DNA of 59,660 bases, filler included, from Sluysia triapertura (taxonomy: Eukaryota): assembly GCA_046118255.1 (NCBI GenBank). It is 4 parts of 4 records of this genome, joined end to end, with 100 filler letters (N's around TTAATTAATTAA, not from the genome) between each part and the next. Parts side by side here need not be neighbours in the genome. Positions count along the whole stretch, not along the records: positions 30,547 to 47,252 come from JBJNIA010198931.1; 3 more parts are not named here. One strand, written 5' to 3'. Numbering within the stretch: position 1 is the first letter of the stretch; every line of letters starts with the position of its first letter. This document shows, one piece after another, positions 1 through 59,660 of the stretch. The notes under the pieces are model-generated. The model did no database searches, had not been told where the DNA came from, and saw only the letters and a list, made by a program, of their open reading frames with translations. Made by a program: the position numbers and the translations under genes.

Positions 1-3000
1 TAATAATAATAGAAAACTAACGGTTAGAATCTAGAACCATTCAGTTTGTGTTGTAATATAATTTTAAAGATTTTAAATTATAATATTTTAAAATAATAAT
101 TATTATTATTATCATTATAGCAATAATAATGTAAATAATAAAATAATGATAATGTTAATAATATTAAGAAACTTAATAATAGTAATGTAATTAATATAAT
201 AAGTTTAAGATGTGCAAGGCTTTATTTATAAAAGTTCAAATAACGATCTTTAATCCTGCGCATGTCGCGGTTGATCCAATAGATACAAGCTATTTCTTTT
301 TAAATACTCTTTTTTATATTAGACGTAATGCTTGAATGTCATGTCTAGCTAAGCATGTGCATGTTAATAATGAGAAACTACAATGGTTTTGCGGTTAGTT
401 TCAGTGTAACACGTGTGACATTTGATTGTAACTTGATTACGAGAGATACACGCTACCTCCGCATGTTTAAGGTTATTATTTACGCTATTTATATATATGT
501 ATTATTATTATTACACAATGTCAGAAATATTGATTCTAATTATATATTGGCACAGTTGTTACTAATATAATGTAATGTCGTTAAAACTTTTAAACATAAA
601 TCTTGGCGGAAATTCAAAAATACAAGAAATTAATTGTTAATATGAGAAAAAACACAAAGTTGACTAAAACAAAATGAAACTAAAACTTACTTGGTAATAT
701 AAAGGATTAATAGATTATCAATAGATTGTGATCTCATCATAAATAAATATTTGCTTAATAAAATTGAATCCAGAATTGATTAAATTATTACAATATAAGA
801 ATCTCATTTTTTGGAATTAAACAATTAGAAATGTTTTTTTGTAAAATATAAACATTAATATTAAGTTTCTGTGTAGTATAAATAATACCTTGAAATCCGA
901 CTAAAATTTAGTTTTAAATTTATGAACAACCATTTTAAAAAGGCTCGTAAATAGTAACATATGGTATTACTGCATCATAATAAAGAACCTGTACATTATT
1001 ACTGTTACATTACACATAATTTTGCTTAAAATTTTTAATTTGAGTATTGTCAAGTATTACTCTTTGTGTATAAATATAAAATAAAATTCCATTTGAAAAT
1101 TAGATACTAACTAAAAGAATAATTATAAAAGATTAATTGACTTCCATTTTTGTTTTAAAATTATTTATTGCAAAATCCTTTACTAACTTATAATAAAAAT
1201 AAGCTAAATAATGATAACGATAATAATAGTAATGATTTTAATTATGAAATAATAATAAATAAGGCTTTACAATCTAAAATATGTTGTGATGATACATTCT
1301 CATATTAAATGAGTATATGAATAAATTAGCTAAGCTTCGCAAAAACAAACAAAATTACATAAACTCTCAGTAAGAACAGTGACAGACTTGACATCAATTA
1401 TATTAGCATTTAAAGAAAAGAAAAATATTGTATTATTAATTAAAAAGAGAACATAAAATGTTAAATTAAAACGAAATCAATGAAATTATTGAACTCAAAT
1501 TAAAATTTAAGAAAACGATTGAAAAATTGCAATATATTATATTAAATGAAGAATTTACAACTACTTAATTATCTTGAAAGGAAAATTCTACTTAGTTTAA
1601 TTAAATTATAAGATCACCTTATTCATATAATGTTACAATCTACTCAAATTCATTTAATTTTTGAGGTAATTATTTGTTTAAGAATTTTCGTTTTAATATT
1701 TGGTTGTTAAAGCATTATACATTAATCTCTGATAAGTTTCAAATATTTAGATAAGTGAACATCTTAATATGTTCAAACTTTTTTTAATTCTGGAACAATT
1801 ATGACATTTTTATACGATTTATATTACGAAAAAGACGTATTAACAGAAAAATCAGAAGGTATGAAAGAATACCTTATATCTTACAGCAATACAGTTAACG
1901 AGGATCAGCGTTTTTTTTACTTTCTTACAATTAACAACTATCAATTTATTTTTAAAATTATGTATTCTACCTTTTTACAATCCTTAATTTTATTTTTCTT
2001 AATATGTATATCTTTCTATTCTAAATCTACTTTTGATACTTTTAATGAAAAGAACTAACAATATGTATAAATGTTAAAATTGTATACAAACAAAAATGTA
2101 TATTAATTAAAAACAAAATGTATATAAATTGATTATAAGATATAGACATAACAAGGATTGCTCCTTCAAATAAATAATACAAAATGATTTTAAAAATGAT
2201 TCTGATCCAGGCGAATACTTGGATTTTTTAATTTAATAATGGTTTTACCTATATTTTAAAGCAAAAAATATTAATGCTAAACTTATCAGTAATAAGCTTA
2301 TTTATTCTGAGATATCATCATAAATATTCCAAATGAGAAGAGAGTGAATAATCAAAGAGGATGAATTAATTTTGTCCTTGTTTCGTAGAATTTAAATTTA
2401 TATCCAGTCGATGGTTCTTTTAGGCAAAATCCACAGTAAATTGCCAAAAGAATGTAAAATTTGTCTTTAAGAATTTTTTCTTTTATGTAGTCTGTAATGA
2501 CTACATTTGAAATAATAAAAACTCAAATTAAACAATTTTAATTTAAAGAAGTATATAACATTTTCTGTTGTTTTTATCACTTTCTGGATAAAATTTGAAA
2601 ATAAATTGTTGACCAAATAAATAAATTGATAATGTAAATTGATGACCAAAATCCAATGCGATAATATATTCCGACAAAAAATTTCTTTCAAAACATTCAA
2701 AAATGAAAAGACTAGAAAATGCTAAAAACTTTAAACTTGACAATTTTGAAATGCACATTATTAACGAAATTAAATACTTGTGAAATAAATAAATTAAATT
2801 AAATAAATTAATTAAATACTTGTGAAAAAACTGAAATAATAACTAAACTGAATTAAAAAATATTATAGAATTTAATAAATCAAAAGTAAAAACTCTTTCT
2901 ACCGAGATTTTGTGTATATTTAGATCTACGATGAGCTGAAGGAAAATTACACCGCTAAATAAATTTAAAAATTATTATACGAAATGTCAAAAAGTCGTTA

Positions 3001-3059
3001 TATAATGGTTAAACTTAGAAAATAATTTCAAATTAAAATGTTTGGTAGAAATAGTGTTA

Positions 3060-3790
3060 AACAGGTCATAAAATAACAAACCGAGGAAATTTTACACTTG
3101 GCAACTTTGATTCCAGGAATTATAAGTGGTTTATTTGGCGCTGTCATAGTAAAAACAACAGCTTTCAAAAAAGAAGAGATGTAAACTAAAAGATGTGAGA
3201 TTTAGAAAAACAAAAGTAAAATAAGGATTGAAACAAAAACTAGAAGATGAAGAGGAAAAATTAAAAATAGTTACTAATATATTTCCACAGATTATCCAAT
3301 TAATGAAAGAAAAATAAAAGAAACTTGTAAAAATTAAAACATTAATGTGAATTAAAATTTAAAATGTGTAAATATGATCTCGGAGATTTACCTTTGTCCA
3401 ATAGCAGTCTAATTTTGTGTAACCTCAGAAAGATTATATGAATTAAAAAACACCAAACATAAATCAATAGTTTTGGAAGAATAAATCAAAAAATAATATG
3501 AACTTTTGTTTAAAAATTAATACTGAAATGCATGAACCACTAATCCTGAAATTTATATGAAAATCTAATATATATATTATATAAAACAATTGCTCTGGAT
3601 CTATACTAGAAATTTTAAGGACAAAGAATTTCATGCAATTTTAATTCATACTAATGGCTTAATTTTATTTAATAGTAATAATAAAAATTATGTATTTATT
3701 TGCAAAATAATCTTTTTAATATTTATCAAAGAGGGTTTGGATTTGAATTAGGTGATTCTCTAGTAAGTTTTGCTGCATTTTTTGGTAACT
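3060..3790 (+). mobile_element. Possible Maverick/Polinton structural-module relic (heavily decayed)
   Basis: Broken frames give KQTEEILHLATLIPGIISGLFGA (~3075-3142), like the GG-x-LP-L..L small ORFs of Mavericks. DLGDLPLSNS (~3376-3405) resembles the PLSN start of the Maverick cysteine protease. Many stops and frameshifts. Confidence 0.3.
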
Positions 3791-5639
3791 AATGTAACAC
3801 TTTGCATTATATTTTATCTACAATGAAAATTCTGTTCGATATCACAAACAATAATAATAATAATAAGTATTTAATAATCAAAATTTTACGAAGTTATTAA
3901 GTAATTAAAATATCAATGATATCTCTAAACTTAAACTATCAATAAATACAAAATAATCATAGGAAAAGGATTAGTGTCGCTCCTTCAGTATGAATTAATG
4001 TCAATGAAATAAGATTTTAGATAGTGACTTTATAGCTAATATATTAAAATAGCACAAATTCAAATAAATTTAAGTAGGATTTCGCTTTAGATCGAGATCT
4101 AATGTAGAGAGGATGATTTTGAAAATGATTTATAACTATCATATTAGGTATACATAATAGAGTACGTATATTTTATTCCTTAAATTTAGGTAAGGAAAAA
4201 TTCTTATATCCAATTAACTTACGAATCTACATAAGTAATTTATAAGCAATTAACCAGTATCATTTCGGTAGTGGTTTGTCGTTTTCTATTACGTGTTATG
4301 ACTTTAGACAATTTGTATTAGTCTGTCTGGATTCACTTTGTTAAAGATTCGTAAGTATTCTAATCGGTGATTGCCTAAATATTTGTCTGTATTATTTCTT
4401 ACTGATTTTTAACTTGTTTATATATAATTTTTCGGTGGCAATCCAAATAATATATTAATTTATTCAATAAATTAAAAAGAATGTAACGGTATTTTTTTCT
4501 TTTTCAGGATTTCAATACAGACAAATTATCCAATCGGTAAAAGTAGTTTTTCTATTATATTTATTTTTAGATTTTCAGGTTAGTATTTTCTTATTATAAT
4601 TTTCTTATTATAATTTTCTTATTACTAATATTACTATTATTGTTTGTTATTATTTTTAATGTTATTATTTTTATTTTTCAGTCGAACATTTTTATTTTCA
4701 TAAAATATTTCAATTTATTCTTGAAAAACATAATTTGAATGTGGTTCAAATTATAAATGTGAAATAAATGAATATTTTGATTTAATTAAAACAGATGAAG
4801 CATCAGTAACGGAATTATATATTAAATGATAAGAAAAATACTTGAGGAATCTCAACTTAAACAACAAGGAGAATGTTACAAACCTACAAGAAAAATGAAT
4901 AGCTGCTTTATTGAACTGCACATGTACAAACACATTTCATACATAAATAAAATGATAAACAACTTACATGATACGTTCAAAACATAAACACAGTCAATTT
5001 ATAGTCATTGTCAACATGATTACTACCACAATAATAATCACTCATAATAATTTTCGTATTATCCAAACAGTAATCTTTATCATCATAATAATACTAAATT
5101 GTTATAATTAATTTGGTAATTGTTATAGTTGATGTTACGACTGCTTCTGTTTTTTCAGTAATTTCTCTAGATGTTTGTTTGCTTTCCTTTTTGTATGTAT
5201 GTTTATTTTTATGCATAATCGTGATAATACGTAAATGATATCAAGTGTAGATAATGCCAAATAGTCCCGATATGGTAGCAAATCAACCTGTCATAATAAC
5301 TGAATTTCATAATTAGTCATTCTACTTAGCATTGGTCGAATTAAAAGGTGCTTCTGCCTGAAAATATTTCATTAAAACCTTAAATTTACAAAAATATTAA
5401 ATACATTATTATTCATTTATTATATTGAATCTGCTTCAAGTCTGAAATTATAAAATAAACAAATACAAAATTAATATTAATTGAGAAATTACTACGACGG
5501 AAAAAATTGATATTTTGGAAATATATTAATGTTTTCATATTTATTATCTTTTAACTCGAGTAATAACCGTTAAACTAATGAGTAACTAATGTTTGCGTGT
5601 GCGTACTATTGCATTTGAACCTTTCAGATTTCATTTAAA

Positions 5640-6710
5640 ATGAAAATTGATAAACAAATTATATTATATAACGATTATAGAGCTAAATTAAGAAAGTACA
5701 TAGTACTGCCAAATGAATTTAAAGAGTGTATTACACAATTATCAAGAGAAATGCGTCCTTTAATGGCTTTACCAGAAATGCGCAAATTTAGTGGAACAGA
5801 AGAAAAACTCTGCTATTTCTTATACGAATATGATAGTATCGCCGAAGCTAGTGGATGGAACGAAATATAAAAAGTTAAAAGAATACAAAATTATCTAACT
5901 AGAGTGGCTATCCTGATTTATAAAGAAAAAAATGAAATTCATTCGTTAATCCTTTTACCGAGGAAATTGCCCTCGATGACATGGAAAATATTATAATAAT
6001 ATGTTAAATTTAAGAAAGCAAAAAGCTGTGCATGAGTTCGCATGCGCATTAAAAAATCTTGCTACTAGAGCAAAAAATGTTGAAGATAAAAAAATTATAT
6101 TAAAAGATAAACTAAAAAATAGTTTGCGTCCTGAACTAAGAACTTATGTAAAGATATAGTTAAAAAATTAAGAAATATAGAAAAATATTCATATGATGAC
6201 AAAGATAATATTAATTATGTTAGTGATAATGAAAGTAAAAGCCCAAAGCCTACAAGAAGTAAATTTTATGAAGAAAAATTTAATGATTCTAATAATCGAT
6301 ATGATAATAATTTTAATAATTCTTCGAATAAGAATAATTCTTTAAGTTATAATGAATATAATAGTAATAGAAATGATAGTAATTAGAGATATAATAGCCC
6401 GTGCATAGGTATTTCTAATTATAGGGTAATCCAAGAAATTTTAATAATTATAGAAGAAACAATTTTAAGTCAAGAAAATTTCAGAATAATTGAGGAAATG
6501 GAAATGGAAACAACAATTATAATACAACAAATTATGAACATAGACCAGCACCAAAATGGCCATCAAATTCAAATATAAGTAATCAAAATAATTACAGAGG
6601 CCGAAGTAAAAGTCCAAAGACATATAATGATAAGACTCAAACTAATATATAGGGGAGATACGTTGAGTTAATTGTAATAAATAAGGGCACTCTACAAGAA
6701 ATTTCGGAAA
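5640..6710 (+). mobile_element. Ty3/gypsy-type gag relic (capsid region, Asn/Arg-rich spacer, eroded CCHC knuckle)
   Basis: Translates as PEMRKFSGTEEKLCYFLYEYDSIAEASGWNEI*KVKRIQNYL. After a frameshift it continues AVHEFACALKNLATRAK...LKDKLKNSLRPELRTYV, then NCNK*GHSTRN at ~6670-6703 (CCHC remnant). These match generic retrotransposon Gag patterns. Confidence 0.75.
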
Positions 6711-7404
6711 GTTAAAACAAAATACATTTAGTCAGGATTTCTCTAAGGTAAGACTCTCAACAACAAAGATATCAAAGCCCTAATAGGAAAGTAAGGTTTA
6801 ATGATAATAATAAAAATGAGAAAGAACAAATAAATTGCAATTATAGAAATCAAATGGATTACAATGAATATGAAGATCAATACCAGTACTAAGAAGAATA
6901 CGAAGAAAAAGAAGAACCTAGAAGAAACAGCAAGAATAAGAAGAAGGAACAAAGAAGACAAGTATCTAGTTGTGAAGAAAAAGATGATGCTATTCCAAAT
7001 TAATAACAGATGAAGAAAAGAATACTATGCTACGAGAATTTTATATCACGGGATTAGATTGCGATAAAAATCGATTTAAGAATAAACAAGAAGTTTTTAT
7101 GAGTTATATGCATGATAGATATCGAGAATTTAAGAAAGACAGAAAACGAAGAGAACAAAAATAAAGAGAAGAAAATCAATTAGCAATACCACCAATTCAA
7201 ACACGAATTCGCGATATTTCGCGACTTTCTTTCAACCAATTCATGAAAGAAATGAACAAATTAAAGAAATAAACGAGGTAATTTCCACCCAGAATATGAA
7301 ATGACGAATTCAACAATTAATAGATAAATGGAAATGTAAAACACAAAAGATTAATAAAAAGATAGATCCAGAATTAGAAGAGAGTACTAACATCAACAGA
7401 AATG

Positions 7405-8449
7405 CAAGATCCTGAGAATTATGGCAAGAAAATAAGAAGAGGTTGGAAACCAAAGTTGACATCGAGAGACAAAAGGAGCATTCTTCGTGACGTCGCTGAC
7501 AAAACAGATTAAATTGGTCCATCAGCTTCCTTGTTCAATAAGGGCTACAGACAGCTGCCAATACTTAAGTTAGAGAAGAGGAAGCCCAAACCAAAACTCA
7601 CAGCCGCGCACAAATTGGCACGGGTCATCTGGGCACAATTATACATATCATGGATTTTAAAATGGCATCAAATTATATTCGGTGATGAAAAAAATTAATC
7701 ATCATGGCCCAGACGGATGCCAGCTTTACTGGCATGACCTGAGGAAGAGCTCGGATTCGGAGGTCGTTCGGTGATGGTCTGGGCAGCCTTTGGTTGGAAT
7801 TGGAAAATAGAAATTGAGTTCTTAGGCGGTAAACAAAACTCATAGAAGTATATTCAAACACTCAATAACTTCCTCATCCTCGTCGCAGTCAAAGTGAAGG
7901 CCGAAACTGGATATTCCAACAATCCATTGATCCGCGGAGACAACTAAATGGTTTGAAGATAACCAAATTCGTGTTTTGAGATAGCCATCTTGTAGCCCTG
8001 ACTTAAATCTCATTGAGAACCTCTGGGGTTTACTCGTTCGGAAGGTTTACCGGAATGGACGATAATTTGACAATGTAAAGGATTTGAAGGCAGTCATTCT
8101 TTCTGCTTGGGAAGAAATCAGCCTTGAGGAGATGAAAAATCTAGTTAGATCAATGTCTAAAAGACTTATTGAAGTCTTAAAGAATAATGGTGACTTTAAT
8201 GGCGATTAAAAAATTTTAATTTTAAAGTTAATTGATTAATAAACTAAGTGTTGTTATATTTCTGTCATACCCTAAAATTACTTTTTTTAAATTAAATGTC
8301 ATTTATGTGATAATTAAATATTTTTGTCATAATTAAATGAAAGGGTATAATCATTAATAAATTATGTTACTTTTTTATAATTATTCAACAATTATTAAAT
8401 GAGATCATTAAAAAAACTACTCCTGTTATGTATCTGTCGACCACCTTAG
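7405..8449 (+). mobile_element. Tc3-like (Tc1/mariner) transposon relic, 5'-truncated, with right end
   Basis: Frames give QDPENYG..KPKLTSRDKRSILR, KPKLTAAHKLARV..WHQIIFGDEKK, GPDGCQLYWHDLRK, SVMVWAAF, WIFQQ and SPDLNLIENLWGLLVRKVY..AWEEI..LVRSM, stopping at 8208. Direct repeats tgttat(a/g)t(t/a)tctgtc at 8252 and 8424 mark an IR-DR type right end. Confidence 0.93.
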
Positions 8450-8656
8450 ATATGACTAAAGATAATGATGATTTTAATGAAGAAAAACCCTATTATATTA
8501 TTGATTTAAATAAAAACCCTCAAACTGAAAACAAAAAGACTAATACATTTAAAAGAAAAACCGGTGGACATAGAAAGACAATAATGATATAATAACCCGA
8601 AATCCAATTCAAAGAAAACCTATTGACTTAATGAAAATCATTTATAAAAATAATAT

Positions 8657-9028
8657 AGAAGAAACCTAATTTATGCATTGTTATCATACAAGTTTACAAA
8701 TTTGATAAATATAAAATTTTATTACCCGAACTTAAAGAATATAAAACTACATTACCAAAAATAACTAAAATAATGGAAGAAAAGTATAAAAATACGGAAA
8801 TAAGTGGACAATATAAAACCATTATTTCAAAGCAAATAAATGCTCTTATTAACAAAGAGACTTAAAATTATAATAGCTTATGTAATATTTCAATGTATTA
8901 AAGCTGTATTAATGAATAAAAAAATAGATGGAATTATAAATTTTATTGAGAAGAAACTTGGTACATGGATAAAAGAACATGGAGGATGGAAAACATTATT
9001 AAGGAAAAGAAAAAGAAGAAAAGAGTAA
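8657..9028 (+). pseudogene. Decayed Bcl-2-family-like ORF (two frameshifts)
   Basis: Clear BH2 motif FIEKKLGTWIKEHGGW (to 8989). Upstream, in the expected order: BH4-like NLIYALLSYKF (~8663), BH3-position helix LPKITKIMEEKY (8752-8787) and eroded BH1-position KIIIAYVIF. Confidence 0.6.
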
Positions 9029-9107
9029 ACTCAATGAACCAATTAATTTAATTTCAAAAATGATCACTAATGTTCATACTTTTTTATGATATTATTAATT
9101 CCTTTAG

Positions 9108-9870
9108 ATTCGCCTGTGTTATACAATTTATATCGCATGAGGACGTATTCACAGGGTGTCAGATGTCAAAAGCTACGTTAAAGAAATCCTTAATCAATTT
9201 TGCGACAACATAAATCTATTTGATTCAATTCGAGGGTCAATATTTTACTTTCAATATATATTTAACTCAAAAAATCAATTTACTCTTTGGGATGTCACTT
9301 AAACCAATTTTACTTTGTTAAACTCTACTAAATTTAAATCACTTAACTATCAATTTATCTATACTAAAATCAAAGACTTAAACAATAACCAAATTTATTA
9401 TTTAAAGAAAAACAAATTGATAAATATATGTGTACAAAAATTTTGAATATATTAAGTATATGGATATATATCTCAAGGTATTTCTCCTTGATTTTTAACA
9501 AATATAATTGAATTTAGGTAGATTTTAACTCAGGCGAATGCTTGAGTGTAATATGAAAAGATTTTAAGTTGATTTTAATGCATTAGATTAATGCGAAACC
9601 TTAAGAAAAATAGTATACTTATTCATGGAAAAATATCTGCAAATTGTTGTTTGGTTCCAAAAAACTGTTCAATTAATTTGAAAACGAATAGTTGCAGTAG
9701 TTACATAAGTTTCTCCAAATGCTTGAATAGTGAATTAAAATTCTCCTTGAATGCTCGAACAATTGAAATTTCCACAATTAATGGCTTTAATAATTAATGT
9801 CCTATTCTGTTGAATGTCTAACTATTTATATATTTGAAAATTATTTGATATTTACCGATATTCCTCCATG
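9108..9870 (-). repeat. Copy of a dispersed decayed family (unknown ORF with QAFAWVKI-like motif plus downstream stem-loop)
   Basis: The reverse complement aligns with 53150-53950. Example: ttttccatgaataagtatactatttttcttaaggt..ttaaaatcaacttaaaatc versus ttttccatgaataaatatgttaatttttgtaaggt..ttaaaatctacttaaaatc. Confidence 0.75.
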
Positions 9871-11789
9871 TAAGTGAAATAATTAATTGAATTAATTTTT
9901 TGTAAATAAGTACCAAATTGTAAATTGAGATTTTTTGTGAGTAAATAAATTATAAATTGAATTAAATAACGTCATTAACTTCATAGTCAAAATAATTGAA
10001 TTAATTTACGTTAATTTTGTGAATACTCGAATAAATAAATTATTATCATCATTAGTTTTATAAACAATTTATAAATTAGAATAAATAATTAATTGATTAA
10101 TTTACATAATTTACACTTCGAAATTTAAAATCCTCCTTAAAAAATATATAAATTACCAAAAATTGATATTGTCCAGAGAATGATCGAAAAATAGCTGGAA
10201 ATTGTGACAATTACTAAAATTCACAATTATCTTGAATCACGCATGAAATTGAAAATTTTGTATTTTCTAGAATGGCGACGATAAAATGGCGATTTTCATT
10301 GTATTGATGGTATTTTATATATTAGTCATCATCCAATGAAAATCGATGGAATGTTCTAGATTAATTAAGACGTTTTATATGATTTTGATTAATTTTTTGA
10401 TGGTTTTAAATAGTTTAGTGTCATTATGACATTTTTGAATTATTTTGTAGGGTTGTGATGACAACCTAGCAAAATTATCCTATGATAAATTTCTAATAAA
10501 CGCTTCACAACCAAGTTGCGATTAGTCATAAAAACATTCAGGCCGCGTTCCACTTCTGATTGCACAAACTATAGTTTTGTTCACTATCATTCTTGATTTA
10601 TCATCATGAGCATTATTCACACAACTATTAATTACTATTAATTACATAAAACAAACGAAATCAAGAATAAATTTTGATATAAAGACACATGAATTATTCA
10701 CTTGATTATACATTTCGTATAAGAATTTGTTCAGAAATAAATAATTCGTATTACAGCAAAAACTACTCAATCTTTTCCAAGCAACATGAAAATTTTTAAA
10801 ATTTTTTAATTAATGATTTTCATTAATGCATTTTTATCTCTTTAGTTTTCATTTTCACAAATTATGACCTGATTAGTAGACATTATAATTATTAATTTTA
10901 TCGTTTTAAAGATATAATTATTACCATTGAAAGTAGCATTTGTTAGTAAAATTAAATTGGCATCTGTCTTCCAATTCGTACGAACGAAAACTATAATAAT
11001 TGTTTGTCAGTTAAGTAAGTGTGTAAAAGCTATTGTTTTGAAAATGGTTTTAGTAGATGTTTAATTTCTATTTTGCAAGAACAAAGTTAATATACTTTAT
11101 ATAATCTTATCGTAAAGAATTATTGTATTTGAGAATGAAATAAAATTCTTTCCATGTTTAGTTTAAAGTTTAGTATTTAGCGTCTATGAATACTTAGAAA
11201 GCGTTTAAAATAAGTAAATGAATAAAATGTTAAAGAGCTTGATAAGTGAGAGTAATATACACATTTTACTAATCGAAATTTTATTTGAATTGTGTGATAT
11301 AAGATAGTTTTATTATTATTTGTGGTAGACAGTTGCTATTAGACATGATAAAGGTAAGAAACTGTCTATGAAATGGAAGATAAGCTTTTGAAGAGTGTAG
11401 TGACAAGTTGTATGTTAAGTAATCTAGTGAGGTTTACATCAAAGAATATTTAAAAAACATTAGATGATCTAAAAACAAATAGTTACAAGGTGTGTTTATT
11501 GAATTATATTGTAATTTAAAGTGATTAAGATTGAAGATATAATTANNNNNNNNNNNNNNNNNNNNNNNNNNNNNNNNNNNNNNNNNNNNNNNNNNNNNNN
11601 NNNNNNNNNNNNNNNNNNNNNNNNNNNNNNNNNNNNNNNNNNNNNNNNNNNNNNNNNNNNNNNNNNNNNNNNNNNNNNNNNTAAACTTCAAATTTAAAAT
11701 AATTAAGATTTTCTTGATGAATAGAACTTATTTGAATATTCTAATAAACTTTATCATTTAATAATTTATAAAATTATAATTTTCTTAAG

Positions 11790-12069
11790 TGAAAAAGAAG
11801 TACCATTCGAAGATATTGATTTTTATCGAAAATTCGAAGAAGAAAACACCGAAAGAAACTTTTATAAAATGATTTCCTGGGATAAACAAAACGGATCTTT
11901 AGCATCTACGATTAATAATGATTCAATACGTCATGAAAATGATTTTGAGTTTTCATTCGATCAGAATTTGAAGAATAGAAATAGTAATAATAATAATAAT
12001 ATTAATATTAATAATCAGAATGATGATGATGAAAATAATAATAATGATTATTTAGATAAATGTTTAAAG
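11790..12069 (+). CDS. Probable internal exon of an unidentified host gene (acidic/Asn-rich)
   Basis: Acceptor ttttcttaag, open frame EKEVPFEDIDFYRKFEEENTERNFYKMISWDKQ...DYLDKCLK, donor gtttgt at 12070. No recognisable domain. Confidence 0.5.
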
Positions 12070-12649
12070 GTTTGTATTTTATTTACTGAGTTTGTAATAT
12101 TAATACAAAGTATAACATTTTGTAGATATTTTTAATAATACATTGTACTATACGTATTAAAAATGATAATATAAAAGTATTTGCAAAACTTTTGCTCAGA
12201 ACTTATATAATCATACATTCTTAAACATCGGAAAATTGGAAAAAATGCAAAAATTGTTTTCATTACCCTTAAGTATCAATTTTTTCAATTTTTATGTGTA
12301 TTTTGGAAGATTATACCAATGCAACATTCGAAAAAATGATAAAAAACTTATTGAAAAGAAATATATATAGCTGTAACTAGGCAGGTGCAACAGGTGCACC
12401 CATATAGGACCTGAGAAGGGCCGACGAATGAATACAGAACAGTGCATTTTATGACGTTAAGTGTCCAATCTAAACGACTAATTAAATTTACCCGCTTATT
12501 AAAGCACAAAAGCCGCCTGGCCGATTTATGTATGCTGACGATATTCTTATAATCGTTTTCTAATCCATGAATTTGCTGTTTGGTTTTTATTTTATATATA
12601 CTTTTTGAACATGCATATTGTTCGTTACAAATATAATTGTAAATATATA

Positions 12650-13137
12650 CTGTGGTGGCCAAATTATTAGACTAAAGACAATCATTTTTGTGATAAAAGT
12701 CAACATTTTTCAAGGATACCATGAAACTATTAATCAAAAGTGTATAAATACATGCCAGGTATCGACGGTTGTCACGGAATATGTAAAATGTTGGAAAGTA
12801 AAATAATAGATAAAAATACTGAGATCCAAAACATACAGAAATTATATTCATGTAGAATGATAATAACACAATTTACTACAAATCAAATATGTACAAACTG
12901 TTGTTATCCAATAATTTCCTGATCTCGTCATCATGATGTCACACTTTTATCAGGGTTTCAATAAGTTCCATCTTGATGGTTGGTTTACGTATAGAAACTC
13001 TCCTTTTGACAATCTTCCACATATTTTCTATGGATTCATGTCTGGAGAGTTTCCAGGCAGGGTAGCAAATATTAAGAAAACCAAAGAAAAACATATTTTT
13101 CCTATTTTCGTCTAATAATTTGGCCAATTTCATGTAT
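12650..13137 (-). mobile_element. Internally deleted Tc1-family element
   Basis: 17-bp perfect inverted repeat tggccaaattattagac (12656-12672 and 13110-13126) with TA-rich flanks. Minus strand ~13060-12910 gives, with a frameshift, PGNSPDMN-IENMWKIVKRRV..ELIETLIKV*HHD, a Tc1 transposase C-terminus. Confidence 0.85.
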
Positions 13138-13544
13138 ACATAAATTAATTTTCTTCTATAATATTAGTGTGACTATTTTATAAATTATTCATACATTTAT
13201 GTACAACCAGTCAGTAGCTGTGTATTGGTTTATATTTGTTAGTTTTATTTTTTTCATTTCTATTTTAATAAAGTCGTATTTTTTATTCCCCCACATTTCA
13301 TTCCATGCTTCATTTTTATTTATTTTTCATTTTAGAACATCAAGATATTGTTTATTCTAATTTACGGCTTTGTTAAAATTATTGATATATTTTTAGTTTT
13401 ATTAAAAAATTAAATTAAATTAAATTAAAAATTAATTAATTGTTTTTATTTCCGTTTAACTGATCCTGTTATAGTTTGAAAATGAAATTGAAACCTGTTG
13501 ATACTTCTTTTTTCTATAATTATTAGAAAGATACATTGTTTCAG

Positions 13545-13766
13545 GTAGTCTTACCAGTACACAACCAGAAGAATATTCGATGTTACCGCTACCGACTCAT
13601 TCTGACCTGGAAGACCAACTACAACAATACAAAAATCGTTCAAACACTTTTCTGGGACTAAACACTAATTGTGATACAATGCAGTCCAGACCAATTGTGA
13701 CCAAGGCATCTTTATCGTCATCTTTTAAACAAACCATCTCAAACATAACAGTAGCAACAAAATATT

Positions 13767-13830
<64 letters not shown>

Positions 13831-13849
13831 ACACAGTACTAATGTTTGA
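13545..13849 (+). CDS. Probable terminal exon with poly-Asn tail, possibly the same gene as 11790-12069
   Basis: Acceptor tgtttcag at 13544, about 100 open codons (SLTSTQPEEYSMLPLPTHSDLEDQLQQY...NNNN..EHSTNV*) and higher GC than the flanks. A micro-exon at 13475-13496 (FENEIET) would make the phases compatible. Confidence 0.45.
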
Positions 13850-13916
13850 TTTGTCTAAAATAATTTAATAATAATAATGATTATTTATTTAAACAATTTA
13901 AATTTAGCTTTAATAA

Positions 13917-13962
<46 letters not shown>

Positions 13963-14121
13963 TATATGTAACATTTTAAGTGGATTTCAACACAATAATT
14001 TGCATTTTGTTTGGCGGCTTTATTATTTATATTATTCTTAGTTTTTTAAACTTGTAGCCATATTTTACAATTACTAAATCTATAATAAGCTACTTATACG
14101 CACTGGCATCGTCATTTATTT

Positions 14122-14189
<68 letters not shown>
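13768..14189. repeat. Cluster of (AAT)n/(ATT)n microsatellites
   Basis: (AAT)n at ~13768-13828, (ATT)n at ~13919-13961 and (AAT)n at ~14123-14189. Confidence 0.95.
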
Positions 14190-17100
14190 TGATTATACAA
14201 ATGGATAATAATTATTTTTCTAACATTCTTATTTGTTTAAAACATCGAAATATATTTACTAATATTTGATCTTGCTCTCTAATTTGTTTCTGAAAATTTT
14301 CGCTTCACTTTTTGAGACATTATAAGATTAAAATACACGTTACTTTTATAACACGTTCTTTTGTTAATGTGTATGCTTTTAAAATGCACTTTTTTTACTA
14401 ATTGTTAGTTCACCAAAATCAATAGTGATAGTAAAACTCCAAATAGTAATAATTATTTTCTGAAAGTTCTATTTCTAAACTTCTTTCGATAAGCCTGTCT
14501 TAAACCTTTGTACTCCAACACTTCATTAATATTAATAATTGTAATAATAGTATTTATTATCTACTTACCGATGTTAAAAACAGTTAACATTGATATTTAT
14601 TTCGTTATTGGATCGCGATTGTTTGTTGGTTGGTTGAATTGTTGCTGTGGTTTTTTTTCGCTTCTGATCTGGGCAGTAATTTTGCTTTGAGCTCATCTCC
14701 ATTAGTTACAAGCTTATAAATATATGTTAATGAGTTAAGATGAACACATTCGTCAGTTTCTTTCTGTAAGCAAAACACAGAAGCAATTGATTTAAAATTC
14801 ATATTTCTAATGTCGCATTATCAGCTAAGGGTTAGGTTATAATCAAAATATGAATTATATATAGNNNNNNNNNNNNNNNNNNNNNNNNNNNNNNNNNNNN
14901 NNNNNNNNTTAATTAATTAANNNNNNNNNNNNNNNNNNNNNNNNNNNNNNNNNNNNNNNNNNNNTTGCCTTAACTAGGTAAAACTAGTTACACAATACTC
15001 AGAAGATTTTAGAAAGTTGATTTTGCCTTGGACCCTTATATGGTCCAGTTATATATTAAAAATTTAAAGTGTAATTTACTTTTGATATTAAAATATCGGC
15101 TCTTAAGATTAATTAAACTAACGTGACTTTATTGAATTATCAAAAAACTGTTTCCAAATTGTTGAAATCTTGTCCAAATCGAAATATTGTAAACCTTTAA
15201 AAATCGTGTTAAAAACTTTTATAAAATGAAAATTGCGAAATTCAAAATTACGTCTCAAAACTTTTATTAAAATTGTGTAATAATACTTGTGTGTGTTTTA
15301 TGTTAAATTGCTCTTGCTTATATAGTGTCTTAACCTGACCTTGAGAGGTCAGATTAAAACAAACTAAAAATTTAAAATAACAAATTAAAAATAATAATTT
15401 TTTATATAGTCACGTTATTTTAAGAAAAATTTATTATTTTTAAAGATTAACATTAATTAATTTTAATAATTTAAAAACCAACATTAAAATAAAAATGTAA
15501 AATAACATACTTTAAAATAAATTCAATACTTCAAATAAATTCAATAATTTTCAAAAATAACAAATATAAACAAATATAATCAAATATACTAGAGTCAATA
15601 AATATGCTTAAATTCATCAATAATAATAAATTCAATAATCAATTTATGTTAATGCAGCCAACGCGCAACCAACGCACAATCAATGTATGTTCAATGTTCA
15701 ACACTTCACTAGTATCTCTTCGTTAATATAGACTTTATGGTTATATGAACCAAAATATACCATTTGATAAATATAACTTTATATATCAAAATATAACTTT
15801 TGATATATAAAACTTATATGAGGACTGTTATCATTATAATCCTCTAAAGTCAACTTAGTATTAGAATATAGAATATCACTTATTTCTTTGTATAATTTTG
15901 ATTTACCTGGTTCGATTTTGACAAATTAATTGGATTTGAATTCATTTATAATAAAATAAATAATAAATATTACTATTACAATTTATTCAAGATCATGAGT
16001 AGTTTATCATAGAAGTTGTGAAACTATAACACCAATGTGAATAATAAAATAATCTACTTATACATTAAATTTATACATATCCAATTCGTTTACTGGTGGA
16101 AATTAACTGCATTTTTGTGTTTTTTAATAAAATTAATGATAATGATAATAATAATAATTAATATAAAGTATTACAATGATAGTTTTGATTTATCAAACAT
16201 AAAAACAAAAATCCAATGAAAAATTAAATAAATAAATTTAAATATAATGATAATAATAATCTTTATATATATTTCTTTTTTATTTTTGGCCATTTAATTA
16301 TTCTGCTAAGTGGAAATTATTTGGAATTTGAATAGTAATAATGATAATACTAATTAATAATAACAGTAATAATGTCGCGCCTTTATTTTGTCAATATCAG
16401 ATCAATTTACTTAATAAAATTTCACTAAATTCAATAATCACAAAATCAAATATAAATTATCACAAATTCTCTTACTTTAGCAACCAAAATGCTAGATTAT
16501 AAATTTAAATTAACGACAATAAATCAATAATTTAATAATTACAAAATCAACAGTTTTTATTTTAACAATAATACAAATGAAATTTTATGATAATAATCTA
16601 TCCAAAGAACCAGAGGTGACGCAACAAACGAATCAAATTATTCTTTCAAATTAAGATTTCCCAAAAATAATTCTTTAAATATATAACAAATTTCAATAAT
16701 TATATTAGTCTGAAATCTCCTTATACATCTTCCAGTATAGTAAAACAAAAATTACAATTCACTAAATAACCTCTTCTAAATAAAAGTTATTAACTACGAG
16801 CTCACTTTACTTGTCGATTAATCAACAAAACGTTTAGTTTAATTGTAAATAATTAAAGAAGTCTCCAAAAAAACTAATTTACTTAAAATCAAAATAATAA
16901 AACAAGAAAATAAAATAAATTAAAAATTTTACCCAGTACATAGATCTACGCAGCAGCAACATTAAAGTCTCATTACTTATTGTTATGTTGTGTTCTTGTT
17001 AAGTAAAATTTTTAGGCACTACTTTTTATACTTTCTCCTCATCCAATTAATCCTAAGTTTCATACAAATCATTAAAACTTATTTGAAAATTTAACTGACA

Positions 17101-19057
17101 ATAACAATTTTGACAATTACGTGGTATGGGTGTGTCAAACTTTACCAGATACAATTAAGGTCATCTATTATTTTCCTTTACTTTACTCAATCTACTTTTA
17201 GTTAAAACAACTTCTCACATTAAAATAACAATCATTGTTGTTAACATACATAAAAATAATGAATTTAATTTTCTTTTTAGAATTTAATTGATTTTCGGTT
17301 TTTCACATAAACCATTCTACAAACTCAATTTTTTCATAGCAATCATATATTCAATTCATTATATTTACATCATTCTAAGTCTAAAAAATTCAACATTCCA
17401 TAATTAAGAATTAATTAAAATTTAACTTTGCTCAATATGTTGTGTTTAAAGTTTTTATTAAGGTTATAAATTATTTAGTATTTGATAAGGCATCAAGGAG
17501 GCTCTAAATGTTTTCACCTTCACCTTCACTTCTTCATGTTAATTACTATCATATTAAATTTATCTTTAAAATAGCAACAATGATTTTATTTTTGTCTAAG
17601 ATTATATATATCATATTTATATTTATTAAATGGATAATTATTAATTATAAATGAATACAAATAAAGTTTAAATTTGTTTATTGAAAAATTCTTATAAATA
17701 AATTTATTTTTTTTATTTATAGAATATTTTTTAAATTTAATCGAATAGAAATAAAGTTTGTATTTATTTATCATAAAATCATGGAAATTAATCTCATCGA
17801 ATTTGTTTAACGAATAGTTACAAATAAATATTTCTTTAAGACATTTATTAAACATCAAAATCATTTGATTTATGAAAAAAATGTTTTATTGAATGTTTTA
17901 TAAACTATCGAGCAATAATTGCTGAAGTATCATTGAGCACGTGAGGGTATTATGCTACATAAGTTTGTATAAGAATAAGAATTAAATAAAAAAGAATAAT
18001 CAGAATTAAAACATAATGCTCGACATAAAAAATAGTATACCTTTGTGTTCGTTGGATGCCAGAACACTTCGTACTGTTGTATGAATCAGTGTATTGTCAC
18101 GGAATTGATGTTTATAACTTATGTTTGAAGACATTATGGAATAGATATCATGATCTCTAAATTGTTAAATAAATAATAACAAGATTGTGTGTTTAGCAAG
18201 TCGTTGAAATGGATAGTGCATTGGCAGGTAAGCCTTTAGTAATACATTACTAATAATATGAATTTTCAGGTACGATTTTGTAGTGTACACTTCATTAATT
18301 TTACTAATTCACAAATAGTTTATTAATGCCGAAATCAACTTTAAACTTGAATTATTCGAACTTATAACACTATTAGAAGATACTGATGAAGTTATTGTCA
18401 TGACTACAGATGATTTTGATTCCGATATTTTCGAGGTTAATACTTATAATTTCTAATGTTCCTTTTCCGAAGTAGTTTTATTAGTTAAATCTCTTGTGTT
18501 CTTTTCTTGGGAAATTGACTTTTTTGTGGAAATTACATCACTTTTAACAGATATATTTCTTCGTTTACCTTTCATTTATTTAATAATGATTTAATTTCTC
18601 GAAATATTCATTTAGATAGTTATAAAGAAGTATATATAATTTTTCGATGTAGGAATAATATATCAGTTAATAGTTCAAATCGTAAAATATTTAGTAAATT
18701 GTATTTGTATTTTTCAAATTGTTGTGCTGTTCACTTTTGTAAAGAACTAATTTTTATAACGATTTTTAATGGCTAGCCAATAACAAACAAATGTTTTGTT
18801 GCTAAAGTAAGTAATTGGAATTTTTCTAAATGAAAAGCTGTCAAGTCATGACAAGAGTTAAATTAAAAATGTCAATTTATTGTTGCAATTGACATATNNN
18901 NNNNNNNNNNNNNNNNNNNNNNNNNNNNNNNNNNNNNNNNNNNNNNNNNNNNNNNNNNNNNNNNNNNNNNNNNNNNNNNNNNNNNNNNNNNNNNNNNNNN
19001 NNNNNNNNNNNNNNNNNNNNNNNNNNNNGTGCAGAATAAAATTAAAAGTGAGTCCAC

Positions 19058-19250
19058 CAACGTATTGGGCTTACTGAAAATGGCCAACCGTTGGATTTAT
19101 TGTGCAAAATTTATATGAGCTTAAAATATTGTAAGGTTACGAAAATGTCGTATACTTAGTTGGAGGTTTCTTAAAAATTTACTTTATTTCAATTTACTTG
19201 TATTTTAATTTCGTTCTTACTTGGAACCAGTAATGATTTTAATAAGGTTC
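19058..19250 (+). repeat. Dispersed repeat, homologous to 59487-59660
   Basis: aacgtatt(g/a)ggcttactgaaaa..ggccaaccgttggatttat and gttcttact(t/c)ggaacc(a/g)gtaatgatttt(a/g)ataagg occur at both loci. Confidence 0.9.
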
Positions 19251-20115
19251 TTAAATTGAACCTGTAAATATATCGTTAATAGTTTAATAAGGTTTTTTCT
19301 CTTTGTTATTTTAGAATAAAAATATCAAATTTTAAAGCCTGGATATGTTTATTATACAAAATTGTTAATCAATAATAAAAAATATCTTTACAGAACATAA
19401 AAACTTATTTTACAAATATAATATATATGATAAATTTGGCTGATTATTTTGGATTAAATAATCGAATCAAATAATTTAATAAATGGATTTTAATAAGCTA
19501 TCTATAAACGATAGCTGATATAAGTTTGATTGAATTTAAGTATGAGTTTAAAAATGCAGTTTTAAATACTGCGCGATCACCTATTAACACAAACTAACGA
19601 TATAATCAAAGGAGCTATCAAAAATTATTGTCTCGTAAATGGATTGGATTGTCACAAGTTAAATTGAAAGATATCTTCCGGAATAATAAGTTTTAACGTA
19701 GAATGGAGCTTTTATAAGTGTTGTCTGAGTGCCTATATAGTGCAATGATATCAGTATTTATATAAGGTCCAATGACCTTGATTTTAATAAAATTAAAACA
19801 ACGATTTTTAAATAAATTTGATGAAATAATAATTTTATTACATTTAAATAACAAATAAATTTGATAAAATAATAATTTTAATAAATTAAAGATAATGATT
19901 TTAACAATAACAACTATTCACAATTCAACGACTCACTTTAAATCTCCGATTTTCAAATTAAATTTATCCATTTTAAATTACATTAATTTTCCAAAAAATT
20001 GATCATTAAAAACAAAATATTATATTTAAAATATTGCTATTGATTGAAATATTGATTAAAAATATTAGTATGTGTGTGTATTTACAAAATTGATCATTAA
20101 AAATGTGTATTGTAT

Positions 20116-20635
20116 TTACATAATCATTAAATGCGTGTAATTGATTTGTGTATTTACATATTTATATTTTTTAATTGAATTTATTTCATTTAAAATTAAT
20201 CTAGCTAATCTTAAACGGTTAAGTAAAGAAATTAAATGTATTTCACGATTTTTCAAGTCATTTTCAGTCCATTTAATAATAACTTGAAATAGAATAATTT
20301 CATTTTGAATGTTAATTTTATCATCATCCAACAAATGTTTTAATTCTTCATAATCAACCATTAAAAATTCAATGTTTTTAGATATTTCAGAAAAATTATC
20401 AAGCATCTATAAATTAACTTTAACATAATTGATAAATTAAGTCTCTTAGCTAGTTTACAATAATTCCAACAATTATCAATATTAATATTGCTCATTATGA
20501 AGTTTTCACATGCTTTAAACAACGATTTTACAACATAGCGTTTAATTGTATCAATAAGTCTTACCGCATTTTGTTGAATTATTTTTATTTCACCAATATG
20601 TACATATTGCAATATAATTTCATCTCTACAGATAG
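20116..20635 (-). pseudogene. Kelch-like BTB-BACK fragment, intronless, frameshifted
   Basis: QYVHIGEIKI..NAVRLI....Y.VKSLFKACENFIMSNINIDNC matches the BTB C-terminal half. LDNFSEISKNIEFLMVDYEELKHLLDDDKINIQNEIILFQVIIKW....NR..HL..LL..LRL matches BACK. Frameshift near 20400. Confidence 0.88.
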
Positions 20636-21696
20636 TGTGTAATAAATTCCAAAATGCATTACTAGTTTTGGCTAATTTAAACGTGTTCCATTAATATATA
20701 GTTCTCTAGTTGAGAAGAATGGCATATTAGAGTCCAATAAACAATTGGGGTTTATAATTTTGTTTGTCATTAATTTAAATAAATTATTGTTGGACAAATA
20801 GATACACAATTTTTATTAAATTTCAGTTTTTTTAATTTTTTAAACTGAACCATTTTTTCTCAATACATGTATAATTGTTAAATTTATTTAATTCTCTTCC
20901 AGCTCGTACCAGATCTAAATATACAATTTTTGGGTAAAAATAGGTAAACACAAAAAATGGTGGTAGAAATAGTGTTAAATTATGGGTTGGTTTGAACTTG
21001 GTGACGATGATACTGATAATGATTCTGATGGTGTATTAAAGTACAAATTTCTAAACTATTTGAACCAACTACTTCCAAGATTACTTGTATCTTATGAGAT
21101 ATTAGTACTACATCTGTTTTTTCGACATATATCTTTTAGATACACACATACATAAATATACATAAATAAATACAAGTTCCGACGAACATAAGAATAAGAA
21201 GAAAAGATAAAAGATAAATAAGGAAATAATAACGATGTCATTATTATATTTTAAATATGATGATTTGATGTTATTATGATGTTTTATAAAAGTTATTATA
21301 TGACAATAATCATAATAATTATTATATATATTAATACGATTTGATATATAATAACGATAGCTATAGTTCATGATAATTATGTACGATGATTATGTTTTTG
21401 AATGTGTTTATTTAATGTTCTATGTATGTATGTGATGAAGTGTGATGAATTTCATGTTTTCATTACACTCGTACTGTCAGACTTCTTGCAAAGTTATATT
21501 TTCCTTGTTCTAATTTAACATAAATTTTATTAGTTCGATAATTCAAAAACTTTGAAATCTTCGGTGAAACATCGAGTACATTATGAAAAATACTATCTGA
21601 AACTAAGGTTTTATTTATAGTTAAGTATAGATTGTGGTGGCTAACCTAATACTTCAATAATTTTATTTCATCAATATACAATAAAATAAAGAAATT

Positions 21697-22408
21697 ATGA
21701 AACACCAAAGGGGAGATAAGGGAATTTCGTCTACTATAGATTCATTGGCGAAAGGAACATTAATTAAAAATCAAGAAAAAAGACTGGCTATTACCGATGG
21801 AATTCTCAGATTTAGAAATTCGAAAGATGAGTGGAAAACAATTGTTACTAAATCATTAGTAACACCATTAGTAACATCAATTTCATGTAGGACAACTAGG
21901 CGGACGCCAGCCGAAGAGAAAGACATTATCGCGTATAAAAGATAAATATTACTGGCAAGATAAGGAAGAAGATATTAAAAATAGTGTAAGGATTGTTCAA
22001 TCTGCTGCAGGAGAAAAAAATACGGAATTAAAACAAGAGTGCCATTAAAACTATGGACATAATGGGACCGTTAGCAGAAACAATATATGGAAATAAACAT
22101 ATTTTTGTATTCAGCCAAATCAAAAGGCTGAATCAGTTGCACAATACTTTTCGAGAAAATAATCTATAGATATGGTTCACCACGAAAATTATTAACAGAT
22201 GAAGGTACAAACTTTACTAGTGACGTAATCAAGTCAGTAGCAAAATATTTGACATTCTTAGAATTTACACTTCTTCGTACCATCCACAAACTGATGGATT
22301 AGTTAACAATTTAATCGAACTTTGATAAACATGCTTCAGTCTTATATAAATGATAGATAATAAGATTGGGATTTTTATATCGCTCCATGTTTATTCGCGT
22401 AAAGAATA
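21697..22408 (+). mobile_element. Ty3/gypsy integrase relic (H2C2 plus rve core)
   Basis: Across frameshifts: KTLSRIKDKYYW, DCSICC, MDIMGPLAETIYGNKHI, IIYRYGSPRKLLTDEGTNFTS, TSSYHPQTDGLV, FNRTLINML and DWDFYIAPCLFA. Confidence 0.95.
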
Positions 22409-22411
22409 AAA

Positions 22412-22490
22412 ATCGAGCGACTTTTCAAGTTTGAGTGTCATAGTAACCGAAGCTACTTAGAATCAGATCCAACAATCTCTCTAAATCATT

Positions 22491-22536
<46 letters not shown>

Positions 22537-22861
22537 ATCAGCACAAGTTAGTGACTTGCACTTACTAGGAATTCCTCGTTCAAGTGGAATAATTTCAAAC
22601 CACTATTCCTGATATGACAGCAATTAGCAGATTACCCGACCCTCTCAGGCTAGGAAATAAACTCGCTGGTACTGCCATTGTAGCGCGCGTGCGGCCCCGG
22701 ACATCTAAGGGCATCGCAGACCTGTTATTGTTCTCTTTCATTTGACTAAAAGTCACGAATTACTCTAAGAAGTCAGCATGTACTAGTTAGTAGGTTAGAG
22801 TCTCGTTCGTTATCGGAATTAACCAGACAAATCAGTAAATCAACTAAGAACGGCCATGCAC
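22412..22861 (-). rRNA. 18S rRNA gene fragment (3' part, about V7-V9), probably a pseudogene
   Basis: The reverse complement contains GTGCATGGCCGTTCTTAGTTG, GGTTAATTCCGATAACGAACGAGAC, GATGCCCTTAGATGTCCGGGGCCGCACGCGCGCTACA and GATTACGTCCCTGCCCTTTGTACACACCGCCCGTCGCT. It is truncated at both ends. Confidence 0.97.
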
Positions 22862-22967
22862 GTATAAGTTTTACTATATTCTGTTAGTGTAAGGTCCAAG
22901 AAAACCACAGCATAATTTTATTTTGATTTTATTGTACAGAGAGAACAATTTTAGTTTTGTATGAAAA

Positions 22968-23160
22968 ACCCTACTCAATTTATTTCTTAAATGTTAGATT
23001 TGATTTTTAGCCACTCCTAAGTTAGCATTGAGGGAGATATTCTGCCCAATTTATTTTTAAAATATTTTAAGTTAATTATTTGATTTTTCAGCTATTTGTA
23101 AATTAACATTATGGAGACCCTCTGCTCAATTTATTTTTAAAATATTTGATTTTGATTTTG
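22968..23160 (+). repeat. Degenerate tandem repeat, three units of about 75 bp
   Basis: ct(a/g)c(t/c)caatttattt(c/t)t.aa...t...atttgatttt recurs at ~22970, ~23042 and ~23122. Confidence 0.65.
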
Positions 23161-26100
23161 TTTTGAATTCTTTGGGAAGAATATTAATTATATTATTTTT
23201 GAAATCTTAATTTTTGTTGTGTCACCTCTTATTTTCTTTTTGCACGGATTATTAACATTATTATAAAAAAAGTTATTGTTAACTTTCTTCTAACTGTTTA
23301 TTATTTTTTAGTTATCTCCCTTAAATTATTGTTAAAGCGGAGATTTACTGTAGTAAGTTGTTCTTAATTTTTTGTAATTATTTTAACACTGAGTTTTGTT
23401 ATTGATGTGAATTAAAGAATATAACTTCTGTTGGGGTTGAATAGTTACCGTTACTAAACTAATGGAATTTGAGATAATTTAAATTTATTTTGATAAGTAT
23501 TGAAAATATTGGGATACCGTTTAAGCTATTACTGACTTGTTGTAATCGGTTAATTCAAAGACGCAGCACACACGCATATATAGATCAACTTGATTAATTT
23601 CTGTTTTCAGACGCATCCATTTATTTTAGAAAGTGTTTTAGAAATTGCCTAAATTGCTAAAGTTTTATATGGTTTGCAATTGCTTTTTTTATAACTTATA
23701 TCTTGCACTTACAAAATAGAATTAAAGTGAACGATTTGTACTAGGTAGAGGAATGTCCCTATATGATTTGAAGAATTCTTTCCAAGACTTAAAAGAAATT
23801 GGAAACTTTATCTTCCGTGAGGGTCTATTTGTAGGTAGATTATTTACTACTGTTTATCAACGAAATATTTTATTATGATTGTCTTAAATTATTTCTGCCT
23901 TTAAATTATTTCAAATTAATGATTTGTTCTTTCTTAATCCTCTAATTACTTAGTTTTTATAATACTCTTTCTAACTACATATAACAACGCTAACAAAAAT
24001 TATGAGTATTTATTACCAAATAATAAATATATAAAAAAATTTCACCAACAAGGGATATTTCAAATATACAAAAATTTTCAGTATTTGAATAATAATATTT
24101 TGAAATAATAAGACGAAACTTAATATTCTTATAATATTTTAAACTGGCTTTAAAGTTAACTTTAAACCAGGCTAAATAAATGATGAATTTACGTGGATTT
24201 TGAATCTTGCGTTTAATAAGAACACTTAACAAATATTCTTACAATTTTTTCCTTTTTTAGAACAAAAAAGAAAGAGTTTCAATTAAATGACTGAAACTAA
24301 AGAGATATGCTGACTTGTAACTTTTCTTTTATTTGATGTGTAAATTTTAATTATCACTTGCTTTATATACTCAGTCATTTCATTAAATTCTATTATTAAA
24401 ATCCAAAATATATACAAAACCATTAAACGTAATATATTTCCAATAAAAATAATCCATTTACCATAGTTAATTTTTAGTGTTGCACTAATTAATTTTTTTA
24501 TTAATTTATTAATGTATCTTCCATCAAGGATGATTTTATTTAAAAAAACAAGTTATTTTTAAATTTTAAAATTTACTAGTTTAGTGGATTCACATTACGT
24601 ACATTTATTCACACACATCATTAAAGAACCACTAATTTTCTAACTGCTGAATCCGCAGTCAACAGTTGAATAGTTCTGTGTTTAATTTGCATGTCATGTA
24701 GCAAAAGAAAGAAAGATACACTTAATATGCGTGAAATTATTTTATTGTTGACTTCTCAAAATATGTAATATTTATTTCATTAGTATCGATTGACATTATT
24801 TGTTATTTTTTATAACATTTTTTACTTCGTCATTTGACGAATATTTTTACCATTATCAAAACGTTTAATATGGTACTACTTATAAATTGGAATTTTTTCT
24901 TGGTTAATTAAATACAAAAAGTTTTCATATATCACTTAAAATATCATCTCTAAGTTTTCCTATTTTTGGTGAAATTGGATACCACGAAAAGTCAAACTTA
25001 AAAACAAGACAACTTTAAAAGTTAAAAAAGTAAATTAAAATGAATTTTATAATAATTTTAAGTTAACTTCACTTTACTGATTCGAAATTCCTGTACAAAA
25101 CTCTAATAATTTCTATTTGGTGAAATGATCACTTGACCGTTATGATTTTTACGTAATACACTAAATTAACTTATTTATAAAGCATTAATTTGTAATTTGG
25201 TTGTAATATGTGAATTATATGCAAACTTTTTTTTATATTTGTTACTTTGATAAGGATTAAATTAAAAATTTCGTATACTATTTTACCTTAAAATTGTAAA
25301 ATTGTAAAATAGAAAATAAACAATAAACAATAAATTCAATTTAAATCTTAATATAAACTAAGATTTGCTTTTAAAATTTATTTAGTATTTTCAATTGTAA
25401 GTAATTAATAATATGTAAGAAATTGCTTCATTTTAATGCATAGTGCGTATCGATTATTAAATAAACACAAATTTCGAATTAACAATGCAAAATAAAATAA
25501 TCTCTGCTTTTTAAATATTGATTTATTGAAAAATCAATGAAAATGGATACTGATGAAAATGGTATAAGTAATTTATTGTAATTTAATTAATATGTAGTTT
25601 TAATAATTTTATGAAGATTTTTAGAAAACTTTATTTTTTTGAAATAATTACGTAAAAGATAATCTATATTAATATATTTAAATTAGATTAAAAACTAATT
25701 AAAATTTGTTTAATTAAAATGTAACAGTAAAATAAACTTATATTTTACATCAAGATTAAACATAATTTTTGTATTGAAGTATGAATAAAAAGTGGAGGCA
25801 AAGTTCACCGACTTTGTATATGACAGTATTTATTTAATTCCACAGATTCAAAGTTTCAGTCATTCATAGCATTAATTAATAAATCGATTTTAATTCTGTG
25901 GTTTTTTAACTCTTAACCTAAGCAAAATAAATTTTACTAAGGTTCCGTTACAGTAAACGACTTACAGGTAAAATGGTGTGTGGTGTCCCACTTGTATATG
26001 TTGTTTTTGTTACCACGTATAATTACAATTTTACATAAAATTCTTTGTACTAACATTTTTTACATTTCGTAAACTCATCATGTATCACATCAACCACAAA

Positions 26101-27109
26101 ACTTAAAATAAAATCAACATATAAATTACCACAATCTATCATGTCAATATCACAATTAGTTCCGTGAATATTGCCTTTTCTATACGCCTCAGCATCACTT
26201 CCGAGCATATCCACATAATTCTCTCACTACATTCTCTTTTTCTAATTTACATATGTTGTTTATAGATAAAGTGTAAAGCAAAAAGTGCTAAAAATGTACT
26301 GTTTTATTTAATTCTGTGCTTGTTGTTTGTTACCTTTTTTGTATTGCTTTTTTGTTTTTTTATTTCTATTTCCTTATATTTTAAATGTCTATAGATCACA
26401 AAAATTGTTAGAACAATGTGATAAGGTGTTAGAATTAGATAGACAAAAAAAAGCCTTATGTAGAAAAGAATCAGGCTTTAGCATGTTTAAGGTACTAAAA
26501 TAAACCCAGAAGACAGACAAGCTCAAAAATCAATCGCAGGATTTTCAAGTATATGTTTTGGAATATTTGAAAAGAAAGACTTGTTGTCTAAATATTAAGT
26601 GATTAAAAATATATTGAAAAAAGAAAAGTTTTTTAATATGTAAAAAGAAAATAATTTAAAAAGAATAAGTTGAGAAAATTTTAAAAACATGATAATGCTT
26701 ACCGAAGATATCGTAATATGAAATAAAGATATCACTTTTAAAAGAATAAACAATTCCCTTTTACCACGAATGTAAAGAAAACTAAATAAAACAAGAAATA
26801 TATTATAGAAAATGCAAAAAATATTTTATTCAAGCCGTGACATTTAGAATCAGAAGTCCAAGGATGATTGAAAACTTGGACTCGAAGTTGAATCATGATG
26901 AACTTCAATACGTAGATAGAAAATTTTGCTTTTTCTGTGATGATTAACGTCATATGAATATTTCACTTATTGAATAAATTAGTTAAATTATAGTGTGTTC
27001 CGAGTTTCATTCAAAAAAATGGCAAAGATGAAGTTTGGAAGTGGTGCAACTTATTTTTTCATGGATACATGTTCTAAAAGCTGGAAAACTATTAAATGAT
27101 TTAATTGAA

Positions 27110-27410
27110 TTCAAAAACTCGATTGCGTATTGCTTGGGTGTGGTTTCAACAGATGAATGCAACGTCTAGAACAGCAACATGAGGCTTACCTCGACACACT
27201 ATCATGGAAGAAAAATTCAAAATAATATCGGAAAGCATTTGGAAATTCATTCTAGAAGTTTTTATTTAAATAAGTTATGCTCAAGTTCACTCATAGACTG
27301 AGTTCAGATATAGACTGAAAATTCAAAATTCTCATGATTCAGGAGTTTTTGTTTCACTGATTGAATTTCGAGTTTCGACCAAAAGACTAAAACGTTTTAA
27401 ACGTAAGCCT
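27110..27410 (+). mobile_element. Possible pogo/Tigger (CENP-B-type HTH) relic
   Basis: LDCVLL-WFQQM (with frameshift) and EFRVSTKRLKRFKR resemble the L..AL..WF and F.AS.GWL.RFK.R motifs. No DDE core seen. Confidence 0.35.
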
Positions 27411-28135
27411 TTTTATGATCTTTTATATTCAATACGTGATCTTAATGTTGTTTTATCAAGATATGTAAAATCTAGTTATTTTATTTACTTATTAATAAAG
27501 ATTCTTGTTAACATTTTAATAAACTTTCGTAATTGGACTGTAATAGATTTTTAGGATATCGTAATAAAGTTTTTCAGGTAAATACTTTCCAACCTACTTA
27601 CTGTAAGGACCTTAAGTTCATTTTCAATTTCAGTTATTATTTCGAATATTTGATAATATTATCTCGGCTATTACATGGTGTTCATGTAAATAAAATTGAT
27701 AATTGAAGCTTACTTTTGTTTTTTATTCTTTGAGCACCTAATTATTCGTAAAGTGAGTCTGATTGAAAGATTTTATTTACCTTACGCAGCAAAATTACAC
27801 TAAGAAACTTTTCAATACTAGAATTTTCATTAGATAAAAATTTATTATAAATTTGAAATAATCGAATAAACAAGAAATAAAAACCACTGAAGTCAAAAAT
27901 ATTAGAATTAGCAATTAAAATAAAGCCTTTTGGGCCTTTAATTTTTTTTACTAAAGATTGATTTTAAAAAACGATTATGTCTCACATTAAACATTTTTTA
28001 TTCAAAAGTTAAAACGCCCTTAACAAAAAATAACTTACTGTTCAATAAATAAAATTCCAGATAAAATAATTACTTGACACCGAGAATAACCAAATTATAA
28101 ATTACGTCCTTTGTTCACTAAAAATTCTTAATTAC

Positions 28136-28232
28136 TGATTCAACTGCAGTCAGAATACATACCAGTTAAGAATCAATCAGTTAATTGTGATTCAACTGCA
28201 GTCAGAATACATACCAGTTAAGAGTCAATCAG
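28136..28232 (+). repeat. Tandem duplication, 45-bp unit, period 52
   Basis: tgattcaactgcagtcagaatacataccagttaaga(a/g)tcaatcag at 28136 and 28188, one mismatch. Confidence 0.95.
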
Positions 28233-29384
28233 AATCAAATAAAATTCTATAATATTCCAGAAAATAATTTTTCTTTTTTTTTGGGAAATTATTTTCTTCC
28301 GAAAATTAACTTTAATTTTGAATTTTTTAAAGAATTTAAAGTGTTACAATGGATCTCAAGAACTATTCCCCCGATTCACAAACAAATTCTAATGAATATT
28401 GATTATTATATTGCTTATAATTGTGACAAAGCTATGTAACAATTTATGAAACAAATCAATAGAGAATTTTTTCCTTCCAGAACTACATGACATATAAGAA
28501 AGGTTTGTTGAGACCCATGTCTTACCAAAATCAAAATTTCATAATATTAGAATGAATAAAATTCTTGAAAATGGGATCTTGAACTTTCAGCAACAAGTAT
28601 TTGGCAGCATTATGTTTCTTTGAGTTAAAATGTACAGATTAAAACATGTGTTATGTTGAAACAATTGAAAGAAAAAGACTACCATAAGCTACCTGAACTT
28701 TTCAGACTTGCTGTGAGCAAGCGTCACTTCTGAATAAAAAGAATAACACTTTATTTTAATGACAATATTGAATATCGTAATTTTTATTACTATGCAGAAA
28801 ACATCACTACGCAGAAAAACATTTAAGATTTGAATAATAACTATTTGAGAAACAATTACTTGCTTTTCCGAATAATCATGGATTTTCCAAATAAATGATG
28901 ACCTTTATCTCGACATACATATCAAAAATTAAATAATGGATCTTGAATTGGAAAATTTCATCATACAAAATAGCCTCCTCACAGCTCAAATATCTTAGTT
29001 TATTAGTTTTGTCTATGTTCTGAAAATGTTCCTGACCTTAATGAAAGATGTAAAGTATTTCTTCGAAATATTGACCTTGAAAATTTGTGCAAGCATTTCA
29101 GATATGCGTGCAAGAAAATGATAATAATATTTGTAATTTGTATTTTGTTACATTTATCTTTTAATAAAATTTAATTATAAATATTCAAATAAACAGCTGT
29201 TATTTAACATTTGGTAGGTTCTTAGACTCGTATAGAACAAAAAGAGATAAAATAACAAAATTTTATATTAAAAGTATGTAGAGTTTATTTTTTAAATTTA
29301 ACTTCCGTTTACACCAAGACATTTTATAGCGCTTACCAAAAGCACAAACTCTATTTTGAAGAAATTCTGTTACACCTTGTGGTA

Positions 29385-29510
29385 AGCGTTTTCACAGTTT
29401 TTGGTAGGGAATTAACACCATATGCATCTTACAACCGATAAATGATCTCTTTTTGTTAGACATCTTTAAAAGCGAAAGAAACACATAGCGCTACAAAATT
29501 CAAATGTATC
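29385..29510 (-). mobile_element. Possible mariner N-terminal HTH relic
   Basis: Minus strand reads CSAMCFF..LTKEIIYRL*DAYGVNSLPKT, resembling the mariner EI..RL...YG...S.T helix-turn-helix. Confidence 0.3.
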
Positions 29511-30707
29511 ATACATTTTAAAACTGACATAAACATGTCAACACTTCATTTATATAATTTTGGTTAGTGATTTTTTTCACAGCAAAAAAATCTACAGATT
29601 AAAATGTACAGTAGGTAGATCTGTAATGATTTATAATGTAACAAAAAATAGACAGCATAATCACAAACACATTTCATCACAAATAAACACTTCATACATA
29701 AATAAATTACAAACACGGTCATAATAATTTACAATTACTATAATTTTACAATAATTATTATCATAATTATTAATAAAATAATAATAGCTATTATCATGAC
29801 TGTTCTAATAGTTACTATTACTATTGTTCTAATAATTATTATTCTAATAATTTTTTGTTTGTTGCTATGATAACTGTCGTCATTACATTGTTTAAAACTT
29901 TGTTATTGTTCAATTATTTATTAAGCCTTTACTAATGTCGTATGTTAAAATAAATCACTTTCATAAAGTTAATAGTACCTTCGCATCTTTATTTCACCTC
30001 TAATCGTTTAAATTCTGTGGACGAGCCCTTAATTACGTAAGTCTCGAATCACAGGCGAACTTGTGATAACGTATTTATGATGGTAGGTTAACACCTTTAA
30101 AGAGAACCGCATCTATTATTATTATTATTATTATTATTTATTAGAATTATAATTAGAATTATTTAATTGTTCCCTTCATTATTTTCATCATCATTATTAA
30201 TTTTCTAATATTGTTGTGTCTTTTAATACTTTTATTTTCCCAAATTATTAAATCAAAACTCAATAATCAAACAAACTCAAAACCTCAATATATTTGTTAT
30301 ATTATCAAAACTACAATCAGAGTATATAAATTATGACAATACGAATTGTCTTTATAAAAATGACAATATAAACTATTCTTTATAAAAAATGAATTATTCT
30401 TTTAAAAACAAATTATAACCAGGGGTGACACAACTTATTCAAACTTNNNNNNNNNNNNNNNNNNNNNNNNNNNNNNNNNNNNNNNNNNNNTTAATTAATT
30501 AANNNNNNNNNNNNNNNNNNNNNNNNNNNNNNNNNNNNNNNNNNNNGAGTTTGACTCAAGTGTAATACTTGAGTATAAAATAAAATGAGTTTAAGTGAAA
30601 GTTTAATACAATTTTATTATTGTATAATCCTAATATAAATAGCTTACTAGTTTTATGTGTTGATACAACAAATTTTCTTTTGTAGAAATTAAGTCCTTCT
30701 TCGAGAG

Positions 30708-30993
30708 TAATAGCTCCTGTTCCAAATAATAGCTTCTATTCTAAATAATAGTTTCTGTTCCCAAATAATAGCTTCTGTTTCCAAATAATGGTTTCTGTTC
30801 CCAAATAATAGTTTCTATTTCCAAATAATAGTTTCTGTTCCCAAATAATAGCTTCTGTTTCCAAATAATGGTTTCTGTTCCCAAATAATAGTTCAATCCA
30901 ATTGTAACTTTTGATCCAACGATTTCAATCCAATCAATAGTCTCGGTCCAATAATCTCAATCCAAAAATTTCGATCCAATAATTTCAACCCAA
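30708..30993 (+). repeat. 20-bp minisatellite (about 9 units) followed by a degenerate ~14-bp repeat
   Basis: ccaaataat(a/g)g(c/t)ttct(g/a)tt(c/t) at 30708-30893, then atttc(a/g)atccaa-like units to ~30993. Confidence 0.95.
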
Positions 30994-31152
30994 AGTAAAT
31001 AGTCCAGATAGAATCAATCCGTTCCGTGCAAACTGGTCCAAAAGATTTTTTAAAGAGAATTTGTTTTTTAGATTTATGTGAGTGTTTAGCTAACTTTCAG
31101 CTATTTATATATATATTTTTAGTGTCGATAAATTATTGAAGATATTAAAAGA

Positions 31153-31226
31153 TCAATTTGATTAATTAAAATTTTAGTAGCATATTTTTTATTTTCAATT
31201 TGATTAATTAAAATTTTAGTAGCATA
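31153..31226 (+). repeat. Direct repeat, period 42
   Basis: tcaatttgattaattaaaattttagtagcata at 31153 and 31195. Confidence 0.9.
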
Positions 31227-31893
31227 GTTTTTAATTTAAAAAATTTTTATCTAATATTTAAAACAAAATTAAATCGAGTTATTTTTATCTAAAATTTTGT
31301 CTGCTTTCTTTATCTAGAATTACAAAGTTTATAAATTATTTTTATCTAAATCAATTTTAAAAGTTTTGTCTACATTCTTTAATTAACTTAATTAATAATT
31401 TTGTTTATGTTAATTAATGAAATTTTAATTAATTAATATCTGTTTATTTTTGAATCATTATTTTTGATCTATTTACTTTAATGATCTTTTAGTATCTACA
31501 GTAGATATGAGCGCAATGTAAATTAATATATTATTATTATTAAGAAAAATTAAAAAATAAAATTTATAGGCCAAAAAAGTAAGTATAAATAGAATAACTT
31601 AAAACAGTTTAAAAAACAGACTAAGATCAAGAAAAAGAAATCAGAAAGCAGCAGACCAAAAAATTTTTGAAGCAGCAAATCTTTCAGCATTATTAAATCA
31701 TCAATTAGTGAAAAGTAGAAGATCTAGACGCAGCATAAATTAGTTATCATCAAGAATCAGAAATCTAATATTTCCATAATTTTATTATGATGAGCAAAGA
31801 TATCAATGATATCAAAAATTTTTTTAGCATTAAGTTTTACATATTACCCTAAGTGGAATATTTAAAATCATAGGAGAATTTCGATATACTTTT

Positions 31894-32330
31894 TCAACAC
31901 CTTAAAGAAAAGGTTGAGTAACTTATAATTTTAAATTTTATAATCAATCTAGTGATTGAATTATCAAAATTATATTATTATACATTTGTTTTTTGTAATC
32001 TAGTTTTTAGTATTTGATAAGTAAAAATAAAATATTGGAGGCTTCGATAGCCTTTTCATTGAGAATTTCACACAACTAAATAAATCATTAAAATACTTAT
32101 TTTCGTAACAACACTTTAATAAAAGGGTTGTGAAAAATAAATAAAATATCCTTTTTAATACAACATCTCAGTAAGAGAGTTGTGTAATTTATTTTATTTT
32201 AACAACACCTTAATAAAAGGGTTGTGTAACCTAATTAAATTCAAAAGATTTAAGTAGACAAGTCGAGTTTATTTAGTTGTAATTTAAGCTAAGTTACTTA
32301 AATTTAAAAATCCTAATAGTGCGTCTCCAG
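31894..32330 (-). repeat. Four-hairpin array, ACAAC/GTTGT variant
   Basis: 24-bp imperfect palindromes at 31894, 32108, 32160 and 32202. The flank 32230-32330 (reverse complement) aligns with 38172-38280. Confidence 0.8.
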
Positions 32331-32387
32331 AATTGGTATAAAACATACATATTAGGTGAACTAAACCCTCGGATAATTTGTTGATAA

Positions 32388-32549
32388 TGTTAGACTTCGT
32401 AAAATGGACTGACCGGGGATCGAACCCGGGACCTTCGATGCGCAGTGCGAATGCTCTACCACTGAGCTATCAGCCACGTCTAACAATTTCATTTTTTTTT
32501 ATTATATTCAATTTTACCAAATGGCACTTTTAGGCCTTTTACCCCAACA
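32388..32549 (-). mobile_element. tRNA-containing mini-element, copy A (TGTT...AACA ends, ATAA TSD)
   Basis: ataa|tgttagac...ccccaaca|ataa. Homologous over its full length to 51702-51856 and 57853-58012. Confidence 0.92.
32405..32476 (-). tRNA. tRNA-like gene or pseudo-tRNA (Ala-type T arm, aberrant anticodon arm) in copy A
   Basis: TGGCTGA TA GCTC AGTGGTA GAGC A TTCG CACTGCGCAT CGAA GGTC CCGGG TTCGATC CCCGG TCAGTCC A, followed by TTTT. A and B boxes intact. Confidence 0.75.
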
Positions 32550-34166
32550 ATAAGTGTAAGTTAAATTATAAAAACATCAGCAAAACATAAACCTATAAAT
32601 GCAACAATTTATTCTTAATAACACATAGTTATCAATAAGGGTTCAAAATAGTTATCTAAATTTTCAAGAAATTTTTCAACATAATTTTGTTCTCTAATAA
32701 AAGGAATCTTTTAGCGGAACTATCCTTCATTAATTGAAGGATATACGTTTTTGCTTGGATTATCCTGTGTGATATATTCAATTTTTGGACATGGTATTCG
32801 AAATATGCATTAAAATATTGCTGTTTTTTGAACAAATTATCTTAAGTTAACTCTTGATAAGTATTCAACTATATCTAACTTAAAATCACTTCAATTTTAT
32901 CAAAAGTTAAGAATAATTCCTGACTTAATATTAATTTTTAAATACATAAAATTATACTGAAGGAAATCTTTAGATTCAAAGTGTATTTATATTATAATTA
33001 TAATTATAATTATAATTATAATTATAATAATAATTATTAAATTCGTTATTTTCTATATTGTATAACTTTTATCTACCGTTTGTTAAATAAAATTAAAAAT
33101 GGAGTTATTTTACTTATTTGTAAACTGATAGTTAAAATAATAAAGTGAAAGCTTTTAATTAGTAATAGGATATTGATTAACCATAAATTTTGGAACTACT
33201 TTGAGAAAACTTAATATCTGGTTACGTTGAGTCTAATAGAAGTATTATAAATAAGTTCGAAATTATAAATTTGGATAATTAACTAGCTAGGTGTTAAAAA
33301 ATATTTGTCATTGAATAAAATTATACTTTGATTTTGCATATTGATTTAAGGACCATCCTTCGCAGAAAACTGACTTATACCTGTAACCATGTCTTCCATA
33401 AGGATATTAATCGCAGGATTACAGATGAACCCCTAGAATATATTAATTATAATTGTTGTGTTTGGGAAAAACAAGAAAAAACACAGCATTATTCTATAAG
33501 TTACTTCATCCTTTACCAAAACCAACGGAAACAATTCTATTATAACAATTTTTCCATACCTAATTACAGACACGCCTATTACACGTTTTAAGTTTTGTGC
33601 TGTAACTGGACTCTGATAAAATTTATTTTGCCTTAGGGTAATAATAAGAAGCACCACAGTGAATAACCTGCTTCGTCAAAAAATATAACAGTTTTAAATT
33701 TAGTTTGTTTTAGCATATTTTTACATTAATTTTTAAATTTAAAAATTAAAAATAACCGTTTCAAAGTTTTTAAGCTTAATTTATCAAATGATTTTAATGC
33801 AAATTTTTAGATGTGATAGTTTCCAAAATGTATTTTTAAATTTCAAAAATATTATAGCTCTAAATACAATATTTAGTTCTAAATACAAATAGTCTATCGA
33901 TTTATCATTATACAGAATTTATACTCCAATATATATATTTCTTATTATTTTAAAATTTATTTAATGCGTACAATTTTATAAACTATCCAAATAAAATAAT
34001 GTTTATTGTTTTAATAAATACAAACGTATAATAAATTTTTGTGTCACATATTTTGTATCTATTTATGTTATTAATTGAATATTTCTAATTTAAAATTATT
34101 TATGTTTTATTTTTTCAATTTTATTTGCTACTCGTTTTCCATTGATTTTTTTCTTTATTGTTATAA

Positions 34167-34847
34167 ATGTATTTTTATCTTGCTTTGTTTATAGTTTTTC
34201 ATGCAGAATGTAGAAATCATGAAATTATTATAAAAGTATTGTTTTGTGCTTTGTTATTTTTATCTTCTTAGAATGACCAAAGAAGTTCTATTATGATTAA
34301 TCAGTTTGGTTACTACCCCAGAGGTTATATGCTATTTAATATGTCTAAATTTGAAGTTGAAAAAAATTCAATGTATCAGGTATAATTTTTTTGTATTTTA
34401 ACATCGATTTAGTACGGTTTTACGTTGGATGAAACATCCAATTTTGGAGTTGCATCTTATACTGTAATTTAGCAAAAATATTTTATTTAATTGATTAGGA
34501 AAGCTCAAACAAAAAATGTATGCTACAAAAGGAAGATTTTCCAAAAGAAAAATTTTCAGCAATCGTTATTAATTATGGCACGATAAATAATTCGTTAGTT
34601 TTTCATTTTACTTAATTGTTGTTTTAGATTTGTTATTGATAGGTTTGGGCATAAAAATGTAAAGAAAATGGAAGGAATTTTGTTTTATGCTAATTCAGAT
34701 TTTATACCAAAATATTTAAATCAAAGTCAAATATCAGATAAAATAAATATGACTATACATGGTAATGAACTTTTGAAGTCATTGGATTCAGTGATTAGTA
34801 AATGTGAAATAAATAATTCCTTGTATGTCGCTACGTATATTTTTGAG
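34167..34847 (+). CDS. GPR107: GPR107/GPR108 (LUSTR) homologue, exons 1-5: 34167-34235, 34272-34379, 34413-34463, 34499-34593, 34628-34847
   Basis: Four GT-AG introns of 36, 33, 35 and 34 nt join in phase to MYFYLALFIVFHAEC-RNHEIIIKNDQRSSIMINQFGYYPRGYMLFNMSKF..YGFTLDETSNFGVASYTESSNKKCMLQK. This is a signal peptide plus the family pattern R.H.L....D.R..I.LN.FGF...G.....S...GF.LD......SY.....C.L. Confidence 0.9.
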
Positions 34848-36006
34848 GTAAGTTTTTTGCGCTTGCTTGTAAACCTATTATTAATAAACTTGGAAATAAG
34901 TATAATTAGAAATTAAGGTCCAATAGGTCCCATTGTAATAATCACTTAAATATGATTGAAATCTGCAATGAAAATTTTTGATTTCGTGAAATTTGTAAAA
35001 ACTCAATAAATAATAACCGTTATGTGCTTGTGCAGTTGACGGCTCAACTTATTTGATTTAAGTGTCTAATGGGTGCCAATGTAATATTTTTTTGGTTGAC
35101 GAGATTTTAAAATTTGTGAAAAATAAACTTGAAGTAACAATATCATTTGCATCGTCTAGAGACAGTAACTATTAGACGTTTGTACTTTTGTACTTTTGCC
35201 AAATTTTTTCTAAAGTCATTCTTAGATTGCATTATAATTAGGAGATAATGTGAAGTTTCATTATTTTTATTTACTTAACGTACAATTATGTAATTTACTC
35301 AAAATTTCATTTGTCGAGTCACTGCAATTATTTTTAGATATGTTTGAAGGGCATGAAAGTTAATGGATTAATATTGCTGGATATTAACCTTTTCTATATT
35401 TAATTTTTTTCTTATTCCAAAGCGTTTATTTATTATTACAGTTTTGTATTCTAATTGTAACATTTTCTAATAAAAAATAATTATTGGTTGAAATTTAAGA
35501 ATCACATTCAATATCAGACCAAAATAGAATTTTCAAATTCATTCTGCAATTAACAATCTTATAACAAAATATTATCAATATATTTTAATAATATTTTAAT
35601 AATATTTAAATTTTAAACATCGGAATTTTGGTATAATATGTTATTGCATAATATAATTATGAAACATTTATTTAGTGATATGTTATGGTTTATAGAAGGT
35701 GAGGTCGTTACTCACTTATCATTTATTTGATCATTTATTAATATATTTATTAAATGAAAATTATAAAATTTAAATTTTGAGGAATTAAATTTCACGACGG
35801 CGTTACCCGATAAATTAGGGAGGATAGAAAACAAACGGAGATAACACACAAAGGTTTTATAGACATAAAATTTAATAGAATAAGAGATTGAATCACAAAA
35901 TGTAGAATTAATAGCAACAGTTACTTTATGCAATCTGATCAGGTAAGATGTGACAAAAGCTGTAGGCTTGAATTGACACTTTCGGTTTGGCATCTTCCAG
36001 TAGTAA

Positions 36007-36434
36007 GTTTGATGCGATGTCCGGTTTAATTTCACTTGTTTTAAATATTATATTAATTAGCTTTGGTACCATTGAATCGAATCTAGCTGGGTCTTGAACC
36101 TTTTGATTACGCATAACTTCATGTATATCATTCAAATTTCCATTTGTAATTATAATTTCAACATTTCCACAAAGATAAGGAACAATTTTCTACAAGCAAT
36201 ATTATTTAGATTATTTACTACCCTAAAGATCTTCGAACATTTTGTAATTTCTCGCTGGTAACATCGGCGTTGACAGCCATTGATTTGCCATTGTTTTCTT
36301 GCATTAACTGGCATTTTGAATTGTTCAATTGGTAGGTTTGATTCGATGTCCACTTTAATTTCACTTGTTTTACATATATTAATTAGCTTTGGTACGATTG
36401 CATCGACTCTAGTTGGACTTGAACTTTTGATTAC
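36007..36434 (-). repeat. Diverged ~100-bp duplication (offset 329) with coding character
   Basis: 36007-36110 versus 36336-36434. Peptides RFDSMVPKLINIIFKTSEIKPDIASNL and RVDAIVPKLINICKTSEIKVDIESNL. Confidence 0.85.
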
Positions 36435-37157
36435 ATACAACATCATGTTTATCACACAAATCTCCATTCCACGAAGATGAACTATTTCCATACACTTTCA
36501 CGAAGATGAACTATTGTTATACAACCAGCGTGATTTACTACTAGTTTCATGATAGTGTTTACTAAATTTTATTTCCACACTAGCTCTTGAAAGCTTTAGA
36601 ATATTTTGTAGTAGCTCATTGGCAAAAATATCCGCATTGTCTGTAATGTTTTCCTGCATTGACCAGTATTTTAAATTAATTCTTTTTACTAAGTAGATTA
36701 ATTTCTAATCTTAGTAGAGTATAAATATTGAAAAATTCAATTACGGAAATTCTACGCTGCCGTAATTTGAAAATTTCCATATTTTTAGTCAAAGAATTTT
36801 ATAAGTGTATACTAAACTTAGACTACATTATTGCAAGTGTTTTACTATGAAAGAGCTTATCTTACATTTACAAAATAATCTGAAGGTCAGTTCGCCTAAT
36901 TGATATGTTTATATTTTAAACAAACCTATCAGCATAATGAAGAAAATTAGAGTTCGCTTGCAACATACTACTTAAGATTGGCGTAGCTGCAAGTAACGTG
37001 AATATCGAATGCATATATATGGAGTAAATGAAGTGAATTCAAAACGGTGAATGTAGTTTGAAAAGAATTTGTACAATATACTCTACAGCTATATTTATAT
37101 TAAAAACTATGGTAATAAATAACGAATGTTACAAAATATATATTATTAAAAATACTA

Positions 37158-37484
37158 CTGTAAAATCTCGAGCATAAGCTGCAGCTAATACTTACATAAA
37201 GGCAACATTTTTGAATTGCAGCTAATATGATGTGCAGCTTATACAACTAAAAAACAATTCAAATTGAAGATAAGATTATTTATTTGCTGAACTAAAAGAT
37301 CTTCGTTGTTTCTTTTGTTTTTGTTCAGAATCGTTATCCATTTTAATCAAGGATTCAAAACAAAATGGTTATTGTTATTGTGGCATTTGTTTTTTAATGA
37401 TAGGTTGCTTATTTTAAAATCATGTGTCATCAACACAAATGGTGCAGCTAATACGCGCTGCAGCTTATGCTCGGGATTTTACAG
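37158..37484. mobile_element. Tc1/mariner-pogo type MITE, 28-bp TIRs, TA TSD
   Basis: ta|ctgtaaaatctcgagcataagctgcagc ... gctgcagcttatgctcgggattttacag|ta, one mismatch. Internal tgcagct(a/t)at repeats. Confidence 0.93.
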
Positions 37485-38171
37485 TAATAAAAATGATAAA
37501 ATAATTTAACAATACCAACAAAATTATGATAACAAAATGATAATCATAATAATAGTTTAAACTTGATAGACTTACGCCTCAATCGAACTTAAATAATATT
37601 TTAATGAGATTTTATTTTGGTTTTAAGCACCAACACAAATGAGTATGATTTTGAGTTAGATTTTGTAACTCCTATGTAAAATTAAGAGCTTTCAAACTTA
37701 CTTGATAAGGATTATATTGCTCTGATTGCGTAAATATTTTTTTGTATAAGCAAATATAAACAAATAATTTGTATGAACGAATAAAGACAATTATTTCGTA
37801 TGCACAAATGTAAACACGTAGCTCGTATAAACGAAAATGAAGAAATGCTATTAATGAAAATTCTACTGTTTTTATACTATTTTATTCATTTCAATCCAAT
37901 AAGAATGTTTTTATTATTTAAACCATTAATAACCATTAAAAATAAATGCATTAATTCTGTTAACATTATTTTGTAAAAATAATTCCATTATCAATTAATG
38001 TTTCTATTTAATTTTTTACATAAAATATTTTTCCATTAATATTTCTATTATTTCATTAATGTCTCCGTTTGCATTAACAATACAATTTAATGTTTATGAT
38101 AACAATTTTGAAATAATATCAATAACATAATATAATTTACAAATTTACAATAAGCACGGCTTAAATCTATG

Positions 38172-38582
38172 AAGAAGGCGTCCTATTAGGTTTTATCTGC
38201 GAGAGTAAGTTACGAGAATTAAGCAATAATGTATTCAGTATTTTTCGTCAACAGCTTAATGAATTTCAATGGATAGATTAAACTAGCCCATTATGGTCTA
38301 CCTTTAGAAAATAGTTTAAGTTAGCCGATTATGGTCTGGCGTACAAATCAAAATAGTTTAATGAATTTAACGTTAAGCTAGCCTTCTTAAGGTCTAGCAA
38401 ATTAATCAATATTTTTAATTCAAAGAAAATTTAAAATAAGCACTTAAAATTTATTGGACACAAAACGTTAAAATTATACACAATAAACAACAAGGATAAT
38501 AAAAATAATAATGTTAATTACTTAATTCATCAGTAATATATTAAATTTTAAATGGAAATTAAACTAGCCGTAAAAGTCTAGT
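38172..38582 (+). repeat. Four-hairpin array, GCTAG/CTAGC variant
   Basis: Units ttaa(a/g)ctagcc-N6-8-(g)gtctag at 38278, 38316, 38373 and 38559. An inverted homologue lies at 59134-59440. Confidence 0.85.
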
Positions 38583-38601
38583 ATTCAATTTAATATTTTA
38601 A

Positions 38602-38745
38602 CTCATAACTGGCCGCTAAAAATTCTTAATCGATTGTTTGATGGCAACACAAACAAAGTTATGTCAAAAAACATATTACTACGTCAGCGGCTTCTGGATT
38701 TCGTATAAAAAATGACGTATTACTACGTCAATGGTCAGTAATGAG
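38602..38745. mobile_element. piggyBac-type MITE (TTAA TSD)
   Basis: ttaa|ctcataactggcc ... ggtcagtaatgag|ttaa (11/13 TIR match). Internal tattactacgtca is repeated. Confidence 0.85.
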
Positions 38746-40528
38746 TTAAGTGGAATTTTGATTCTTTTCTTATGATAAGAATTAAACTTAATTAAAAACA
38801 AATTACTTTTGCATGAATTTTCTATAAAGAACAAAATTTTCTTTTCTGGCAATCACAACAGAAATTCAACCATTTATAGTTAAGTTTCTATGTTGAAAAT
38901 CAATATTTTAAAGAAATAATATTTCATTTGAATTGTAAAAACAAAAATTTCTTTAAAATAAAATTAAAATATAAAATTAATAATATTTTTAATACTTGAA
39001 ATAAATTTAATTATTTTTTAATTATAATAAATTATTTTATTAAGTCTAACTCCTTTATAATATTTAATTTAAAATAAAATAAATACAATAAATTTAATAA
39101 AATAAATAAATACATTAATTAACATTAATAAATACGATAAAATTTATAAAACATAATAATTACATTAAATTATCATTAACATTAAATCATTAAAATCATT
39201 AAAGCGTTATTATATTACTATCATAAGTTGTTCAATATAATTAAACTTTATAAATCAATATTAGATAGATTTTGTGATAAAGGTATTTTAATATAAAATT
39301 TTTAGTATGACAATTGTTACATATTTTGATAATTAAAATAACACAGTAAATATGTAAATGTAAAAAATGATGGAATAAATAATCTTATTATTTTATATTT
39401 AATAATTATTATAATTTACTATGTGTGATAAATGAGGTTAGTTAATATGAATGCTTTAATGTTTAATAACACTTACTCTATAAATCTTGTTTACAGATAT
39501 TAAAATGAAAAACGAAAAAATTACTGCAAATTAAGTTTAGAGATTAAGCGATGTTTAAACATTTATGTTGATAAATAAGATTTTCAACATAAAATATCAA
39601 ATATGAAATGAGTGTTATATAGTTCATTTCATATGAATAGCATCAAATTCAAGACCTTCGATCAAGGATCATCATTTACCAGGTGAGAACTATGATTACG
39701 GTTCATCGTCTGCATCGACAGGAGATGGAATATCAATATGAAGTGTTTGTTTTAACTATGCCTGTTGACAGTGATAATGATTTTTAGGTGATTGTGAACG
39801 GATGACTGATGACGGTATTATCTCGTATTAATTATATTTGAATTAATTGATGTTCTTAACTGTCGATTTGAAGATAATGGATCTTGATTATGTGTATATA
39901 TGATAGGGAAATTGTTGCTATTATTAGTAGTAGCTAAAAATATTGGACTAGTACAATTATGAGAAGTGAAAGTGAATGAATGGGCATGTTGTCTAGTAAC
40001 ATTATTTTCACGATAATTATGACATTGTATGTTTCTATCACTTTCGTCGATTGTATCATTAGTATCGGTGATGCAATTGTTTTTGTTATTTGAAGAAATT
40101 AATTTAGTTGGAATCGGAGTAACAATTGTGACCTAGAAGCCACAGAAATTTGAATTTGATGTTGCATTACTGCACGCAGTTTATTGATCGGAATTAAATA
40201 GTACTTTTCATCATCTGCAGACTGGGCAAAAATAGTATTTTTTATTGTATTATGTGGCACACAAGGACACATTCCACTACTGCTATCGCAAAAGTGTTAA
40301 AAGAAAGAAAAAATATGATAGAAGGTTTTGAGTGCTTTTGTAGAAATTTTTTAACTCTATTTGAGATTGTATATTTGTTTAATATTTTGAGTGTTAATTA
40401 CGGTGTTTTGTTTATTAGTTTTGGATGAAATTTTAAATGATGGGTTTTAACTACCACGTGGAATAATTTTTTAGTTTATAATTTAACAATATTTTAATTT
40501 TATGACCATTTTATTTTGAAATGTTTAG

Positions 40529-40721
40529 CGATTGCAGAAAATAGTGCCGGTTTATGTTTTTGAAAATGCAGCTATTTTAAATATAATTAAATCAAAAGAA
40601 GATCTAATCACAAATCCCAATTTAAATTCAAATTTAAAAATTTTAATTCAAGTTATCAAAAGAAATGAACATAATGCAACTAATAAGAAAATGTTGGATG
40701 ACTTATACCAAAAAATTCAAG
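40529..40721 (+). CDS. GPR107: GPR107/108 homologue, probable exon 6 (variable luminal region)
   Basis: Acceptor tgtttag, phase-0 start matching exon 5, open frame RLQKIVPVYVFEN...LYQKIQ and phase-1 donor matching exon 7. Assigned by phase and position, not by motif. Confidence 0.65.
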
Positions 40722-41585
40722 GTTATTTGAGAAAAATTGTATTTTATATAAGTTTAAATACTATTTTTATCACTTAAATCACTTCTATTGTTAAAATGAT
40801 TAAACAAAAATTTAAAAAAGTTTCGAAAATTTTATTTCGAATTTTCTTTTACGTTTTATTGAAATGAAAATTTGACACATCTATATGAAAAATAAAAAAT
40901 AATTTCAGATTATATCGAAGCTTATTTTGTTGCTAGTTATTATTTTAAGATCTGTTTTATTTAGAATTTGCACAATTATTTATAAATTCAAATTTAGTTC
41001 ACTAGCCAAGCAATTAGAGTACATGAATAAATGATCAGCATGTTACTTTAAAGTACGATTTTGATTAGAATTTAATTTATAAACATCTCCACGATAATTT
41101 TCAATAACTTTAGTGGATGTCCTCTCTTTTCATGCATCATTGTTGGACATTTTTTTCAATCCTTCGATTTTCAAACATAGGCAGATTTCTTTATCAATTA
41201 ATAGCTGATTTTAATCAGTCTAAGTGGAATTATAATTAATATTTTTCAACGCAGAAATAAACATAACTTTAAAGAAAAAAAGATTTTTTAAATATGACAA
41301 ACATTCTACATAAATAAAACACGAATTAAACATTTTAAAACAATTCATAGGTGAAACAAAGTAGTTATAATAATCCTGTAAAATAGGAGTTTTGAATTTT
41401 TTAGTATCAGCAGCAAAAATACCTAATATAATTAATGCAAAATTAAGTTGCTTTAGTAGAATCTGCTTCTCTGAAATCTTAAACTTGGAAATGTTTTATT
41501 GCATTAAAATGACACCCATTTCTGTTTTATATATGAAAATTGAATTTTGCAAACTAATTGCTTAACAAATAATTATTTATTTTAG

Positions 41586-41770
41586 TTCCTTTATCAATCA
41601 GTGTACAATTTCCGACTGAAGTAATTATTAATTATATTTAATAATATTTAAAGATTCTGGTTATATTTCCAACAAAAAACGAAGAAGGTTCATATGACTT
41701 ATTTTTTCATAATTGTAAAAAAGATGAGACTAAAAATTCAGTCAATCAACTAAAACCTGTTAATTTTAAG
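41586..41770 (+). CDS. GPR107: GPR107/108 homologue, exons 7-8 (41586-41620, 41654-41770)
   Basis: 33-nt GT-AG intron. Translates VPLSISVQFPTE|ILVIFPTKNEEGSYDLFFHNCKK..VNFK, and EEG.Y.LFFHNC is the conserved family motif preceding the 7TM domain. Confidence 0.88.
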
Positions 41771-44149
41771 GTTATTTTTTATCATTAGATAAATTATATT
41801 TGTGATATTATTAGATATTAATAATTTATATGGTTGGATTTTAACACTTGGCGCGTCGCGAACTTACGCGTTCAGCGGATGTTATTTGTTGAATATCGCA
41901 GGAGTTTGGTCATTCAGTAAAATCAGCAAAAACCGATTAACTAGATAAATAATAATAATACAGTAAAGATTATAGATTATTCATTAATAACAAAACTTCT
42001 TTGAAAAATTATCTAACATTTAATTATAGCAAAAAACTGTATTAAAAAACAATAAAATTATTGCTAAAATTTATAACAGAAAAATATAATTTAAATTAAA
42101 AATTAAGTCTAAAAGTAATAACATAATAGTAAACAATACAGTAATTAAAATTAAGAGAGAAAAATAATAACATATACTATAAAATAATAACAAACTATAG
42201 TGTAAATGAAATCCAACTATATTGTAAATGAAATAATATCAAAAAGGTAATTTTACTATATATTACTGTATTACAAAAATTGAAAAATATTGTTATGGAA
42301 AAAATCAAGTATAAATAGACGGGTTTTATAAACATTCTTACAAGGTATCGATTTGGTTTCAAGTATTTTGACATTCGATTATTTATTGAAGAAAAAGAAG
42401 TTATTTATCGTAGGTATTCAATTGCTGTTAAAGTTAAAGGTATTTGTTGTACAATTACTATTGAGTCAAAGGTATTTAAATAACTGACATTTTATAATTT
42501 AAGTTACATTAATTTTTATCAGAATAACATTTAAAATAAAATAATTAAAGTGTTGAATTTAAACTTAAAAGAAATTTACGAGAACCAAAAATAATTGTGT
42601 AGTATATTTTATATTGATAATATTGTTCGAATTATTTCGTTTTATACATTTCATAGTCGTTGTAACAAAGTTGATAAATAAACTTTTAGTGAGTTTAGTT
42701 TATATTATTTGATTTTGAGAAGAGCTTGAATTCAAACATTAATCAAACAAAACTGCACTTCCATCTCTTACACCAGAAACGAGTGAACAATAACCTCCAG
42801 ATATTATTATAAGTTTTAGAAAATAATTATCTTAAACTCAAGTTGCACATAAACGAGTAGAAAGCCTTAAGTTATTAGCAAAGCTATAAATGTAATATAA
42901 TTTTTATTCTAACAATAATAATAAAAATAAAAATAATACTAATATCATAGTACAATAAAGTTTATTTAAAGTAAATAATTCTGGCTCATCAACACTATCA
43001 CAAATGTTTCGAGTTTGCATAATAGTGACGAAAATAAATCTGATAAAATTTTCGATAAAATATATTAAAATCAAATTTAATGGAAATATAAAATAATGAA
43101 ATAGCATTAAAATATTTTTAACAAAATAAATAACTCAAAAACATCAACAAATTTAAGAAAAACTTGAAATTTCGAAAATCGAAAATAAAACGATTCATAA
43201 ATATAATCAAAAAATAATAAAAGAAAAATAAGAGCTTACCATACATAATTAGCCAAGAAATAAGCTGCACATGAAATTAAGTAATGCGGATGAAAATTTG
43301 CTAAAAAATAATAATTTAAAATGGATGTGAATTTATTATAACATATATTTACAATACAGAAATTACCAAATAAATATAAAAATATAGCCAGAATTACATT
43401 ATAGAATGTAATTAATTATTTGGAGAAAATTGGCAATACAGAGGTAAAAATATATGAAATAATATTAAAGTGCATTTTATTATAGAGGAAAATTGATCAA
43501 AGTATTGAAGAAATTATAATAGAAAATAATCAAGATACGTTTTGGATCTGGTGTGGGATCAGTGAAAAAATACTATAACATAACTGCAATAACAAGTTTG
43601 CGAAAGTGCTAGCGGTAATTTGGAACTTTTTGTTAAATTAATAACTCGGAACATATTTTGATAATTTTAAAATCAGCTGATATTAGTCAAAGTATTGTAA
43701 CAGTTTGAATATAGATTTAAACTAAATAATTCTAAGAGAATTTAAAAGTAAAAGTGGTACTAAGTTTAAAGTTATATTAACTTAGAGTTTATGGCTAATT
43801 TTAAAATGAATAAGAATTAATAATTGTTACCATTAATAAATTTAATGGTAATACGTCAAATTTAAAGTTAGAGTAACAGACAAGTTTTTCATTTTAAGTT
43901 ATAATAACTGCACACGTTATTTTATTAAAATAATTAAACCGCGTACGAAAGCCAAGGCAGTTGTTACAATTATATATTACTATAACTTAATAAATAACAA
44001 TAATCTATCTGACAGTTCCTTTATTAAAATACCAGAAATCTAAGAATGTCTTACAGTGTAGTCAATGTACTAAATAAAAACGATCAATATATTAGAAGCT
44101 TTAAAAAATGGCGAAACATTGACTTATATAAATCAAAAGATGATGTAAA

Positions 44150-44960
44150 TACAAATAATCGTCAACATAATAGTTCTTTAACAAAATGATAATTATCATT
44201 ATGTCATTGTAGAAACTTTATATTAAAGCTTTTCAATCTAAATTTTAAAAATAATCATATGTAAACTTTATGTTCGATGTTCTCAAGTAGTAATTGTAAA
44301 TTCGCCAAATTTCGCAAACCAATTAATGACGAAACATGTTTTCAAAGTTAATTCCTGATAATTCTTGTTGATTATCAGTGCATTTTTATTACAAAAGCAT
44401 TAACTGTATTGATCTTTTAAAATGTCGAGACTTTGCCTACAGAAATAAATTGCCATACTATTAAAAACTAGATTTAATAAAGCCTTTTGATGAAAGAAAT
44501 TGTAAATACGCAAAAGAATTTCACAAATAAAATAAAAAATTAGAGATCACGATCATTTTACCACGATGTATCTCGATCATCACACAACGGTATCAGTCAC
44601 AATTTAAGAAATTATGTCTCACTATATTTTAAAATGTGCACTTAATCAGTTTCTTAAGTAGAATATAGATTAGATACCACGAAATCGATAAAAAGTTACT
44701 CAAATACCCAGAAACGTACTTTTTCGAAAGAAAATTCGTAACTGAATGATTTTTGTCAATAAAAACGATTGAGTTACATTGATATCAATAATTTAGTCGA
44801 GTTCAAATGGATTTATAATAATCAATACTTGAATGATTTAATTTGTAAATTTAATGTATTGACTCGTTGCATATATTAATTTTTGACATACTTTTGAAAC
44901 AGACTTAATCACTCCACCCCATAAAGGATTTTTGGATGACTTAACCGTCAAAACGCCCAA
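44150..44960 (+). mobile_element. Maverick/Polinton protein-primed DNA polymerase B relic
   Basis: IRDHDHFT (44539-44562) and HNLRNY (from 44598) match the RDHDHLTG and FHNL..YD motifs. Also NYHYVIV (~44195) and FET...PPHKGFLDDLT (~44895-44946). Heavily deleted. Confidence 0.7.
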
Positions 44961-45858
44961 TTACTCTAAAGTTTCAAAAACACTTTTCATACACGAACTA
45001 AAGTGAAATTACTTTGCAATTGCATGTACAATTAGGTGAAATACTAAAATCCATAGAGCAGCAAAAATTCAATTATATAAACCATATTTTGGGAAATTAT
45101 TATTCTTATGTGAAGTTATTTTAAATCTTGCAGGCAGTAACATCTGTTAATAATTTAAAAAATTTTAATGAATATATCAATCAATATGTAATAATTTTAA
45201 TCTAAGACTAGTTTTGCGTTAAAAAATATGATTTTTATCAAGTAATATGAATTTTTTTTCTGAATTTATTATTATCTCTGTTATTCTTCATAAGAACTCC
45301 AAATTTATCTAATTCGTTAATACAGTAATAAACTTAGTAATAAATGAAAGGCTATATAAAAATACTTTCTGGTCAAATTATATAATAAATAAATCGCCAG
45401 CAATTAATGTAACACAATAAAAATAAAAACAAATTTCGATTCAAGATATAAATATATTGTTATTACAAAATAACAATTAATACTGAAAATCTTAATTCTA
45501 TTATTTATTAATGTCGTCCTACTTTTATTTAGTAATCTATTCGATTTGATATTAGTAACTTATTTAGTAACATATCAAATAAACTAAGTCACATTTGTCA
45601 CATTTGTGAATGATAATTAAATTTAATTAATTTATTCGGTTAAGTTAAGTTTATATTTGTATGCAGGATAAACTTATACTAATTAAAGTAATTAATTGTT
45701 AAAATAAAAATAAGAATCGAATTGGTCCATTATAATGTAAACAATCAAACTAGCATAAGTGCATAAATATAATGAAGATGTTATTAACAAGTTTAATGAA
45801 TTTTTAGAACTTTTTTTGGTATAGTTGTTCATTGCGTCTATTATTATAATCATTATAA

Positions 45859-46082
45859 CCATTTAAGGACGGAAAATGTACATATACGTTTTTAAATTTT
45901 TGGCAATGACATCAAGATTTTGAATATTTTGATAATTCTGAATCAGAAAGTGATTTATATGAATCCAATATTTATATGAATTCATCGGACAAAGAAACAT
46001 CGTTTACAGATAAACAGAAGAAAATATATGATTGGAGAAGTTTTGACAGTTTGTTTCCTAAAAAACAGCCGTTCTCAAAGGG
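45859..46082 (+). mobile_element. piggyBac deletion derivative
   Basis: ataa|ccatttaaggacgg ... ccgttctcaaaggg|ttaa imperfect TIRs. The interior encodes acidic DNSESESDLYES...W, like piggyBac N-termini. Confidence 0.65.
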
Positions 46083-47369
46083 TTAAACATTTTATCGCTG
46101 TTATTAAAATTTTGTAACATATCTCATATTGTGGACAAACACGTAATAGTAATAGCCAAAGCAATAGTAATATTGAGAGTTTTCATTTATATTAAAAGAA
46201 ACATTTCGAAAATGGATAATTATCTCAATTTACACCAAATTTCGGAACTAAAATAAGAAAGTTACGTAAGAAAATTATATGCTTCATGCTTAATCTTAAT
46301 CAAATTAGAAAGTACAGCTACCACAAAAAGTACATCAAAATTTAAAAAGTATTACAATAATTACACAATGTTGGAACAAGATTTATTGCAGTGATTCATA
46401 ATGAAAATTACTCGCTTTCTGTATTATACTCGATTAATAAACATTCACACACTAATACAGTAAAATATTATAAGTTAGTGAAAATGAAATTGTAGAGGGC
46501 TTAATATTGTAGGCTTATTATAGAGAAAAATTAACTGTAGAAAACTATAATAAAAATCACTATATAAATAAGTATTTTTTACTATAATTTCATTAATTTA
46601 AGGTTATTTTTCTAGTTTGAGGTTTGATATTATCCTGCGAAAGTAAACTTTTATTTACTTCGATTAACTATGATGGTATTCAATCATAATAGTTTCAACT
46701 CTTTTGCATCACTGATCATAAGAAAAAGGTCAGCCAAACCTTCAAAATTCAACTGAGTACAAATCTTGTATTTTTTTAAAATTTACCTTTTTATCGAATA
46801 TTGTCTTTACTTGACCATTCGTTTTCACCGTCTGTATTATTATATTGTATACATTGGAGATTAACAATTCTTTAAAAAATATTGCACTATTGAAGTATTC
46901 CATCAAATATTTTCAAATATTATCGCTACTTTGATTTTCATACAAATCAAATGGTATTTATTTGTAATTTCAAACTCCAAAATTTGAAGGTCACTTAATA
47001 ATGAAGAGGTATTTCAAGAGGTGTCTTTATACAGGTCGATACCTGTATGTAAACTCTAAACATCTGTATCAATCTTTTTTATTGTCGTTGCTATGGGGAT
47101 GTTTTTTAAATGTATTGAAATATTATTATAGTTTTCCTTAACTTTTTGATCGCTTAGTAGTAAATGGTCATAAATGTTATTAAGTTTTATTAGTCGATTC
47201 TTAATGAAAATAATAATTAACTTATAGATAGGTTCAGATGGGAAATCAAAAGNNNNNNNNNNNNNNNNNNNNNNNNNNNNNNNNNNNNNNNNNNNNTTAA
47301 TTAATTAANNNNNNNNNNNNNNNNNNNNNNNNNNNNNNNNNNNNNNNNNNNNCGCAATATAAATTAATA

Positions 47370-47429
<60 letters not shown>
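47370..47429. repeat. (ATT)n microsatellite
   Basis: Direct inspection. Confidence 0.95.
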
Positions 47430-47430
<1 letters not shown>

Positions 47431-47570
47431 AGAATCTTATCTTTTAAAATCCCCACATTTAGAACATTACACACTATATTACATTTTGATAGAGAATACT
47501 AAATTTACCAATTTTATGCTGTTTTATCGAAAATTTATGAAAAATTATGCATTTTTAATTAATTTTGAAA

Positions 47571-47672
47571 TTAACACTAGTGGAAGTGGCGCCAGCTTTT
47601 TAATGACGCCATATAATCTCTCAAATAAATTTATGTTCGCAAAAATGCGCTCACTAGTGGTTAAAGGGTTAA
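47571..47672. mobile_element. Short piggyBac-type MITE remnant
   Basis: Right end cactagtggttaaaggg|ttaa. The left end ttaacactagtg appears partly deleted. Confidence 0.5.
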
Positions 47673-48593
47673 AAGAGAAAATTAAAGATCCTTTGGGATT
47701 TTAATTGTAAAATATCCATTTTTATTGTTTCTATTTGATTACATTCATATTATACGTTACTTTCTTATTTGATTACATTGTATTATAATTGTTAATAAAG
47801 TTTTCGTTATTAATGTTAAATTTAATCGAAGATTAAATCACATAAGAAATTAATTAATCGATTGTGATAGTAGGAAACTGTTTTTAACATAATTTAGAAG
47901 TAGTTTTTATAAGTTTAAGAAGAATTTTGGAAAGATTGTTTAATAAAATTTGAATTGAAATAGTTATTTATAAGATTCTTTTAAAATTACCAAAAAAATT
48001 ACAATTATTAAAGCACACATTTTATATACAATACTAAGATTTACTTAGTACAGATACACGAATGCCATATTTACGACATTAGACGTTTGGCTTAATTTTA
48101 TTTTGCTATAGGTTATGAATTAAGTGTAAATAAAATAATTTATGTAAGAAATTGTAATAAAAGTAATAATAATCGTAAATATTTTTAATAATAATTTATT
48201 TCAGTATAAATATTTTAATATTAAAGTTTTGTTGTAAAATAATGTAATAATTGTAGAAAATATTAATAAATAATTTAAATTAAAATTATAAAAAAATCTT
48301 TATTATAAAATACAAATCTTTATTATAAAACTGAAATTTACATTATTATTCATCGAATCGAAAGCGGAAATTTATTTCTAAATTATTTATCGAAATTATA
48401 TAAACAAAAATCGAAAAACTGTCTATCGAATTTATATCGGATATTTATAATAATTATTGGATGTTTATTAATCATCAATAAACGGATACCGAAAAAGGTA
48501 TTTAAAGTTTAGAATCAATTAAACTTTTTAGAACTAAATACACAGAATTATTAAAGCACAAAAAGATTTAGAAATTTTAGAAGTTCAGTGTGG

Positions 48594-48732
48594 TGTTTAA
48601 TTTGGAATCATTCGATTTTGTTCATTCGATTTGGTTTATTCGATTTGCTATTTAATTTGGAATCATTCGATTTTGTTCATTCAATTTGGTTTATTCGACT
48701 TGCTGTTTAATTTGGAATCATTCAATTTTGTT
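48594..48732 (+). repeat. 55-bp tandem repeat (2.5 units) built from ~14-bp subunits
   Basis: t(g/a)tttaatttggaatcattcgattttgttcattc(g/a)atttggtttattcga(t/c)ttgc at 48594, 48649 and 48704. Confidence 0.95.
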
Positions 48733-49525
48733 GTCGGAGTTTTTCAATTTGATTCAGTAAGCTATTATTTATAAGATTTCGACCCTATTGTTTGCGGTCT
48801 TAAATTACACTCAAACTCTTTCATAAATTTTTGTAGAATAAACCCACAAGTACTTTCTGGGTTAAAATCTCACTTAAACTTGTAATATATATATTATTAT
48901 TATAATTAAATTGTCTATATTGTTTAAAATTTTATTGAGTTGAGTTTTCTAAATTTTTTTATTGTTGTTCTATACCTTGTTATATTTAATAATAAAAGTT
49001 CCTACATCAAGTTTTGTTGTGTTATTGAATAAGAAGTTTATGAGATTTAGTGAAGAGAAAAATAACGATTGTTTAACAAGAAAGTGTTATAAATTTAGAT
49101 ATTGAATAAAAGTTTTCAAGATTAGAAGTTAGTATATATTAAAGAAAATTAAAGATTTTTTGAATTAGTTAATTTAATAGTTACAAAAATATATAGAAAA
49201 AGGGTTGAAAAAGGAGTAAAGATATTTAAGTACTAATAAGAATATAGTTTAGAATTAATTATTTGGTAGAGTAATACGGACATAATCGTATAGTGAATAA
49301 TTTCTTTTGAATACATTAACTAATTATCAGATAAAAGTTTAATCTCTAAAAAACACAAAAAAACACTCTAACAAAGCATAGAGTACTGACCCTCGTTAAT
49401 TCATTTGACAAAGCTTTAAAATCCTACGCAGACGTCCATCATAGGTAAATCGTTTAGCGTAGGCTGACCCAAAAGATAAAGTTAACATTTTTATAATTGT
49501 TCCAAGAGTAAGAAAACCGAACACT

Positions 49526-49630
49526 AGAATGTTCTAGAATATTCTATAACATTCAATCAATACAATGAAAATCGCCATTTTGTAATAACATCAATTTTAT
49601 AACAACTCCATTTGCACAGCGCCATTTTCG
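49526..49630. promoter_or_regulatory. Perfect four-unit heat-shock element beside YY1/Pho-type motifs, inside a repeat
   Basis: AGAAT GTTCT AGAAT ATTCT at 49526-49545. CGCCATTTT at 49573 and 49620. A 26-bp exact inverted match to 10283-10308. Confidence 0.5.
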
Positions 49631-51701
49631 TATCATTTTTAAAATCATTGGGAAATAATTCTGTCAATCGCCGCCACAATTCGATTTGAAAAATTCATTG
49701 GAAATTTTAGATAAGAATCAACATTTAATGCCCATGAATAAAGTAATTTATTTTTCTTACGGTTTCCCGATATATTGAAGGGTAAAATACAGTGCAAAAT
49801 CATAATTAAATAGGTTAAAGGCTCGAGAGAGTTAAAATAATCTATTGAGATTTTTTTGTTCTTTCTGTCTTTTTGCATTTTTATCCTATAAACAATTTTA
49901 GTTATTTGATTTTTGTAATTTTTAAATAAAAATTCATTTGACGTTTGTGATTTTATTTAATAATTGAACATTAAATCATTATAATTTGACCCTCTTATAT
50001 TTAGATTGTCAGTTTGTCTTAACTTATATTGTTACAGAAGTGCTCTCTTTACGACATAAACCGGATTTAGATTTAAGCATCAGTAAAAACCACAGCAATA
50101 TTAATATTTTTAATTTTATTTCAATGTTTTTTTACATACAATAAAAAATAATTTAATAAAATACAATAAAACATAAAATGTATTAATAGACTAAACCCGA
50201 TTAAATATTGGAATAATTCGTAAATGATGTACCCTTCTTGAAATTACATCATCACAATTTCGACATATGATTAACTGAGCTATTCGACTATAAAAATTAT
50301 CTAAAATAAAATATTAAAATAAAATTTTATAATTTAGTTTCTCATTTTGATTTATTTCATTTATTTTGTCCGAAACTATCTATAAAACAAAATATAAATT
50401 ATTTTTCCATGGTTTGTATCACTACGTGAAATTATCGGTTGAAAATATTTTTATTAAATCAGATATCTTATGATTATTTAAATTCAATACATTGAAACTT
50501 ATGTGTGAACAGTAATGCGTCAATATAGTAATGAGTTCGTACTTTTAATATATTATTTCAGTATTTTGTGAAATTTAGAAAAGATAAAATTATAATAAAT
50601 TATGATATATTCAACAAATGTGAACAAGAGCGCTTTTCGTTTGTAATATTAAAGAAAAATAGGTGTAAAATAGACCATAATTAAAAAGTAAAATAAACAG
50701 TATACATTTAGTTATGTTAAGATTTAATCTTTCTCTGAATTTTCTAAAAGTTAAAAGTAAATTAGTTAATTAATTTAATTAAAATCATTTAAAAATCGTT
50801 TTAACCCATTAACTTTGAGTATAGTATTGCAAGCTGTTTTATTCGGACTAACTTGCAAAATAAAATCTGATTTTAGGTTCGTCTACAGCACGACATGTCT
50901 ATAGGATTTCAAGTTAATAATGTAATCGTGATGGCGACACTATCAGGACGAGTCTCTATGTTCCCTTATCCTTTAATACTGAGGGTTGGACCAGATAACC
51001 GTATTCTTAATGATATTGTAACATAATAATCAATTTTTTAATTTAAAATTTAACTAATTTAAATTTGTTTAAAATAAGATTGTTTTAAAATAAAGTTAAA
51101 ATTATTTTCATTAAAATTATAGTGCTTTACATTAATTTAAAATGAATATTAATAGAGTTAATATAAATCTAAAATTTAATAACAAATAACAACCAATTTT
51201 AAGTTAAAATTAATAAATTGTCATTTTAAAATGAGATTCTATAGAGGCAATATGAAATCAAAATCTAAGCAAAACTATTTTAATAATAAACTAAAATTTT
51301 ATTAAATTGAGATTGAATAAAACTAGTGCGTAATTAAAGATTAACAATATTATTCTCGATCAAAATTAACTTAAATTAAGATTGGGCAGAGTAGAGAGAA
51401 TAATTTCAAAGCATTATAATCAAGAATAATTATATTATTATGGATTATATATAATTAAAATTTAAATTCAGAGTGATAATTATTAATGTATTTAGCTAAT
51501 GAAACTATTATTAATTTATTATGTAGATTATTAATATTATTATAAAAATTATCAATCTATGTAGAAAAATATTGTTATTATTAGTTATTGAACTGTGTGC
51601 AGTGAAATTATTTACTAACGATTTATTATGTACATACATTATTAATATTATTTTATGTGACAAAATTCTATGTAATAAAAATAATGAGTATAAATATGAG
51701 C

Positions 51702-51856
51702 TGTTAGACTTCATAAATTGGACTGACCGGAGATCGAACCCGGGACCTATCGCTGCGCAGTCGATGCTCTACCACTGAGCAATCATCTCCGTCTAACAAT
51801 TTTTAGATTACTACAGTCCATTATACTACATGGCACTTTAGGCCTGCATACCAACA
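51702..51856 (-). mobile_element. tRNA-containing mini-element, copy B (GAGC TSD)
   Basis: gagc|tgttagac...ataccaaca|gagc, with a tRNA-like core at 51719-51789 (-). Confidence 0.92.
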
Positions 51857-53149
51857 GAGCAAAAAATTCTAAAAATTATTGTACAAGGAGAGTAAAAAAA
51901 TTTTTGATCGATATTTTTGGAAATTCAATTGATCTATTCGAATCACGATTATATTTGAATATTACCAATTTCATTGGAAAATTGCTTATAGTGCAGATAT
52001 GTTCAAGTGTTGATACTTGACTTAAACAATTCAGTTAAGTTGCAGTTACACGGTTAACAGACTTTTTTGATTCAATTTATTGATCAGATAATTATAATTA
52101 TCATTTTAACAGTCTGAATTTTAAAATATTTTATTTAAATTTATCGTCATAGTTTTTTTTTACGAAAATTAATAGTTTTTATTATTCATATTATTAATAA
52201 AATATTTTAAAATTATTTTATTAATAAAATTTTGTCTAATTTATGTTTTATTTCTTAATCGTTCATTCGAAAAGTGAGCCCTTACGAGAAAGAATTAAAA
52301 TAAATCTACAATAAAATTTATTTTTCACTGGTTAAAAAGAGACTACATAAAATAAAATTCAACTTCAAGATAAAATAAAACTTATTTGTGTTTCCATTCC
52401 AGGTTATCAGAACGAGTATCCGAGCTCATGTTCTCACATAAAATAAATTCGAAACATAAAGACTATTTATAAACAAGATAATAAAGTGTTGAAAAGATAA
52501 GATAATCATTAAGAGACTTTAAGCTATTGTCGACAAATAATAATATAATTGAAGAAGTTTAAATTATTGTTTAAATTAAATCAATCGATATATTGATAAA
52601 GTTGAGAATTTGTTAAGACGTTTTATAAAATTTGCTTTGAAGAGTTTAATTATTCACACTTATTGTAAGTAGAGATAAAATACGTTAGTATATTTAAATT
52701 CATTGATACATGAAAGTATCCTGAGTCATTTTAAGTTACAAAGAATTAAAGACATTTAAAGAATTTTTAAATCTAAAATATTATGAATCTCTAAATTTAC
52801 GAAGTTAATAAGTTAATGTCTAACTTTATTGAATTGTAAATATTGTATTTTGTAAATTTGTAAAAAATAAAATAAAATTTGTTTAATTTAAAATAAAATG
52901 TAAAAACTTATAAATTATAAATTTAACTAATTTCAAAAACTTTTAATTAAACTTGTAATTAATTCCAAACTTTTGAATAAAGAAAATTTAATGTCAATCA
53001 TTTTAAATCAAATAAACCTTAAAAATAAATATTTACATTATTTTTCGATTTCGAAAACGGATTAATAATGATTATTTCGTAGAAACTTAAATAAATATTT
53101 ACATTAAAACGAAATTATTTATTTTATTCAAATATTTATTCATGGAACT

Positions 53150-53950
53150 TATGGACGAAAACGATATAAAAGGCATAACATTATAGCGAAGTACGCACAA
53201 CAATAATGGCAACGTTAATAACGACTAGGAAGACTACTTTAAATCGTCAAGTGATTGATACATATTCGTTTGGAGTTACTGATCGGTGGAATTCTTTAGT
53301 GGAATCAACAATAATCGATACCAAATACATTCAGGAGTTACTAATTCATCAAGATCATTCGTTTGAAGAACTATATTATCCAGAAATTTTCCATGAATAA
53401 ATATGTTAATTTTTGTAAGGTCTTGGCATAGATACCTTGCCTTAAAATCTACTTAAAATCACTATTTTTTCGAAACTGAAGCATTCGTCTGAGTCAAAAT
53501 CTTAATTAAAATTCAAAGTTTATTGTTATCCAGGAGAAATCCTGATATATTTATACTTCATTATAACCCATTGTATAATTTATATATGTTGTTTTTCAAA
53601 AGAATATATATACTTGTTTCAGAAGTTTTTGAGTTATAAATTCAGAATTTTGAGTGATTAATTTGTAATAATTTAGTAGTTAAATTTTAATTGAATAATT
53701 GTTAAGCATTTTGTAAAGTTTCAAACTTATTAAGTTAAAATTACAAAAGTGTATTAAAGTATTAAATATATTGACAAGTGACTTGTATATTAAAATAATT
53801 TACTTGAGTTAGCGATTAAGAAGTTCTTGAAAAAATACGACGTACATTGCATCTAAGTAGTAAGGAATTCGTTCACGCAGTATTCTTCACCAAAAATTCT
53901 GTGAGTACGTCTTTCACGTCATATAAACCGTGCATCACAGGCAAACCCGT
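53150..53950 (+). repeat. Copy of the decayed ORF plus stem-loop family (see 9108-9870)
   Basis: MATLIT.. start at 53206, EAFV*VKI at 53478 and stem-loop at 53898-53946, colinear with the 9-kb copy. Confidence 0.75.
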
Positions 53951-56900
53951 AAATTCAATAATTTCATAATTGTTCATAACTCAGAAAAAGTGAAACAGAA
54001 TATTAGAAATAAATATCCTGTTAAACTAAGTATTTATTTTAATCTTATTTAGGTACTTAATTTACAATCAGTAAATATTATGAATAGAATATAAAAATTT
54101 AAGAAAATTTGTGTAGCAAAACTCAATCAATAAAACATAAATATAAATTATACAAAAATTATTGCATTAAGGATTTTCACCTTAATGTAAGTGAAGATAA
54201 TTTTACTAATGATTTTACAACTAGCGTAAAAATATCTGTGAAATTTTAACGAGGATTCCATGCCTTAGCTAACAAAGGAAACCTTACAAAAACAAACTTT
54301 TAATTCGGGTATAATGGAAAAATAGGCTTATGATAAACGATGAAAAATGTTCATAACTGAAACCAAATGTAATTCTTTTTATTTTGTCTATTTATTCACA
54401 AGTCCATTTTTCGAGTTGTTTGATGGTAAACCAAATTGGATGTTCAATATACATCACTTTTATCACTGGTATTACTTATTCATTACAGAATAACAATATG
54501 TTTGTTCTACTTAAAACATACAAAAAATTATTATTATTTTAATTCCAATAATTTATTTATTTTTCCAAAATTATTACATTTTTAAAAATTTGTCATTTTA
54601 TTTCATTTTTTAATAAAATTTCCAATTTATTATTCATTCAAAATTCGTACTAAATGTTTTATTCAAATTTCGAAATATAAAATTTATTAAAATTACTGTT
54701 ATTATCTCTTCCTTTAATAGCGTAACATAAATAATGATGTCCGAATAAATTCGCTCTCTGTATTAGTGTGTTGAAATAATAAATAATTATATTAATAATG
54801 ACAACACTAATAATTTATAATTATAATTATGATAATAACGATTTTACTAATAATATATCTTTCAAATCTGTGCAGCTTAAGATAAATTTTTTAGTCAGTG
54901 TGATTTATGTAGACATTAAATAGTCGAAGACAATCTGAAATAATCGATTTGTATAATTAATATTATCCATCTGACAGTTGATTTTGTAAATAATTTGTAT
55001 AAAAAATGAATCAAATTCAACATAATAAAGAATTAATTGCTAACTGAAAATATTAAAGAAATCAGAAGAATTCACACAATGGATTTATGATAATCAAATT
55101 CTAAATGATTTGATGTATAAATTACTGTTTGGAGTACACTTGATCATTTAGTCATTCCATTGAACGATCTAACCCTTATGTGCGAGAAAAATGTTTCCAT
55201 TCAACTATAAATTAACTAAATTATTGTCAATGAATAAGCCAAATAAAATTATATCGCTCATTGGTGTTTTTTGCAGTTGTATCAATAATTAGGTATAACA
55301 ATAACTAAAGTTCTTGGGGTATTAAAGTTTTAGTCAGGCTCGTATGCTTGTGAACTATATTTCTTACAACTCAGAAAAACTAGCACAAGCTAGTGACGAA
55401 TTTGAAAAATAGTTTATAAATTGAAAATTCATTCATTAAATGGTCCGACCGTTTAAAGTTTGCAAAAATAAATGTCTTTGAGATTATGTGGTAATAATCT
55501 ACAGACATTCTTATATACACCCAAAGTTCACTTCAAAACTGCTGACGACTTGATTTACAATGTTTCTCGATAAAGAAGTTATATTAGATTTGAATAAAGT
55601 TTGCATGTACGAGCTACAATATAAGGATAAGTAGAAACATCAAAGGCAATTAAATTGTAGTAATGACTCATTTTTCATAAAAATCCGTAATATTGACCAA
55701 AATAAACATTTGTTAGAAATGAAGAACAACTTTTTACATACTTCACATTACCCTAAAACCAAGAGTTAGATATTTCTTAATATGAAAATAAAATCGGGTT
55801 ATTTAATGACGAAAGAAAATGATAATTAAAATATAATGAGTGGATTTTCCTTACGTTGAAATTTTATTTTTCAGTGTTTGAAACTGACAATAATGAAGTC
55901 ACTCAAAGAAAAAATATGCAACAATCTGACATGCAAAAAAGGTGGTACTTCGTAGATACGATGACAAATGACACTTGTTGGATAAAATAAGGATACGACT
56001 TGATTAATCGTTTTGTAAATAAATAAATGTAATCTATTATTTTGTATTTTGCGATTTATTGATAATTATATCACGCAAAATAACATGCAAGCTACTTTCA
56101 AATTCTTCAAAGTTACTAAATTCACTCCTAGTTTTAGTAACTTATTTTTGGGAAGCACAATTACTATACAACTGTACACACAATACATAACTATCAAACT
56201 CGTCACCAACTATTTAAACAAACAAATTCTTTCTCTTGTAATCATACAAGTTGCCAACAAACACCAAGAACAAACCAACCACAGCATAGCAAACATTCGT
56301 GTGCAATTCACAAACAATTGGACACATCCCACACAAATAAATAAACAAATCACAAACCCCAATTCTTATGTCAACATTCCAACATTCTTATCAAAGGAAC
56401 ATATCTTTTCTTAAATCACATAACCATAAACTTATACAATGCAATTCATCTGACCAAAAATCAAAACACATTCTTTGGGCACTCCACGCATACACAATTC
56501 ATATTATACCCTTTAGGAAACAGTCAAAAACTAAAACTGATGCAAATACTTGCAGTCAAAACCAGATACAAAAATTAATATACAACAAATGAACAAAACC
56601 ACACAAATATACACCCAGGTGAGGAAAATCAACCAAACGCAACAGGAAAGCAATATCACTCATAAACAATACCCACAAGCAATACACCAAATGAAATTGA
56701 TAAATACAACACAAATAAGACAAATTCTTTCACTATATAAACAACGCAACACTTTCAGCCATCACCGTAAACGTTGATAACGTACAATCATCAGTTTTAA
56801 TTAATTTCTTTCATTATAAAGTTAACAAAGGTAGGTATGATTTAGTGTTAAGAAGTTCAAGTGCAGAATTAATTAAGATTTTAATTAATTAATTATTTAT

Positions 56901-57852
56901 TTTAACTTATTTTATTAAGGTTTTATTATGATTATAAAGTTGTTAAATACTTTACAAGGTACTCAGTAGGCTCTAGATGTTCTCACCTTCACCAATCTCA
57001 TTCCTTTCTCTATTTTTTTATTTCAATTATTAATGTATTAAATTTATTTTTAGTATTATTAACCATGATTTCAAAGGTTCCAAACAGGTTACAAGATTAC
57101 TCGAAGATCTCGAAGTTTATTAAGGTCTCAACGTTTTCAAAGATTCAAACAGATCAAGGTTAAGAAGTTCAAAGGTATCTTCATACTTCAAAACATCTTT
57201 CCAAACCTTGCTTAAGTCATCATGATGGTCTCAATACCATACAAAGGTCTTTGGAACTCCAGGGTATTCTTCAGTTTCAAAATGATTATAAACATTTTAC
57301 TGTTTATTATTCTTGTTATATAAATATTTAATTGTTTTTATTATCATATTTCATCTATTTTATTTCACTTTTTCTTAAATATTTTAAATTCTCTTACCTT
57401 TAAACCTATTTTATATACATTAACTGGACAATCTTAACAATATCAACATTCTGAATTTGTTCGGTTATTCATTTTTAATTTGGAAATTTAAAAATAAAAG
57501 ACACAACATTTTACTTGGCGAACTTGATGTAATGTATTGATTTTAGTCTAACTTTGTGGATGAAAACAAACTTGACTTTAAGGGTCATAATTATCCAGAG
57601 AATTAAAAAATATTTATACACAATAACATAGATAAAAATGAATTTTAAGAATCATAAAATAAGTACCTTTTTGCAAAAATCAATAAATTTCTTTTAGTGC
57701 GATCACGAATCTTTGATGTAGCCTTTTCCCAACCATAGTAGTAAAATGTATAATAATAATTCTTCTACTAATTGTTATGTGATAATAAAATGCTCTTTAT
57801 ATATCATTTAATTTAAGTTTTGAATGTTTACTTATAGTTGTTTGGACAATAA

Positions 57853-58012
57853 TGTTGGGGTAAAAAGGCCTAAAAAGTGCCAAGTAGTATAATTTCATAT
57901 ATTGAAAATGAAATTGTTAGACGGGGCTGATAGCTCAGTGGGAGAGCATCGACTGCGCAGGCGATGGTCCCGGGTTCGATCCCCGGTCAGTGCATTTTAC
58001 GAAAGTCTAACA
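57853..58012 (+). mobile_element. tRNA-containing mini-element, copy C (ATAA/ATTA, TSD with one mismatch)
   Basis: ataa|tgttggggtaaaaaggcctaaaaagtgcca...tgttagac-[tRNA-like core]-ttttacgaaagtctaaca|atta. Confidence 0.92.
57924..57994 (+). tRNA. tRNA-like gene or pseudo-tRNA in copy C
   Basis: GGGCTGATAGCTCAGTGGGAGAGCATCGACTGCGCAGGCGATGGTCCCGGGTTCGATCCCCGGTCAGTGCA, then TTTT. Confidence 0.7.
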
Positions 58013-59133
58013 ATTATACGGAGAACACAATTGCATGATTATGATAATTTAGCAAGGTAATCATAATTATCTTTTTTACGTAACTTCTCAACAAATTTTA
58101 ACTGTAAAAATTTGCGATCATAACACACATATGATGTTTTAACTTTAGTATCTTAACATACTTTACTAATATCAAATCTGAAAATCTCTTGTAAGATTCA
58201 ACTGTAAAATTAATATGATTATTATGGTGATTGCAATGACAATCGAAACATTTATCAATATCCGATACAACAGATTTTAAATACGGTAGAAGTAAAGATT
58301 CAAAAAACATACACTCACCTACTTCACTTAATGGTATGTGTTCATCTCCATTTTCAACTGGATATTTTCTAAACAACTGTCTTATATGTTTGTCGATGAG
58401 GCAGAAGAAAATAAAATAGTATAATTATTAATAATAATAGTGAAATATAATAATAATAATTTTAATAATAAAAATAATAATAAACCTTGACCTTAAATAA
58501 TAATAGATTTAAATTTAGAAAAATAACCTTATGTGATCTCATGAATAAGGTTATAAAAATTTATATAAAAACATTTAAATAAAAGGGCATTTAACTCTTC
58601 GATTTAATTCTAAAATGTGTTGATAAACTGATTTGAGATTGTTACAATGATTTGAGACTGATAAACTGATTTGTGATTTAAAATTTACATATTTGTGTAT
58701 AAATATTTTGTTTTATAAATATTGTATAAATATTTTATAAATTATTTTAACGTTTTATATACCTTTAGTGTTTATTTAAAATATTTATATTTATTACAAA
58801 AATTAAATTATCAAATTAAATGATTTTAAATATTAAGTGACTTTAAATATTAAATTATTAAGTTAAAAGATAAATGATAAGAAAATTTTAATGTTAAATA
58901 TTAAATTTTCAAATTTTGTTTATCTGAATCAAATTATGTTCAAAAACAATATGGTGATGTATTCTTTATATAGCTGGAATTTTTTACAATAAATTATACT
59001 TTTTAACAAATTTAATTACAAATCAATTCAACAAAAAAAGATCCATGGAGTGGTAAGTTCGTTTCTTATAAGTTTTATTCTTACAGTAAAAGAAGAATTA
59101 ACATTTCATACTTAAAATCGTTTATTGAGATAC

Positions 59134-59660
59134 GCTAGACCTTAATACGGCTAGCTTAATTTAAAATTAAAATAATTTGTTAACTGAAGGCCAATCTTTC
59201 GAAATATTAAAATTAAAATATTATTATAAGTTTTATTCATATTTTATTATTTTTCTGTTCCTAATTTGTGCTGTTAATAAAAATTAATTTGTTTATCTCG
59301 CTGTTATTCACAAACTATTGAATTATTTTGCTGGACCTAATAAACGTCTAAAATCCATAAAATATATTTGATTTCCAGGCTAGAAGATAATCGGCTAGCT
59401 CAATCTACTTTTAGAAAACTAGAGCATAATTATTTTAGTACAAAACATATTTCTTCACCATAAGACGTATACAGAATAAAAATAAAAACGTATTAGGCTT
59501 ACTGAAAAAACGGCCAACCGTTGGATTTATCGTATGAATAATAGTGTGAAGCTGTCAAAATATCTTTGAGGATTTTCTTTGATTTATTAATTATTTTTAT
59601 TTTAATCAAATGATATTTTAATTCGGTTCTTACTCGGAACCGGTAATGATTTTGATAAGG
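59134..59660 (-). repeat. Four-hairpin array (GCTAG variant) plus the adjacent segment shared with 19058-19250
   Basis: Units at 59134 (rc ttaagctagccgtattaaggtctagc), 59330, 59379 and 59418, in the same order and spacing as 38278-38582. Confidence 0.85.

Follow-up and report, generated by a model that had tools for sequence, protein, structure and literature searches.

The window, i.e. the whole 59,660-nucleotide stretch of DNA analysed here, comes from Sluysia triapertura (GCA_046118255.1), has a G+C content of 20-31% and contains four reading frames of at least 100 codons. An 18S fragment, three tRNA-like repeats, a Gypsy-type integrase piece and a BTB-BACK piece were identified, which points to a repeat-rich animal genome. 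The 18S rRNA fragment (22400-22910, minus strand) is isolated and damaged, and we take it to resemble the 18S of flatworms, specifically triclads. An integrase zinc-binding domain (21875-22045, Pfam E 1.4e-05) lies in a Gypsy-type remnant at 21685-22300, and a second Gypsy-type remnant spans 5619-7300, its gag-like reading having been made by eye. Further pieces are a broken BTB-BACK gene piece (20119-20690, minus strand, Pfam E 1.1e-14) and a weak Bcl-2-like exon (8840-9025, plus strand, Pfam E 0.0012). The Rfam 15 covariance models gave five matches in the window, all of them to 18S or tRNA and none in the arrays described here.

Three arrays of short bulged hairpins are found at about 32, 38 and 59 kb. 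They have a common layout: a leader, in which the two halves of a 7-bp inverted pair are separated by 31 nt, then three closely spaced units, a linker of about 165-190 nt and a fourth unit. Units of the 38-kb, 59-kb and 32-kb copies are referred to as A, B and C, respectively. The features of the arrays and their surroundings are as follows.

19029..19247, minus strand: probable fourth copy; upstream flank like that of the 59-kb copy, with the 13-mer at 19063-19075
31894..32387, minus strand: 32-kb copy, with the other outer stem; 13-mer at 32350-32362, its inverted partner at 32312-32318, units C1-C4
32202-32225, minus strand: unit C1, perfect
32160-32183, minus strand: unit C2, with TC/GA in place of CC/GG
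32108-32131, minus strand: unit C3
31894-31917, minus strand: unit C4, outermost pair altered
32388-32549, minus strand: tRNA-like TG...CA element of 162 bp with A and B boxes, adjoining the 32-kb array
35504..36854, minus strand: repeated region preceding the 38-kb leader and containing broken frames (35715-36704) and a 329-bp internal repeat
36855..36897, plus strand: first part of the 38-kb leader, ending in the 5' half of the 13-mer
36898..38148: insertion of 1,251 bp splitting the 38-kb leader, with a 3-base direct repeat at its ends
37158-37484: miniature TA-flanked inverted-repeat element inside the 1,251-bp insertion, with terminal repeats and high depth
38149..38281, plus strand: second part of the 38-kb leader, comprising a 31-nt spacer, TATTAGG (38184-38190) and the spacer to unit 1
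38282-38301, plus strand: unit A1, two outer pairs broken
38320-38340, plus strand: unit A2, two T-G pairs
38377-38398, plus strand: unit A3, perfect, with a 5-bp outer stem, a bulged T and a 4-bp inner stem
38399..38562, plus strand: AT-rich linker between A3 and A4
38563-38582, plus strand: unit A4, an outer pair altered in both arms and one inner pair broken
38602..38745: TTAA-flanked inverted-repeat element just after A4, with terminal repeats and TTAA on both sides
38750..38860, plus strand: continuation of the repeat after the TTAA-flanked element, homologous to the 59-kb copy
about 51702-51860 (minus strand) and about 57850-58012 (plus strand): further tRNA-like copies, neither with an array
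59134..59503, minus strand: 59-kb copy, with the outer stem of the 38-kb type; 13-mer at 59491-59503, a shortened leader, units B1-B4
59419-59430, minus strand: unit B1, of which the 3' arm alone survives
59379-59399, minus strand: unit B2, inner stem broken
59330-59351, minus strand: unit B3, 5' arm decayed
59134-59155, minus strand: unit B4, perfect

The initial annotation had placed four-hairpin arrays at these loci, and their geometry is borne out. The 38-kb units are where it had put them, with steps of exactly 38, 57 and 186 nt and starts that had been given four bases early; the 32-kb steps are 42, 52 and 214 nt on the minus strand as claimed, and the inverted 59-kb copy is present with steps of 40, 49 and 196 nt (about 39, 49 and 196 had been given). 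Its picture of uniform units is looser in reality. The full arrangement of 5-bp outer stem, CC/GG and bulged T occurs in 3 of the 12 units (A3, B4 and C1), whereas the bulged T is present in all 12, the units themselves having been partly picked by it. The outer stem, described as wholly replaced, differs between the two stem types at three of its five pairs and is kept at the other two, and CC/GG is not fixed, C2 having TC/GA in its place. The inner stem is 4 bp long in A3 and C1-C3. Folding of A3 is better than in any of 200 shuffles (z -2.96), and the two strands of a unit fold about equally well, the bulged base being T on one and A on the other.

The hairpin units are a real excess over chance in the window. 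A strict scan of the window recovered four perfect units against a shuffle mean of 0.65, namely A3, B4, C1 and a match at 31841-31861 that is at chance level (covariance model E 1.1). A relaxed scan found six units, all six inside the three arrays, compared with a mean of 0.96, a maximum of three and no clusters in 25 shuffles. A covariance model built from ten of the units returned only those ten below E 0.1 in the window, missing B1 and B3.

The claimed homology of the arrays holds on partly different grounds from those first offered. Homology of the 38-kb and 59-kb copies is clear from their alignment (score 188.5, 0/200 shuffles, 66% identity), and the repeat continues beyond A4: the best match of 38750..38860 among 2,950 segments is 59001-59150 on the minus strand, by the small margin of 58.0 to 56.5. 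The match between the 32-kb and 38-kb upstream flanks, on which the initial annotation had relied, is weak taken alone. It was reached by 3/200 shuffles over 1 kb and by 0/500 on a hand-picked 140-nt piece, and against real AT-rich DNA it falls outside the top six of 2,944 window segments. The relationship is instead carried by a second piece of leader. Among 5,928 window segments the best match of 36855..36897 is the 32-kb leader (32.5 versus 32.0 for the next), and, read across the insertion, both leaders consist of CCTAATA, 31 bases and TATTAGG, the stretch between the first motif and the end of unit 1 measuring 148 nt in the 38-kb copy and 149 nt in the 32-kb copy. It is this shared leader piece, displaced by 1,251 bp through the insertion, that supports the homology of the 32-kb and 38-kb copies. 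Direct alignment of the 59-kb and 32-kb copies was not significant (82/200 shuffles), the linkers between units 3 and 4 gave no alignment above the real AT-rich background, and the flank downstream of the 32-kb array resembles neither of the other two copies.

Each of the three arrays is preceded by a related 13-mer, and another copy of it is found at 19063-19075, by a pattern drawn from these very sites; in the 38-kb leader it starts at 36889. The flank at 19 kb aligns with that of the 59-kb copy over 190 bp, up to an assembly gap (70% identity, E 1.6e-16), so that 19029..19247 is a probable fourth copy judged by its sequence. Its array would fall in the gap of Ns, and a weak relic lies at about 18670-18775 (1/400 shuffles). 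Upstream of the 19-kb and 59-kb copies there is also another kind of hairpin unit, which lacks a bulge and recurs every 34 bp (19202-19267, 59615-59645). A 12-mer common to 19758-19780 (minus strand) and 58482-58560 is inverted between the two places, each time beside a hairpin, and is at chance level.

Pairing in the stems was assessed in ten aligned units, the other two (B1 and B3) being too worn. Paired cells make up 91.4% of 70, compared with 23-40% when the partners are slid, and four of the seven pairs change on both sides, involving 14 cells. Single units have changed as well: the inner stem of C2 reads TCTC/GAGA rather than CCTT/AAGG, and the outermost pair is altered in one unit each of the 32-kb (C4) and 38-kb (A4) arrays. 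The units are few (10) and related, and kinship inflates the shuffle control of the pairing counts. Since this control ignores relatedness, the counts are suggestive and do not amount to a probability. The paired changes around one unpaired T nevertheless fit selection on a folded single strand, which agrees with the structure-selected array that had been proposed. The further proposal of a recognition array working at these loci does not stand: identity between the 38-kb and 59-kb copies is about 66%, younger insertions are nested in the copies, and three of the broken pairs are minority letters in the family.

The history of the copies can be followed in contigs of run X1, which shares 0.59 of the words of the window, may be its own source, and was aligned to 31600-38900 at 80% likeness. 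X1 was the one sequencing run listed as sharing words with the window; RNA runs were absent from the listing, which has no bearing on expression. Three nested insertions are distributed over the 38-kb and 32-kb copies. Two contigs join 36897 directly to 38149, which identifies the 1,251-bp stretch as an insertion splitting the 38-kb leader; a third contig does so with other letters. The TTAA-flanked element, with a summed depth of 61,026 at 38634, is younger than the 38-kb copy that it sits in. At 32 kb, the tRNA-like element is flanked by a 4-bp target duplication, has a summed depth of 857,779 and is missing from five contigs that carry the empty site; it had been considered as the head of the 32-kb array and was rejected as a separate insertion. 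It fits a solo LTR of Helenus, an element with a tRNA-like sequence in its LTR and a 4-bp duplication that is described from animals of six phyla, flatworms going without mention in the available part of the source (PMC10886601).

Upstream of the 38-kb leader, the repeated region at 35504..36854 has a summed depth of 432-1,124, compared with about 19 for unique contigs, and possibly belongs to the element of the array. Its minus strand carries about 330 codons of broken frames (35715-36704) with an internal 329-bp repeat of 83% identity and many related copies, and these frames lie downstream of the array as read on the minus strand. Searches of Pfam, phages and other collections gave no relative of them, the best Atlas score of 0.81 being a lead at most.

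Summed depth reaches 115,594 at C3, 5,991 at C4 and 1,584 at A2, against 13.7-21.3 for seven unique contigs, and is far lower in spacers (298 at 32023 in the 32-kb linker, 37 at 38214 in the 38-kb leader spacer); it is not a copy number, as overlapping contigs inflate it and contigs with one unit may align to a sister unit. These depths still show many related loci, more of them of the ACAAC type, with units better kept than spacers. Joints in the contigs (32219->32158, 32233->32201, 32148->32201, 32139->32202 and 38198->38308) record gain and loss of units with different spacers. A back-jump from 38397 to 36792 was set aside, since it looks like a misalignment of AT-rich sequence (182/500 shuffles). 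The eight aligned units of the 32-kb and 38-kb copies contain seven cells that are not Watson-Crick pairs. Three of these seven are covered by the 40 entries listed, beside which there are 442 others, and in all three (32115, 31911 and 38338) the majority letter (94-99.9%) restores the pair, a figure to which contigs from sister units may contribute. Both T-G pairs among the entries listed, including the one in A2 at 38338, are minority letters.

The three arrays belong to a single dispersed repeat family with a variable number of units and are copies in a state of decay. Nested insertions, breaks specific to single copies and majority letters that restore pairs argue for decaying copies of a transposon. 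The copies are thus likely relics whose pieces decayed after insertion, and the hairpin shape was likely selected in their active ancestors. Beyond the dispersed, decayed and shape-conserved repeat, every further step is one that we infer.

Our preferred reading, which we hold tentatively and regard as just short of probable, is that the arrays are the non-coding control segment of a rolling-circle (Helitron-like) transposon. The protein of the element would recognise the hairpins in the single-stranded state. In active master elements under selection, the shape (a 5-bp stem, one unpaired base and an inner stem of 2-4 bp) would be kept while the stems changed, and duplication of units within a master would distribute a new stem type over the array. 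A folded single strand would be needed, since the unpaired base is kept while the stems change, and this base may act as a handle marking the strand, by analogy with the bulges read by bacterial HUH transposases. That the T-G pairs are minority letters where checked leans towards hairpins acting as DNA rather than RNA. The Helitron-like reading is favoured by the Helraiser transposase, which cleaves DNA in single-stranded form and recognises a hairpin (PMC4778049), by the internal tandem repeats often present in Helitron-like elements (PMC4067079, PMC7492417, PMC13085455) and by the bulge as handle of an HUH enzyme, TnpA-REP requiring its bulge (PMC8266576), according to the available portions of these reports.

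Markers of the known Helitron classes were sought around the arrays. The linked HUH, tyrosine-recombinase or pPolB frame that had been envisaged was not found in any of the 228 fragments of the window compared with Pfam, and neither was a Rep/helicase frame or any transposase near the arrays. The 3' hairpin of canonical Helitrons (HLE1), followed by CTRR about 11 nt on, was not found at the arrays: the 30 nt after B4 and C4 lack CTRR and a hit after A4 lies inside the TTAA-flanked element, in a test that assumes a terminal hairpin whereas the units may be internal. The 11-17-nt subterminal inverted repeats at both ends of HINE/HLE2 elements were not seen in the window copies; with respect to their 5' repeat, which lies 2-4 nt from the end and has a short inverted partner nearby, two copies have a 7-bp partner 31 nt away and the homology continues upstream of the motif. 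The inverted 13-mer, within three mismatches, is absent from the 2.3-2.5 kb downstream of the three arrays, which may be truncated copies.

The closest described relatives in organisation are the HINE/DINE-1 Helentrons such as oyster Cg_HINE. In the portions of the reports available, these are likewise non-coding dispersed repeats (PMC4067079, PMC7492417), Cg_HINE-like elements have, as the arrays do, tandem units inside the element that are preceded by a 13-nt motif and its partial inverted partner, and HINE subfamilies change in all modules, which recalls the stem types found here (HINE features drawn from PMC4067079, PMC7492417 and PMC11417382). The same portions place the inverted partner 3-22 nt away in DINE-1 and 1-12 nt away in Cg_HINE, compared with 31 nt at the arrays, and contain no report of bulged, covarying units, a feature of the arrays. 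Array homology further extends at least 35 nt upstream of the 13-mer, and no 3' inverted copy, terminal stem-loop or T-T target was seen. Paramecium Helitrons with internal satellites (PMC13085455) and Helraiser (PMC4778049) resemble the arrays in compensatory hairpins and variable tandem units; however, as far as the accessible text goes, their covarying or tested hairpin is a single terminal one, whereas the array here may be internal. Unlike Helitrons, the arrays have no TC or CTRR end that could be found and no Rep/helicase in the window. Bacterial REP/BIME sequences, read by TnpA-REP, are clustered short hairpins with a conserved bulge and strand-specific recognition as a single strand according to the part of the source available (PMC8266576). 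This is an analogy of shape only: the arrays are in an animal host, lack a conserved tetranucleotide foot and have no cognate enzyme that could be found.

From the sequence we infer that the arrays would serve a mobile element as a signal made up of clustered hairpins, each marked by a bulge. Bulge-marked hairpins recognised strand-specifically as single-stranded DNA occur at IS200/IS605 ends and in integron attC sites. An animal transposon with a REP- or attC-like code, in which the internal row of bulged-T hairpins would be loading sites for the element's own HUH or tyrosine enzyme and the outer-stem sequence a subfamily key, is an unlikely extension; if true, each of the two coexisting stem types would have a cognate protein of its own. 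Tandem repeats inside transposons, Helitron-like ones among them, are usually regarded as passengers, and a constant shape with one unpaired base amid changing stems suggests a cis-acting role. Binding could be tested directly once the protein of the element is known. As relic copies without their enzyme, the arrays are a good lead in transposon biology rather than a new system. The literature searched, which did not extend to Repbase and most subscription papers, yielded no description of such a bulged-hairpin array.

Somewhat unlikely, and first among the alternatives, is that the arrays are relics of a retroelement (an LTR, LINE or SINE body) whose hairpins, perhaps with the opposite strand and its bulged A as the one recognised, were RNA signals for packaging or for the reverse transcriptase. 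The about equal folding of both strands would allow this, a variable number of units suits a SINE body, and a 5-bp stem with a bulged A and a short upper stem recalls the coat-protein operators of RNA phages. Yet the tRNA-like neighbour is the separate 162-bp insertion, the Pol III head or tail of tRNA-derived SINEs is not part of the array, and the two other tRNA-like copies are without one. Neither a tRNA-like head nor an A-box/B-box pair was found in the leaders, and the scanned regions around the arrays contain no run of 10 A (with the 3' end undefined) such as a poly(A) tail would give. Of the features of LTR retroelements (TG...CA long terminal repeats, a primer site, a purine tract and a target duplication of 4-6 bp), a purine tract is absent in element orientation, and primer-site-like matches are loose and at chance level. 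The T-G pairs are, as stated, minority letters where tested.

Distinctly unlikely is that the units are subterminal repeats of a cut-and-paste DNA transposon, that is, binding sites in double-stranded DNA kept symmetrical by template switching from arm to arm with no need to fold. An altered binding site would alter both arms, and template switching yields multi-base compensatory changes, as stated in the available part of one report (PMC8794818). Arm copying, however, yields perfect stems and should erase the extra base, which is kept in 12/12 units of both stem types, and template switching is disfavoured on this account; single-unit changes in C2, C4 and A4 would moreover alter the presumed site. 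The 12-mer found far upstream at the 19-kb copy, which recurs in inverted orientation downstream of the 59-kb one, might possibly represent the ends of a 19/59-kb element; the comparison was made post hoc and was equalled in 12/100 shuffles. Searches around the arrays of the window revealed neither terminal inverted repeats nor a target duplication.

A multi-copy host non-coding RNA working at its loci, with a promoter-like upstream motif and four protein-binding hairpins, is very unlikely. The spacing from leader to unit 1 is conserved and folding of the 32-kb copy exceeds that of shuffles (z -3.48 and -3.09), but folding of the 38-kb region as a whole does not (z 0.08 and 0.20), breaks are specific to single copies, one leader is split by an insertion, no Rfam family matches and the repeat continues past both array ends.

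Least probable are homologous-region origins of an endogenous large DNA virus or Polinton-like element: imperfect palindromes do cluster at several loci and the region with broken frames adjoins the 38-kb copy, but nothing in the window points to the viral origin analogy that had been drawn, there being no viral or pPolB domain in it, no phage match and no homologue among 67 pattern matches in viral contigs, and the loci implied by depth are far too numerous for an integrated virus.

The pattern scans as a whole returned at least 124 metagenome loci, from 19 of 64 parts of the metagenome collection, in addition to the 67 viral ones, with no homologue among the 191; BLAST of four regions against these loci gave one 38-bp match (E 0.01), and no plasmid match was found for the 32-kb array. 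As candidate relatives the pattern loci were discarded, the 14 inspected being simple tandem repeats or single hits. A 42-bp satellite in WLWD01006004.1 (loci L067-L073) has a unit that fits the hairpin pattern; it is not homologous to the arrays, and its variants mostly alter one arm.

Follow-up and report, generated by a model that had tools for sequence, protein, structure and literature searches.

A co-varying hairpin near the 3' end of a diverged, possibly Penelope-like repeat family in Sluysia triapertura

A hairpin with a conserved architecture and compensatory changes in its stems was found close to the 3' end that the copies of a diverged repeat of 1-1.5 kb have in common. The copy-level analysis was confined to a ~60-kb window, i.e. 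the whole stretch of DNA that was analysed (59,660 nt, filler included), in which the repeat occurs about once per 4 kb. The results support the hairpin as a conserved, structured cis-element of a mobile family. Truncated Penelope-like retrotransposons (PLEs) likely make up this family, and we tentatively read the hairpin, at slightly less than an even chance, as the stem-loop by which the reverse transcriptase (RT) of a PLE-like family without hammerheads recognizes its RNA or starts copying.

The window is AT-rich (21-31% GC per 2 kb). A first-pass annotation had described four dispersed copies of a stem-loop, and all four were recovered, at 49423-49463 (+), 9155-9113 (-), 53898-53941 (+) and 30014-30055 (+), with lengths of 41, 43, 44 and 42 nt, respectively. 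Each comprised 7 bp plus 5 bp, a bulged A on the 3' side and a C-N-R-A foot. A descriptor derived from these hairpins, allowing at most one mismatch, matched exactly those 4 sites, i.e. the same copies it was derived from; in 100 local dinucleotide shuffles it gave 0 hits in 55, 1 in 31, 2 in 11, 3 in 3 and never 4. The four copies were thus real, but as a count four was too low, as the window holds about 15 homologues. A covariance model from the four copies, which returned five held-out hits at E <0.1, was followed by a second model, profile HMMs, a stem scan and context; model and context added 11 homologues to a total of 15:

49423..49467 (+): copy 1, one of the original four, CTGA foot, 12/12 pairs, runs head-to-tail into the next unit
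9109..9155 (-): copy 2, original, CGAA foot, 11/12 pairs
53898..53945 (+): copy 3, original, CAAA foot, 12/12 pairs
30014..30059 (+): copy 4, original, CGAA foot, 11/12 pairs, in a 126-nt 5'-truncated piece
1811..1847 (-): copy 5, inner stem 5/5, outer 3' arm and foot deleted (~21 nt)
23724..23765 (-): copy 6, decayed, foot deleted, by context
50032..50080 (+): copy 7, decayed, ~20 nt deleted between short direct repeats, by context
10448..10511 (-): copy 8, CCTA foot, both sides exchanged at the base of the outer stem, bulge with an 8-nt insertion; missed by the models, identified via stem scan and tail homology
32312..32360 (+): copy 9, not used for the first model, TGAA foot, outer and inner stems both new, 11/12 pairs (26.5 bits, E 3e-6)
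33381..33429 (+): copy 10, outer stem 6/6, inner 3/5, A-TGAA foot (model, E 0.075)
19053..19094 (-): copy 11, held out, 6+5 bp, bulged A, TGGA foot, 11/11 pairs (16.3 bits, E 0.011)
50878..50905 (-): copy 12, inner stem and loop deleted, A-CGAA foot (model, E 0.009)
59487..59524 (-): copy 13, sister of copy 11, clean 12-nt deletion of arm end and foot (E 0.34)
38149..38190 (-): copy 14, sister of copy 9, foot decayed (E 0.022)
36953..36993 (-): copy 15, 8+4 bp, CGAA foot, 11/12 pairs (E 2.2 and E 0.11 in separate searches)

The co-variation claimed for the outer and inner stems was borne out. Among the four original copies 46 of 48 pair cells form and 7 of the 12 pairs change on both sides; 46/48 was reached by none of 500 shuffles, slid-partner controls paired at 25-54%, and RNAalifold on a plain MAFFT alignment predicted the same 12 pairs. 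Arm identity between copies is 45-76%, and pairing is nonetheless kept. As copies were added the co-variation did not fade but increased. In a model-fitted alignment of 9 copies, where the fitting leans to the model, 93/99 cells pair and 9/12 pairs change on both sides. In the hand-parsed held-out copies 8, 9, 11 and 15, 44 of 46 positions pair, with new compensatory changes; this count leaves out copy 10 (9/11, two A-C), copy 12 (no inner stem) and the decayed copies 5, 6, 7, 13 and 14. Folding of single copies was uneven (z = -3.5, -0.8, -2.7 and -1.7 for the original four), and the copy at 30014 preferred a different hairpin when folded with its flank. Wider or rod-like folding around the hairpins was not shared by the regions, with z <= -2.4 in only 2 of 7 regions.

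We infer that many lineages kept the pairing under selection while the sequence drifted. Correction of quasi-palindromes in DNA could produce co-variation of a hairpin with no function, and the insertion in copy 8 does perfect a palindrome. This we consider very improbable, because the bulge, the G-U pairs, the long loop and the fixed position are all retained from lineage to lineage, and correction would remove them.

The unpaired letters are conserved as well: YC at the loop start, TAAR at the loop end, the bulged A, and an R-YGAA-CY foot; the loop is 12-20 nt long. The bulge, described earlier as a retained A, is A in most copies and T in two. The CNRA foot of the first-pass annotation held in part, with C at the first position in 7 of the 10 kept feet, T in 3 (TGAA, TGAA, TGGA), and one foot reading CCTA; R-YGAA-CY is the better consensus. 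All three T-type feet read TG, which could be explained by CpG decay of C.

On the strand listed above for each copy (the hairpin strand), G-U outnumbered A-C pairs by 6 to 0 in the four original copies, a figure of 6 that is inflated by the tolerance of the descriptor for G-U, and by 4 to 1 in the four held-out copies; in copy 10 the inner stem has two A-C pairs on this strand. Because of these G-U pairs, the hairpin strand is more likely the RNA strand. A third helix from the loop was predicted on the opposite strand only (33/40 positions, one copy mis-parsed); with P 0.04 or 0.21 depending on the control, it was not clearly above the composition control and is at most a candidate.

Homology extends to both sides of the hairpin, and the hairpin is not a terminal inverted repeat, which argues against its being a TIR remnant of a MITE. 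The sole clear TIR pair in self-BLAST, with repeats of 33 nt, belongs to a separate, MITE-like element of 337 nt at 37153-37489, which was inserted there between copy 15 and its core. The repeat that carries the hairpin has a core block of 150-190 nt and a shared tail:

53383..53562 (+): core block with AATAAA, three TTAAAATC-like repeats and 'FAWVKI' codons
2129-2318, 9442-9633, 19447-19598, 24114-24236, 30546-30652, 54152-54309 and, weakly, 37569-37666 (-): core homologues
31751-31893, 32827-32975, 48750-48904 and 49727-49843 (+): core homologues
49468..49523 (+): shared 3' tail after the foot, ~55 nt, ending near GAACA
29982..30116 (+): candidate TSD, 7 nt exact or 9 nt with one mismatch, around the piece of copy 4
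23662..24874 (-): 1200-nt unit between 12-nt direct repeats (one mismatch)

Eleven of the 12 cores entered the final profile. In 10 of the 12 a hairpin lies 305-675 nt downstream on the same strand; what follows the remaining two is a gap or an inverted neighbour. Three of the ten hairpin-followed cores were weak profile matches (E 0.56-2.9) before their hairpins were known, against ~0.1 such coincidences expected by a rough estimate. As the position of the hairpin is fixed inside the 1-1.5 kb repeat, a stand-alone ncRNA is unlikely. The tail homology reaches 25-30 nt further in some copies. Repeat ends cluster 50-100 nt past the hairpin, while 5' extents range from 20 nt (copy 4) to >1 kb; low-stringency BLAST for the unit ends was swamped by AT-rich matches.

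Four pairs of units are arranged head-to-tail: copy 1 runs into the core at 49727, copy 8 into the unit of copy 2, copy 9 into that of copy 10 and copy 14 into that of copy 15. Three pairs are inverted: copy 3 with the core ending at 54309 (-), copy 4 with that at 30652 (-) across a gap, and the latter with 31751 (+). The gaps are 100-nt N runs with a TTAATTAATTAA linker (14863-14964, 30445-30546 and 47251-47352), and adjacency across them, e.g. of copy 4 and the core at 30652, is uncertain. The compensatory stems differ between tandem neighbours, which thus belong to separate lineages. Of 7 copies tested, 2 are flanked by direct repeats (9 and 12 nt), and the other 5 are without a clear TSD. 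The 12-nt repeat may be element-borne, as it resembles the junction sequence upstream of the unit of copy 2. Two other repeats adjoin family members: a tRNA-derived SINE, present in three copies 82-86% alike at 32384-32552 (-), 51702-51845 (-) and 57850-58017 (+), one of which sits inside the tail of copy 9, and another dispersed repeat with short palindromes next to copies 14 and 13 (38290-38415 and 59134-59430).

Three of the original copies had been placed downstream of a decayed ORF named FAWVKI, and they indeed lie 377-565 nt downstream of these codons on the same strand. The interpretation as an ORF or gene was not supported: mismatches are spread evenly over codon positions, and stops were fewer than in shuffled sequence in only 2 of 6 scored copies (P 0.04 and 0.02). 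FAWVKI is probably a conserved non-coding block. Coding on the opposite strand (DF.P.E...I.AK) was considered and rejected, the codon-position test backing neither strand. Upstream of the cores, the following stretches were noted:

31570..31776 (+): decayed frame immediately upstream of a core, with the GIY-YIG-like words LKNRL and SALLNH
53179..53397 (+): open frame that contains TLNRQ
49560..49730 (+): block shared with 10283-10327 (-), with HSAIF and EILDK in 49610-49730

The third block may be read as a TATA/YY1-like promoter (HSE-TATA-YY1) or, equally, as a set of broken endonuclease-like codons. The sole perfect four-unit heat-shock-element-like word of the window lies at 49527-49544, at the junction of the tail of copy 1 and the next unit. 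We take LKNRL...SALLNH, TLNRQ, HSAIF and EILDK to resemble the end of a PLE GIY-YIG endonuclease. Upstream of the 12 cores SAL..H-like codons were enriched on the hairpin strand (P 0.0003), with the antisense at background, L..RL.EH was weakly enriched (P 0.046), and YIG.T and E..I....P.LN showed no enrichment; when the copy that suggested the motif was removed, the P values for three motifs were 0.06, 0.12 and 0.03. The endonuclease-like codons gave 0 hits among 1.84 billion proteins and none in Pfam, PDB, the Atlas or a word-indexed protein set. We concluded that the GIY-YIG-like codons are suggestive only. No RT was seen in the repeat units.

The PLE-like reading is based on 5' truncation, the shared 3' end and head-to-tail and inverted neighbours, which match the PLE layout. 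In the available part of PMC8557442, PLEs are described with 5' truncation, partial tandems, inverted neighbours and an optional 30-40 nt tail, features that the repeat shares with Penelope/Poseidon PAc and Naiad; the excerpt of PMC3846280 gives the same tandem and inverted layout and TSDs of 8-10 bp. A structured RNA near the 3' end is a further likeness: according to the portion of PMC11167929 at hand, reverse transcription of an Anolis PLE starts at two sites inside an RNA stem-loop, and these sites set the genomic 3' end and the variable tail.

By this PLE-like reading the family would spread by target-primed reverse transcription that begins at a fixed 3' end, with the hairpin strand acting as the element RNA and the decayed upstream codons as a putative C-terminal GIY-YIG endonuclease. 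By analogy, the hairpin would serve, near the start sites, as the signal at which the RT binds or initiates, and would take the place of the hammerhead or initiation stem-loop of other PLEs. The RT would copy from a fixed point ~55 or 85 nt downstream of the hairpin, often stop early, giving 5' truncation, and may jump to another RNA of the family, giving mixed tandems.

Several findings count against the PLE-like reading. The hammerhead is absent, whereas in PMC4209133 one is reported from all deposited PLE repeats whose endonuclease is C-terminal; the endonuclease has no database confirmation, no RT was seen, and 5 of 7 copies are without a clear TSD. Further, PLEs are 3-4 kb long compared with 1-1.5 kb for the repeat unit here, and Naiads have their endonuclease at the N-terminus, in contrast to the endonuclease-like codons of this repeat, which adjoin the 3' block. 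On the other hand, Naiad PLEs reach very high copy number with no canonical hammerhead, as stated in the available text of PMC8557442, and hammerhead cleavage was unnecessary for insertion in the one PLE tested in vitro (PMC11167929). The repeat works like a PLE end, but we do not file it as a PLE member, because the endonuclease is only suggestive, the RT part is putative and no hammerhead is present, although this order of domains would lead one to expect it. Animal non-LTR retrozymes share with the repeat low GC, head-to-tail monomers, long TSDs (candidates only in the repeat) and a proposed PLE origin; as described in the accessible parts of PMC7229834 and bioRxiv 10.64898/2026.07.22.740005, they are 220-400 nt monomers with a type I hammerhead. 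Identity with them was rejected, since the unit of 1-1.5 kb, the highly diverged neighbours and the lack of a hammerhead do not fit.

The structure and position of the hairpin were also compared with the ends of other mobile elements. LINEs carry 3' stem-loops as well. The hairpin could be such a recognition signal of an L2, CR1 or RTE type LINE, or of a SINE-like passenger borrowing such an end, and the fixed 3' end, the 5' truncation, the direct repeat of 9 nt and the (ATT)n that follows copy 4 agree with this. We regard it as unlikely: the six further ends inspected have neither a poly(A) nor a simple-repeat tail, units are often paired in tandem or inverted order, and a loop of 12-20 nt is long for LINE 3' signals. 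Similarly, the copies could be solo LTRs of a Ty3/gypsy or BEL family, with the hairpin in U5 as a packaging or primer-activation signal. Several copies end in CA, the core has AATAAA followed by a T/G-rich stretch, a five-base flank repeat matches at 4 of 5 positions around the unit of copy 2 (by eye), and gypsy-like remnants occur in the window. This seems quite improbable to us: a constant TG start is missing, none of the ends is followed by a primer-binding site, head-to-tail units have no internal domain between them, and the differing compensatory stems of tandem neighbours speak against it too.

A third origin for the hairpin would be a single-stranded DNA origin or terminator of a rolling-circle element, Helitron/Helentron-like or a small circular ssDNA replicon. 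The map looks circular, with the tail running into the start of the next unit, two units have internal tandem repeats, G-T pairs are tolerated in ssDNA, and foot deletions could mark a nick site. The tandem repeats, of 55, 20 and 14 nt, lie just upstream of cores at 48596-48732 (+) and 30708-30993. Nevertheless, we judge this origin improbable. The loops share no nonanucleotide on either strand, compared with what we take to be the CRESS-DNA nonamer consensus; no Rep-like frame was found, and the 5' ends are variable with candidate TSDs. Helitron ends, as defined in the available part of PMC4067079, have 5' TC, 3' CTRR and a 16-20 nt palindrome ~11 nt from the end, but here no consistent TC...CTRR ends, no such palindrome 11 nt from the end and no subterminal inverted repeats were found, and the hairpin of 38-45 nt lies ~55 nt from the end. 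Helentron-associated DINE-1/HINE elements are, like the repeat, abundant and non-coding, with central tandem repeats (here in some units) and a stem-loop towards the 3' end. They differ in their subTIRs and T-rich target pattern, both absent here, whereas the repeat has a 12-bp bulged hairpin with a long loop ~55 nt from the end. The search for a Helentron/HINE subTIR of 12-15 bp gave one candidate word, with 3 occurrences all in unit orientation and no inverted partner; other subTIR words were examined by eye only.

The first-pass annotation had proposed a functional element of a mobile family, which agrees with a conserved, structured cis-element, and among its examples a ribozyme part and a guide scaffold, which were not supported. 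No evidence favoured a guide scaffold. A window search against Rfam gave no match to the hairpin at gathering score or E<=10; the matches in the window were 18S and tRNA only, plus three sub-threshold chance hits away from the hairpins. A minimal-hammerhead descriptor, after the available part of PMC4209133 and with one core mismatch, matched 12 times in the whole window and 0 times within 200 nt of the 15 anchors, and the exact hammerhead core was absent from the repeat units. A strict HDV descriptor matched once in the window, away from every hairpin, none of 217 matches of a relaxed descriptor used one of the original feet, and a descriptor allowing C or T matched in 4 of 14 regions, against 0.73 expected per region, with no shared geometry. 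The nested double pseudoknot of HDV (P1, P1.1, P2, P3, L3) was not found around the hairpins. A part of a known ribozyme was thus not supported, given the lack of an Rfam match, of a recurring HDV geometry and of a minimal hammerhead <=200 nt from the 15 anchors.

The GG-CGAA after the stem resembles what we take to be J4/2 of HDV. The hairpin could then represent P4 and J4/2 of an HDV-like ribozyme that has otherwise lost its helices to decay, and L3-like YCCTCG or TTCACG words lie 15-90 nt upstream in several copies. R2/RTE HDV-like ribozymes likewise have a stem followed by C-G-A-A, but they lie at the 5' end, whereas the hairpin is near the 3' end, has no P1/P2/P3/P1.1 and varies at the C that would be the invariant catalytic C of J4/2, a variation that CpG decay could explain. 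The descriptors gave no shared geometry and used no original foot, and P4, the most variable part of R2 ribozymes in the excerpt of PMC3774820, is the least constrained part of such ribozymes and the best-kept part here. A decayed HDV-like ribozyme is therefore scarcely probable.

Judged from the sequence, a new class of self-cleaving (or protein-assisted) ribozyme might have replaced the hammerhead in a PLE-like family that would form a large part of the genome. It would cut at or near the 3' foot and process tandem transcripts, and the repeated foot loss would record the cut. The hairpin is placed where PLE ribozymes sit, its YC..TAAR loop, bulged A and R-YGAA-CY foot are conserved though unpaired, and its sequence spread and co-variation resemble those of PLE hammerheads as presented in the accessible part of PMC4209133. 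In 4 of the 15 copies (5, 6, 7 and 13) deletions of different length all remove the foot, while the 5' arm is lost in none; in copy 13 the loss, compared with its sister copy 11, is a clean 12 nt. Cutting, nicking or a slip of the RT at this point would each account for the foot loss. Hairpins themselves promote deletions in DNA. The deletion in copy 7 lies between short direct repeats, so that one of the four foot-loss copies has a microhomology explanation with no need for a cut, and the foot of copy 14 is decayed rather than deleted. As, in addition, the hairpin stands alone, with no pseudoknot or junction found, we consider such a ribozyme improbable.

The hairpin and core patterns gave 0 matches in viral contigs, two hairpin patterns gave 0 matches in metagenome contigs, and phage blastn returned only AT-rich pieces of 34-55 nt. 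Among the matches listed, no title or beginning of an abstract described the hairpin; subscription papers and Repbase/Dfam lay beyond the scope of this search. The hairpin probably adds an unreported version of a retroposon end signal. Work on how PLEs select their RNA and initiate reverse transcription is still at an early stage. The function of PLE hammerheads is unsettled: cleavage was dispensable in the one case tested in vitro (PMC11167929) and Naiads do without (PMC8557442). At ~1 copy per 4 kb, a co-varying hairpin that is not a hammerhead would provide thousands of natural variants of the signal and make the question directly testable. Self-cleavage, if it occurs, would make the hairpin a new class of ribozyme; as no more than the 3' recognition loop of a retroposon, it would be a good but ordinary annotation.

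Other features were observed in the window. A truncated and decayed 18S rRNA fragment lies outside an rDNA array at 22470-22910 (-), and a broken remnant of a BTB-BACK (kelch-like) gene at 20116-20612 (-). Both fit an animal as the most likely source, and the 18S piece may be flatworm-like. By eye, from translations, we noted a decayed transposase frame at ~7400-8200 (+), presumably of Tc1/mariner type. A decayed gag-like frame with a zinc knuckle at ~5850-6800 (+) and an integrase-like frame at 21700-22300 (+), both noted by eye, we assume to be of a Ty3/gypsy-type element. A YADD word in a broken frame at ~12350-12500 (+), likewise seen by eye, is possibly a LINE-type RT remnant. A 31-nt end common to 483-513, 31512-31542 and 47353-47383 (+) runs into (ATT)n and is like the LINE/SINE 3' tail of another family. 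A short GC-richer piece at 47575-47662 (+), bounded at both ends by CACTAGTGG, is possibly a small MITE or a Helitron end. Two repeat pairs lie outside the hairpin family: 17449-17586 with 56917-57071 (69% alike), and 35995-36144 with 36324-36468 (83%).
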